DNA of 63,187 bases, filler included, from Sluysia triapertura (lineage: Eukaryota), in NCBI GenBank assembly GCA_046118255.1. It is 4 parts of 4 records of this genome, joined end to end, with 100 filler letters (N's around TTAATTAATTAA, not from the genome) between each part and the next. Parts side by side here need not be neighbours in the genome. Positions count along the whole stretch, not along the records: positions 32,360 to 49,946 come from JBJNIA010187168.1; 3 more parts are not named here. One strand, written 5' to 3'. Shown here one piece after another: positions 1 through 63,187 of this stretch. The translations under genes were made by a program, and so were the position numbers. Numbering within the stretch: position 1 is the stretch's first letter; each line of letters starts with the position of its first letter. The notes beneath the pieces were generated by a model. It worked only from the letters and a program-made list of their open reading frames with translations. It was not told the DNA's origin and made no database searches.

Positions 1-54
1 CTAATTTTAAAGAATAGGATTTTAAATTCAGACTTAAAATCTCATTTTGTTTAA

Positions 55-298
55 CAGACCGTAATACGGCTGTTTTAATTTTTATCTAAAATCAAACTTC
101 GAACTAAGAAGAAATTCTTAAGTTCGTAAAATCCTTATTATTATTATTACATATTGTTTTATTGTAAGAAAAGAATTTTTTGTTAATACACCTTTGAACC
201 TTCTTTGTTAAAATCAATTCTTCTGTGCAATCAGACCGTAAAAAGGCTGATTTAATATTTAAAATATTTTATTTATTTGACAGACCGTAAAAAGGCTG
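55..298 (+). repeat. Three dispersed copies of an 18-nt motif CAGACCGTAA(T/A)A(C/A)GGCTG
   Basis: Copies at 55-72, 232-249 and 281-298. The first folds as CAG(A)CCGT-AAT-ACGGCTG. Confidence 0.75.
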
Positions 299-514
299 TC
301 TCAACCATCATTGCTAGTAACATTATATTTGAATCAAAAACTTAAAAGGAACCTCTTTAAGCTGCACCTTATTACTAGTCAAAACCTATCTTACTTCATT
401 TAAGTCTGATTAGACCGTCGTCCACTAGTGACGTAAATCGTTTTCTAATCAGCCGAACTCATCTCCATACGAACATTTTGTAAGTAGGTTCTGTCTTTGT
501 AAGAACACTTGCAC

Positions 515-545
515 CGGTAAGCCCAGTACGTTTGTGAACTCACGA
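515..545 (+). repeat. Partial copy of the leader-hairpin motif family
   Basis: GGTAAGCCCAGTACGTTTGTGAACTCACG matches the 3' half of the copies at 20578-20628 (-) and 34977-35028 (+). Confidence 0.75.
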
Positions 546-911
546 TAATCTTTACATTTATTTACTTTATTCTCATAGTACATTACACTTTACTTACAGA
601 TTTAAAGTAAGATTGTGTTCAGTTTTTAAAGAATCCAAGAGTTTATGCAGTTTAATAACAACAATAACTACAATATTGTTCCTCTTATTATTGTTGTTAT
701 TATACTCAATTTAATCATTTTTAGATTCAAAATATTTTAAGAAGTTTTAAAAAAAGAAAGAAAGATTGTGAAAGTTTAGCAAGAATTTGTGTATTTTTTA
801 AATATTCTTAAATATTTTACATTTAATTAATGTTAATAATAATAGCAACATTATTGTTATTATTATTAACATTAAACTTCATAATGTTATATAACATCAA
901 AAATTGTATCT

Positions 912-1071
912 ACCATCACCAGTACTGACATTGCTCATTAATGTAAATAGATTTATGTCAGCACTGATGGTGGCTTATCATTCAGTTATGCTATTTTGAT
1001 CCTTCATATTAGTTGTCCAATCAATGTTACACTGATTATCAAATTTTACGCTTTCTGATTCGACAACTAAT
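912..1071. ncRNA. Double-hairpin structured element, copy A (unknown function)
   Basis: Stem 1 is 912-931/955-974 with a 23-nt loop. Stem 2 is 1008-1023/1056-1071. Homologous to 28158-28333 with compensatory substitutions. Confidence 0.6.
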
Positions 1072-1196
1072 CAGAATAAACTTATAAAAGTAATTTTTAT
1101 AATTACATAATTAAAATAACCTGTAGAGAACTTAAGTTTCAAAAAATTCTAAAGCGTAAATAATATTGAAAAAGAAGTAAATTAATACCTAACCGA

Positions 1197-2426
1197 ATGG
1201 ATAAAAATTCACAGTGTAATTTTAAACTTAATTCTGAAATTGAATTAATGGTATTATTTCGTCAATCAGTGAATGAAACCAAAAAACTATTTGGAGCACA
1301 GTATGTTTCTGATTGTCAAATATTTGATGTCCTAATGAAATTGTCTTCATTATCAACTGAGAACAGCAGCAAATTATTTAGTTTAATAATTAAACGATGT
1401 TATTCAATCCTCGTACGAAATTCCGGATACATAGTTCCCGTTTTAGAATGGACAAAAAATTGTTTCAAAATTATAGTTTTGAATCATTAGATCTAATGTA
1501 TGCATATAGTAATCATTAATTATTTTTCAAAGAACAAGTTCACTTGCTAATAGCGAACGTTTTAACGTGATATATTATATTTTTCGATGTTCATTTACTT
1601 GTAGAGAATGTGTTTAAAGAGAAAAAAAGAAATAATGCATTAAGTCAAATGAATAATGTGAATGAATCTATGATTTTCTTAATTGATTTTCTGAAAGGCT
1701 ACGGTTGTAATAATGAGAACATCGCCATTTCATTTAACATGTTTATGACTGTTTATCGAAAAAAAATTTAAGTTTGCAACACAAGATAATGTTTTATTAC
1801 ATGTCGTATATTTATTCTTTCTTTTTGCATTTTTTCATAATGAATCAACAATAACGTATTGTGATTATTTACTTTATTTTGTGTTAAATACGAAGGATGA
1901 AATAAATATTCGTAGTTATTCTGCTCATCACATGGCAAGTTATCTCATTCATTTTGACAATGACAATATAACTATTAAGTTTATATTTACAGTGATTGAT
2001 CGAATTTTCAGAGGTGTTCTGAAATTATTAGATTTTTCAAACTTTTTGATTTATAAGACTAACATCACCTATAAAAAGTCAAAAAAAGATAAATTGAATA
2101 AAATTGTTGATTATGGTGATGTTATTAGTGATGATTATACAAACGTTTGTATAAGTATTAGTAGAGGCGACGATAATATCACAACTCATGAATTGTATAA
2201 TATTTGTACAGAACTTACGCAAAAATTATCCAAGCGTAATACAATAAATGTTTTTGCTTTATTAGAAATTTATTTATCCCAAAATAATATCAAAGTCAAT
2301 TATATTAAAATTAAATGCACAGACTCCTTGCAGTTACAAGACCAAAATATAATGGCGCGGACTTTAGAGGTTCTACAGCATCATCATAATGTAATTATTT
2401 CTTTTGTTTACCTTTATGCAACTTAA
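1197..2426 (+). other. Orphan ORF region (97 aa and 181 aa ORFs), possibly one decayed or spliced gene
   Basis: Two ORFs with protein-like composition directly downstream of hairpin copy A. No recognisable domain. Confidence 0.3.
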
Positions 2427-2734
2427 ATTTTCATTTTATTTTAGATGATAATTCTTGGGCAAGGCTGAATAACGCATGCGAAGACATATCAAATAAATTC
2501 AAACCTTTTGTTATAATTAAAAATAAAGAAATTGTTATAGCTATTAATGCTTTTTTGATCCATTTTATTAAATCGTTGATAATAAACCTAAATAAAGTTT
2601 TAAAACATCATATTCGCAACGAACTTAGATTTAATAATATCAATTTTGATTTCAAAAGTAAAAGATTCATAACCATACTAAATTGTTTTCAATTAAAATT
2701 AACATTTCATAATCCAACATTACTACAAACGACT

Positions 2735-3105
2735 TAGACTCACGATGGAAGTCCGCATAGTTTATCGCAGATTATTAATCAGTGTCAGATAAGTTCAAAA
2801 ATTTATGGTTGGAATGAGGCTAAACAATGTGAAAGATTTCCATTACACTTACGAGGTAGAGCTTTAGATGCCTATCATAATGTTTCGGAAGAAAAACGTA
2901 TGGAATGGAATTCGAAAACCAATTAGTTACGAAGGATGCACAATTTACTAATGGTAGAAAATTTCGTAACAGAATACAAGGAACGAATGGATCGATAACT
3001 CAGTATATTTTTGACCTAAAACAGCTAGCGTTAAAAGCCTTTCCAAATTTTAATCACGATCAACGAAATGAACTGATTGTACAATTTGTGAATAAAGTAA
3101 ATTAA
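2735..3105 (+). pseudogene. gag: LTR-retrotransposon Gag (capsid) remnant
   Basis: Manual translation HDGSPHSLSQIINQCQISSKIYGWNEAKQCERFPLHLRGRALDAYH, then after a frameshift RIQGTNGSITQYIFDLKQLALKAFP (major-homology-region-like). Confidence 0.8.
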
Positions 3106-3489
3106 ATTATGAATTTATAAATATTAATAACATTGTAATGTAGTAAATATTAAATATATTAATGTTACAAATTTTAAAAATTATAACATTTTATTAATTA
3201 ATTAAATTGCAAATAGAGTAAAACATTTGAGTAAAACAATTTTAAATTAATTCCTAATAAAATAATAAAGGTGAGATTTATTGTATTTTATGTGAAAATA
3301 AAAAACATTAAAAAAGAAAATAATATAATTTTACGATTGTACGAACATATATAAATAGAAGAATTCAAAACTTTATGCTCACAAATTTTTTGGAAGTATG
3401 CACCAGCGTTTTGGTTATATACATGTGGAGAATTTTGGAGACTTTGGTTACAGTAAATGTTTGGAAATTCGTTATTCAAGCCGTGGTAT

Positions 3490-3580
3490 TATTAGACTTC
3501 ATACAATGGACTGACCGGAGATCGAACCCGGGACTGCGCAGTTCGATGCTCTACCAATCCCGCCTAACAATTTTAGATTA
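3490..3580 (-). mobile_element. Internally deleted copy of the tRNA-containing LTR-like element
   Basis: TTAGACTTCATACAATGGACTGACCGGAGATCGAACCCGGGACTGCGCAGTTCG matches the 41160-41319 copy with deletions. Confidence 0.8.
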
Positions 3581-5887
3581 TATAATTTGCAGTTCAAAAT
3601 TAATAAATTATACACACATCACGCTCCAGATTCGATTCAACATCAACAATTTTATATGTCTATGCAGCAATCGTAAGATTTGTTTTTATAAGGTTCATCG
3701 TATAATATTTATGATTAATATTCCACTTAATATTTTATTAAATTATAAAGCCAAATATTATATCTGGCTCAATTTTAATTTTTTAAATCAAAGTTCTAAA
3801 ATTAAATGAATACCTTTATTTTAACATATTATTATTATCTCTTCAATTTTTACATATATATTATATATTACTCCGCATAAGGCTAGTTTTATGGTTTCTG
3901 ATATTGAACCAATAGAACGTCATGATATTGAATATATACTTCAGCGTCTGAAATGCTCACATATCTAAAAATAATTTTTCAGTTGACAGCGTTTTGATAG
4001 AAATTCCAATGGTGAACGTAGAAGATCAATAATATCGCCAAAAAGTTTAATAATCAATTTTATAATAACAATACGAATAGGAGAAATAGTAGAACTCGAT
4101 TTATTAATGAAAGTAATTATCGTGGTAATAGATTTATCGAAAATTGTTTTCTTATTTGCACACACGCTTAATCAAAATAAACAAATCATGAATCACACAA
4201 ATAGATGAAATTATAAAAAATACTAAAAAAACAGGACACAATTTTCTGTAAATTTGCAAAGGCTGCTTATTCACTGCTGACGATGACTTAGATTCTATTT
4301 CGTGTCAGAGATGACGGGATCATGTAATATTGAACAATTTGACTCTAACTGAGTTTATTTGCAACATCTCTCATCAGTAAGTAGTGTGATTTTGTAGAGT
4401 CAGAAGTAGTACCTATCAATAAATTATTAGTTGGAGAAAATAAACATAACAAATTAATTAATAAAGTAGAATTTTTGTAAAAACAATTTATTTGTAGTCA
4501 TTTTTTCAAGTTTTTTCACTTGTATATTTATGTTTGTGGCCATAAAAGGTTTGTAAGCTTTCCACAAGTTGTACGTTATAATACACATTGAAAGTATCAC
4601 GAGTATATTCGCGGTTGGCAGCGAATGAGTTAAATAAAGTTTCTCTAACTGAAAATTCGTACTAAGTTCGAAGTTCCTTTATCTTCAAATATTGTTCATC
4701 TTACTTTTACATTTTTGTTTTAATTTATATTCATTATTTATTATTTAGATTTCCGTAAAGTTCTTAATAGCTCCCGCTGTTCGACTTTTTATTATTTTAT
4801 TTTACAAGTTTACAAACCTAAACCAAAACAATCAACAATGTAATTAAATACTCCACAACGATGATTGGACAAAATTTAAACAAATCAAATTAATGTAAAT
4901 TATTACTCTGATGAATAATTAATTAATAAATAATAATAATAATAATCAACGAACTGCTAGACAATATTTATCAATTTATAGTTTTTTTTGATCATATAAA
5001 AATTTGGACCTATGAGCGTAATCAGAAATTTCAATTGATTATTCTGAAAATATAATAATAGTTATTATTATTATCAAATTATGTTATAGTTATGTCAAAT
5101 GTGAGTAAATTAAAAGATAAAAAATTCATACATTATCGCATACTAAGTCGATATGAATGGAACAAATGAAATTGTTATAGTATAGAATTGAGAAAATGAT
5201 TGACTATAATATAATAACAGTGGAAAAATTAAGTTCACATTTTTTGTATAATTATTACTTATTTATTTTAATAAGTAAGTAATATTAAAAGTTTTAATAT
5301 TTTACAATTATTATTTTTATTATTTATTATCTAATTAATTATTAATAAATTATATGATTGAATTGATTTTGATGAATCGATAATAATAAAATTAAAAATT
5401 TAAAACGTATAAACTTTTGAAGTAAGATTGAAATATTTTTTTGACAATTTATTTAAACAAAAATGAAACGCCTTAATTCGACTATCTGAACTGTGTTTCT
5501 AGATCTTATAGATTAGCTTTTAAATTTTATTTTACCAACTTTGAATCATCTTAGAATGTGTTCAGTGAGTTGACGTTTACTGAATTTTAATTGGTTAGAT
5601 AGAAATATAAATATACAAAGAAATGGATAAGAGAGAGGAGTCGAATATATTTATTAAATATATTCACATTGTAAATTTCATAACCAAATAATGTTTTTTA
5701 CAATGCAAATACATTTTTAGTATCAAAATAGAAAAACCAATAATATTTCGATTAATTTATTGGGTAAAATATGCGCAATAACACATTACGACACAACGAT
5801 CATCACACTGTTGAGCGTAACAAAGGCAATCAGTTAGTAGGTCGATCATATCAGGCAGCATGCAGAATCACACACATATAAACCTTA

Positions 5888-7897
5888 TTAAAGAGAATAA
5901 TACGACGATGTGTCTTTGGCTTCTGTATCGTATTCTTCGTCGTTGTCTGAAGACAATATAGAAGACTGATGAGCAAGACTGGTATTAGAAGCAGAACCAC
6001 TGCACAGGGCGTCCAATTGTACTTGAAAATTACTTTGATTGGTTGGAGTTACTATAAGTATTTATAAATGAGCAGAACACGACATTTATAAAGAGTTATC
6101 ATCATCATTTTCATTTTCACTATTATCNNNNNNNNNNNNNNNNNNNNNNNNNNNNNNNNNNNNNNNNNNNNNNNNNNNNNNNNNNNNNNNNNNNNNNNNN
6201 NNNNNNNNNNNNNNNNNNNNNNNNNNNNNNNNNNNNNNNNNNNNNNNNNNNNNNNNNNNNNNNNNNNNNNNNNNNNNNNNNNNNNNNNNNNNNNNNNNNN
6301 NNNNNNNNNNNNNNNNNNNNNNNNNNNNNNNNNNNNNNNTGTGGTGATTAATAGTCTCACAGAATAAAAGCAGATGTGAGTTAACCAACGTATCTAGACT
6401 TACGGATTACGGTTAGACCGTTGGATTTTTAGAAAAACAAAAACGTGAGAAAATTATGGAGGTAAAAATCATGTAATATGGTTTGTATTCCTCCCCCACA
6501 AATGAAATTTCCATTTATTTTTATTAGATCATATTAATAATGTTCTTTATTAAAAAGAACCCGAGGAAGTTTACTTTATTGATAATTAGCAACAATATTA
6601 TACTAAGGTTCACTATCATATAGAACCTAGGAAAATCAATTTTTTAATTTTAAAAGCATTATGCTAATTTATGAAGATTTATTTAAACGGAATCGTTAAA
6701 AATCAATTATATTTTACTGTGGTCATTAAGCGGGACTGAAATAATTAATTAAAATGTTTTAGTAATGACTTTACTAAGGTTCGTTAAAATGAACTTTATT
6801 ACTCAATTATTCACTGATTTTAGCAAAAATTAATATTACCGAAACGATATGTTGAAGTAACTAAAAGAAGTTATACATATGGCTTACAAAATATCAAGGT
6901 AATAATTTGCGAATTTAAAAAGATTATTTTGGATTAATAATCTTATGTAAATAAAGTTTAAAAATATTTTACTAAGTTAACAAATTAAATGTTAACTAAA
7001 AGTTTTATCGTTAAGATTTTACATTGATTTTACTGAGCAATATTAAATTATTGCATAAACTTATGTAAACAAAACTAACGAATTATTAAATCCTTTCCCT
7101 TAATGAATGCATATTAAAGTTCACAAATTATTAAAGTTCATATGGTTATCGACATTATTAATATCATCATCATCACCACCATCATCTCCATTAATATCAC
7201 CACCATCATCATCATTATTAATATTATTATAATTATAATACTAACCAGCATTTTCTTTCTCCGCAACTATGTCAACTTGTTCTTCCAACTCCATCAAGAT
7301 CATATTATTGTCATCTCCTTTTTCTTCTTGCCTTGTTTCAGTAGGATCAATGTCTTCTTTCAAAGATTTCGTTTCACTTTTAATACTGGTACTAATTCGT
7401 CTATTCAAAGTCGATCCATCTTCTAATTCCTCTTCATATTCGTCAACAATCACTGCCACTGTATCATCATTTTTATTATCAACATCAAATCGATCTATTT
7501 CTTCAGATTCCAGTTCACGTGTTGTTCGTTCCATTTCTTGTCGTGTCGTTCGTGTCCTTTCGGTTCTTTTTTTTAATACTCTGCCATCATCCAGTTCTTG
7601 TTCCATTTCTTCCACCTCTCGTTCTACGTCTGGGTCGCATTCATACAACTCCTGGTATACCGGTCGATTGGGTTGTGTATGTGGAGTAGCAGCAGCTTCT
7701 TGATCATAGTCATCTGTGAAAAAGAAAAATTACAATAATCTAGTTAATTTCTAAAACGATTAATTATGACAAAATGTTTAAATTATTTGACAAACCATTT
7801 AAAATGAAATAAGACAATTAAATTAAAAATAATATTTTGAATCAGATAAAATTCATCATAGTTCATAACATAAAAATATCACTTACTTACTGTACAT
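5888..7897 (-). CDS. Three-exon gene model for a ~212-aa acidic low-complexity protein (exons 7897-7891, 7713-7246, 6051-5888)
   Basis: Splice sites ATGTACA|GTAAGT, TTTTTCACAG|AT, GCTG|GTTAGT and CTTATAG|TA, all phase 1. The joined 639-nt frame is open: MYNDYDQEAAATPHTQPNRPVYQELYECDP...ENAVTPTNQSNF...SSYYSL*. The first exon is the least certain, and the N gap in intron 2 could hide an exon. Confidence 0.65.
6376..6430 (-). repeat. Leader-hairpin motif family copy
   Basis: Minus strand reads AAAATCCAACGGTCTAACCGTAATCCGTAAGTCTAGATACGTTGGTTAACTCAC. Confidence 0.7.
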
Positions 7898-8133
7898 AAT
7901 TATCATGAACTACAGCTATTGTTATTATAATTCCAGTCGTATTAAAAATATAATAATTATTAGGATTATTGTCACATAATAACTTTCATATTAATATCAT
8001 CAATATTCTAAATTATATAATAATTACGTTATTGTTATTATTATTATTTCTTTATCCTTATTATCAACATCTCCTTTATTCTTTTGTTTTCCCAGGTTAT
8101 GTATATATTTATTTATGCGTTAATCGATAAAGT

Positions 8134-9105
8134 ATGCATTTGGTATCTGTTATAAAATTTGTTCTTTTAATAACTCCAACATTTCAATTGAACTGTCTCA
8201 TAGAAAGTCAATTATTCGAATATCACGTTTGCAAAATATATACATCTGTACTTTCTATGTATAATATTACTTTATTAATTACTGAGAAACAAGATTTGAA
8301 AGCAAATATTTTCATTGTAGTACGAGTAAATGATCAAACTATATATAAGTATAGTATGTTAGCTCAAACAGAAACACTAAAATATCCATGATTTTCTGTT
8401 AAAAGAAAGCCTAATTCAAAATCGTATCAAATATTATTAAAATTCAATTCTAAGTTAGATAGTGGAAAAACCTTTGAGTTAGGTTGAATTAGTCAAAGTA
8501 ATAATTTATTATTTGATAATTATCGAAATAATTTCAAGGATAATTTTTGTTTAATGTGCAAATTGTTATTATTTATCACTTAAAATCAAAGGCACTTTTG
8601 TCTATATTAGATGATGTTGATTTAAAAGCAAGAGCTGCATTAACTATGATCGATCCAAAAATTCATTATGAAAATATTATCACTGTTAAATGTCGAATAT
8701 TTATATCCTAATTTAAAGTTTGATATTATAACTAATAAAATTCCTGGTAATTATTTTGTTACTTATGATTTGAAATTAACTAGAAACATAAGAGATAAGG
8801 AAATTGTCTGCGTAGCTGAAGATGGATACCAAGTCATATTTTCTTCATTTTAATCTTATACAGAAACAGAAATTAAAACTTCACTTGCACTTTCGATTAC
8901 ATTTTTATTTGGTTTAATACTATGTTTTGCATTATCAGTTGGTGGTTTCGTTGATTATAAAGCAACGTAAAAACACTACTAAGCAAATGGTTATCCATCA
9001 TACTTCAGAATCACAAAATCGGATGCAATTCCAATTAACTCATTTAGCTAGAATGAAACCTATTCAATGGTCTGGAAGTGAAACTGAAGACACTGAAAAT
9101 GATTA
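8134..9105 (+). pseudogene. Decayed type-I membrane protein (signal peptide, extracellular segment, TM helix)
   Basis: Hydrophobic N-terminus MHLVSVIKFVLLITPTFQ and a later TM-like SLALSITFLFGLILCFALSVGG, with multiple stops or frameshifts. Family not identifiable. Confidence 0.3.
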
Positions 9106-10099
9106 AATTATAATTCAGTAATTGCTATAGAAAAACCACACATTCTTAATCTGTTTAGTTATGTACAATTGATTGACACAGGTCGTAAGGGTTGATAGTG
9201 CTCATCTATCGAGCCTCTCACGTGTTGGAAGATATTTTTATTATATACTTTGTATAAGTATATCTGCACATGAAGTGGAATCATAATTAATTTTTCAAAT
9301 TTAACGAAACGTAATCATATGACTGGTGCTATCAAACAAATGAATAATTTAATTTCTAATGAGATTTATTTTCCATAGATAATAAGTATGAAACAATTAA
9401 GAATGTGGTTGTAAATAAGTCAGACGTGGAGATAGATAAACTTGATATAATTAAAGAATCAATCGAAAAAACTGTAACCAAAGAAATATCAATAAAAAAT
9501 AGACAATGAAATTTATAAAGCTAAATTTAATTTGGAAAAAATTAGTCAAAAAATGCTTTATAACGCGAGTTTTATTCCCGTCTTAGCCAATCGCAATCAA
9601 ACGATTCTTTTTCCGATCATTCCCACTTAAATAATTCGACTCGTCATCAATCGATAGGATCAAATGAATCCACATTTAACATTTAAGTTAAACAACCACC
9701 GCTTAACTATAGTTCAAACATCAGAATTATAATGAAACTTTTCGGAAAAGCTTTTTTGATTCTGCATATTTAATTTATGAATTATAATTTTACCTTTAAA
9801 ATTTCCAAAATTAATATTTTATAATCATTTGAATTTTTAATACCATATTAATTCTTTTGAAAGTACTGAAATCATTAACAGTAAAAGCATTTTAATCATT
9901 CACAAACATTAGAAAGTTTTATGATTTTTAGGAATAGAATATGACTCATTTTAATTAATTATCAAAGCTAAACCAAAAAAATCCATAATCGATTAGCAAA
10001 TTATATTTAAATTTATAAAATAATACTTTCCAAATAAATATTAATGATGCAAGAACGAATTATAATCATTTTTTCGATATTATTTATGTTAACTTTATT

Positions 10100-11462
10100 A
10101 TTACCATGTTATTCATCTAAACTTGCCTCACATTTACTACCTTTCTTTATAATAGTCTGGAAACACTGTAATATCATCTTGTTCATTATCCAATATACTC
10201 GACTCTTCTTTAAAAATAGAAATATCCTTCTCGAATGACTTCTTAAACCCATTTATAATAGAAGAGATTGGGACTAAATCTCAGCTCTCTTTAACCCCGT
10301 TAGAAACTTCTCCATATTATACCCATTTCATTTTCCCGCCTTCGTTCCCATTTTTTCTTAAGGTGTGCTTTAAATGATTTATTAACAGCGATATCAAGAA
10401 GCTGATGTTTCTTTGTTAACCCAGCTGGTATTATGTCAATTTTAGAATAATTTGCTACCACCCTTTTTATTTTATCTGTTATATGGGGTTTGCATGAATC
10501 CACCCTTTTTTCCATCATTACTTCATTTACCCAACATTTTTCATTTGCATCGATAACCACACCAGCGGGAAATTTTTCTTTTGGAATTGTTTTCCGTTTA
10601 AATATAATCATAGGTGGTAATTTTCCTCCATCAGATGTCACTGACAACATAACGGTAAAATTTGATTTTTCATGCACAGATGTTCTAAGAACAACTTCTT
10701 TTGCACCTTTTACGTTAACAGTTCTTGTGGATGGCATATCAAATGCTACAGGGACCTCATCCTTATTACCAATGTGGTAAGGCTCCAAATCTTTAATATT
10801 TTTTGATATAAACAACCTAAGTTTTGTTGCCTTCGCCTCCCAATTCTCAGGAACCATCTGTCCAACTGTTAAAGGCATCCGGATAGACAAACCGTTCCTT
10901 TTCATGAATTTGAATCACCAGCATTGAGATCCAACAAAATCAGTATATCCAAAATCCTCTGCGAGAATTCTCCCTTGATCAAAGACTGACTCAAAGAAAT
11001 TCTATTTCCTTTACTCCTTTCTTCAAATATACATTCTTTAAGGTTATTTTCCAATTTCGGCCATTTAGGAACCTTAAATCTCATTGCTCTAGATTGTCTG
11101 GGTAGTTTTTTAATACATCTTTTCTCAACCCATTGCCTTACACTCTTCTCATCGACATCAAACTTTCTTGTTGCGGCTCGTTTTCCCATTTCAATTACTT
11201 TAATTTTGAACTCAGATGTATATGACTAATTTATAAGGGATATTTAAAATATTATTTTTGTTGAAATGCTATTTTAAATATTATCAAATAATGTTTATGG
11301 TGCGGATTATATATGTGTGCGGGCTATATATGTGTGCGGGCTATATATGTGTGCGGGCTATATATGTGTGCGGGCTATATATGTGTGCGGGTTATATTAA
11401 AAACAGTTTATTTTTATAATGCTGGCTATATATTAAGTGCACATATATACAAGAAAATACGG
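10100..11462 (-). mobile_element. pogo/Tigger DNA transposon, frameshifted transposase, only one TIR seen
   Basis: HTH segment RAATRKFDVDEKSVRQW..KWPKLE and DDE_1 segments IGNKDEVPVAFDMP, TVMLSVTSDGGKLPPMIIFK and QLLDIAVNKSFK. The terminus TA|CCGTATTTTC at 11464-11453 is Tigger-type. Confidence 0.92.
11305..11396. repeat. 17-bp tandem repeat (CTATATATGTGTGCGGG) x5, subterminal repeat of the pogo element
   Basis: Directly visible, between the TIR and the transposase start. Confidence 0.95.
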
Positions 11463-11464
11463 TA

Positions 11465-13190
11465 TCTAAATTAACATTAGTGCATTTTAAAAAGAAACTA
11501 TCAGCATCACCAGCCATAATTTCAATCTTACAATTAAATTTCTGAGGATATTTTTCTAATTCATATTGCAATTGATACATTCTTAGCACATGGATACATT
11601 ATCTAAGCACACCACTTCTTTTCCTAGTAAAACTGCAATCAAATTGTCAACAACTTTAATTGTATTTTTAATATTGGCTTTGCCTGAGTACGTGAATCTT
11701 GCATTAGTATGGCATTTTAAATTCTCTACAGTCTTACCATAAAGATAAACTTGTAAAATTTTTTCTGGAATTTTTTTGCTGCTAGACTAAAATATATTTT
11801 TTTAAAAATACAAGTTTGATTAAATTTAACTGCTCTATGCATTTTACAATCAGTTGCTAATTTTATATGCATTTGCTGGATAACCCAACTCACCGATAAT
11901 TAAATTTAGGTTCATGCATTAACAATTATTTAACTTTAGAATTTCGTGAACATTTGGATTCAGAAACTAAAGGTAATTCATCTAAATTATCGTGTACATT
12001 AGATAGAATAATCAAGTCAACTTCGAATGTATAGTCCTATTTGCAGTTTCTTTATTTGGTAAATTTACAATTAATTTATTTATTTTGTTTATTTACATCA
12101 TAAATCCATTCGAAGCCATTATGCGGCAATACTTTTGATAAACCCCAACTATATAAATTAATGTCTATGTACAGTTAACTAGTTATATCAGATTTTGCAT
12201 GATGTTTGTTGACAAATGTCATGCCACTTGTACACCATTTTCGAAAAAACTAAACATATCAGGATCAGTTAAAACAATCAACTTTTGATGTAAGTACTGG
12301 TGTCAAACTTAAACCAGGTGTTGGTGTTTTCTTAAATTATCATCCAATTTTCGAAAATATCATCCAATAAATATTTGTCTAATTTTAAGTAGGCTCTCTT
12401 GCAATCAAATAAATCGTCACAATTTAATTCTTTCCACATTTTAATGCTTTATTTTAATTGTTATCACTTAAATCATTATTCCACTTTGTAGGTAAATATT
12501 TAATATTGTGTAGTACGCAAATGGAAAACTACTTTTTGATTTTGCAACACCATTTTAAATACTTTACTAGTTAGTGGTAATGTAAACATCGTGCTAGTTA
12601 ATTTTGCTAAACTACTTGGTAAAAATTGAAAACTGTCTATAAATTAAATTGAAAATTTTTTTATGATTCAGTACAAGGAAATAAGGCTGGAAACTTTTCT
12701 GAACTTTATGGTATACAAGTTTTTTTCCAAATTTATTAATTCATCCAATGCATATTTTAATATATGATGATGAATGTCATATCCATATAAATTAAGTAAT
12801 ACTACAAGTAAAGTTGGACGAATTTTTAGAACATTTAGTACATTATTTTAAATATTTACTACTTAAATATTTACCATTAAAATGGTCAAGATCTTTAACA
12901 AGTTTAGTTGCTGGTTTGTTACACAAATACCAGTTTTGCATTACTAAACTGAAATTGTTCGTAACTAGTTAAATTCATTTCTTTTTGATCTTGGGAAATA
13001 AGGCATTACTATATTTCAATCTTATTTAAAAAACTTACTACACATTTATCACCAACAAAACTACTGCATTCTATTTTGTTTTTGGGCCTACTAATAATAA
13101 ACCTGCAGATAGTGGTTCTTGTTCATCTGGTAGTAATGCAGTAGTGACCTGCGTAAATAACAAATTGTAGTGATACTGATTTACTGTGAT
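11465..13190 (-). pseudogene. Family B DNA polymerase pseudogene of Polinton/Maverick-like type
   Basis: Motifs occur in the expected order on the minus strand: NLYGYDIH (exonuclease), FIDSFQFLPSSLAKL, LYIDINLYSWGLSKVLPHNGFEWI (motif A), FEVDL..VHDNLDELPLVSE and AGDADSFF (motif C-like). Many stops and frameshifts. Confidence 0.85.
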
Positions 13191-13839
13191 CAATCAATTC
13201 ACAAAGTATCAAGATATTTACTACATAACTTAATATGATAGTTAAATGAGATATCTGTCCTAAATCCTCTTAAACACTTTACATTTTAAACACTTACACC
13301 TTGTTCTAAAAAAGTTCTTCATATTTATTTAAGTCTTTGATTGCTACATAATGGGAAGTATTTTCGTCCACCAATAATAAATTAATAACTGTTTCACTAA
13401 TGCTATGATTCAACGTTAATTTTAATAAAAAATACAGCATAATATTAATCTTAGAATTACTGGGCTGTTTTGTAAAAACAGCATCACATAATAGATTTGA
13501 CGACCATCATGGACAATTTATCTGAATTATTGTGCTGTTATGAAAATATAACTTTTGTTTAATAATCGGTTTTGTGATAGAATTTTAATTCGATTAAAAA
13601 ATAAACACTTTGCATTACTTCCATTTTATTGCAGATATGAAAATAAAGACAAAATATGCAATTTCATTACCAATGAATGTACAATGAATTTAGTTTAAAT
13701 TATTATTAATATTTGATGCTGACTTTAGTTTATTTACTCTTTGAAAACTATTAAAATTTTTTACATGCATTTTTGGATCTCAATTTTTGTTTTCATTTTT
13801 AAAAATTACAACTAATTTTGATTCATTTTTATTTAGAGA

Positions 13840-14175
13840 ATGCTTGGTTATAAATGGATTGATAAAGTTTTGAAATGCGTGGCAATTCTTATCCCGATAG
13901 TTTTGCCATTAATAATAATAGACAAAATAGTTCATGTTGCATTGCACCAATCTGGAATAGATTTAATTATTATATTCACATTAATGTTTGTGATTTTATC
14001 TCCATTTCTATTGTTGGCAATTACAAATTCTGTGTTAATTTTACTTGGTAAAACACCAATATTACCAGCAAAGTATTTTGAAACAAAATATTCTTTCCGT
14101 CCTAAATCTACCTGGATGTCATACAGTGAGAAAAAAACGAAGAAAAATAAAAATACGGAATTAAGCATCGATTGA
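13840..14175 (+). CDS. Small two-TM membrane protein, hypothetical
   Basis: Intact 111-aa ATG ORF with two hydrophobic stretches and a basic tail. It is preceded by a polypyrimidine-AG, so it may be a terminal exon. Confidence 0.4.
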   Translation: MLGYKWIDKVLKCVAILIPIVLPLIIIDKIVHVALHQSGIDLIIIFTLMFVILSPFLLLAITNSVLILLGKTPILPAKYFETKYSFRPKSTWMSYSEKKTKKNKNTELSID

Positions 14176-14639
14176 AAGGTAATCATTATACATATCGTTT
14201 CAATACCAAAGAACAATATATTTATTTCAAAGATATGATAAAAATAGATTCCTGAAAATCAGTAAAAATAAATTTACTTTAATTTCGTGACTATTAAAAA
14301 ATTGATATGGTATAAACATTCTGTTACATCAAAACCTCTCCTGTTAACGGGACTTAATTCGGACTTATAACTTAAGTCAATAATTATTTGTAAATCAGAG
14401 ATTATTTTAATTAAAACATTGTCAAAATAAATAAATATGTATTAAAATTTAATCAGAAATTTATCAATATTTTAAAATATATTTAATACACTCTTAATAA
14501 TAAATACAAAAAATATATCTTCTTGAAAGTTATATTTGGATGTTATTAGAGGGTTTTGATACTTCTATTAAGTTAGGATCTGTTCCTGTTATATTGATTA
14601 CTTTTTTGATTTCTTAATAAAAATACTATAAATTAAAAG

Positions 14640-14800
14640 GAATCTATGGGTCTGCGAATACTTTAATGGAAGAATTGGAACTGAAGTACATTTCATTGGG
14701 CATCGATAACAAAGTTTCTATTATAATTCCGTTAAAGTTCACGGGAGACGCATTTATAGTTTATGCCTAAGATGAAAGTCGATGCAAGAGAAAAAAAGTA
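14640..14800 (+). pseudogene. Possible short gag remnant
   Basis: IYGSANTLMEELELKYISLGIDNKVSIIIPLKFTGDAFIVY resembles the Gag P-L-x-L-x-G-x-A-x-x-x-Y pattern also seen near 2840. Confidence 0.35.
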
Positions 14801-15175
14801 ATGTGTTAGATATAATGATAACCTGTAGATATTTTCAAATATGAAATTAATATTAAATGAGCCCGATTTGCAGAGAATAGCAAAATGTATCTTAGATAAT
14901 TGCATTGGTATTTATTTCACAGTTGTCAAGTTATTTGATCAATAAAGTTGAAACCATAGTCAAAAAATAACTATAACTTAGAAGAGTTAACGAAGACATA
15001 ATTGAAGATACGTTTCCTTAGGAAAAAAGGCAATCATTACATTATTTTGTGAAAATAAATTATCCAAGGGAGACAAAAAAATGTTTGTGGTAACCACGTG
15101 TAGTGGTCAACACCAATAACCTAAAATTTAAACCCAACAATTACAAATCTAATTTTATTAAAATACAATTTTCTC

Positions 15176-15275
15176 NNNNNNNNNNNNNNNNNNNNNNNNN
15201 NNNNNNNNNNNNNNNNNNNTTAATTAATTAANNNNNNNNNNNNNNNNNNNNNNNNNNNNNNNNNNNNNNNNNNNN
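15176..15275. other. Scaffold gap with artificial TTAATTAATTAA spacer (also at ~32260-32359 and ~49947-50046)
   Basis: The same all-frame-stop motif is centred in three ~100-nt N runs. Confidence 0.9.
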
Positions 15276-18200
15276 GATAGAAGTGTGATACTGCAGATAT
15301 TGTAAATGTGTTTTATTTTGATATGATTTTTGTTTGTGATGAGGTTTATGTGGTTGATTGTGATAGTGGATGAGAGATAGTGGGGTGTGACACCACAATA
15401 ACATCTCTAGTACACATGTATAATTGCTTTATGAATTTGTAAGTATATTTGCTTTGAAATTTTATTATTGATGATTGTTCTAAATGAATTATGGAATTAG
15501 ATGACGGAATTACTTGAATTGGTAAAAAACAACAAAAATATTCAAAGAAAAAAAATTTGTTTGTAAAATCTAACAATTTTAAAATTCTTAGCGCCCCCAA
15601 ATTATTATCACGCGTCCCCTTGTTTGCGCACCTTTAGCTTAGAATGTAAAACGTTTTTCATATTAGTCATTTTAATTTTATTAGTAATATCTACATTTAA
15701 TAAATGAAAAAATTAAAAAAAATGCATAATATTTTGCAAACATTCGAATGTTTTTACGGACGTTCATCAAACATTCATTTTTACGTATGCATTAATCTAA
15801 TCTTTGCTTAAAGGGCTTGAAGAAGGTTTTAAACGGTTTTGTGACGCGTTCTAAAAATGTGTGTTTAAAAGAATTTAGAAAATGAAAAAATTGCCACTAC
15901 CGATAATTTTGATTACTTTTCTAAGAAGAAATTGAAAAATTTAGCACTTTTATGAAATGATTCGAATAAAGACATTCAAATATTCCCGGTTTGATTCTTC
16001 GTTCGTTTTTAACAATTTACAAGTTTTCTTAAAACCCCTAATTATGAAGATTATATTTATATCAACTCCAACTGGTGAATCTTATGCACGTCTGGATGGT
16101 TCTGTTACAAAGGCTGTGGAATGCAACTTAGTCAGGTATTATCTTAGAGTTAGATAATTGTAAGGTAGTAATAGTTGTTAGTCGACGGCTCTAAGTACAA
16201 TTCCAGTTTGAATTAGTAGTAGAGCCATTTGTGTAAATAATTAAAATGTCTAATGCCCTAGTACATCACCATGCAGTCAATATTAGTCTTGGTTTGCGAA
16301 TTCCAGGTTTCCAGATATTTTAGTACAATTTTAAGAAATTTTTCTATTTAATCCACTTTCAATCCATCTGAATCTTATTTCCCTTTCACCGTGTTGGCGC
16401 ACTCATTTGATACTTTGAAGTTTCTCGAAGGGACGACCGTGGGTAATTTCTCCAATCATCCATTCTGGAAAATCAGAAAATCTTTAAATATAAATCGCCA
16501 CTTGTTCATAGCGATTATTATTTTGAATAAAATGTTGAATGAAAAGATGCGACATAAATTATTTTAAAACATTTATCTATAGAATAAATAAATTTCGTTG
16601 TCATATCTCATCTACTTTAAATTACGGTAGATACTTTTCATTCCTATAAATTCTATTAATCATACCAATTTCTGATGAGTCCTGCATCATCATTGATTCG
16701 TTTCTTGAAGTCAATTTGGATTGGTTGATTAAATATCAAAATTTGTCGGAAATAATAATTTAACATATTTCTGTAAAGCTGAATTTTCATCGCAAAATTA
16801 CGAAATAAATTGTTCGATGAAGACGATCTTTATTATCGTTGACTAATCTACAAACGATCGAGTTGGCGCAATTTTCAGAATATGAATATCTTAAATACAG
16901 GGAAATCTGTCGGTCACAGTAGCACAATCCCACAGTCACTGGGTATTAACAATTAGCCTTAACAAGCGTAGTTAAAATTAGAACTATCGTTCCACGAAGA
17001 TATTTTAGTACTAAATACTGCATATGTACTAGAAAAATTTCAGTATCTGCATTCTGTCATTAGTTTTAGTAAACTTCATCTCTTCTTCAGTAGTTCTTAA
17101 ATCGATCGCTACACAGACGTGTTCTCTGAAACTCGAAAATTAAATATGCAAATGTAAATTATTGAAACTGTTTAATATATATTGATTATTTTTCGTAACA
17201 AATGTATATTACGATGGAGAATAATTGTCTCCATTTTGGAGTTCATGCATTTTCTGTAGCTTCTCTTGCATTATTGAGAACAATCAATTTCATTATTTGA
17301 TCTTATGAATCCTACTATTACGAACTATTGTATACTACAAGCTTCCTTTTGTATTGCTGAAACAATTGAATAATAAATAAATAAATACAATAAAAATAAA
17401 CAAATATAAATAAACAACTTACATATTGTGTAATAATTTGTGAACTTTGCTTTCCTAATATGTATTTACGGTTTTAAACTATATGCATGTATTTGAAATA
17501 CGTAGCTGTGGACGTATGTGGACATATGACTCATTGTATGAAACGCTCTCCGTTAAGGAATCACTGTAATTGTTGGTAAAATATTTTCTGATGTCCGCTG
17601 TACTATTTGATATTTACATGATCGTGTAATTTTATATAATTGCATTTCGAATTTGTATTTCATCAACTCAATTGAAAATTATTTTTAATGAAGTCATACG
17701 ATGATTAAACATTAAACTTTTAACTGTTCCTTCATTAATTGCTTCATTGATTTTCAGATTTTAATTTATTTATTTAGATGAAAGAATTAAAGAAGTGTTT
17801 GGATTTAGTTATTCGAATACATCACTACGAATCACAGAATCCAATTCAGAACCCGTTCTGGACTTCGAAAATGACTGGATTGAGGTTGAGATTGAATTTT
17901 GTGAAGTACTTCTTTAGTGTAAGTCGATTTAATTGGTTTTGGTATAATAAATTAGTATGATGAAGTATCATTATTATTACAGTCGCGTAACCGTGTGACA
18001 AAATGATAACACACGTTTCTTTTCGAATTTGTCGTGATTTTTAAAAATCGAAATGAATGGAGGCATAAATATCTGTAAACTTGTAAGTTTAACAATACAT
18101 CATTGTCGTAAACACATTGAGTAAGATCTCAGTAAGTCTTTCGAGATATGAATTCTAGATTATTCAATCATCTGCTCATTTCCTAAACCTACAAATGCAT

Positions 18201-20577
18201 GTGCAACTATCCCATTTTGATAATTCTTCAGTGTCGCATTGAGAATTGATGAATATATGTTCTTTGCAGCATGATGTCTATTTCCACTTTTAGAAATGTC
18301 TTTATTATTCGTCATTTATGATATTCACAATTTCAATAGCCGCTTGCTTATTCTCATCAGAAGCTGCTCCAGTAGTAGAATAAAAGATGTGCCTTCTGTT
18401 ATTATTTTCGTATTTGAAAGAACTTTTAATAATTCATCGGTCATTCTATGTCCGCTATAATTGATTGTTCTAATTAATTGACATTATAGATCTAAATCGC
18501 TAAATCGTGTGGCTTTATAAACACATTATTAACGCATAGTTTTCCTAACTCTTAATCTACGGCAAAATATTTTTAAGAAGGGTCTGGTTACAGTAGACGT
18601 CTTATGTCGCAAAGAGGGCGTAACTACTAAATTAGAAGATTAAGTAGTAACTTTAGTTAACAAATTTAATAGTAGAGGGTCTAAAATTTAGTAAATGGGG
18701 ACTCAGATTAATGTACAATAAATGAAGTCAAAACGTCTAATTAAAAAAATTTATTAAAATTGTTACAACAATTAAACAATATAAAAAACACTTACAATGC
18801 AAGAAAACGTTAGAACTAGAAATAGAGATTTAATTAAAATCTATTAAATTAAAACTTCAGTCTGTATTTAATTTTTAAATGATATTTTACTCTGTATTTT
18901 ACCCTTACACTTTAATAAATAAGTTGTTAGTTTACGTTGATTTGTGGATATTAATTTCCTTATTTGAAATTAATTTCTGCTTAACAAAAAATTACTTGAA
19001 ACATGGATTCGAATATAGTCCGTTAAAATAGTGTAAAATCCAACTTGGCGATTTTCATTTTATTGATGCTAGTTTATATCCAATAGAATGTTTTAGAATA
19101 ATCTATTTTTGGAAGCTTCTTTTTTAGAAATTTTCTTTTCTTTTTTGGAAAGTAAAGGTTTTTTAAAGAATTTTAAAGATTTATAAAGCATTTTAATTGA
19201 TTTTTGAATAATGTTAATGTGTTTTTATGATTTTGAAGGGTTGTGATGACAACCTAACAATAGATATAACATCTGAATTTGAATTTTCTTATTTAGATAA
19301 AGAGAGGCAAGCCACTGAATTATGAGCAGGTTCTCATTGATATGAAAGCGGATTTCGATAAGGTGATGTCTCAGAACTCCTATCAGATAAATTCCATTCA
19401 AGAGTTGTTGCTAATTCTGTTCTACGTTACTAAGATCCATACAGATAAATCAGGTTTTATATATTCCAATTTGTTTTTAAAACAAAACACTTATGTTAAA
19501 AGTTTTTGCGCTTTGTTCAGTTTCGTTTATTTGTCGATTAAGAAATTATCGATTTTTCAGGTGAAACTTGTAATTATTCATTATGAAATTTCCCCTTCGC
19601 AGTTCCACATCATCATCTTTTAGTACATACATTACAGAATTTTGTCTTGTACAAATTTCATGAATTTGAAACGCCTCGTCATTCAAATTGTCAAATTTTT
19701 TACAAATGGAGTTGTTGAAATTAAACTGCATTTTTGCAGTTGTGGTTTCTTCTAACCACATAACTTGAATCAATTTAGAAGTTTAGAGAATTCGCACATG
19801 ATCCAACAATTACTCAATTAAAGATTTTTAAACGAAATTGTAATAGTAAAAGTTACGGAGGTCACTTAGTTATTTCTTATGCAAATTCAACTTTCTTATT
19901 AATGATTAACTCCTTCTATAGTTGTTATACTGGAGCCTCACAATTCTGTTAAATTTAGCACTAATATTAAAGATTTAGTTGCACAATATTTTGTGTCATT
20001 ATTTCAAATAGAACTGGGATATAGTGGGATCGTTAATTTGACAACTTTGTTGAGCATTTTTTATTTTAACATGTAAGGCGTGCGAAACAACAACTATAAA
20101 TATCATTGATTTAAATAAAGCAACGCAACGAAACAATCTAATATTAACAGAATATAAAACGAATAAACAATATATAATCATGACATTAATATTGTAAAAA
20201 CAATTACCTGTAGAACAAAATCAAAAAACCCAGTTCACTTAAATTCATTAATTATTAAGTTTGAGACTTCAAATGAATTTTCTGACTTTTATAATATGTA
20301 GAAATTTAAATTATATTACGTTGGTATTTTATTATTATTATTTTGACTTTATTTTCTTTTATTATTGCTGAATTATGTATTTTAAAGTGAGTTCTCTCTG
20401 ATGCTTGATTTACTTACTAAAGGCCATCACATATATTTTTTGTAGCGTGAAATAGATTCGAAGAAAATTGGAAGTTAATAAGGAGTCGTATGTTATTTCG
20501 AATTTTCTTATTTTAGTAAATTTGTTCTAACTTTGGAAATGTTAAAGTAAAGTAATAGAATAAATCACGAGTTTAAC

Positions 20578-20628
20578 GTGAGTTCACCTACGTACTGGGC
20601 TTACCAGTTAGGCCAGCCGTTGGATTTT
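20578..20628 (-). repeat. Leader-hairpin motif family copy
   Basis: Minus strand reads AAAATCCAACGGCTGGCCTAACTGGTAAGCCCAGTACGTAGGTGAACTCAC. Confidence 0.85.
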
Positions 20629-22008
20629 GTAAATCAAAAAGTCTCAAGGGTGCTCAAAAAATATGCTCCAAAACTTCAATGCTTAATTATACTTTTAACT
20701 GTCTGGAGGTAAGTCAGAAATAGTAATTGAATTATTTTATCAGGAGTAATAATAATAATATTAATTAAATGATTTTACTTGATTCCTTGAAATGGAATCT
20801 ATAAATTTATTTTACGTTGTTAGATTTAAATTCTGACTTTGGAAAGCTTTTCTGAGTGATAATTTTATAATTAAAATTATGTAAATTAAATTGCAAACAA
20901 AAATTAATTACAAATGATTTATTTTTTAAACTTTTACTTAAAAATGTAAAGATAGCAAATAAATATAATAATTTACACTAATTAACTCTTTGAGTTAATG
21001 AATATGGTGGATTGCTCCGTACTATAATTTGAGGAGTAATATTCCTGACACCAATTTATGGGTGCAAAATATTTAAATAAAATATTTAAAGAAATTAATA
21101 ATACTCAAAGATTAATAATATTTAAAATAATAATTTTTATACTTATAATAATTTAAATCGTAATAATTTATAATAATTCATATTAAAAATATACACATAA
21201 CATATAAAAAATATAAAAATTGTTAGTATAAAAATTATTGATACAATTAGAATAATGGCACTAAATAAAACTAATTGCATAAAAATAACCGTTTGATCAA
21301 GTAAGATTTGTAAATGTGGATAGCGTTATTCAATTGCTTATACAAACATTTTGTTACTTCTTTGTGTAAAACCACATATCATGATGCAAAAGTGGATTTT
21401 GTAGAAATGTGGATTCTCTACAAATTTATGAAATAATAAGAGAGAATACTGATAGTATAAAGAATGATCCAAGTACACATTTCTTACTATCTATCATCAT
21501 AATTTTTATATTCTCATAATTTGTTCACATCAATAATTATAATTATAATAATTTTGCATAAATTAGATAAATATTAGATAATATATTAAGCTTGTATGAA
21601 ATTAGATAGAACTACCTTTTTTTGTAATATTCACTTCTGGAACCTGATTATCGATCAACATCTTTTTCAGATATTGTCAGCCTTTATTAATAACACTAAG
21701 GGATTCCGATTTTATAAATGATGCAACATATGAAAGATCGGATGCAGTTCTGATGGAATCGATATTAGATATTTCTGATTATCATTTTTAGAATCATCTT
21801 AGTAAATATGAAATTGTAAAGCTGTTTAAATGTAAAAACAGTGAAATTGGAAGATGCACATTGTGTCTATTTCATTACTATCGTCTGTTTTCACACTTTT
21901 GCATTACATTACGTATTATATTTCGATATTACAGAGAAATTATTATTATCATATTTTATTAAATTTTTTAATGTGAAGTAATTGTTTTTGTGTTTCATTT
22001 TCTTTTAG

Positions 22009-22397
22009 ATATTTTAACTGTGAATGTCGTCAAGCAGTTTGTGATACAAGCCACAGGGATGTTGCGTCGAGTTCTGTTGCTGCCAAATTCGTCAGATTTT
22101 GATATCGGATCGTACTTTTACAGTGATGTCGGGAAGACGAAGTTGAAACAAATTTATGACAACTATCGAAGCACTGTTGCTATTTATTATCAGAAGTATC
22201 GAGATAGAATCGCATCGAAGAAATCCAACTCGCGTAATCAAACAAAATCATGCTCAGACTCAGAAATAAGTGCAAAAATCGATCGTGTTGTTATGGAAAT
22301 GTCGGAAAAATTCAAGTCTGAGTTGGACGTGAAAGAAACGGATATGTGGAGTTTGTTGTGCGAATTCGCGAAGATCATTTCCGACTCCGTAACGTGA
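22009..22397 (+). CDS. Probable coding exon of an unknown protein
   Basis: Locally higher GC, open frame after a TTTCTTTTAG acceptor, helical protein-like composition. No family recognised. Confidence 0.4.
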
Positions 22398-23330
22398 TCG
22401 ATGGAACTTCAGTACGGTAAACAAGAATAGAGCATTCAACATCCTTGTTTTGAGAAATGATGACGTTTTCTTAAATATATTTATCAATTTGCAAAATGAG
22501 CAATAACAAACTGTAAGACGCTCATTCCTACATTTCCGAAATTTGGAAATCCAAATGTGTAATGTTATTTTGATTATTTGTTCATTGAAATTGAAGAAAT
22601 ACTTTATATTTTAATTAAACACACACAACACACTTTAACAGCGGGACAGCTATGATCTTCTAAAGGGAGAACGACGTTGTATTGACGCGTTTTTAAGAAT
22701 TTCATATCGGGATAAATGAATTTTTAAATTTGTAGTTCGCTGTTCCCATGAATACTTGCGTTACCCAGTTGTAAATTTCATCGATTATTTACAATTTAAT
22801 TAAATTTATTAAAATAAATTTAGATCCAGGTCCATAGGAACTTGTTCAAGGAAAGTACATTTAATGTTATAAAATATTTGTCTTACGTGTATAGTGGCTG
22901 GGTTATTTTTATTTATTTAAATTCTATAATTACACTGATTTTAAAATTTAGATTACTGAAAACAGTGTTATCAAACGCGGACTTAAGGTCTGTTACATAT
23001 TCAAAATATTTACTCATACGAAAGTTCATTAATATTATTTAACCTTGGAAAAAGCAACTCGTTAAAAATAGGCTTAAAGCCTCTTATTATTTATATTGCA
23101 CAAAGTAAATTTATTAACTTGGTGAGGGTAAAGTAATATTTAATTTATTGTAAACTTTAAATTCAATAAAGCCTATAAAATTTTTTATTTTCTAAAATAA
23201 ATTAACCTAATCAAAACATAAACCCAATGTAAACTTTAAAATCATTAAAAACTCGATAACAAATAAAATTGAACAATCCAATAGGATTTTTATTACAATA
23301 TGTTATCAGAATGAGCATAGCAAATATTAA

Positions 23331-23643
23331 CCGTTTGGGTCCAGCGAAGCGCTATCGGGCTTCACTTACATGCCAAAACTATGGGGCAGCGCGATAGTGC
23401 TTTTCTTGTTTTGTATCGATAATGTGTGGATGCTGCTGTTGGTAAAAATGGAGTTCATGGAATTTGTGCAAAAAACATTTTGTAATAAATGAAAATAAAA
23501 AATATTTTTTTGATCAAAATTAACTGTTCCGTAATAATTAATGTTAATTATAATAATTTTCAATGTTTCCCCAAAAAAAATTATACATATTTCATCCCGG
23601 ACTTTTATCATATGCAGAAGAAAATTCTCCCGCACTCAAACGG
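23331..23643. mobile_element. piggyBac-type MITE (313 bp)
   Basis: TTAA|CCGTTTGGGTCC ... GCACTCAAACGG|TTAA: TTAA on both sides and a 12-bp TIR with 2 mismatches. Confidence 0.85.
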
Positions 23644-23865
23644 TTAATAAATATTTAAAATTTCTAATAGAAGCTTGATAAGTTTGATAACTAGTCTGGA
23701 TATTTTCGTATATTTTATTATTGAACAAGAATGATCTCATCTCTAATCCTTACATATCAAAGGACTTGAATTGAAACTCGACATGATTTTTAAATATATT
23801 AAGACAGCATAAATTAAAAGGGGGAGTGTTTTGACCTAAAACAAAATATTGCTGAATATATAATT

Positions 23866-25230
23866 CTACAAGTATAAAAAATTAAATAAAAGGAAGCCCA
23901 TAGATTTAATATGAGTTTTTAATGTATAGTAAAATAACGTATTTAATCGTACTTCATGCTCTGAACTTATTTCATATGGTGTGATAATAGCCACAACATT
24001 TACGAAAGTACGAATATCACTAACTGCAGATTGAATATGAATTATACTTAGGAAAATTGATATTTCAGTTAGGATTGGATATGAATTAGTAATGTTAATG
24101 AATATACCATTTATAAATGATAAAATTGGCATAAATAATAGCAAAAATATTACAATAAATAATAGCGAACTTCTAAATACTTGTAAAATTGATATCGATT
24201 TTTTTAAAATTTTATAGCCAGGTTATAAATTAATTTTATATATATTTATTAATATACATTTATATTTATATTAATATATATTTATTGATAGTAAAAACAG
24301 TTTACAAAATAATTATAAATATTGGAAAATTGAAATGTTGAATTTTAAATTTATTTTATTGCAATTAGTATATACCAATATAAAATTTCAAATACATGAT
24401 AAATAGTACTTGTTTATTGTTCAATATTTTCATTATATTAAAAGCAAGCAGTGATTTCTAATACAAATAAAATTATAATGAACGGAAAGAAAGAAACCCC
24501 TTTTGTAGTTTTTTGTTTGAATCAATTTTTCTACATTTGATTCATTTTCACAATTATGAAACAATTTAATTTGAGGTAAAGTATATGATAATATAATTTC
24601 AATCTGACCAACAGATTCATCAATACTGTAAGAATGTATATTAGCAAATGTTCTTTGTGGTAAAAATTGATGATTTAACCAAACATTAAAAGGATATGAA
24701 TTTCATGCGTTTTGAACCCAGTGTCAAATTTAACTTAAAAATTATTTCATTTCCTTCAGGTGAAGTAGTGTTCATAATAGTATTTACATCTAATTCACAA
24801 AAATAAATTATTACTGTGGCCATAATAATTATAATGCAAAATAAAAAATTACTGATTGAGTTAGCCAATCTTTAGTATTTGTTTGAATAATATCGATATA
24901 AAATCTAATTTGAGCATTTAACAAGAATACGGAGCTGATAATAATTAAAATCATATCAAAATCATAGTGGATATGCAATGCTGATATAAACAAACTATAA
25001 TCATGGGTGTTTGATATTCGAGTTTTGAATCAAATATTAAATACAGATGATAAAATATTAGTGAAATACTCCAACAATCTAAATCTGGTAAGATTTCAAA
25101 AATATCAATAATATGTACACTTCGTGTGGTTGTAAAAATAAACGTCATTCCACCTAAATTTATCAAATTTTCTATTGGTAATAAAAACGCATACAATATT
25201 TCTTCATAAATTTAAGTTTGATTATTCATG
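23866..25230 (-). pseudogene. Decayed multi-pass membrane protein
   Basis: Three co-oriented hydrophobic ORF fragments (24951-25196, 24686-24868, 23866-24144). AT bias could contribute to the hydrophobicity. Confidence 0.25.
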
Positions 25231-26363
25231 TTTTAAAATTACGTCTTAATATGCAAGTCAAGAAATTAATAAAGTGTAAAATGTAAAAGTGCAAACATAC
25301 ATAATTAGATATGCGCATGCATACAAACAAGAAGAATGTGAAAAGATAAGATAAAGTAATTTTGACAATAATAAAATTATAATGATAACAATTATGAGAA
25401 TGAAATTTTAATTGATTTATTACGTAGTTTAATGTGATAATGTTACGGTGATATGAACATATGATGAGAGTTATTATTTTGATAGAAGTTATGTTAACAA
25501 CAAATATAACTGATTATATATAATTATATATAATGACTATTGTTGTGTCTTTTAATACCTTTATTTTTCCAAATTATCAAATTAAAACTCAACAACAAAA
25601 TAATTCAAAATATCGATATATTCTTTTTGTTATCACAAGATTATAACCTCAATATATAAATAATTCTTTAAAACAATGAAAATACAAATTATACTTTATA
25701 ACAATAAATCACTCTTCAATGACAAATATTAACCAGGGATGACACAACTTATTTACGCAAAATACAAACGCCAAGAAAATGGTTTATTTTAGTCAACTAC
25801 TAATGAAATACAATAAATAAATAAATAATAAAAACTCGAGATTAAAGATAAAATTTAGTTGAATTTCTAAAGGATGCAATCAGTGTTTGACACTACTGTA
25901 TTGAATCAGCCTTTTTAAAGCAAAAGTATTAACTGTTATAATAATTTTCTTTGTGTTTTTTGATAGAAAAATATGATTATTTATAATTGCTAAGAAGTCA
26001 CGAATTTGACTTAATTATTGTGCATATCGATGAGAGTCGGATATATTCCTACCAATGTTATTAATTATATTTTAACATAAATTTCTGTTGAATTTCCGCT
26101 TTAACATTATGTAGCAATTATCCAAAGATAATGAGTTTTGTGGCAAACAAACTCTTATATTTTCAAAATAATAAAATTGAAATTTAAGATCATACTTTTC
26201 GGAATTTTTATTTACATAAGTTTTTTCCTTAAGAATTAAAATCCGACTTAACGTATTAAAGTTTTTCGTTTGTTTAACGCTAGTAATAAAATATTAATCA
26301 AAATATCGAAAATGAAGTATTATACCTCCGTACTTAATATTGCAATTAGATATTGTTTTACAG

Positions 26364-27020
26364 TGTTGGTATTGCCAAAATGTGGAATGGGCGATACGTA
26401 AGAAACATAAAACTACAAGGTATAAGAAAATTTGATGCAAAGTTATGAATAAAACATCATAAATATTATTGGAGTGATAATGATGAAGATGAAGAACCGA
26501 AGAATACCTGGAGTTGCGGAAACTTGTATAAAGTGTTGAGATATTGTGTAGGCTTGAGATCGACTTTGAGATCATTTAAGTCTTTATTGACCTTTAAGAA
26601 CCTTTGAGACCTTAACAAGCATGTAGAACCTTATAAAGTGGTTAAAATCTTTAAAATATTTTAAAAATACAATCATTGTTATTAATATTAAAGATAAATT
26701 TGATACAATAATAACTAATAAAAAGTAGAAAAGAATCTAGAAACTCTGGATTGCCTTATAAAGTACATTTTAACTTTGGAACCTTAATAAAACCTTTAGA
26801 TATAAAGTACGATTAAGTCTAAAAGTAGATTAATTAGTTAAAATTTTAATTTACTCAATTAAGGAAAAGTATATTTTTGTAAATAACTTTTGAATGGGAA
26901 TACTATGCCAAAGTTGAAGCTGTGCATTTATTTGTTTTAAAAGATCTTTCGAGGAAGATATGGTTTGACTGAATTCATGCAGAAAGGCCTTAATTTTGTG
27001 CAATGTCCAATTTTAATTAA
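26364..27020 (+). repeat. Dispersed LTR-like repeat, copy 1 (paired with 31554-32259)
   Basis: Both copies start TGTTGG(T/A)ATTGCCAAA and share collinear blocks such as AACCTTATAAAGTG.TTAAAATCTTTAAAAT, GATTAAGTCTAAAAGTAGA and TATGGTTTGAC.GA.TTCATGC. Confidence 0.75.
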
Positions 27021-28157
27021 TTTTTAATTATGGAATGTTGACTTTTTAATACTTAGAATGAGGAAAATATAATGAATTGAATATGGAATGATTGCCATTC
27101 AAAAGAGAATCTAGAATTGAGCTTGAAATGTCTGTAGAGTGGTTTATTTTAGAATAAGAACCTTGAACAATTTCCATAAGAGAATTGGGTATGAGAAACT
27201 GAAAATCAGTTAAATTCTAACAACTAAAATTAGATTCGTTACTTTTATGTATGTTAACAATACTAGTGATTGTTAATTAATGTAACTTAAAATGATAAAC
27301 TTCAATAAGTGGACTAACCGGAATCCGTGTTCTGACTACGGTGGTCAATCTTTCACTACTCTCAAATTTTATAAAAATCTTTTTTTCATAATACAACAAA
27401 ATCAAATACACCCTCAAAATCTACAATTCATATTCAAAAATTAATATAAAACAATATTAAACTAAACCAACACATTGTAAATAAAACCATACTCTTTAAC
27501 ATTTTAAAATTCTTATATTTATCTCCTCTACATTCACCAAAACAATTCACCTGCTAAAGTCAATTTAAATCCACAGTCTCATAACATCGAAAACACAATT
27601 ACATTCAAAACCATTAATTTACATTAAAAAATTCATCTAAAATATTTTATTCTTCATTTCTTAACAATTCAATCACAATCATGTTTGAATTTCAAACTAA
27701 TTCAAACATTCCAAATTCATGATCTGCATCACAGAAGTCTCAACTGCAATTAAGGACATCACTATTTTTATACATTAAACTACACCTTTATAACATAGTA
27801 ATAACTCATGATCTATTAACATTTTCAATCAGAAACATTGTTCCATCTAGAACACTAGGCTTAATTATTTAAAAGTTACTCAAACCCAGAAATCAGTAAT
27901 TAAAATTTATATTATAACGCCTTACGCAATATCTTATATCTTTAAGCCTTAACATAACTAATCCACAATTCTATAAGCTTCATTTTTTTAGAAGGTAAAG
28001 TTTATAAAGAAAGATCATGTAAAGTTTATTATAAGAATTTATGTAAATTTTATAGTAATAATAATAATATTGCGTATTATTATTTTTATCATTTTTATCA
28101 TTAGTGTTATTATTATTTTAAATTTTAAAGTGAAAAATTTTATACAAACCACCAATT

Positions 28158-28333
28158 ACCGCCATCAATGTTGGTATCACTAATAACTATGTATAAATTT
28201 ACATCAACATTGATGGTGGCTCATCCCTAAATCAATGTACTCCTTTTTAATTACTCTCTATTTTTACTGGTCATCCAACCAGAGCAAAAATAACTGTAGC
28301 TTTCATCTCAATGCCTCTGGTTGGATGACCAAT
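28158..28333. ncRNA. Double-hairpin structured element, copy B
   Basis: Stem 1 is 28158-28177/28201-28220 with a 23-nt loop. Stem 2 has a perfect 17-bp helix TGGTCATCCAACCAGAG/CTCTGGTTGGATGACCA (28268-28284/28315-28331). Confidence 0.65.
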
Positions 28334-28431
28334 CAATGGCTATGGCATACAAACGTTACTTATCGGCATAAATTATTAATAACGATTCTTTAGAAACTTT
28401 AAAAAATCTTTTTACAACGGTAACATCAAAA

Positions 28432-29115
28432 ATGACTATTTTAAAATGTACGAACGACGATAAAATATCAATTAGAAGTTCCTTGTTAATTATAATGCAA
28501 CTACGTGATCTTCGGAATACATGTTGTGATTTCAACAAAATCTTAGTACTTAAATTTCGTTCAACAATTCCAGGATTATTCCATGATATTCCAGACAAAA
28601 ACGATGATTACAATGAGAGTTATGTTAATTACAACGACTCTGAAAACCATACAATGATTGAAGTTGATGAAACGACAAAATTTAGCAAAGTTTTAGAAGT
28701 CATTTCAGATTCAACAACGAGAAAATTTCGTAATGGGTTAGATAAGTTACATGATTTTATAGAATTTTGGGAAATGTTGATTAATGTCATTCATGAAAAA
28801 TGTCTTATAACAATCCATACAAATTTCAAGGAGTTAGTTCGTAATATAACCCGATCTAAAGGATTTGATGTATTATTAGTCAATCACAATGTACATTCAA
28901 ATGTCCATGATCATACCATATGTATCGAAAGGATAAATGAAATAGTACCAATAGAGACAAAACAACCTAATAAAGATAGAATGATTAGGAATACGGCAAA
29001 TGTATTATATACTACCTGTCAAAAAGATGCCACAATTCAGTCTGATAATGCACAAAATATCAAAATATGTTCAATGTTTGCCCTTACAATGCTTATCAGT
29101 ATGGGATATGTTTAA
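28432..29115 (+). CDS. Orphan 227-aa ORF
   Basis: Long uninterrupted ATG ORF in very AT-rich DNA, ~100 bp downstream of hairpin copy B. No recognisable domain. Confidence 0.5.
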   Translation: MTILKCTNDDKISIRSSLLIIMQLRDLRNTCCDFNKILVLKFRSTIPGLFHDIPDKNDDYNESYVNYNDSENHTMIEVDETTKFSKVLEVISDSTTRKFRNGLDKLHDFIEFWEMLINVIHEKCLITIHTNFKELVRNITRSKGFDVLLVNHNVHSNVHDHTICIERINEIVPIETKQPNKDRMIRNTANVLYTTCQKDATIQSDNAQNIKICSMFALTMLISMGYV

Positions 29116-29530
29116 GATTCAAATCTACATGTAGATTTGCACACACGATCAGTCAGCTGCAGGAACCAATGTTGGCCCCAACGATCATCAACTAACAGAT
29201 AGAAGCAGAATAGAACAATTATTGATGTCCTTGTATAACAATCCGATGAATACAAAATTTGATGAAATTCCGTCATCAAATCAATGATGCTGATTTTTTA
29301 TAAGTTTTATAAAACTCATGACGAAATCTTATTAGTTATCCCTTTTATTTTAGGTTTTGGAACTAGTTTAGAAATCACATGGCACATTTTGATCAATAAA
29401 ATTAAAGAAATGTGTTATTTTTATTTTAAATCGTATGGCCCTCAAATAATGTGTTTTATAAGTCATGAATTTAAAATTTTTGTAATTTTTGTAATTTTAT
29501 TCATCTAATCCATAAAAAACAATTACCAAA

Positions 29531-29565
29531 CTGACCACTGATCTATCAGCCCGTCTAACAATTTT
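29531..29565 (-). mobile_element. Fragment of the tRNA-containing LTR-like element
   Basis: ACCACTGATCTATCAGCCCGTCTAACAATT matches 41231-41260. Confidence 0.65.
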
Positions 29566-31553
29566 GTTTTAGTATATTCAATTATACTATCATTATTTTG
29601 TGACCCTTTAGCTTGTACCCCAGCAAAATTAAAAGTAATTTAAGTGAAAGTAGATCCAGTAGAGTAAAGGAAAATAATGTTTGATTAATCATCAAATTTG
29701 TGTTCTGTATTTGACCGTATAACTGTCAAAGTTATCATTGCCGATTTAATTCTCAAAGAATATTTTCATAAATTCGATGAGGTAAGAGAAAGCACAAAAA
29801 GGAATACTTAAAAATGTTACAAAATAAGTAACAAAACGTTAGTACTGCTGATATGTTGATAGAAGATCCATGAATCGGTAAATTTTTGAATTTTTATTTA
29901 TTTTATTATTTTAATTTTATTATTTCATTGTTAATTAAAGATAGTTTTTTGCGAAGTTCGCTCATTTATTTATAACAATTACATTTTTTAACATTCTTGT
30001 TTGTTAATTAATTGAAGAGTAAACTTCATTTGTAGTTTAGAAGAAAATTTAATTTTACATCTAATATTGTCGGGTCATTTAACTTCATTAAATCTATGAT
30101 ATTTTCTATTACTATAGTTACTGGTATTTCCATAAACACATTTACTAATTCATCAATTAATATATTAGTTTTTATTAAAGTTTTAGGTTGTTCTAATCTT
30201 TCAGCGAAACTTATTTTTCTTAACAACTAACTTGCTTTAAAATGGTACGGATTATCTGCCCGACTTAATTCTTTGTTTTTTAAATTTATCTAAATTCAAT
30301 TTAAAAATTTTATCTAAATTTTCAACGATATTTTTATCTTCCGTTAACTCCGACAGAAATGTATTTACTTCTTAATTTAATGTTTGTTCTGGTATGTTCC
30401 ACTCTCCACTGTCCATCTGCTCTCATTAACCGAAATAATTATTGTCTCGGAATCTGAATATGTATCATTAATGGATTCCTCTTGATCGAATAGACTTATT
30501 ATTTTTGAGAAACATTCTTCTTTTTTATTCTCTTCTTCACTAATTAACAATATCGGTTTCTCATCTTCTCCTTCCTCTTCCTTCATCATCAACTATGACA
30601 CCGATATCTTTTTCCCATCTCCCATCTTCCTTTCTTCTTCAAGTTCTTGAGCAATTTTAACTATTTTAGGTTTTCGTTGTTCTTATGCTAATTGTAATTC
30701 CTTTTTCCTTTTCTTTTAAGAGTTCCATAAAATAGTTATGTAGATAATTATAAACATATATTCGTCATCATGTTTGCTTCTTGATTGATTTCTTCTTTAC
30801 TCTGAATAACAACCGTCATCGCTTTGCGGAACTCTCGTAACATCTCTTCTTCTTCTGTTACAATTCTTGGGTGTCATTCGTACCTATAATCTTCATATTC
30901 TTTCATATAATCTTCATATCATAATTAAAATTTATTTGCCCTCAATTTTTGTCCTTGTCGAATTTTACTATTTTCGGTGGAGCTTTTCTGGAACTTGTAT
31001 TCAGTTCTTACTTGAAAGTTTCTTATTTTAATAATATGTTGGGATATTATATAAAAATATTGACAAAATTATTATTAGCAATAATAAAAGTAATAATAGA
31101 AATTTTCAACAATATTTTATTATAATAATAAGTCTTTTCTAATAGTCGAATAAAGCCGATAGTCAATAATATTATTGTTAATGGTCAATAATAAAGTCAA
31201 AAACAGAAACAATTTATTATATTTTAAACAATTTACAAAATAACAATTTTCTGAAAAATGAAATTATTATTACCAGAAACAAATTAAAATCTATAATAAT
31301 CATAAATATCAATCTTAATCTAATTATATTTAAATTAAAATAAACAGAAATCCCCTAAAACAACAAAATTGTCTACTAAATATGAGAGAGCGAATCCCTC
31401 CAATATACTTTAGTTTTAACTAAATATAGAAGAAAATAGAAAATGTTAGAATAAAATATATCTTAATATTTATTTAAACTAAAATTTTATTTTAAGTAGC
31501 TCAATAATAAACTTTAAGTCATTATGCCAAAATATACCTTAACAATATCTATT

Positions 31554-32259
31554 TGTTGGAATTGCCAAACTGTAAGATCAGAAGATGAGTGAGAAATATA
31601 TAGAATTATTAGATAAAAGAAACAACTGATACAAGTGATGGATTGAACATCTATAATAATGTTATTACTTAAAGAATACCTCTGAGTTCCAAAGACCTAT
31701 ATAAGGGTTTAAGATCTTATGGAATCTTGAGATGGACTTGAAGAACTTTTGGAAGCATTAAGGCACCTTTGAACTTTAGAATCTTTGGATCATTTAAGAC
31801 CTTAGCAACCTTCAAGCACTTGAGATCTTTAAGTAACCTTATAAAGTGTTTAAAATCTTTAAAATGGTTGAGAAATAAAATCTTTGTTCAAAATAATTAA
31901 GATAAGTTCTTTATAATAATAATTAACTTGGAGAAGTAGAAAAAGGAATCAGAGATGTGAAGGTGAAAACATCTAGAGCCTCCTGAATGCCTTATAAACT
32001 ACTAAAAACTTTAGAACCTCAATAAAACATTTAAACATAAAATAAGATTAAGTCTAAAAGTAGAATTAATTAATTAAAGTCTTAATTAACTTAATTAAGA
32101 AAAAGCAATTTTTTGTGAATAACTTTTGAATGCGGAATGCTATGTTAAATTTGAAAATGTGTATGTATTTGTTTTGAAAAGGCCTTTCGATGAAGGTATG
32201 GTTTGACCGAGTTCATGCGAGGAAAGCCTTAATATTGAGCAAAGTCAAATTTTAATTAA
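31554..32259 (+). repeat. Dispersed LTR-like repeat, copy 2 (runs into gap)
   Basis: Collinear with 26364-27020 and clearly diverged. Confidence 0.75.
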
Positions 32260-32589
32260 NNNNNNNNNNNNNNNNNNNNNNNNNNNNNNNNNNNNNNNNN
32301 NNNTTAATTAATTAANNNNNNNNNNNNNNNNNNNNNNNNNNNNNNNNNNNNNNNNNNNNTGATGAAGTGTTTGATGAATGGATGTTATGAATTGTTTGGA
32401 GTGAATGTAGTGGTTTCTTGAGTTGTGAGTGTTTGAAATATGGATTGTTTCGTTGGTGAATGTGAGTTGGAAAAGTGTTATGGTTGTGTATTATTGTTTT
32501 ATGTGATGAATTGTGTGGTGAGTATAGTTGCAGAATATGGTTGTGATAAATTTTATTTCTGTGGAGTTATTTTAAATCTTAACTTACGG

Positions 32590-33800
32590 AGTTGGCCACT
32601 ACACAACGCATCGTAATCTTCTTTTATTCTTTGCACCCACTGATTGAGGTATTTCATCAGGAAAATGCCGACCACTTAGTCTCACTGGTGTTGCTTCATT
32701 TGATAATCTATCAACTCTTGCATTTCATTCAACACGATACTTTCGATCAATTCCTTTGCCAAATGCAACATGAAACACTGAAGTGCTGGCACAAACTATT
32801 GAATTTTCGAAATACTATATCCATCAAGTGTTTCGCCCAGTGTTTGTGTATAACATTTGCATGTCTACATTATCAACTGCGCCAATTTTTTTACAATAAT
32901 CAACAACACATGTTGGTTTCAAGTTGCTTTACGGTTGATAATGTCTATTTTATCAGTCTGCAAAATAGTGCACTTGTGTAAGGATGAAAGCATGCGAATT
33001 TCTCGTTTATCTGTCCACTTGACCGCAAGTAAATTATCCGCTGAAAATTCTTGTGCATAACCTCTTTTCATGTTTCCTGCAAATTTCGGTAAATTCTTTC
33101 TACTTTTCTTGATTGTTCCACAAGCACCTGTTTTTTCTCGAATGATAATTGGAAACGCAAAAGAGAGTGTCCAACATTAAGTAAGTCTGCATCAGCTCCA
33201 CAACAATTCATCCACTGATTCAATTTCTTGATTCATAACTATTTGACTTCCTTTTCCACAATTAACTGCTTTTGATTAGCAGTTAACGACAAACGGCCTT
33301 TCCAAATAACTCAGCTTTCATCGACATGTATAAGTCTTTTGAAGGAACATTAAATGAACTGAACTTTTTTATCAGTGAAGTCATGAGAATAAATGTTGCA
33401 AAAAACATATACTTTTCACCAATGGAAACATGTTTTCCCAAGAACTTCTGTCCTACCTTTTTGATTTATTTGGTTCATGATAAATATTTGTTTGTTTGGT
33501 AATGATTTCCATCCATTCATCATAGAAAAAAATATTCAAATGTATAAACTGGTTCCCCTGACTCAGCGTTTTCAATGCGTACACCAGATGTTTGTTGAAA
33601 TGGAAACAATTTCGGCGTGAATGAATTGCAATAAGTCCAATAGTGGAATCTTCTTGGTCATATTCGTCAGTTGATGATAAATCAGAATCACCGGATTGGT
33701 TTCACTCATACCTAATATATAGAATGAGTATTCAAACTGAAACAGAGTATTTTGCTATCGCGTATGTATTTCCCTCGTGTTTCGTTACCTTTCTTCTACG
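32590..33800 (-). pseudogene. piggyBac (PGBD4-like) transposase pseudogene
   Basis: Manual translation gives IHVDES*VIWKGRLS, TGACGTI, LAVKWTDKREIRMLSSLH and KPTCVVDYCKKIGAVDNVDM in the expected order. Confidence 0.9.
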
Positions 33801-34976
33801 CCAGGCTGATTTATAGAGTTCGATAACAGAAAATGACATTCTCAAAAAACTAGAAAATTCTAGAATGTTCGAGACATTGATTTTTATAGGATGATAACTA
33901 ATATATATTACGGCATCAGTTCAGCTCTCTACACAATTGCTTTATTTCAAAAAATTTCATTCTTTTAAAAATTTTTAACGATTTGGATTTTCAATTTTTA
34001 GAATTAAGGTTTGCTGAAGATTTTTTAACGAAGTGAATTTTTAGTTTTAGAATTAAATTTTTAAGAAAGAGTTTTGACGATAAGATTAACGCCAACTTAA
34101 TGAAGGAAAAAATTTATCATTAAAATTTTAATCAGCCAAGTTAAAAGCCTCTAAAGGTTATAATTTTAAAGTTGTACATTCATCTTCTTCAAATTATTAT
34201 AATTGTTTTAAATCGAATTTTTAAAGTTTTAAAGTATGTCTTATTTATTTTTAAATTTTTATATTAATTTTAAATTTAAAATATTGATTTTTAAATATAA
34301 ATTGTATTTTTTAAATCTGGTCAAGGTCAAGAAAAATTTATATAAATAGTACTACAATTTCAAAAAATGTTTACAACACATAATCGATTTAAATTTCAAT
34401 TTTCAAGTCTATTTACATTTCAATTTCAAAACAGTTCTAAAACCGAGTTAATAATTTTCGATCGGCACAGAATTCATGACAGAAAGGACTATTGATCAGA
34501 TTTTTCAATTTATATAAGCGTTATAAGGTTTGATATCCTAGCGATATCTACGAAAAATGCAGGTAAAATTAATTAATATTAATATTAGATCTTTTATTAG
34601 ATCTTCGCAAAATCATTTATTAAAATAACATTAAAATTAGAATTATTTTTAATTCTAACTTAAATTATATCATTATCATTTTCTGCTTATAATTTGTATA
34701 AATTCTTTTATTTATTAGTAGGTAATAAAATTTCAATAACAGCTACCAGTTCTTTTTATTAGATAGTTTTAATTATAAAATCTACACTACCAAAAAAGTT
34801 TTCTATAGTTGGATTTTAATTATCAACGATCCTTTTCACAGGATCCTCGCAAAATACTAATTAAAAATATAACTAAATTACAAAACCTCCAGAATTATTA
34901 AAAGCTTTTAAAGTTACGATCCACTAAAGAAGTTTTCCTTCTCAACCAACTCCGAAGCTCTTTTACTCTTATATAC

Positions 34977-35028
34977 AAAATCCAACGGCTGGCCCTAGCT
35001 GGTAAGTCCAGTACGTTGGTGAACTCAT
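34977..35028 (+). repeat. Leader-hairpin motif family copy
   Basis: AAAATCCAACGGCTGGCCCTAGCTGGTAAGTCCAGTACGTTGGTGAACTCA. Upstream TCTTCGCAAAATCATT (~34602) also matches the 47.7-kb region in reverse complement. Confidence 0.85.
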
Positions 35029-37161
35029 TTTAAGCTTTTATTCTATTGCACTTTTCAGAAATATTATGGTGAATGATTTAATTTAAGCGCTTTTGAGTAC
35101 TTATGCAGTAGATATGAACGCAATATAAATTAATATATTATTATTATCAAGTTATGTTATAAAAAGGATTTGGATCTTTAACGAAAACAAAATATTTTCA
35201 TTTCTTTGCATTGATTTCTGATTATCTGAATAGGATTTGAACGGTGAACAAGTTATTTATTGCTTAAGTGACATGCAATTGTAAATTTGTAATTTATATT
35301 ATGTATTTATAATAATATTATTATTACAAATAAATATTATAAATTATATGTAATTATAATAATAATTATTATAAACGTTATTACAAAAAAATAATAAATT
35401 AACTAAAAGTTTTAATTTTTCAAGTAATAAGAAAAATAGAATGCAATTAATAAAAATATTTTGATACAAAAAAGCAAAAATATTAATGGATTATTTCAAA
35501 AACAAAATAATAGAAATATTAATTGATTATTTTTTAATGCAATTAGAGATATTTTTAATGTAATGTAAACAATATTAATGAACAATTTTAATGCAAAAAA
35601 CCAAATAATGGAAACATTAATTAATTAATGCAAACAATATTAATGAAGATATTTTTAATGGTATAAATCGAGAGAATTTTTGTTAAACACAACTTTATTT
35701 CATACGAATAAATGAGGAAATTGCAAGAATATTTACGCGATCTGATCAGTTTATATATAGTCCATCGATATTATCAAGCAGTAAGTTTACTTAATAGAAA
35801 ATTGTAAGCTCTTAATTTTTAAAAGTGTTATAATATTTGACTGAAAATCATTAATTTGCGTTAGTTCTTAAAACCAAACATAAAATCTTATTAAAATACG
35901 AATTAATTTCGATCGAGCCGTAAGACTCTATCGAGCTTAACTATTATTTTATTATAATTTTGTTTTTATAACTTTGTTTATATTACTAAATTATTTTTCA
36001 TATTACTGTTTTTACTAGTAGTTATTTATTGCAATATTCCTAACATAAACGTAGTTGATAAAATATATTATCTAAACTCTTTTCAAATTACATTCGTCGT
36101 TTTAAAAGAACTATTCGGAATTAATTCGCCATATCGAATATTCACGTTACTTTCAACTATGCCAATTGTAAGTCATATATTGTAAGCGAACTTCAATTTT
36201 CTTCATTTTGCTCATAAGTTTGTTTAATGTATAAACACAGCACAATGATTCCTTGAATGGCTTTTACATTAAATTCATCTGATGTAAGAGAATGTTTAAA
36301 ATGTTTAATTGCTTATTTTTAAAAAATGGATTCGATTCCATTGTTATATTCAAGAGAGTCTGGACGAAGTTGAGCTCTTTCTTGCATATAAATGCAATGC
36401 TGTAAAGATAAATGATAAGCCTGATGGTGATTTTCTAAATTCACGAACTTTACTTTCGCAATCATATAAATCTCGTTAATTTCGTTATTAAGTCATCTTT
36501 CACTATATTTACATCGTTCTTTGTAGAAGCCGACTCTTCATTTTTTGATTTCGTGTTTTCCGTTTTATGTAATGAAAATAAATATTAATCAATGGATATT
36601 CTTGTTTAAGTTTGAACAGTTAAAGAGAAAGATGTGTGATAGAGGGTTAAGGTAGAGAATTAAGAGGAGTTGAAATTGTTTCTATAGAAATTTCATTGTT
36701 ATAATTTTACGATTATTTTTGTTTTATGTTGTTGGTTAAGTATTTATGTGATTATGTACATGCATTATATTTTAGTGTTAAGTGTAATATTTTGTTTATT
36801 TTTACTATTTGGCAATGTGCATTATTTTTGTGAAATTTTAAATGATAGATTTGAACCACCACAAAAGGTACGTCATCTTTACGTCATATGGAGCATCTGT
36901 AACTGTACCTTGCTAAAATTTATTTTGCCGTGGGTTACGACATAAAGAAATCCCAGCATTTAGTTATTTTATTTCTACATGTATGTTTATAATAAGAAAG
37001 ATCATACAAAATTTAGCACAATAGTCTTATTCATTAAAAACATGCATAAATAATTAAGAATTCCAAAAGAAACAAAAATGACGAACTCATTCGATTTGTG
37101 AAAAATTATTTTACTTATGCTAAAATTCCTCATTTAATTAGCAAATGATATAAAAGCTTAC

Positions 37162-37399
37162 TTTTGTACTTGCAAGCAATGACCAGCTGTAATAATCCAA
37201 TTATTAGAGATCAGACTTCCTCCACAAATGTGACTGTCGTTCTTCACCCATTCCCAATTCATATACATTGGATCTCGAATTTCAATATTTTTTTTCAATT
37301 GTGAATTCTTTACAGAAACTAAAAAAGGCCATTTACCTAGACTGCTAATCTCTCCGCGAACTACACGTTTTTGTCGAAAGTATTCGTAAGTTTGGCTTC
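37162..37399 (-). CDS. Exon of a trypsin-like (S1A) serine protease: activation site and catalytic His
   Basis: Bounded by TTCTAG| and |GTAAG. The open frame reads SQTYEYFRQKR-VVRGEISSLGKWPFLVSV...SHICGGSLISNNWIITAGHCLQVQ. Exons for the catalytic Asp and Ser were not found. Confidence 0.9.
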
Positions 37400-39289
37400 C
37401 TAGAATGCAAATTAAAACAAATATTGTATTTTGATAATATTACTAATTAATCAAAATAAATAAATTACCACTTTTTCCAAAATTTAAAAGTATATAGTTT
37501 ATAATTATAAACTTTATTATTTAATCAGATTAGGATTGGCTAACAGTAAATATAGACTTAAATTAAATCTAAATAAATCTTAATAGAAATTTAATTATTT
37601 AGAATCACATCATATATGTTAAGATAAGGTATAATTGTACACAAATTATAAAATTATAGTTTTAGTGTCCGTTTGTTTTGTTATTGTGGTTCATATCACG
37701 ACTGAAATTTAAGTCAAAATTAAAAATAAAGTCAATGACAACAGACACAAAGTTAAAATTAAGTTTAAAACTAACTTTAAAATGAAAGAATAAAAAGGCT
37801 AAAGTAGGGTTAGAGCTAAAGTTAAATTTGAAATTAAAATTTAAGTTAAAAACAGGATCAAAAATAATATCGAAAATAAGGGTCAGACCAAGAACAGAGT
37901 TAAAATCTGATACAAACTAAAAACATGAAGTTGAGAGTGAACATAACAGCTAATGTGCTATGGTTTTATATCCTAAACTTAACCTAATCAGCAAAAATAG
38001 ATTAGTAGAGTCCGTCTATAATATGCTACTTACGAATGATGTAATTACTGTGTATATTCAATGGGATACCTTACTAGCTAAGTTAGGAATCCTTATAATT
38101 AGAAAAAATCGGCACGCTTCTTATATTCGTAAGACGTATTTTATTCTGCACTAAAACGTATTTTATATTAAATGTTAATGTAATCTTTACTATAAAATCG
38201 TTTAATAATTAATATTCTAATTTCTTTCTTTTAAATTAAAAATATGAGACTAAATATCAAATAATTTTACATATTTATTATAAACACTTCTAACAAAATT
38301 ATACAAAAACAATGATGATAAGAGTAGTAATAAATGTAAGACGAATTGTTTATATGATAGTAATAACAACGAAGAATACGAATGTAATACGTAAATAGAT
38401 TAACAACAATGATAATAACAAAAATATGTTTTCAAAGAACCTAGTCTAATATAGGTCCGGTCAAATTTTTATTAATTGTTCAAAAAGATTTTGTCACTGG
38501 TCTTAAGGACCAACGAAAATATGAATCGCTTGAGTAGTATTTTTTAACTCTATTCGAGTTTACAAAACTTATCAAATTAGACTTACTACTTGAATGTTAC
38601 TCGATAAAATAAATTATAGTTGTCCGCTGATGTATCGACGATTATTGTTGATACCCAAATTGATTGTTTATAATCGTCAGTAAATTTAATGTCGTTTCGG
38701 AATCACTTGATAGCATTAAATCAATTTTGGCTGTTCAAAAGTACTAGCTACTTTTCTTGTATAATCTCTTAGTGAATTGCTTTGTAAATTTATTTGCGTA
38801 TTTCTTTGTAACTATTTTTGTAACTATATATTATAGTGGATGAAGGCGTATTATAATTATAAATTTTATGTTTAATATTAGAAAAGTCATCATTAACATA
38901 ATTTGTATTATCATTAGTTTTTTTATATTATTTAATTGATTATAGAAATTGTTATCCACATTTACGTAAATATAATTAAGAAATTGGTGCTTAAGGCACA
39001 TGAAAAGTTTATTATCACGAAAACTTTTAAAACAAAAGTAACACGAGATTTCTTTATTTAGTGTCAACAGTCGTTTTATTGTTATTCTTGAAACACATTA
39101 AAAAAAAGAAATCAAATATGTAACGCTTACATTCTCGACGGGCAACAGTTCCAGCTGACTTGGGGTCAATGCACTGTTCATTACCGTTAAAATGAGTGTG
39201 GATAACTTGCTTATGACCCAAGATGTCAATTTGGCTCTCATATAGACACACTCTACTTCTCCTTTCAATAGTATCTTTAAGCTTTTATT

Positions 39290-39575
39290 ACGTCCTTATA
39301 ATTTTCTTGAAATAAAACATATTTAAAAATAACAGGTTTATCTTTATAGACTTTATAAAATGAAACACATTCTACAATAACACGTTCATCTTTATAAACT
39401 TTATGAAATAAAACACATTTTAGAATAACATGTTTATCTTTATAGACTTTATGAAATGAAACATATTTTAAAATAACATGTTCATCTTTATAAACTTTAT
39501 GGAATGAAAAACATTTTAAAACATGTTTATCTTTACAAACTTTATGGAATGAAACATATTCTAAAATAACATCGT
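39290..39575. repeat. 48-bp tandem repeat, about 6 diverged copies
   Basis: Unit ~AAAATAACATGTT(C/T)ATCTTTATAAACTTTATGGAATGAAACATATTTT, which reads as a 16-aa repeat in ORF 39277-39591 (-). Confidence 0.9.
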
Positions 39576-40036
39576 CATTTTCTGTATTCAAACAGAGTCA
39601 CCACAGAGGCGCTATTAAGCATACCTTTAACGAAAGACACTGCAACTTCAGCAAACGAGTCCTTGAGTCCAACGTTCGATAGCAAAAAGTATATCTCGTA
39701 TAAATCAAAAAACGGTTCTTTTACATTTGTTGCAGCTGGTGATATCAATAGTGATAAACTTTGAAATATAACATCATAACATTTTAATGATTTGACCTGC
39801 ACACCAACTGGCAGTAAAGAATGAAGACTTTGTAATAGACATTTGCCACTGATCTGTTTTCTTAGAATAGCAATAGATTTTGTGTTAGCCTGTAAGCCTC
39901 TAATCAACTTTGTTAAATTAGTTATTAAATCAGCCGATTGTATTGAATATTCAAAGTCATTGAGACATCTTTCAACTTGGTTTACATAGTTTCGAAATTT
40001 ACCATCATTTTAATAACGTGCCTCATCCAGATTCAT
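39575..40036 (-). pseudogene. DOP1: Dopey/DOP1 N-terminal domain pseudogene fragment
   Basis: MNLDEARY*NDGKFRNYVNQVERCLNDFEYSIQSADLITNLTKL...ISGKCLLQSLHSLLPVGVQVKSLKCYDVIF...PAATNVKEPFFDLYEIYFL follows the Dopey_N consensus (KYRNYV..IDKALKNFEYSSEWADLI, KRLAQCLHPALPGGVH.KALETYEIIF). It has an in-frame TAA at 40012-40010 and an apparent internal deletion. Confidence 0.85.
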
Positions 40037-41159
40037 TTCAAAAAATTTTAAAAAGGTGACAGAAAAATTATACTGATACCATTTTTCAAGGAAGCACGAC
40101 CAATTTATATAGTTTAATTTTTTAACAATATAAAAATAATAAAAATGATAATAATAGCAGCAATAATAATGATAATGTGTGTGTACAAAATAAACAACAT
40201 ATAAAGAGTAAGTTTGCATTTCAAAAAAATTGATGTTTATTTCGATACATTTTGCTAAGTAAATCTTTTTAAAAGCTAGACACTTATTTTGCTTATCATT
40301 ATTCATTATGTACTTAAAACATAATAAAATAGAATGTATATAAAATATCTATATTAGAGGCATGCCAAAAATAAGTTAATAGATAAGAAATATATAAGAA
40401 ATTATAAATTTTTGTATTAAAATTAACACGATAAGCTTTGAAATAATAAAGATCAAAAAACAAATTTATCAAATATTAGGCCGAAAGTCATGAGTTTCAC
40501 AATCCTTGATAAATTCTATATCCATAAACCGATGAATAGGAGTTATTTGACGAATGTGTCCACAGCATCTGATAAACTGTTGAACAATATAGAATATGAA
40601 ATGTTAAACGACCCTGATCATACTGTAGTATAATTTAGATTTATTAAAATCAGTCTTGCGCAACATTTGGTTGCTTATGTTTTCTTTATGAGATTTTATT
40701 TTCATTGCTAAAGTTTTGTCATATTTTTATTTTTGATGAAACTCACTCATAATGCATAAAAGAGAATGCGATTATCATTTTGATGACACTGATTAAATTA
40801 GACTCTTAGCTCATGTCCAAAAACTGATTCGAAATCCATTTTTACGAAACTGAAGTATTCGTTGAGATTATAATTTACATGATTGAAATGTGTACTAAAT
40901 AGAATTAGATTACTTTTCCTTTGCCTTTTAAGGTCAACTAAGAGTTCCGTGGAATGTCAATAAATACCAATTACTGGTTTTGTAATTACAACAAATGTGG
41001 ATCGAACAATAGATACGAAAGAAATGATATATGACGTGCACTGAAACACTATTTGAATACCAATGATTTCCAAGATCGTCTACTTCGGAATTAGACATTG
41101 TTTATTCTCATACTTACTGATCTTATAATTGATTCTTTTACCGTAATTACATTTACTAT

Positions 41160-41319
41160 TGTTAGACTTCGTAAAATGGACTGATCGGGGATCGAACCCG
41201 GGACCATCGTCTGCGCAGTCGGACTGCTCTACCACTGAGCTATCAGCCCCGTCTAACAATTCCACTTTCAATACGTTCAACCACACTACTTGGCACTTTA
41301 TAGGCCTTTTACCCCAACA
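41160..41319 (-). mobile_element. 160-bp solo-LTR-like element containing a tRNA-like unit; TSD CTAT
   Basis: Minus strand TGTTGGGGTAAAAGGCCT...GAAGTCTAACA. CTAT lies at 41156-41159 and 41320-41323. Confidence 0.9.
41177..41249 (-). tRNA. tRNA-like sequence (pseudo-tRNA, isotype not assignable)
   Basis: Acceptor GGGCTGA/TCAGTCC, D arm GCTC/GAGC with A box TAGCTCAGTGG, T arm with B box GGTTCGATCCC, followed by TTTT. The anticodon arm is non-canonical. Confidence 0.75.
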
Positions 41320-43796
41320 CTATCATTTAAACAAAAAATAGTTTTATACATCTAACATAAAAAATCATATTTGTTACATAATTATGCAAAAGCGATAATC
41401 GACAATGATGGTAGCATAATTTTCATTGGGGTTACATAATCACATTTCCAATGACAGTTAACTTCTTATTTACAGTTTGAAGAATGCACAAAAAAATAAT
41501 GTGGCTTTTGTTAAAACTAATGTTATCACAATTATTATAATTATTATTATATTAATATTATTACAAATTGTTTAATTTAATTTAACTAATATTTGCAAGA
41601 TGATCTTATAACCATTTATTTTAACGAAATACGGTCCAAAAAAGCATATTTAAAACCTCAATGCAACACAAAGAGTAAACATAAATTTAAACATGTAATA
41701 TGCAAACACTCATCAAAACTCTTATTCTCAAAAATAACCTTACAACTCTTTATAATTAGTCAAAGAAGATTAATAAGAGAATTAAAAAAGAGAAGTTCAA
41801 TACATAAATACTCCTTAATCATATAAATTCTCATTCACCTTCAGCCTCAAACATTCACATTTCAGAATGTCAAGTCATATATAATCCACTAGATTACTTA
41901 ATAATCACCTTCAAAAATAATCAAACAATTCTCTGTTTCGAATATTAAAAAATATCAAATTATGCAAAGATCTTGTTTTTTAAAAGATAAATAAATTTGA
42001 TGATTTTAAATAATAATAATAATTCAAGCAAGACGGCCGAAAGTGCCAATTCTGATCTCATCGGAGAAAGATATTTTGTATATTTATAGAAATACACAAA
42101 TTAAATTCATTACGTAACACAACAAATAAATTCTATTTGTATAAATTAAATCCGTATTATATTTCCAGTTATAATCTAATCAATAACGAATTTTAGATAA
42201 AATATATTTATTTTAATGTTAAGTGAAAATTCGCAAAAAGTAATGTATGGATCTGATCCTGCATTATCAGCTATTAATCCGAAATATATTGTAGTTGACA
42301 TACATTGTTTAACTGTGGAAGTAATTATACGATTTTTATATGAAGTTAGAATAATTGAAGGTGTTAGTGGTATCCCAACATGTATTGAATGATGTATAAG
42401 CGATGATGATTGATTTTAGTTGGTCAATTCAGTGGTCAAATTGATTTGATACGCATTCAGATATAGATAATTGACGGTGTTATGATTACAAATGAAGCAG
42501 AAATATTTTGAAATTATGAAAATGTATTAGTAATTAATGCTGTTTGGCATCCAACAATCTGGAATGCTTCAGTAACATCAGGTAGAAATAAGTTGTATGA
42601 GAGGGTTCTTCTCAATATACTCATTTGGTTATGAGGGATACAAATACTTAAGATAAATTAATTGATATTCAATTGTTATTTGACTTCTTAAATAGTTTCT
42701 CGTTTCTCGGGTGATTGATTTAATAATGTCTCTATTTAATCCATTAGGAGATTGTCATAAATTTATTATTAAACAAATTAACGGTTTTTTGTCTAAATTT
42801 TATAACTGTAATAGTTTTCTATTACATTTTATAAAACGAGACGCCCGCAAATTGTAAATAAAATTAATAAAAAATTGTTAACGAATTGAAAATAAGTTTA
42901 ATTGAAAAGTTAGATATCAAGAATCCTGTATTCAGGCAAGTATTTAAAATAGATTCAAATAAAGAATAACGATTAGGTCATAATTGCTAATATAGCAGTA
43001 TATTACTTAACAAGAAATATAATAAAAGATGAATTAGAACAATTAAGTATTTGCTACAATAACATCGCTTTAATAGATTTGTGTAAAGTATGCGTAAATA
43101 TTAACGAGGTTTCATGTACTATAACCTCCACAAAAGTTATACCAAACTCATTATTCTTACACAAAATTGCAAACTTTATAGGCTAGAAGTTACTTTTATC
43201 AACTGATGCGTCGGGTGAAAAATGACATCATTCTAAAGACGGGAAACTTTATAAATTGAATATTGAATGCCGTAAACGATTTAGATGGAAATGTTTATAA
43301 TGTATAGGATTGATGTAGAATGATGTTTGAAAATTAATAGAATTGTGACATGTTGAGGTAATAGATGTTTTGCATTGTAATTGTTAAAATTATAAGTTAA
43401 AGGCTGGACTACGACAATATTAATACAAGTTATAAAATATTTAAATAACAATGAAATAATACATTATATATATAATTTTATAATTCTGTAAAGTTCATAG
43501 AATAATCGTTAATTTTCAAAATTTGAATTTCTCGATAGAAAAAAATATATAGAGCCACAAAATAATGAGAATGTAGCCACGGATTGTCCATCATTGATTC
43601 AATGTATTACGTTAGTACTGTAACTGTTAATAAAGGAATTGTGGTAGAACATTATCTATTGTTATTAAATTAACTCGTTTTATAATCTTCGTGCTGCTAA
43701 ATTTTCTTCAATGTTTAATAAATTGATATTTTGAAAACAGATACTTTTCTTAGGTCATCTTACATTTTCATGCCTAAATAATTTTTAGTCCGAATT

Positions 43797-43910
43797 TGCT
43801 GAAGTATAAGCCGAAAAGTTCCGATTAAAGAAATTGTATATTTGACTATAATGGCAATAAATTGTTAGACTAGGCTAATAACTTAAGCGGTCAAGGGCAA
43901 AAAGGTCCTA
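43797..43910 (+). mobile_element. Highly degenerate copy of the tRNA-containing element
   Basis: GACTATAATGGCAATAAATTGTTAGACTAGGCTAATAACTTAAGCGG aligns with GACTATAATAAAATAAATTTGTTAGACGGGGCTGATAGCTCAGTGG. Confidence 0.5.

Positions 43911-43979
<69 letters not shown>
43911..43979. repeat. (AAT)n microsatellite, ~23 units
   Basis: Perfect trinucleotide run. Confidence 0.97.
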
Positions 43980-43980
<1 letters not shown>

Positions 43981-44844
43981 TGTGGAATTTTAATAATAAT
44001 TTATTTACATATGTCACAAATTCAATTTGTTTATAATGGTTATGATATGCACTTTTAGTGCAATCAATATGATCGAGATGCACTAATATATTCATTAAGA
44101 AATTTCTGAATGTAAATGAAATTTGTTTAATTTTATTACTTAAATAATAAAATTCTTTTTATAATATTTATGTAATTGTTAATTTTAAATATTAAAAAAT
44201 ATCATTGAGTGATTGTAGCGAAAAAATAATTATTTTCACATGAGAAAATTATCATTTGTTATGTTAAAATGTCTCAAGGTGCCAACTTTTAGATGATTTG
44301 TAGTTAGTTAGTAAAAGTTTAACTACTAATTTTTAATCAATCGAAAAGTAATTATCTAAATGAATTAAAAAATATGTTTTAGTAAGACATTTTTCTCTGT
44401 ATGTGATTTGAATGTACAATGTTTATGACTTATTTGACATATTAACAGAAAAACTTCTGCAGATCATGAGAAATAGTAATTATGAAAAAAATTAATGTTT
44501 AGGAAGTATGAGATTGAATAATATAAAAAAGTTGATGTTCGAATTTCGAATTTCAAACAATTTCGTTTGAAAAACTAATATGTAAAGTATCATTATTATG
44601 AACTTGAACTTATATTTGTCAATAATAATTTATATTTATACAATAATGATTTCGATGAAGAATTTTATCACTAATCGAACTTAAATTTGTACTGTAATCT
44701 TAGCATGAAATAACTATAAATTGTCTTAAAATCATATTTTAAGTAATACTTATTAATTCTTTTTCTGTCTTGATATAAGTAACTTATGACAATATATTTT
44801 AAAAAATTCAGTGATTCATAAAGATGACTAAGGTTTATTTCATA

Positions 44845-44876
44845 CTAGCTGTGTACCCGTTCACGCGTTGCTGTAT
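44845..44876 (-). mobile_element. Helitron-like 3' terminus
   Basis: Minus strand ACAGCAACGCGTGAACGGGTACACAGCTAG|T: a GC-rich imperfect hairpin region, then CTAG, then T. Confidence 0.5.
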
Positions 44877-45779
44877 TAAAAATCTGAACAAAAAGGCAGT
44901 TTTGATACATCAAACACAATTTATTAAGATCAAATGTATATAATATATCAAAATAAAAACTAACAATTAAATTATCCTTACATATATGTCATTTGAATAT
45001 AACATATGTAAAATTTAACAGAATTAAATATAAAATATTAAATATTAAATAATTAATCTTACATGCTTTCAAGTACTCTGCAGTAGATATTAAGTATTGC
45101 GAAGTGCGTGGTTGGAACGATTCGAAAAGTGTCATTTGCTTTGTTAAAGGAATTTATAGATTAGACTATGTATGAATGATTTCGCAGAAATTATGAATAA
45201 GTGATAAATAATTTATTTATTTGGATTGTTGAAAGTATAAATTGAAAGTTTGTTGATGAATTAAGTTTGATAGAAGTATTATAATGTTAATAATATGCTG
45301 TTTGCATGTATTTATGTGATTATTTATTTATACGTACATGAAATATTGAAAATTATTTATAGACATTGTTTATTGATTATTTTGTGTAAAATTATTTATA
45401 AATATTAATTTCTTTTTGAAAATCTATATTGAAATTTTGAAAATCTATTCAGATTTTATTTAACATGTAAGTAATTTTATTCAACATTTTCAAATATTTT
45501 ATTTAATTGAAAATATAACTTTGTTTAAATTATTAAATTAATTAAACTACCCAAGGTCAGTTCCAGAATAGTATATGAGATAGTAATTTTTACAACATAA
45601 ACACAATCTTGTAAAAGTATAATCTTTAGAAAAGTCTAATTTCGGAAAATTCAAGGAACTGATTTCTTTTTGAAATTCTAAATATCTATCGTGCACGTAA
45701 CTCATAAAAACTTCTTGTTTATTTTCGAATCTATATTTGTTTAAATCTAATCCAGTAATATAAAATTCTCGAAGCATTG

Positions 45780-47070
45780 CATTATTTTCTTCGTCAATAA
45801 TTAATTTAAGATATTTTTCATCTTCTTCATCGCTACTTATTTCTCTTCTTGGTTCTCTTCTATTCTTATTTCTTTCTTTCCATATTGATATTCGTCTTCG
45901 TCATCATCTCCACATTCATTTTTGTTATTTCTATATTCCTTTTGATTTCTATTGTTACAATTTATTTGTCCCTTATTACTCATTGTTATCATCATTAAGC
46001 CTTAATTTCCTATTAAGGCTTTGGCATCTTTGCTGTTGTTGGCTACTTGCTCTTGTAAAGTCTTGAGTAAACACATTCTACCTTAGTTATCTGCAATCCC
46101 TTGCGCAGTGTCCTTTTTTTATTACAGTTGTCACAGATTATCTTTCCATCTATATTAGTTTGAGTCTTATTATTGTTTTCATATCTTAATGGACTATTAC
46201 TTCTGTTCCTATTAAAGTTAGAACTAGGTGGCCATCTTGGTGCTGGTCTTTGCTCATAATTAGATGCACCATAATTACATGTTCTAATATTTTGAAATCT
46301 TCTACTTGTATTATTTCCTCTGTAATTGTTTGAATTATAATTATTTGAAAAACCTCTACGTGGGCTATTAAATCTCTTCTAATTACTATTTCGATTATTG
46401 TTGTAATTATTACCATGGTTTGAGGAACTATTCATATATCTATTATCATTATAATTATCAAAATTATCTTTATTTCTTGGGAATTTTGGGCTTTTGTCTC
46501 GCTTATATTTGTCATCATTATCACTTATATAATCAATATTATCTCTATCCATTTTATAAGACCTTTCTATGCTTCTTAATTTTTTAATTATTTCCTTAGA
46601 GGTTTACCTTCCATTAACGTAATATATGTTCTTAATTCTGGACGAAGACCAATTTTCAATTTAGCTAATAATGTAGTTTCCTTTTTATCATCAGGGACTT
46701 TTGCCTGGCAACAAGGCTTTTAAGAGCGCATGTGAACTTGTATATAGTTTTATTTGGTTTTTGTTCACTTAAATTTAATTTCTTTGTATATTTTGCAATG
46801 ACATCGAGGGCTATCTCCTCGGGTAAAAGCATTCACAAATGCATTCCAAGATTGCTTATCAATATTACTTATTTCCTTATAGGTTTGAATTGCTACTCCT
46901 GTTAAATAATTTGAATTTTTTCAATTTCGTTCCAACGATTTGCTTCGACTATACTTTCATATTCAAAAAGAAAATCACATAGGTCTTCCGCTGCTCCATT
47001 AAATTTTCCCAATTCAGGTAAAGTTAGTGTAGGACGTATCTATTTTGCTAAATGTTAGATAAAGCCATAT
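45780..47070 (-). pseudogene. gag: Gag with capsid-like region and CCHC zinc knuckle
   Basis: LPELGKFNGAAEDLCDFLFEYESIVEANRWNEIEK, YLTGVAIQTY, LKIGLRPELRTYI, an N/R-rich linker, and C-D-N-C-N-K-K-G-H-C-A-R-D-C at ~46135-46093 (1-nt frameshift in the A run). Confidence 0.9.
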
Positions 47071-47337
47071 AATTTCTTAATTTTGCTCTATAATCGTCGT
47101 ATAATACTATTTGTTTATCTATTTTTACTTAAAACTCACGGAAAGTATAATCTTTATAAAATTAATAATGACTTAGGGTATAGTAATTTATTCAAATATC
47201 GTAATAAAATTCTAATTACTCTTGAGCTTGTAACTATGTCAAAGCTTTTTCTTGAATACTAGTTTCTTAAATTCTTTTTAAATGCTTAAAACTTGAAATT
47301 TATTATTAATTCTCATAAACTGGTCCTCACATATATG

Positions 47338-47375
47338 GTGAGTTCATCAACGGCCTAGACTAGCCGTTGGATTTT
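47338..47375 (-). repeat. Leader-hairpin motif family copy (short loop), ~300 bp upstream of gag
   Basis: Minus strand AAAATCCAACGGCTAGTCTAGGCCGTTGATGAACTCAC, with stem CAACGGC/GCCGTTG. Confidence 0.75.
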
Positions 47376-50046
47376 AGAAACACTTAAGTACAGGAGGTCA
47401 AATGCAAAAATCGATATTCTTATAAGGGATCTAGTAAATTATTTATGTAGTTTATGATATTGAATTTTACGACGATTCCGTTAAAAGGATTCCAAAAAGA
47501 TATTTTACGTTCCGAAAAATTTCGGCGGAACGTATAACGTTAATTTTAGGTATTTTAAATTTATTCAAAAAAACAAAAGTTGTATCACTAAAGTATATTA
47601 TAATACAAAGAGGTTACAGTAACATTAAAATAAAATTATAGCTATAATGAAATTATAAAATAAAATTACAAAATTAACTCAAAAACAGTTAATTCAATGA
47701 TTAAATATTTTAATAATGATTTTACGAAGAAACTATTAAAAAGTTCCACAGTTGATTACAAAATTAAAATTAAGTTAAATGTTACTCTGTACCTATCAGG
47801 TACGAATAATAAACTACAAAATAAACCAATAAAAATAATAAACTAACGATTGACTAATTTAAATATTCAAAAAGAAATCAGTTCCTTGAATTTTCCGAAA
47901 TCAGACTTTTCTAAAGATTATATTTTTACAAGATTGTGTTTATGTTGTAAAAATTACTATCTCATATACTATTCTGGAACTGACCTTAGCTAGTTTAATT
48001 AATTTAATAATTTAAACAAAGTTATATTTTCAATTAAATAAAATGTTTGAAAATGTTGAATAAAATTACTTATATGTTAAATAAAATCCGAATAGATTTT
48101 CAAAATTTCAATGTAGATTTTCGAAAAGAAATTAATATTTATAAATAATTTTACACAAAATAATCAATAAACAATGTCTAAAAATAATTTTCAATATTCA
48201 TATAAATAATCACATAAATACATACAAACAGCATATTATTATTAACAATAAGCATGATATTTTATTACATATAATGATTTTGTATCAATATAAAATACGC
48301 CTAATATAAAGTTTTTGTAAAACTGATATTAAAAGTATTGAAATGTATAGAAAATGTAGAACGAATGTTGAATGTAATCTGTTTAAATCGTATAATCCGC
48401 ACAATAAAACTACAACTTTGTTTCTGAGCTACCATAATAATTATAATAATTAATTTCAAATGCGAAAAATTATTTAAAAAATTAATATTTTTTATTTTTT
48501 GAAGGGCCTTGCAGTGTTAGTTTCGTTTGAAAATAAATTATTTTATCTCAAATGTAATAAAAAATATATGGTATTTTTAAATTAATTTAAAATTTAACTT
48601 GTGAAATGTAATTAATAATAATAATAATAATATAATTATCATTATAATAGTAATAATAATGATAATAATATTATAATTAAAGATTATTAATCTTTCTTTA
48701 ATTCATTTTTTAAAAAGTTTTTCTGAAAGCAATATGAATATATTCAAGGTTTTCAATTTCTGATTAAATTAAAATATTAGTTTGTATTAAACATGAAGAT
48801 GGATGACCTACTAAAAAATTAATTAAAATACATTCGAAAAAATAATCCGAAGAAACTTCTAGAACAAATTACAGTCGTTTTAAATTAATTTAAACAAGTA
48901 ATATCAAAGATATTGGATTAAGTATCTGAAACGTAAATCAAAGGATGCTTCAATATTTCTAAATAAAAGTGAACGTTGTTAATTGTTGATAAATGTCAGT
49001 TATCAATAACTTGATAGGATAATTTTGTTATGACAACTTCATTTAGATGGTATTGACCCGATAAGCCACAAAGAGAGTGCAATGGGATATATAGGTATTA
49101 TGCGATATTTTTGAAAACGGTTTGCAAAATTGATGAATAATTTACGGCAATTAAAATACCAATGATAAAAGAAAGGCATTCAATTTCTATCAAAATAATG
49201 CAAGGTAATTGTGTATGAATTAGGAGCAAATAAGTTATGGATATTTCTCTTTTATAAAGTACACATGGAACGATATGGATAAAAATAGATTTTACAATCA
49301 ATAAATTAAACTACAAAAAATAAATGTCATTATTAAATGTCATCATTAATTACAGTGGTATTAAATTATTAAATATTTTATTTTTCTACATTTGTTAAAA
49401 ATTAATGGTGGTTCAAAATAATTCTATATACATATTTTTCATATGTTATGCTAATTTTATATTTTCTTATGAAAACAAAACATTAATATATTGAAATTCA
49501 AGTGTCAACTAACGCATCGTCATGTAAAACTTATTGAAAACGATTGTGCTTAATAGAAATATAGGCCATTTTAAGCACACTCGCAATTATATATATATAT
49601 AAGGATAATGCATTTTTTTACATCATTTTAATTTTACGAATCAGTGTTTACTGACTAGAAAGGTCAGTAGTTAAGATATTGTTAAGATATTCGCAAATCA
49701 ATAAAAATTTAATACACATTTAAAATAAAATAAGTTTGTAATAAAGTTCATGACTTGACCACCAGAGTGCAGCCACCAGTAAATACTTAACCCTTTGACT
49801 ACCAATGAAACGATAGGTCCCACAGAAACTATGTTCTACATCAGTGGGTTAAAAGTAGCTTTAAACAGTCTAACAGATCGTCCCAATGGTTGTGTAGTGT
49901 TTATTGAATGACGTGAAATCAGCTGGTCGGTTACATTTTTTCAATTNNNNNNNNNNNNNNNNNNNNNNNNNNNNNNNNNNNNNNNNNNNNTTAATTAATT
50001 AANNNNNNNNNNNNNNNNNNNNNNNNNNNNNNNNNNNNNNNNNNNN

Positions 50047-50520
50047 TCATGATGCTATAAAGATTGTAAAGCTTATCAAGTTAATGATACTATTTAATAC
50101 GACGTTGTCAGATAATCATGAATCAGAAATAAGATGTTTAAATGTTCATAAGAATCATGATGCTATAAAGATTGTAAAGCTTATCAAGTTAATGATACTA
50201 TTTAATACGACGTTGTCAGATAATCATGAATTAGAAATAAGATGTTTAAATGTTCATAAGAATCATGATGTCATAAAGATTATAAAGTTTATCAAATTAA
50301 TGATATCATTTAATACAATATCGCCAGATATTCATGAATTAGAAATAAGATGGCTAAATGTTCATAAGAAGCATGATGTTATAAAGAATATAAGGTTTAT
50401 CGAGTTAGTGATGTCATTTAATGCAATATTACTACGTAATCATGAATTAAAGACAAAGCAACTAAATCTTCATACGAATCGAGATGATATAAAGATTATA
50501 AAATTTATAAATTCAATGAC
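50047..50520 (+). repeat. 111-bp (37-codon) tandem repeat, 4+ copies, within ORF 50084-50857
   Basis: MILFNTTLSDNHExEIRCLNVHKNHDxIKIxKxIKL is repeated with divergence increasing 3'-wards. The array starts in the gap. Confidence 0.9.
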
Positions 50521-51409
50521 TCCGTACGATTCAATTCTAGAACTTTGTGATGAGTCAACGATAAAGCATTTCACAAAGTCAATAACTTCGTACAATTCAA
50601 GTCCTGAATTTAATGATGAATCAAATATAGAACATCGTATAGAGTTAACGATTATTGGTGATATTTGTACAAGTGCATCATACAAATTTAATGTTACTCG
50701 CCAAATCCAAGAAGGTTTGAGATCTACGAATACTAGCACACATCAAGTCGTACCGCATTCAATTAAAGGTAATGAATTCTTATTCAATCTGCATCCTTTT
50801 TTTGATGATATCCTGTATAAAATTTTGATTTTTGATAACTTATATTTAGAGAATTAGAAGGATCTTGGACCATGAAACTAGCAGAAGATCCGTATGAATA
50901 TTTTTGTAAAAAGGAAATACTAATTGATTTGTCAATAAACAATTATATATTTTGTTCTTACTATTTCAACTCCAAATTTATTAAGATATCTGATAATTTT
51001 ATTTCTCTGACTTTAAATTATGCTTACATTATAATACAATTATTACTAAAAGAAATAAAGATAACTGTTGTAACTAAATATGGTACCAATACCTATTATA
51101 CATACCTAAAACTTGTAACAAAAATAAGAAAAGTCTTTATAAACATAACCGATATTAAACGAGCTATATTATATACAAGATTAAAGATCTATCATATACA
51201 AATAAAACGAAATACGTTATTTTTTAAGAACTCAGAGTCAACACGAAACGAGTTTCAACATAAATATATCTATATAAGTTCTTTATTCAAAGATAATTCT
51301 GAAACATTCCGTTATACTACAAACATCTTTTATTCCTCTATTTCTATACTCAACTTAGTCTCACATGAAAACATTACTTCAAAATTAAAAATAACTAACA
51401 ACATAAAAC

Positions 51410-51575
51410 TATATAAACTCGGCCACAACACTTATGAAGTAATAAAAATAACATCAACCAATTTATATATTAAAAATCCAAACGATACGAATGCTGAGAC
51501 TTTTGTCGTACATGTAAATCGCTGCAAACTAGCACCTAAATAAGAATATAATTTAAGAAATAGAAAAGTAACAAA
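51410..51575 (+). pseudogene. Ty3/gypsy integrase C-terminal tail remnant
   Basis: TYEVIKITSTNLYIKNPNDTNAETFVVHVNRCK (GPY/F-module-like, ending VHVNRxK), followed in frame by *EYNLRNRK. Confidence 0.65.
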
Positions 51576-51619
51576 AATTATTCTAAAAGTGAAGCTAAGA
51601 ATCAAAGATAGAGACAAAT

Positions 51620-51776
51620 TGTTGGGGTAAAAAGGCCTAAAGTGCCATTTGGTAAAATGGACTATAATAAAATAAAATCGTTAGTCGGGGCTGATAGCTC
51701 AGTGGTAGAGTATCGAACTTCGTAGCTAAAGGTCCCGGGTTCGATCCCCGGTCAGTCCATTTTACGAAGTCTAACT
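51620..51776 (+). mobile_element. 157-bp tRNA-containing LTR-like element, possible 3' LTR
   Basis: TGTTGGGGTAAAAAGGCCTAAAGTGCC...GAAGTCTAACT with intact A and B boxes. Flanks are AAAT/AAAC (imperfect). Confidence 0.88.
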
Positions 51777-54080
51777 AAACCAATAAGTTCAATAAATATG
51801 ATAACATATTCTTTTAATGTACAAAACCATCTAATACAAAATATTAAATTTAATCAAAGATGGGTAAAATCACTTATAGATACAAGTTCAAATAATCCAT
51901 TATTAATTATAATATATTAAATGCAGTAGAAATTAATATGTTTCATACGATTATTTACAGTAGATCTTATTTAACGGTATATTACAATGTCAACTAACAA
52001 TCCTAGATGTAGATTTATTCGTAACAATATTAGCTTGGAATAGGTGCCTATATGAGATTATAATAGGTATGGATGTATTAAGTATATTGGAAAATGTTGT
52101 AATACATGGAAGTGTAGAGGTATTTTTAGATATAATAATTGGATAAAAAATAAATGTATTTTGAATTGAAATTATCATTAAATTAATTTTTATTTTGAAA
52201 TATTGTAAAATAAAATTATTATTTATTAAAACAAATAAATATTTAAAATTATCACTTATTAAAAAATTTATTATTATTATTAGTATTACTATTAAAACAA
52301 ATAAATATTAATAGCTAAATATTACCATAACTACTGTTTGTTGCTAAATACAAAAAAAGTATAAAAAGAACAAAATTTTATAGATTTGTCACACATAAAA
52401 AAGAGGAAAATATCGATAACAATTATAATTATTTCAAGGAGAAAAAGAAGACATTGACAAAAAATTTTAATCATATTGATAAAGCATCATATTTGAGATT
52501 GTAATTTATAAAAAACGCAGCAGTTTAATTATTTATTTGGAAAAAACTTTCAGTTTAATCGTTAGTTTTAAGAGAAATTTTAATTTAAACATAAAATTTA
52601 CGTAATTTTAAATTAAGCATTTTACTAAATTCTATATACCATATAAAATCGTTTCAAAAAATTTAAATAACTAAATATTAATTAATAAAATTAATATTAT
52701 TAACCATTCCTTATATTTCTTGTATATTACTACTAAAATCGAACATTTGACACATTATAAATTTACAATTTTGTAACTAAATTAGAGTTGAATTAAAAAA
52801 TTCTTATAAGAATTATAATCGAATTAATATTTTTTATATCAAAGTTGATTTACCTTTATTATATTGTGTGTTATAATGTATACAGTTTTGTTATATACTT
52901 ACTTGATTTAAAACTTTTAGCACTAACTGTTTTTCTAAAGTTTATTATTGATTTAATTTAAAATTAACTTAACATTTTTGTATCTAAAGGTTTACACTAT
53001 TATTATCTTGTATAATTGTTTTAGTTTGAGTATAATATTTGGTGTTTATTAATAAATAATCTTAATATTAAAGCGTGTATTTTCTTTTGATATTGAGTAA
53101 GGTAAATTTTAAATAATTGAATTGATATTTTATAATACTTATTCTCTAAATTAGAATAAGATATTCGTCAAGAAAATTTAATAGTATCTAGATTTAGTAA
53201 ATCGGCAGAATCAGGAATAAACATAAGTAAAAACTTCCAATCCTTATCTTTCTTTGAAGCTGCAAATCCATGTGCTGGCTCTTCAGTGAGTAAGTCCAGT
53301 ATCATAGAAAACTTACGTTTCAGATAAGATATTTAATATCATAACAAATTTCAACAGAAGATTAGGATTCTTTAGTATTCCTTTAGGCACACATGTAGTA
53401 TTACCACAATTAGTTTTACCTCCAAAGACAAGAGCAATGCAATCATTATCACAAAATTATCAAATTTCTTCACTAAATCCACCAATACCACCATCACCAA
53501 CTCCAAATTGGGATTGGTGGGACACCACAGTTTCTTCGACTTCTGGTTTAGGAACAGATAATGGTAATAAAAATAGTAATCATAGTAGCAGTATAATGTT
53601 TATAAGAGGAATTCTAAATAATAAATAATGAATATAATAACTTTTATATTAATGTTATTTCAATTATCAGCCATGATAATGCATTATCCGGCAAACCTAA
53701 CAAGTTATACCGATATTAAACAAGAAATTTTTCTAACAAATATTTTAAATCGATTTTGGACAACAGAATAGACAACAATTTAGATATTTATTGCATCTCT
53801 TTAAAACCATTATTAATAAAAAAACCTTTGTTAATAGATGATATCTATCATTGTGAACACTCAATCTATTTTACTGCAATAATAGGATTTTCGTTTTATA
53901 ATAGCAAATTGATAACAATAAATTTTACAGATGTACTTAATAAACAATGTTATAAGGAAACTTAAATTATACTAACAACTATAACGAGCAATAGGGAAAG
54001 CACAACAAGTAAAGAAATAAGCACGGGTACAATAATTAAAAAGAATGGAAACAATATAAATAATATCCTTATAATAGTAC

Positions 54081-54237
54081 TGTTGGGGTAAAAGGCCTAA
54101 AGTGCCATTTGGTAGAATTGACTATAATAAAATAAATTTGTTAGACGGGGCTGATAGCTCAGTGGTTGAGCAGTCGAACTGCGCAGCGAGAGGTCCCGGG
54201 TTCGATCCCCGGTCAGTCCATTTTATGAAGTCTAACA
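54081..54237 (+). mobile_element. 157-bp solo-LTR-like element containing a tRNA-like unit; TSD GTAC
   Basis: GTAC|TGTTGGGGTAAAAGGCC...GAAGTCTAACA|GTAC. Confidence 0.92.
54148..54220 (+). tRNA. tRNA-like sequence (73 nt, isotype not assignable)
   Basis: Acceptor GGGCTGA/TCAGTCC, D stem GCTC/GAGC, T stem CCGGG/CCCGG with TTCGATC loop, and TTTT at 54221-54224. The 18-nt anticodon arm has only 3 plausible pairs. Confidence 0.75.
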
Positions 54238-54336
54238 GTACTTTTAATATTTACTATAATATACATGCTATTTACCACTTATTGTATTCTTATTTGTAAT
54301 AGAATCCTAAGAGCTAATAATATACGACGAGATATA

Positions 54337-54793
54337 ATGTTAATTACCATGCTATCATTAGTGTCAATGGCAAATGGATCACAAAGGGTCTATAGATCAA
54401 AATACTTTGATTTTTACAATTGCGATACAAAAGTACAAATTAAAATTACAAATACAAATAAAGAAGCACATTACACATGCATTAATCCAGCAAAACTCAA
54501 TTTTAGTATATGGGAAACTCATCAACATGCAATACCTAATATGGAATACCCTGTTACAATTTGTAAGGACTTTTTGCTTTCCGAAGATAGACACATAGTA
54601 ATATTTATAAAAATCAAGCCAAAATCATTAAATAACTTCACTACACAATACAAGGTAACAGAAAAGAATCAACAATTATAAACTCATTACGAAAGGATCC
54701 ATTATTGGCAATTTTAATAATTGCAGCAACTTTATTTATTATTGCTTTAATCATAACCTTATTCGTCATCATACTCTTTATAATGAATAAATG
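54337..54793 (+). pseudogene. Small secreted/type-I membrane protein with a frameshift before the TM
   Basis: Signal-like MLITMLSLVSMANG, a Cys-containing beta-rich segment, then in another frame LLAILIIAATLFIIALIITLFVIILFI. Confidence 0.35.
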
Positions 54794-57689
54794 AAGTTAT
54801 TCAAATTTTTCATCTAATAATGTCATTATTAAGTACCAAGAATCAATAGATTTTATTCTGATCCAGGATCACCATTACTACCAATAATGCCATTTCCATT
54901 ATACGAATAAAATACTGACTTAAGATTACCTATACATTATAATGAAATTCAAATGTCAGTTTTACTATGTATTTGTTTAACATGTATAACCACTACGTAT
55001 TCAACAAATAAGTTAAGAAAATGTTTTACAATGATATTCAGTTATCTATACAAGGCAAAACCGAAGAAATCATAGCTATCGTTAAAAATATGAATGGAAA
55101 ATTAATTTACTTATCCATAAGACGCTATCTAGAAAATCAATGTACTGCTTCGACAACTCCTTATAAAACAATAAAACAGTGGATCATAACTTGTGAAGAA
55201 TTATTCGAGTCTCAATTATATAAAGTCAAAATAACAATAGAGTTAATAAACAGATTAATACATACGCAGTATCATTGGATAAGAACCAAACCATATTTAT
55301 TTTTTGATCATTTTAGTAAATAATGGATGAATTGTTCTTTTGCAGCAACAATTGACAGGAATAATTTAGTTAAAATGACCAACACGTTATTAAACAATTC
55401 AATCGCCACAAAACATCGTATTAATAAAGTTTTCATTCTAGAGTTAATACCACCTAGGTTAACAATTAGAATAGATTACCATGCAAAATCAACATTCCCG
55501 ATTATATATGTTTGGATATTTTTCATTAATGAAACATTTAAGATGAACCGTATTTGGCTTGGATGACCATTTAATTTAGTAGTACCAATCATTAATGAAA
55601 TTAAGGAAGATACGTTGAATAAGTATAACAATCAGTATACATATTTGCTGATTTGTGTTGGTTTTTTGCTTTTTTGTTTATATTTATTCATTTCACTTTT
55701 AATAAAATTTTACGTTTTTTCGTTCTTTCGACATTCCCACTTTATTCTTAATATTTTTGGTCTGCCAATTAAATATGAAAAACTCAGATCCGCATGTTTC
55801 ACTTTTAATTTAATTTAGCCTTTTAAGATGATTATTTTGAATTTACTTTTTATTTGAGACGTGCATTAAGCCTGTACCAAAAATTCATATTTGAAGTACA
55901 GTTAACACTAAAATAAACATTAATGAATATCATTTGACCTTCAATATTAATCTTGTTTAACTAATTTGTGTCAATGTGCCAAAATATTTGTTAAATGTCA
56001 AGTTGTAATTTTATTTTAATTATTCGTTAATTTCTTTATTCATTTTGGAATAACGTGAAATAAATCATTTATTTATTCAAATAAATCTAATCTATTTACT
56101 TGAACATTGGAATTAATATAAAAAACTTTAAATATAAATATAATTGTATGATAACATATGTTACAGACGCCACTTAATTTTTATTTGATATTAACCGATA
56201 ACGTATTGATTGTACTTTAAATTTGTTAACATTAAAAAAATTAATCAGATTACAATTTCAAAAGTAACTTATTTTTATTTAGTTTTATTTGTAAGTAACT
56301 AAATATAAAAATAAAATAGTTTTTCTATAATCTTATCTAAAGAATTATTATGAATATAAAAATTATCTAAAAATAAACTTTAATTTTGAGAAAAAGCAAA
56401 TTCCATAATTGTAAGACAATTATTTTAAAAATTTAGAATAAACATTAAACGTAAATAATCGAAAATGTGAAGTTAGACGGATATATAAAGATCATTCATT
56501 AATTACAAACACGTTTTTTCTGTTAAACATGGTAATTGGTAATTTTATCAGCCAAGGAAGATAAATACCTAAGACTAAAGTAATTTTATATCTGAGAAGT
56601 CAGACACATGTTTATTGATTTATATTAAAATGACTCAGAGTATATCTGAATGACCCAAATTCATTTCAAAATGAATAATATTTATTTATCATAGATCGGT
56701 TCGACATCATATAGTCGATATATAATAGAAAAATAATAATATAATAATTTATCAAAGGATTTAAAAATTTTATAATTAAAATAAAGAAAGTTTCAAAGTT
56801 GGAAATTTGTTATTGGTTATAAAATCTCATAAAATGGCTGTAGTCGCTCAAACTTTTACTAACGATCTTATAACGTAATATAGCATATCATTTTTGTACA
56901 AAACTTCACATAATACCGTACTGAAAAAAAATTTACAAAATTGATCAAATCAAATTGTTCCTGTTCAAAATAGTAGCTTTAAGTAATAGTAAAACTATTA
57001 CTCTCCCTCATTTTTCTTTTTGCTGTAGTTTTTTAACTCTTGACTTAAACCAAAATAAATTTTATTAGGATCCAGTTACATTATACAGCTTACGCAAAAA
57101 TGGCGTACCTTAACTTCGTATCTTTCATTTTACTTTACTTCGCTCAAATTTATCGAATTTTTACTTATGGATTTAACAAGCGTCTATTGCTATGTTAAAC
57201 TAATGAAACTAACTATATTAAACTATATTAGCCATGTTAAACTAATTACTTGAATTATTCTTAAGTTAGATAATAACTGAAAGGTCTTAAATTTCTAATA
57301 CCTTATTCAATTAATTACAAAAACAATTTTCAATTATTAATATTTTATTATAATAACATAATTAAATAAAAGAAGTCTAACAGTATTTATCAGATTGTAG
57401 TGATTCAAAACCTTTATGTAAGGTTATTTGTTGATAAATAAATGATAATAATATTAAAAATAATATAACAACAATAATTATTATTATAATAATTATAATA
57501 GTTAATAGTTAATTTTAATAGTTAAACAAATAACCTGGGTAATATACCTGAAATACAAATATTAATTATTAGAATAAATAAAACACTTACTCGAATAATC
57601 TTACTTGAATTACCTAAATGAAAAATAATTACAAAAATTTTTAAAATAAATAAAAATTACTTAATATTAATTAATTTTAAAATTTGTCA

Positions 57690-60365
57690 AATTTCTAATT
57701 GACACTGGAGCTGCCGTGTCTGTAATACCACATCGTTTTATTAGAAATACGTTACAAAGACCTTCATTCCTCACAACAGTAAATGGGACAACAGTTACCT
57801 GCTTTGGCTCCAGAAAATTACAATTTAAATTACCGCATTTTAATAAGGTATTCGAATGGACTTTTATAATCGCCGCAGCACAACAACCGATAATAAGAGC
57901 AGATTTTCTTACCCACTATAAACTCCTAGTGGATTTCCACAATAAAACTTTAACTAAGTCCTTCGAACCACTTAATCATATTAAAATAAAACTAGAAGAC
58001 CTCAAGACCTAAATCTGAACACTTTATCAAAACTGTACCTGCACCACCGTGCAGACAACGACGACGAGAACTAGCACAAAAAATACGTTTTCAGGCAGGG
58101 ACAGAATTCCTTGAAATGGAAAGACAAGGAATAGTGCGGCGTTGTTCTTCATGGACCGCACCTCTGCAAATCGTCAAAAAGAAAGATGGGACAATAAGGA
58201 TATGTGGTGACTGCTGAATGCTCAACAAAGTCACTGTTCCAGACACTAATTCCACTCATAACAAACATCCGGCATAGATTTTCTGGTTGTACAATTTTCT
58301 CTTCAATAGACCTCACAATAGACCTTACCATCAAATCTCAGTACATACTGAGGATATACCTAAAACAGCCATTACAAGTCTTTTCGGTTTGTTCGAATAT
58401 ATAAGAATGCCTTTCGGTCTAATAAATGCACTACAAACATCGTTCAAGGCTTAACTTTCGCCACAGCCTACATCGATGACATCATAATTGCTTCTAGATA
58501 TTTCAGGCAATATCAAACACATCTGGAACAAGTATTCCAAAGACTATCCGACAATAATTTAATCATCAAAATCAGCAAATAGCAATTTTTCAAAAATAAA
58601 ATCACTTTTCTAGGATACAATCCCTTTGACGGGATAGAACCGCTCGAAACTAGGTACAACAGTAATAAGATACTTCTCGCAACCCAAGACTGTCACACAA
58701 ACGCGGAGTTTCTTAGGCCTAGTAAATTATTGTCGACGCTTCATTCCGAAACTGTCAGAAATCATTGCACCATTAACAGTTCTCTCCTTGGGAAAGGAGA
58801 ATCAACAACTCAATTGGAATACTAAATCTCTCGAAGCTTCGACTAAACCAAACAAGCAATTATAAAAATGGCAAGTTTAGCATTTCCACTACAACACTTA
58901 CCGTTCACCTTAAAAACAGATACTTCAAATACAGCAATAGGTGGGGTACTTGTTCAAAATCAAAATCGAATTTTACTCAAATAAACTTTCTGCACAAGAA
59001 ACACGATATTCGGCATTCGACCGTGAATTGCTCGCCACTTATATTTCCATTAAATATTTCGAGTACTTATTACTGCCAAAGCAATTCACACTTAGAACAG
59101 ACCACAAACCGTTGTTGCACATATTCACAATGAAAAACCCCACACCAAGACATCAACGGCATATTAGCTACTTGTTTTGGTTCAACTTTAGCAGAGAATT
59201 CAATCCTGAACAAGAAAATGTGGTCGCCCATGCATTATCAAGTGTTGGTCTAAGCAGCATCGAGTTGCAGTCAATATTCACTGTTGAAGATTTACAAAAT
59301 AACCCACTATATAGTCTAGAAATTTCCGAATTCTCAGTAAAACCTTCGTTACATGACAGAATTTTCTGACTATCAATTTTCAGGTACTTCTCGACCCATT
59401 CTAGGACAACAGCTCCGAACCAAAGCTTTCGAATATATTCATAATATGATACGTACTGGAGCTAATGCCACATACGAAATCCTACGTTCAAAAGTAATAT
59501 GGCCTTTAATGACCAAGACATCAAACACTGGTGCAAATCATGTTGACTGGTCAATCTGTGAAAATACACAAAAATATAAAACCTAAAACACTTCACTTCC
59601 CCACAGGCCAACTCTTCGATACAATAAGTATGGAAATAGTCGGTCCACTACCACAATCACACGGTTATACATATATCTTAACCATATTTGATGGCCAGAA
59701 GCGTTTCCAATCAGATCAATTACAACGGACATCATATCCAGAATTCTAATCACAAACCGGATTTCACGCTTTGGTGTACCTAAAAGAATTATCACAGATA
59801 AAGGAACTCAATTTGAGTCTAGCCTATTTAACAACTTACTCAAACAACTAGGCAGTGCTAGACTACAAACAAATTCATCCCATCCACAATCCAACGATAT
59901 GATAGACATAATCCATAGAACTCTTAAAAACTCTTTACGCGCATTATCAATACACTATAAAATTAGTGGTCAACTCATTACCACTAATTTTATTAGGTTT
60001 GCGAAATATCCTACGCTCTTCAACCGGATATTCACCAGCCCAAATAGTCCTAGGAACTCATATAAAACTACCCTTCGAAATATTCGAAAATGATAACCCT
60101 ACCGAAAAAAATATACTCACCACTCTTGCGGCAATATTTTAATGAACTGAACAAAACAAACATTCATAATGAAAGACCTCATATTCCAAAAGATATTACT
60201 GACAGTAAATTTGTCTGGCTCAAGTTAGAAAATCCAAAATCACTTCAACCACGATACACCGGGTCCATACAAAGTCATCCAATTCAATTCAAATAACAAT
60301 ACAGCTTCAATCGATATCCATGGAAAAGCTAAAGCAATCAAATGGTGTAAACTTAAATCCGTTGC
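57690..60365 (+). pseudogene. pol: Ty3/gypsy pol pseudogene (PR-RT-RNaseH-IN)
   Basis: FLIDTGAAVSVIP, WTAPLQIVKKKDGTIRICGD, MPFGL, YIDDIIIAS, YSAFDRELLA, TDHKPL, IVGPLPQSHGYTYILT, RFGVPKRIITDKGTQFES, HPQSN and LQPRYTG, in gypsy domain order with many frameshifts. Confidence 0.97.
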
Positions 60366-63187
60366 AATTCTAATAGAAAAAGAATCTAAGAAGAATCTAA
60401 GCAACAAGGAAATATCATCAACCTTATTAAATAAACAAGGTTTACACAAAATTAAATTATCCGGTACAGACCCCATTCAACTTTAAACAACCCTTCGCTC
60501 CGCTTCTTCAAAGGGAGTTCAACCTTACCTTTCAGAATTTTAGTACATAATAACACAGTAAAGTTCATAATTCTTCAATTTCATCAAAAATCATTAAATT
60601 TACATTTCAATTCTAAAATATTATAAAATAAGTGGAATTTCTTTTAACACCTTTAATTTTTCCAAAACTCTTGTATGATATCCCTTCATAATTTTATGAT
60701 TTTATTATTTTTTTACATTTTTATTATTTTCTTTTTAATAATAAATTAGTAGATTCTCATTCACATATTACACATTCATTAGTCATGTCACTACTCACCT
60801 AAGCATTCCTAATGATCAAAATTGTTTACTTCATTCAAACATTATCGAATACCCTATTAATCAGTAATTTACTGCGCTCTTCTTACTCAGATTTTAGAAC
60901 ACATCAATTATAAAAAATTAGAAAGTAATTTAGGAGTAATCACGAAACTTTTAAATCTTTCAGTTAACACACTTCAAGAATAACACACTTCAAGACTAGC
61001 AAATTAACTGAAACATTTATAGAATCAGAAACTACAAAAAATGTACTTATTCAACAAGATGTAAGTAACACATAAGCAATATGAAATTATTATTGCGATA
61101 TTCAAAGAAACTGATGACAGATCAAACATAGGATTCATGGACAAATAATCGAATAAAATTGCTAAAGCTTAATTGAGATAAAAGAGTAAGAATCAAATCT
61201 AAAGAAAGAAACATTAGTAAAAGTTACATTAAGAAATCTATAAAGAAGGAGAATATATGTCGTAATAAGAAATTTATGAATTTATTTATTTTATTCATTA
61301 AAGAAATATGTTTTAAAGTTACTAAATTCTAAGAAAAGACAACAAGAATATTTAAAAAGATGTTAAGAATTTATGTTATTTCATTTTATTATTACTAATT
61401 CTATTCATTTATAATTATAATAATAATAATAATTATTATCATTACTATTTATTATTAATGTTATTTTATTTTTTTATTATTTTATTTTATTATAATTATT
61501 TCCATTATCACCATTATTATTTTCAAATTTTAATGAAATTATCTGTTAATATTAATTGCCTACCAACAGTTTTGATTATGTAGCCTTTTGATTTGAGTTG
61601 TTGTCTCTCAAGCATTGACAGTTCATTAATAACGTAAATTTGCAACAAAAATCAGTGCTCTTTAATTGTCCAACAAATCACATTGTCGTTAGCATTCAAT
61701 GTGATATGATATGCGCAAAATTATCAACAAACTCAATTAGGTTAGTTGCAATCACAATAAAACGTATTAAAAATTTTTAGTAATTATAAAAGTTTGTCTT
61801 TGAAAATGATGTTAAACGAATTGAAAAGAGCAATAAATTTTGAACCTGGTATTATAGATAATGATTTATTCGACTTATTTAATTATTCTAATTTAAATCC
61901 GAATAACGTCATCCATGAAATGAAACATATCTTAAATGATGAAAACTTTTCTATAGAAAACATTAGATTAATCAGAGGTATACCTATTTATATAATCGAT
62001 TTTTATATCATCATTTTCATCATAATGCGAGTAATACAAAACCACCAAATAATCAACATTATATTCTATTATTTTGTAAAGGTGTAAAAAATTTTATTTT
62101 TATATTTTTATTTTGTGTGAAAAATGAAATTATAAAAATTATTAAAATTGCATTATTTTAAAAAATTATTATTTCAATTATAATAAAATCAAAATTATTA
62201 TTATTATAAATTAAAAAATACCCAAAGAGATACTTCTCGGAAGACGTTTGTTTAATTAAATTAAATTTTCAAAATGTCTTTGTGAATATATATAGATATT
62301 GACAAATAAAGAAGTCATCATTAAAAAATATCACAAGTTACTAAATAAAGAAATCATAAGACGCAATTTTTTGTCATAAAGCGAAATAATTTTTAATAAT
62401 TCTACATCGATCATCATCAGTTTGTTAGTATATTCCATAATCCGTCAACTCTTCGATTCAACCTCTACATTACCGCTTGAATCCCGCACATACGATTAGA
62501 GGGATAACGATTTCCAAACATCGACATCACAACAGATCAAGTCCTCTTCGACAAATTATTTCCAGAAGCCGAACTTCGATTTTTCTTATTAATGAAATTT
62601 ATTAAGTTAATTTTACATAGTTGAATACTCAATTGTTGAGTTAAAATTAAGACGTAAATTACTATTTATTCACGGTTGGTCATTAAGGTCACTTATAAAA
62701 TAGTTATTCTAGGGTAGAGTTTTTTTAGCTATACCCTTATTATAATTTAATTATTATCATAATTATCAATTTATCATTTATAAATTTTTGGATTATTAAT
62801 AATCGTTTTTTTATTGAATTTTATATATTTATAATAATTTTATTTTAATCCAAATTTTTGCATAATAAAAGTCTCAAAAGTTTTACGTCTTGTTTTGATA
62901 ATTATTCTGATATTAAAATTACAATTTAGACCTATTTTATAGTTACCTTAATTCTAATAGTGTCGCATTGAATCTAGGAGAAAAACCAAAAGCCCTAACG
63001 GTCATTAAATTAAAATATAAAGAGATAAGGAACGACACAATTTTATACAAATATTATTCACTTGATTTTTATATTAATTCACATAATCCCTAAGTTAGCG
63101 TTGGTCTTAATTAGTTTTTTAAGTTATTTATTGTTAGTTGACATAAACTACGATTTTGCCCATTATTGTTAAGTTAAGGCAAAGAAT

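What the first reader, a model, noticed from the sequence alone, without database searches (positions are those of the whole stretch)
912..1071. Double hairpin conserved between two distant loci with seven compensatory base-pair changes
Seen in the sequence: 912-1071 and 28158-28333 have the same architecture. Stem 1 arms are ACCATCACCAGTACTGACAT/ATGTCAGCACTGATGGTGGC versus ACCGCCATCAATGTTGGTAT/ACATCAACATTGATGGTGGC, both with exactly 23-nt loops and three paired swaps (G-C>A-T, C-G>T-A twice). Stem 2 arms are ATTAGTTGTCCAATCA/TGATTCGACAACTAAT versus ACTGGTCATCCAACCA/TGGTTGGATGACCAAT, with four paired swaps. Loops and spacer have diverged. Each copy sits ~100-125 nt upstream of orphan ORFs. Inference: pairing, not sequence, is being maintained, which suggests an unannotated structured RNA (two-hairpin miRNA/siRNA-like cluster, IRES or packaging signal) or an ssDNA signal of an unknown mobile family.
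Basis: partly seen in the sequence, partly recalled or inferred. Interest (0 to 1): 0.78.

Follow-up and report, generated by a model that had tools for sequence, protein, structure and literature searches.

The report
Conserved double hairpin inside a transposon
The two hairpins are real, but they are an internal non-coding part of an abundant, unclassified transposable element whose hairpin arms have stayed complementary through matching substitutions, so this is a mobile-element signal and not a stand-alone RNA gene.

Summary
Both fold better than shuffled sequence.

They are not a separate locus. They lie inside a dispersed repeat of about 2.6 kb. The window copy spans 599-2729 and lacks its 5' end. 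Full copies start TGTGG, end ACCAAA and have 5-bp target-site duplications. A 28-nt core of hairpin 2 occurs 101 times in this 619-Mb genome. A decayed orphan reading frame starts 125 nt downstream of hairpin 2.

Across 72-99 copies, variable arm positions sit opposite each other (Spearman 0.81 and 0.68, against -0.42 to 0.30 in shifted registers). Two hairpin-2 pairs rank 4th and 10th of 3741 column pairs for covariation. Sister families with unrelated loops keep the architecture. One core pair exists genome-wide as C-G (939 places), T-A (at least 107) or mixed (188).

Pairing is therefore maintained in the replicating lineages. RNA versus DNA is undecided: G.U and A.C mismatches are equally common, the arms change at about the neutral rate, and one copy has an inverted loop. 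There is no Rfam match.

Verdict: a cis-acting transposon module of moderate interest.

The parts
599..2729 (+). One copy of dispersed repeat family 'A', a transposable element. It lacks about 475-500 nt at its 5' end compared with full copies.
   Evidence: BLAST of the window against fetched copies. Full copies start TGTGGTGGTCAACC and end ...TTACCAAA, with 5-bp target-site duplications.
649..706 (.). AT-rich hairpin H-1: arms 649-667 and 688-706.
   Evidence: I5 (19 nt, 95% complementary). Folds at -15.9 kcal/mol, z -5.7.
827..875 (.). AT-rich hairpin H0: arms 827-848 and 854-875, built from (TAA)n/(TTA)n-like sequence.
   Evidence: I3 (22 nt, 95% complementary). Folds at -21.4 kcal/mol, z -9.8. 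Mirroring of arm variability is weaker here (Spearman 0.35, Pearson 0.57).
913..973 (.). Hairpin 1: arms 913-931 and 955-973, loop 932-954 (23 nt). It carries a conserved C.A mismatch at 919/967.
   Evidence: Arm variability is mirrored (Spearman 0.81, p 2e-5). The same mismatch is present in the sister-family copy.
1008..1071 (.). Hairpin 2: arms 1008-1023 and 1056-1071, loop 1024-1055. The window copy has two private defects in the core (A at 1024, C at 1061).
   Evidence: Covarying pairs are 1014/1065 (C-G 34, U-A 28) and 1011/1068, ranked 4th and 10th of 3741 column pairs.
1016..1024 (+). Near-invariant core of the 5' arm, TCCAAYCAG in the family. It resembles a CCAAT box.
   Evidence: Column frequencies 0.95-1.0. 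Genome-wide pattern counts.
1055..1063 (+). Near-invariant core of the 3' arm, CTGRTTGGA in the family. This arm was not part of the pattern used to collect copies.
   Evidence: Column frequencies 0.94-1.0.
1197..1490 (+). N-terminal piece of the element's decayed orphan reading frame.
   Evidence: The start codon and its context are conserved among copies.
1881..2426 (+). Middle piece of the same decayed reading frame.
   Evidence: Aligns with open frames of other copies. The longest open frame is 356 codons, at L079:581-1648.
2555..2737 (+). C-terminal piece of the same reading frame, running into the element's 3' end.
   Evidence: By my reading, the translation resembles the C-terminal stretches of other copies listed.
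2640..2729 (+). 3' terminal region, made of a unit of about 47 nt that other copies carry one to three times.
   Evidence: 3' ends of 19 copies compared.

Best explanation
**What it is.** The double hairpin is a conserved non-coding module of a high-copy, apparently non-autonomous transposable element and its sister families.

**Shown**
- It sits at a fixed place inside the element: after two AT-rich hairpins, about 790-960 nt from the true 5' end, and about 125-150 nt before the start of a decayed orphan reading frame.
- All subfamilies keep it. That includes one subfamily whose N-terminal coding segment is different, and a sister family whose loops are unrelated.
- Arm positions change in a mirrored, complement-preserving way. 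The reading frame next to it drifted with no sign of protein-level selection.

**Inferred**
- The two arms of each hairpin pair with each other in a single-stranded form of the element.
- That form is most likely the element's transcript.
- The stem-loops, with their near-invariant loop-proximal core TCCAAYCAG/CTGRTTGGA, would then act in cis as a recognition signal for the machinery that copies or moves these elements in trans.
- Lineages that lost pairing stopped amplifying, so only compensated variants founded new subfamilies.
For: **Repeat family and ends**
- 473 first-look candidates; the 39 other matches scored (besides the window's own copy) are 81-93% identical.
- 101 matches to a 28-nt core, against 0 for the reversed control.
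- Sharp 5' ends, and perfect 5-bp duplications in three copies (ATTGT twice, GTGAA once).

**Pairing**
- 85% of cells are paired, against 20-50% in slid registers.
- 91 double-changed cells, against 44 +/- 8 in shuffles and 8-22 in slid registers.
- Two hairpin-2 pairs rank 4th and 10th of 3741 column pairs.
- Variability is mirrored between partner positions: Spearman 0.81 and 0.68, against -0.42 to 0.30 when slid.

**Conservation beyond the family**
- The sister copy L071:3812-3987 has the same three-hairpin layout and scores 88 bits with the covariance model.
- Genome-wide, the core pair is C-G at 939 places, mixed at 188, and T-A at 107 or more. All controls gave 0.

**Contrast with the reading frame**
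- Differences by codon position are 0.177, 0.177 and 0.169.
- Shared variants by codon position number 43, 51 and 50.

**Module swap**
- A subfamily with a different N-terminal coding segment keeps the hairpins.
Against: **No evidence that the paired strand is RNA**
- I had no expression data.
- G.U-type and A.C-type mismatches are equally common: 58 against 59 in hairpin 1, and 33 against 28 in hairpin 2.
- Hairpin 1 of the window copy folds better on the minus strand (-29.9 against -22.5 kcal/mol).

**Weak or no selection on the arms**
- The arms carry shared variants at about the same density as the neutral reading frame (0.125-0.13 against 0.121). Strong selection for pairing would lower that rate. 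Conversion between arms would not.
- Several subfamily consensus sequences carry uncompensated mismatches.

**Other points**
- Only two pairs are clear covariation outliers. Some non-paired columns covary as strongly through shared ancestry.
- One copy (L098) has the hairpin-2 loop inverted, a DNA-level event between the arms.
- The element's class and its mobilising enzyme are unknown.
Confidence: 0.45

Rival explanations
1. DNA-level regulatory module. Each arm pair is two inverted binding sites for the same protein, either a host factor or an element-encoded or partner protein. The module lies in the promoter region upstream of the element's reading frame. The arms change together because both sites must fit the same protein, and no nucleic-acid pairing is needed.
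For: - The loop-proximal core is nearly invariant in sequence, not only in pairing.
- In family A the core reads as a CCAAT box on both arms (CCAATCAG and CTGATTGG).
- It lies about 125-190 nt upstream of a conserved start codon, with a conserved AT-rich TATA-like block in between.
- There is no G.U preference on either strand.
Against: - Genome-wide, the commonest form of the core is CCAAC/GTTGG (939 places). That is not a CCAAT box.
- The outer arm positions differ between families yet stay complementary within each family. A fixed host factor does not explain this.
- The reading frame it would drive shows no purifying selection.
Confidence: 0.2
2. Palindromes with no function, kept complementary by a mutational process: templated correction or conversion between the arms during replication or reverse transcription of the active copies. 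They persist because they are part of a successful element.
For: - The arms carry shared variants at the neutral density but in mirrored pairs. This is what unbiased arm-to-arm conversion predicts.
- A transversion pair, A-T to T-A at 1011/1068, goes through a surviving A.A intermediate subfamily.
- One copy has its loop inverted between the arms, which shows that the arms interact in DNA.
Against: - The same two hairpins, in the same order and spacing, survive in a sister family with unrelated loops, together with a conserved C.A mismatch that conversion should erase.
- Private complement-restoring doubles in dead copies are about as few as chance predicts. I counted about 4-5 in the table, against about 3 expected by my rough estimate.
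Confidence: 0.2
3. Hairpins that generate small RNAs. Transcripts through the module fold and are diced into miRNA-like or siRNA-like RNAs, either by the host as a defence or to the element's benefit.
For: A brown planthopper study reports an 11-member 'novel miRNA family'. Its precursors are multi-copy hairpins with CCAATCAG on one arm and CTGATTGG on the other (PMC3295781). This is an analogy from another organism.
Against: - Stems of 17-19 bp with 23-45-nt loops are poor Dicer or Drosha substrates by the usual criteria (my own knowledge).
- No small-RNA data were available.
- There is no Rfam miRNA match.
- The shared core is only 8-10 nt and could be coincidence.
Confidence: 0.1
4. A free-standing, single-copy or low-copy structured non-coding RNA gene conserved between two loci.
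For: Stable folds.
Against: - The segment is part of a repeat with hundreds of copies.
- Its similarity to other copies runs without a break into the flanks from about 599 to 2729.
- There is no Rfam family match.
Confidence: 0.02

Closest known systems
Cis-acting stem-loops of retroelement RNAs, such as the packaging and dimerisation hairpins in LTR-retrotransposon and retroviral leaders, and the two adjacent hairpins of the HIV-1 R region (from my own knowledge)
   Same: - Adjacent stem-loops in non-coding sequence upstream of the first reading frame.
- Kept across diverged lineages by compensatory change.
- Needed in cis, while proteins can be supplied in trans.
- A target-site duplication of integrase type (5 bp) and a 5' end that starts TG.
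   Different: - No LTR pair, primer-binding site, polypurine tract, gag, reverse transcriptase or integrase was found.
- The 3' end is AA, not CA.
- Stems are longer (17-19 bp) and loops larger than in typical packaging hairpins.
- An RNA nature is not shown.
Solo LTR of an LTR retrotransposon
   Same: - Starts TGTGG.
- 5-bp target-site duplication.
- Sharp ends on both sides.
- Unique flanks.
- Carries promoter-like motifs (a CCAAT-like core and a TATA-like block).
   Different: - Ends ...ACCAAA.
- About 2.6 kb long, with a reading frame of about 550 codons inside it.
- None of 13 distinct copies is next to a shared internal region.
Foldback elements, MITEs and quasi-palindromes maintained by templated mutation
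   Same: - Hairpin-forming inverted repeats within mobile DNA.
- Complement-restoring changes.
- One loop inversion between the arms.
   Different: - The inverted repeats are internal and short. They are not the element's termini.
- The termini share only about 5 nt in inverted orientation (TGTGG against TTTGG).
- The element is far larger than a MITE.
Brown planthopper 'novel miRNA family' bph-m0002 and related members (PMC3295781)
   Same: Multi-copy hairpins whose arms carry CCAATCAG(AG) and (CT)CTGATTGG.
   Different: - A different organism.
- Longer stems with shorter loops.
- Outer arm sequences are unrelated.
- Homology is not shown.
Paired CCAAT boxes (NF-Y sites) in promoters
   Same: - Family A arms read CCAATCAG and CTGATTGG, the textbook optimum by my own knowledge.
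- They sit at promoter-like distances from a TATA-like block and a start codon.
   Different: - Most related modules in this genome read CCAAC/GTTGG.
- The flanks covary between the arms.

Membership tests
Any described RNA family (Rfam 15) | A match to a curated covariance model | tested here: not met
   No match at E <= 1 in or near 912-1071. No match anywhere in a full copy plus the sister copy, L071.
Animal-type pre-miRNA cluster | A stem of about 22 bp or more with a small terminal loop | tested here: not met
   Stems are 17-19 bp with loops of 23-45 nt. The size criterion comes from my own knowledge.
Animal-type pre-miRNA cluster | Discrete 20-24-nt reads from one arm | not testable with these tools
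   No small-RNA data were available.
LTR retrotransposon (solo LTR) | TG...CA termini | tested here: not met
   The 5' end is TGTGG in 22 of 24 locus rows listed. The 3' end is ...TTAC[CT]AAA, so it ends AA.
LTR retrotransposon (solo LTR) | Target-site duplication of 4-6 bp | tested here: met
   Perfect 5-bp duplications in L070 and L071 (ATTGT) and L083 (GTGAA). L072 and L074 match at 4 of 5 positions.
LTR retrotransposon (solo LTR) | Some copies occur as pairs flanking a gag-pol interior with a primer-binding site and a polypurine tract | tested here: inconclusive
   All 13 distinct copies have unique flanks on both sides. Contigs are short, and no more genome sequence could be fetched.
MITE or foldback element | Terminal inverted repeats, and small size for a MITE | tested here: not met
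   No terminal inverted repeat beyond about 5 nt. The element is about 2.6 kb.
Helitron | 5' TC and 3' CTRR ends, no target-site duplication, hairpin next to the 3' end | tested here: not met
   The ends are TGTGG and ACCAAA, a 5-bp duplication is present, and the hairpins lie about 800-950 nt from the 5' end.
Non-LTR retrotransposon or SINE | Variable 5' truncation, duplications of variable length, and a 3' A-tail or simple repeat | tested here: not met
   Sharp common 5' end in 24 locus rows listed, fixed 5-bp duplications, and no A-tail.
Autonomous transposon of a known superfamily | Encodes a recognisable transposase, integrase, reverse transcriptase or Rep protein | tested here: not met
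   - No Pfam family reached its curated cut-off.
- No hit in the word-indexed protein search.
- No hit for a profile search of 1.84 billion representative proteins.
- The structure model has low confidence (pLDDT 47) and is all-helical.
Paired NF-Y CCAAT boxes | An invariant CCAAT pentamer on both arms | tested here: not met
   Met within family A. Across the related modules it fails: 939 places read CCAAC/GTTGG, against 107 or more that read CCAAT/ATTGG.

The most novel reading that the evidence does not exclude
These elements form a lineage-specific transposon superfamily with no recognisable enzyme, no LTRs and no terminal inverted repeats. Its copying depends on a conserved internal double stem-loop with a fixed core (TCCAAYCAG/CTGRTTGGA), read in a single-stranded intermediate by an as yet unidentified partner. 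That would be a new kind of cis signal, and possibly a new mobilisation route giving 5-bp duplications.
Probability: 0.15. Interest if true: 0.65.

Novelty: new member of a known kind. Interest (0 to 1): 0.35.

Why it matters
- The finding changes from 'a possible new structured RNA gene' to 'a conserved structural module of an abundant transposon superfamily'.
- This matters mainly for annotation. More than 1,200 places in this genome carry the hairpin-2 type module and should be masked as repeat-derived. They should not be called as RNA genes or miRNAs.
- There is a modest open question. The element has integrase-like 5-bp duplications but no known enzyme, LTR or terminal inverted repeat. 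Its only feature that shows coupled evolution is this hairpin pair.
- If the hairpins prove to be the recognition signal, they would be a handle for finding the autonomous partner and its mechanism.

Tried and rejected
1. **NF-Y / CCAAT-box pair as the general explanation.** It looked attractive for family A. I downgraded it when the CCAAC/GTTGG form turned out about nine times more common.
2. **Deletion derivatives.** I first read copies that match 599-1086 plus 2388-2713 as deletion derivatives that keep the hairpins. That was wrong. They carry 1.1-1.2 kb of different sequence with other reading-frame pieces (subfamily A2).
3. **Primer-binding-site or tRNA 3'-end reading of the 3' arm (TGGTTGGA...).** The implied tRNA acceptor would begin with T, and family A lacks the CCA. 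No tRNA was found. Dropped.
4. **Homology across organisms.**
   - The metagenome scan gave 84 hits. By my estimate about half or more are expected by chance.
   - The one real cluster, about 29 contigs named Ga0157362-67, is a palindromic element of about 180 bp from another AT-rich eukaryote.
   - The viral scan gave 2 hits on GC-rich contigs.
   - I treat all of these as coincidence or analogy.
5. **Using conservation level as evidence of selection.** The arms are less variable than the spacers. But the copies were chosen by similarity to this very region. With the reading frame as a neutral yardstick, the density of shared variants is the same.
6. **Identifying the reading frame.** Pfam, the word-indexed search, the profile search, the protein atlas (weak helical-repeat look-alikes) and a structure model (pLDDT 47, so not used for fold search) all left it unexplained.
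7. **Covariance-model search of the whole genome.** It failed twice on the server.
8. **Other limits.**

Full report
**1. The observation**

Both inverted repeats are at the stated coordinates.
- Hairpin 1 has arms 913-931 and 955-973, 19 nt, 84% complementary, with exactly 23 nt between them.
- Hairpin 2 has arms 1003-1023 and 1056-1076, 86% complementary.
- In 72 copies only 1008-1023 with 1056-1071 stays paired. The outer five pairs are paired in only about a third of cells.
- As RNA, hairpin 1 folds at -22.5 kcal/mol (z -3.9) and hairpin 2 at -16.5 (z -4.6) against dinucleotide shuffles.
- Two more AT-rich hairpins lie just upstream, at 645-710 (z -5.7) and 822-880 (z -9.8).
- The reading frame 125 nt downstream starts at 1197.

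**2. What the hairpins sit in**

*The genome.* The window belongs to a 619-Mb genome in 263,945 contigs. It has about 25% G+C, so I take it for a eukaryote.

*The repeat family.*
- The 181 nt around the hairpins found 473 first-look candidates. The 39 other matches scored (besides the window's own copy) are 81-93% identical.
- A 28-nt core of hairpin 2 occurs 101 times at up to 3 mismatches, and 0 times for the reversed control.
- Similarity to other copies runs without a break from about 599 to about 2729.
- The window copy lacks its 5' end. Other copies extend a further 475-500 nt.

*Ends and insertion sites.*
- Full copies have a sharp common start, TGTGGTGGTCAACC, seen in 24 locus rows.
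- They end ...TTAC[CT]AAA after one to three units of about 47 nt.
- Flanks are unique on both sides in 13 distinct copies.
- 5-bp target-site duplications are perfect in L070 and L071 (ATTGT) and in L083 (GTGAA). L072 and L074 are one base off.
- There are no LTRs and no terminal inverted repeats beyond about 5 nt.

*Neighbours in the window.* The sequence on either side belongs to other repeat families: 1-513, 2734-3093, 3860-4137 and 4147-4600.

**3. The reading frame**

- From 1197 to about 2700 the element carries the remains of one long frame.
- The longest open stretch is 356 codons (L079:581-1648). By my own estimate that is extremely improbable by chance at 25% G+C.
- No Pfam family reached its curated cut-off.
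- It has no relative in the word-indexed search.
- It has no hit for a 15-sequence profile against 1.84 billion representative proteins.
- The protein atlas gave only weak helical-repeat look-alikes.
- The structure model has low confidence and is all-helical (pLDDT 47).
- Among copies, differences are equal at the three codon positions (0.177, 0.177, 0.169). So are variants shared by three or more copies (43, 51, 50).
- The protein was therefore not under selection while the family diversified, and the element behaves as non-autonomous.
- A second subfamily (L017, L082, L083) shares the 5' region with the hairpins, the C-terminal part and the 3' end. It has a different segment of 1.1-1.2 kb in place of window 1087-2387.

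**4. Is pairing maintained?**

*Alignment of 72 copies (A1).*
- 85% of stem cells form standard pairs, against 20-50% when the 3' partner is slid by 1-3 columns.
- 91 cells carry a change on both sides, against 44 +/- 8 in shuffles (0 of 500 reach it) and 8-22 in slid registers.

*Main covarying pairs.*

| Pair (window coordinates) | States observed |
|---|---|
| 1014/1065 | C-G 34, U-A 28, U-G 5, other 4 |
| 1011/1068 | A-U 46, U-A 11, G-C 4 |
| 924/962 | A-U 23, G-C 18, G-U 8, unpaired 20 |
| 922/964 | partly covarying |
| 925/961 | partly covarying |

*Control for shared ancestry.*
- I ranked corrected mutual information over all 3741 pairs of variable columns.
- The two hairpin-2 pairs rank 4th and 10th.
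- The hairpin-1 pairs are not outliers, and some unpaired columns covary as strongly.

*Mirrored variability.* This is the cleanest statistic.
- The per-site variability of a 5' arm position predicts that of its partner.
- Hairpin 1: Spearman 0.81, p 2e-5.
- Hairpin 2: Spearman 0.68, Pearson 0.96.
- In registers slid by 1-3 nt the values are -0.42 to 0.30.

*Subfamily consensus sequences.* They show perfect compensated variants of hairpin 2 (AGTCGT/ACGACT, AGTTGT/ACAACT, TGTTGT/ACAACA). They also show surviving intermediates with a mismatch or a wobble pair.

**5. Beyond the family**

- The covariance model built from A1 found a second full-length match on locus L071, directly downstream of a family-A copy and on the same strand. 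It scores 88 bits, E 1.3e-15.
- That sister element has the same layout:
  - an AT-rich palindrome at 3715-3778;
  - a hairpin-1 equivalent at 3819-3835 with 3864-3880;
  - a hairpin-2 equivalent at 3917-3933 with 3960-3976.
- Its spacing is similar, but its loops are different.
- By my reading it shares the C.A mismatch of hairpin 1. It shows one double change in hairpin 1 and two in hairpin 2 relative to family A.
- Genome-wide pattern counts, all with 0 matches in controls:

| Pattern (25-45 nt between the arms) | Places |
|---|---|
| ATT-N6-CCAATCAG ... CTGATTGG-N6-AAT | 107 |
| TCCAACCAG ... CTGGTTGGA | 939 |
| Mixed form, TCCAACCAG ... CTGATTGGA | 90 + 98 |

- The 107 places include families with unrelated loops whose free arm positions are again largely complementary (for example GGTCAT/ATGACC and GGACAT/ATGTCC).
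- The 939 places carry many unrelated loops.
- The Y/R position of the core is thus itself a compensated pair. The odds ratio is at least about 11, by my arithmetic and not corrected for ancestry.
- More than 1,200 places in the genome carry this module.

**6. RNA or DNA?**

Nothing here decides it.
- G.U-type and A.C-type non-standard pairs are equally common: 58 against 59 in hairpin 1 without its two fixed sites, and 33 against 28 in hairpin 2. Paired fractions are 91% for the plus strand and 92% for the minus strand.
- The window's hairpin 1 folds better on the minus strand (-29.9 kcal/mol, z -6.6).
- In 14 copies that cover both regions, the arms carry shared variants at the same density as the neutral reading frame (0.13 and 0.125 against 0.121). 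This fits weak selection or arm-to-arm conversion better than strong selection.
- In copy L098 the loop of hairpin 2 is reverse-complemented while its flanks are not. That is a DNA-level event between the arms.
- Against pure conversion:
  - the mismatch in hairpin 1 is conserved across families;
  - private complement-restoring doubles in dead copies are about as few as chance predicts (my count).
- The arms are less variable than the spacers. That comparison is biased, because I collected copies by similarity to this region.

**7. Comparison with known things**

- There is no Rfam match and no tRNA.
- The stems are too short and the loops too long for typical animal pre-miRNAs.
- The element fails the defining features of MITEs, Helitrons and non-LTR elements.
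- It meets only part of the solo-LTR definition: the TG start and the 5-bp duplication, but not the CA end, and no interior was found.
- In family A the core reads as a pair of inverted CCAAT boxes at promoter-like distance from a conserved AT-rich block and the start codon. The commoner CCAAC form elsewhere argues against that as the general function.
- A planthopper paper lists a multi-copy 'miRNA family' whose hairpin arms carry the same 8-10-nt core (PMC3295781).
- Metagenome contigs from another AT-rich eukaryote hold a palindromic element of about 180 bp with the same 10-mer.
- Both may be coincidence, and I treat them as analogies only.

**8. Verdict**

- The 'new structured RNA' part is unproven.
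- Most likely this is a cis-acting stem-loop module of a non-autonomous transposon superfamily, kept complementary in the lineages that went on amplifying.
- Whether it works as RNA, as single-stranded DNA or as paired protein sites needs expression data and a wider, phylogeny-aware covariation test.

Noticed in passing
L098 (G000:C40557:1999-2406), hairpin 2: The loop of hairpin 2 is reverse-complemented relative to every other copy, while hairpin 1 and the flanks keep their orientation. This is an inversion between the two arms.
   Followed up: partly
L071:3139-4001: A sister-family element with the same three-hairpin layout lies directly after a family-A copy. The A copy's 5-bp duplication (ATTGT) overlaps what looks like the sister's own TGTG start. 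The A copy therefore seems to have inserted about 3 nt inside the sister's 5' end. Three of 13 A copies have ATTGT as their 5' flank.
   Followed up: partly
window 1-513: A different high-copy repeat (1519 first-look candidates) that ends at 513. It carries the 18-nt motif CAGACCGTA..GGCTG three times, at 55-72, 232-249 and 281-298.
   Followed up: no
window 2734-3093, 3860-4137 and 4147-4600: Further repeat families directly downstream of the element. The last has 3354 first-look candidates. A 66-codon frame at 2905-3105 looked gag-like to me but has no Pfam match.
   Followed up: partly
window 10303-11189 (-): Remnant of a pogo/Tc5-type DNA transposon. It matches DDE_1 at E 7.6e-9, with a weak helix-turn-helix match upstream.
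   Followed up: partly
window 11283-11414: A tandem array of about six copies of a 17-nt unit (GTGCGGGCTATATATGT).
   Followed up: no
window 6128-6339: A run of N (assembly gap or masked). I left it alone.
   Followed up: no
window 7241-7648 (-): A 135-codon open frame rich in acidic residues, in a stretch with strongly negative GC skew. No convincing Pfam match. It may be an exon of a host gene.
   Followed up: no
L017, L082, L083 (subfamily A2): A subfamily shares the 5' region with the hairpins, the C-terminal coding part and the 3' end of family A. It has an unrelated segment of 1.1-1.2 kb with its own open frames in place of window 1087-2387, so the element is modular.
   Followed up: partly
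L158-L235, contigs named Ga0157362 to Ga0157367: About 29 metagenome contigs (G+C about 0.3) from another eukaryote carry a palindromic repeat of about 180 bp. Its centre holds GTCCAATCAGAGCTCTG and its complement. It also shows a compensated T-A/C-G pair just outside the core.
   Followed up: partly
L071:547-800 used as query on G000: The first 250 nt of the element gave 2009 first-look candidates, with top hits 88-93% identical. The hairpin region gave 473 and the 3' end 174. Either the 5' end is shared with other families, or the L071 type is a younger and larger subfamily.
   Followed up: no

Follow-up and report, generated by a model that had tools for sequence, protein, structure and literature searches.

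A broken gag-like gene between long inverted terminal repeats with TG/CA ends in Sluysia triapertura

Ty3/gypsy elements (Metaviridae) have TG...CA ends, a short target-site duplication and capsid motifs followed by a CCHC knuckle. The locus described here has such ends and a short duplication, together with a gag-like gene with capsid-like motifs and a knuckle-like stretch, but its repeats are inverted whereas those of gypsy are direct, it lacks pol, a primer-binding site and a polypurine tract, and its gene is broken. The TR-GAG elements of plants share with it a length below 4 kb, gag as the sole coding content and a lack of enzymes, but the typical LTR features reported for them (direct repeats) are absent from the locus (PMC4350172; this and the other accounts are cited from excerpts). 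Ginger2/Tdd and Ginger1 resemble it in their terminal inverted repeats (TIRs), TGTNR ends and 4-bp duplication, and Ginger2 also in its AT-rich target; in the excerpted account, however, Ginger TIRs measure 40-297 bp against arms of 390 bp here, the targets CCGG/CCGT (Ginger1) and RTATAY (Ginger2) both differ from the site of the locus, and an integrase-like transposase is encoded where the locus has a gag-like relic (PMC2836005). Non-autonomous Ginger members need not encode this integrase-like DDE transposase. In DIRS1-like elements, as here, a Gag is flanked by non-identical inverted terminal repeats, but the locus has no internal complementary region (ICR), RT, RNase H or tyrosine recombinase, and it has TG/CA ends with a 4-bp duplication in contrast to the flanking trinucleotides of DIRS1 (PMC7192593, in excerpt). 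A guppy foamy-like ERV with an inverted LTR is likewise a retroelement copy with an inverted terminal repeat, although it belongs to another retroelement group (PMC5210030, in excerpt). As these groups are defined, the locus belongs to none of them (gypsy, TR-GAG, Ginger, DIRS), and our literature search, which had subscription journals and Repbase outside its scope, found no account of a gag-only element with long TIRs.

The locus lies in a window of 63,187 nucleotides, filler included, assembled from four parts of GCA_046118255.1. The element spans positions 45285..48247 (2963 bp), with two inverted arms enclosing a broken gag-like gene, and its features are as follows.

45281..45284, no strand: left putative 4-bp target-site duplication, ATAA (chance match 1.05%)
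45285..45683, plus strand: left arm (3' arm in the gag sense), outer end TGTTA (blastn, junction contig)
45547..45900, minus strand: open frame of 117 aa that forms the charged tail of the gag-like gene (ORF; no homologue found)
46090..46135, minus strand: CCHC zinc knuckle, interrupted near 46120 by a change of frame (PF00098)
46136..46590, minus strand: Asn/Arg-rich low-complexity linker from the capsid-like part to the knuckle (translation)
46591..47068, minus strand: capsid-like region in pieces, putative start near 47068 (Atlas leads)
47069..47856, minus strand: non-coding 5' region; three GC-rich hairpins lie at 47290-47560
47857..48247, minus strand: right arm (5' arm in the gag sense), with TGTTA as its outer end (minus strand)
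48248..48251, no strand: right putative target-site duplication, ATAA (sequence at the junction)

A preliminary description had reported inverted repeats of ~390 bp ending at TG/CA and flanked by ATAA, and both observations hold. The arms (45285-45683 and 47857-48247) are 93.7% identical over 396 columns by blastn, with 11 substitutions in 387 columns (9 of them transitions), about 3 indel events and a K2P distance of 0.029. Their homology ends exactly at TGTT/AACA, the base directly outside TG being unlike between the arms. On the inner side, the perfect match stops at 45674 of the left arm and an imperfect one continues to ~45692; likeness in the 18 nt just inward of the perfect match was equalled by 10 of 400 controls. 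An older, longer homology inward of 45693 was rejected, as it was equalled by 56, 44 and 119 of 150 controls at the nucleotide level and by 47 to 300 of 300 at the protein level. The junctions read ATAA/TGTT ... AACA/ATAA, within the single insertion site T-ATAA-G, and the chance match against which the earlier account had cautioned amounts to 1.05% for a 4-bp match in the local flank and 1.5% for any match of 4-6 bp. The locus thus has the TG...CA ends and 4-6-bp duplication that characterize Ty3/gypsy, the TIRs, TGTNR-type ends (TGTTA on both sides) and 4-bp duplication (ATAA twice) that characterize Ginger, and the inverted terminal repeats of DIRS1-like elements. No further arm was found in the window, and no direct copy within 10 kb on either side of the element.

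The gene between the arms is a pseudogene, surviving as pieces of 43-117 aa in three frames with about 8 frame changes plus stops. The capsid-like region changes frame near 47050, 46905, 46820, 46720 and 46600, and the linker contains one in-frame stop near 46379. With an X placed at its break, the knuckle resembles zf-CCHC (PF00098) at E 0.011 and 16.3 bits, below the cut-off of 20.8. Behind the knuckle, the long charged tail lacks a protease motif, and its open frame (45547-45900, minus strand) enters the left arm for about 45 codons, in keeping with the overlap noted earlier. The ~8 frame changes in 1.4 kb are compatible with the 5.4 expected from the indel rate of the arms when 3 arm events are counted (P 0.18), and they exceed expectation when just 2 are counted (P 0.03).

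Of the Gag with capsid and knuckle proposed in the preliminary description, the knuckle survives as a likeness below the cut-off, while the gene is broken and the capsid is without a library match. We regard 46591..47068 as capsid-like on the basis of sequence motifs and weak Atlas leads (DUF4939, DUF7041, DUF7746 and PF03732, at 0.86-0.92). Its pieces had zero matches in Pfam or PDB sequences, and a 115-residue query reading through stops, with ~30 residues off frame or X, had none among 1.84 billion protein representatives. Searches restricted to longer proteins yielded no homologue of the tail piece (271 candidates) or the N-terminal piece (10 candidates). Viral scans revealed no relative, the 39 exact 16-mer matches gave no blastn match among 41 loci, and two metagenome loci considered as relatives proved to be bacterial genes matched by chance. 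A single-sequence fold of the capsid-like region was helical, at low confidence (pLDDT 56), and had no Foldseek match at E 0.001. The window also contains a separate gypsy RNase H; used as a query for reference Gags, it retrieved two proteins, both without a Gag part.

Features expected of an autonomous retroelement are absent, as the earlier account had stated for protease, RT, integrase and tyrosine recombinase: D[ST]G, YxDD, HPDK and RHRY motifs are missing from all six frames of the element, and two sets of 7 element pieces had no match to Pfam proteases, RTs, integrases or recombinases. Direct LTRs are absent, the 5' and 3' parts aligning in direct orientation with a score of 17 at best (20 nt; 11-15 in controls), and the match of the terminal 60 nt to the interior, as an ICR would require, was equalled by 36-98 of 100 controls. 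The sole purine run of at least 12 sits inside the ORF, ~190 nt from the arm, and none of the four TGG in the 5' region directly follows CA as a primer-binding site would. A possible LTR of 468 bp, with its end at TAACA 47780, is unsupported, the depth in sequencing run X1 showing no drop there; TAACA is present 8 times within the element and at 2.7 per kb in the flanks. Because the 5' region offers neither a primer-binding site nor a clear LTR end, the LTR nature of the parent element is putative.

Contigs of X1, the one run containing the locus and possibly derived from the source sample, place this copy among its relatives (3430 were placed, from 6,252,256 records; what follows draws on 6 of the 818 loose ends and 8 of the 3595 contig pieces). 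X1 depth is no copy number, but gag parts reach 71,597 per bin against 10.9-20.8 in unique contigs, so that gag relatives stand at thousands of times the depth of the flank, with patches of 295-1033 in some bins. This great depth, set beside the lack of any match among the protein representatives, suggests that the gag family may be an unsampled lineage. Arm-like sequence also runs deep (~490-660 at 45541-45577 against 11-21 in unique contigs), indicating that other arms exist, and the arm bins average 275, less than the 452 of the 5' region and not double it. Eleven contigs (loose ends with a median of 36 letters) diverge at 45665, first among the six loose ends listed, within 20 nt of the inner edge of the left arm. 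At positions 45577 and 45611 both arms have G, whereas another letter accounts for 504 of 513.8 of the depth at the first position and for 82.5 of 82.5 at the second; each arm is therefore nearer to its partner than to most relatives. Position 45674 in the arm and position 47795 in the 5' region are linked, on opposite strands, by a contig with a depth of 21, so this adjacency is present outside this exact copy as well. A depth of 20.8 in the exact-match contig 45846-46138 was not used as a sign of a second identical copy, its GC of 0.32 being above the 0.21-0.22 of the flanks.

The divergence at the start of the 3' arm, the private arm letters and an arm depth that is not double the 5'-region value, all of them indirect signals, make the X1 data lean toward a one-off rearrangement within an abundant gag-bearing family, one of the simpler origins against which the preliminary description had weighed its own proposal. 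We tentatively propose, at a little under even confidence, that the locus is a truncated and now dead copy of Ty3/gypsy type, in which an inverted copy of the 5' end took the place of the 3' part, and that an integrase inserted it once. The demonstrated part of this explanation comprises the layout of the arms, the breaks in the gene and the lack of pol, of an ICR and of direct repeats; the right arm (47857..48247) probably represents the parent's native start. Copying of the parent would have halted in the gag tail near 45665-45690, and synthesis would have switched template to the element start, aided by 10-25 nt of local similarity. The product would have had the same TG-starting end on both sides, and a gypsy-type integrase acting in trans could then have attached the CA end on each side to an AT-rich target, duplicating ATAA. 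The ends are most economically explained by the action of a gypsy/Ginger-type integrase: TGTTA matches the TGTNR pattern of Gypsy and Ginger (PMC2836005, in excerpt), and overexpressed Ty1 integrase inserts DNA with only TG/CA ends, leaving a duplication, according to the portion cited of PMC2939329. Without a polypurine tract, direct repeat or pol gene, the copy would have been unable to retrotranspose again, and arms and gag would have decayed neutrally. Some of the X1 evidence can be read otherwise. The contigs diverging at 45665 end after ~36 letters, so these loose ends could mark a short deletion in this copy; the 45674-47795 joint fits a shared inverted layout just as well; and private letters can also be shared by the long inverted repeats of one subfamily.

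Such a shared layout is central to a second possibility, which we regard as rather doubtful: a small family of non-autonomous inverted-repeat DNA elements with Ginger2-like ends that captured a retrotransposon gag segment, moved by cut-and-paste through an integrase-like transposase in trans, with gag as passive cargo. The TGTNR ends, 4-bp duplication and AT-rich target are Ginger2 traits in the account as excerpted (PMC2836005), the other arms seen in X1 and the arm/5'-region joint in another contig would be expected, and the fall from very deep gag to a shallow arm at 45665 suits a capture junction. On the other hand, the arm exceeds every TIR in the Ginger tables of that source (maximum 297 bp), T-ATAA-G departs from RTATAY as well as from CCGG/CCGT, the arms are not twice as deep as the 5' region, and neither a second arm in the window nor a paired copy was seen.

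Less likely still is that the locus is a decayed member of an undescribed, very abundant Gag-only family with long inverted TG/CA ends, which would package its own RNA or DNA, borrow RT and integrase, and have subfamily-specific termini. Shuffling gives P 0.029 for the gag frame staying open over 42 codons inside the arm, which would suit a native 3' arm and counts against the one-off rearrangement that we favour; the long charged tail free of a protease motif and the lack of both primer-binding site and polypurine tract point the same way, and such depth is more readily imagined in a non-autonomous family of short elements. Yet relatives diverge at the inner edge of the arm, there is no ICR to rebuild ends as in DIRS, and the older, longer arm homology is no better than controls. 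We know of no route for reverse transcription of a Gag-only element with inverted ends. The hybrid architecture suggested earlier stands as a gag-like relic with inverted arms, TG/CA ends and a 4-bp duplication, but not as a capsid-encoding element: the gene is dead, and no capsid is encoded by this copy.

Independent face-to-face insertion of two copies from one subfamily, with the middle deleted and ATAA matching by chance, is an improbable origin: both arms begin as a 5' end does and a divergence of 2.9% is unremarkable for sister copies, but the chance match is 1-1.5% (somewhat higher with a target preference) and the arms have letters in common that are rare among relatives. Mis-assembly, although the window is gapped by N runs and repeat-rich and no X1 contig spans the whole element or covers the right junction, is very hard to credit, because the arms differ at 11 sites plus indels, the left junction (a 388-nt contig, 44984-45371) and two stretches further inside agree with X1 contigs at every base, and the same 4-mer at both ends is unexpected from a mis-join.

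Even as a one-off, the locus would be a naturally occurring example of a terminal inverted repeat made from an LTR-type end, and one with a clean integrase footprint, although a single dead copy carries modest weight. LTRs in opposite orientation becoming TIRs have been put forward as one possible origin of Ginger1, by a chain of events that the excerpted source calls unclear (PMC2836005). Were the layout to recur with different duplications, it would represent a new kind of non-autonomous element and make the LTR-to-TIR transition testable in one genome; a true Gag-only family with inverted ends would bridge LTR retrotransposons and Ginger DNA transposons as a living intermediate.

Within the 5' region, a suspected hammerhead is unsupported (0 Rfam matches at E 5), and the hairpin region 47290-47560 folds modestly better than shuffled sequences (z -2.0, 8/200).

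The element at 45285..48247 has a real and unusual structure. The preliminary description had reported inverted repeats of ~390 bp that stop at TG/CA with ATAA on both sides, and the arm alignment and junction letters bear this out. The left arm (45285-45683, the 3' arm in the gag sense) and the right arm (47857-48247, the 5' arm) are 93.7% identical over 396 columns, arm homology ends at TG, and the junctions read ATAA/TGTT and AACA/ATAA. Between the arms there are 11 substitutions across 387 columns, 9 of them transitions (K2P 0.029), together with indels of 3 nt near the tip and 10-11 nt near 45330 and small gaps at the inner edge; no further arm copies were found elsewhere in the window. 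The earlier caution that ATAA might match by chance in AT-rich DNA can be given a size: random cuts in the flanks yield a 4-bp match with a chance of 1.05% and any 4-6-bp match with a chance of 1.5%, in a window whose GC content per 2 kb is 0.22-0.37 and which contains seven runs of N.

Between the arms, a gag-like gene on the minus strand (~47068 to 45547) survives as pieces of 43-117 aa in three frames, with ~8 frame changes and at least four in-frame stops by visual count, and is dead in this element. In X1, the single sequencing run whose contigs were compared with the element, three of the break sites coincide with or lie close to single-letter indels in contigs of other copies (among the 12 listed of 46 indels). 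The gene had been described as a retroelement Gag with capsid and CCHC knuckle; judged by sequence, Gag remains its likely identity, in broken form. The knuckle, read with X at the break, matches PF00098 with an E-value of 0.011, short of the cut-off, and the capsid-like pieces, which resemble Ty3/gypsy Gag motifs, have no significant match in Pfam, PDB sequences, Foldseek or 1.84 billion representatives. In the Atlas, the top clusters for these pieces are unnamed, one of them labelled Artverviricota on the basis of two records, followed by DUF4939 (0.92), DUF7041 (0.88) and DUF7746 (0.86), all of which we take to be Gag related, and a cluster with 10% PF03732 occurs at 0.89. A motif search of the element found no protease, RT or recombinase, in agreement with the reported absence of PR, RT and tyrosine recombinase. 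In the non-coding 5' region (47069..47856), two adjoining minus-strand hairpins at 47330-47372 have palindromic or near-palindromic loops; they have no Rfam match and may, we presume by analogy, form an RNA dimerisation signal.

The element resembles gypsy elements in its ends and gag. It shares TIRs, TGTNR ends and a 4-bp duplication with Ginger2 (PMC2836005), is similar in content to TR-GAG (PMC4350172) and, as in DIRS1 (PMC7192593), has gag flanked by inverted repeats. Each of these kinds has one or more defining features that it lacks, so we place it in none. PMC5210030 mentions a single provirus in guppy that carries an inverted LTR; no description of a gag-only element with long TIRs was found in a literature search whose coverage excludes most subscription journals and Repbase.

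X1 contains 74% of the words sampled and may be the source sample; its contigs were compared with 44100-47840, a stretch that takes in the left flank, the interior and one of the arms. Matching records numbered 3430 of 6,252,256 (320 at 99% identity or above, 661 at 95-99%, 1458 at 90-95% and 991 under 90%). Depth is 10.9-20.8 in unique contigs, one of which crosses the left junction with 0 differences. Depth in gag bins reaches 31,000-72,000 in some and falls to 295-1033 in others, with bin means of 275 in the arm and 452 in the 5' region. Such sums are not copy numbers and hold only as orders of magnitude, at which level the gag family is very abundant and close arms form a much smaller set.

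Three observations from X1 bear on the arrangement of the element. At 45665, no more than 20 nt from the arm's inner edge, 11 contigs depart into letters unlike the arm (the top of six sites listed, from 818 loose ends). One contig, with a depth of 21, links 45674 in the arm to 47795; the two sides lie on opposite strands, and the joint is shorter by 70 nt than in the element (among 15 listed of 74 joints). This contig shows the arm-then-5'-region order in another copy or allele, and is no proof of an inverted pair because an ordinary LTR start gives the same joint. G stands in both arms at 45577 and 45611, positions where X1 reads another letter in 504 of a depth of 513.8 and in all of a depth of 82.5, respectively (among 40 listed of 263 differences). 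These data best fit a model in which the parent element began with the 5' arm and the 3' arm is a flipped copy of that start.

According to this model, the 3' arm would be an inverted duplicate of the 5' arm grafted onto a truncated gag tail. Ten letters at 45665-45674 are perfectly shared and the next 18 nt imperfectly alike (equalled by 10 of 400 controls), a similarity that may have enabled a template switch. DNA with the same TG-starting end at both sides could plausibly serve an integrase as substrate: when Ty1 integrase is overexpressed, TG/CA ends are all that a DNA needs to be inserted, and a duplication results (PMC2939329). After insertion, the arms would diverge as an LTR pair does. 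The arm indel rate predicts 3.6-5.4 indels in 1.4 kb versus ~8 observed (P 0.03-0.18), roughly consistent with neutral decay across the whole element. The element lacks a direct repeat, polypurine tract and ICR, and we know of no route by which an element without them could renew reverse transcription. As to family status, the evidence leans toward a rearrangement, unique or present in few copies, that arose from an abundant family of gypsy type.

Several points count against a flipped end. Neither a primer-binding site nor a clear LTR end was found in the element, and the gag frame remains open 42 codons into the arm (P 0.029). The short loose ends at 45665 could instead mark a deletion in the element's copy; by eye they resemble the low-complexity part of the tail near 45840-45870, so relatives may carry the gag tail as a repeated unit. 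Further arm-like contigs also occur in X1. In view of these points, we consider a small Ginger-like family with a captured gag possible but doubtful, and a true Gag-using inverted-repeat class improbable. A hint that the arms once shared a longer stretch of homology, which would count in favour of both, failed the control comparison.

The window also holds a separate, decayed gypsy pol:
57671-60090, plus strand, protease, RT, RNase H and integrase in that order
Its 1.7 kb of upstream sequence has no visible gag, and tblastn gave no match between it and the element's pieces. To the right of the element by 2.6 kb, across a gap and on the opposite strand, a 234-aa open frame (50839-51543, plus) ends in a VHVNR motif resembling an integrase C-terminus (PF22938 E 0.048). 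Nearby, 108-bp tandem repeats at 50047-50519 (plus) lie inside a ~270-aa open frame without a notable Pfam match. Directly left of the element, 44850-45100 is a very deep repeat in X1 (bin depth 18,496) that may be Helitron-like and non-autonomous, judging by eye from its motif.

Pfam matches in the window include Dopey_N, trypsin, and pogo-type and piggyBac-type transposases. The host is taken to be a eukaryote and is probably an invertebrate animal. The divergent Dopey_N fragment (39280-40009, minus; E 4.6e-19) adjoins a 96-bp tandem repeat (39293-39581) and may be a decayed gene copy; fragments of pogo-type (DDE_1, BrkDBD) and piggyBac-type (DDE_Tnp_1_7) transposases lie at 10303-11225 and 32922-33176, both minus. 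A short tRNA-like repeat with four copies (3484-3556, 41157-41322, 51620-51782 and 54078-54241), two of which ARAGORN calls tRNA of undetermined type, is probably a SINE. The gaps at 15176-15275, 32260-32359 and 49947-50046 each consist of 44 N, 12 letters and 44 N, and the stop-in-all-frames linker in the one such gap read indicates that the window is separate contigs joined. A ~460-bp direct repeat (26564-27020 and 31783-32259; 75% identity, spacing 5.2 kb) could represent old LTRs or a dispersed repeat.
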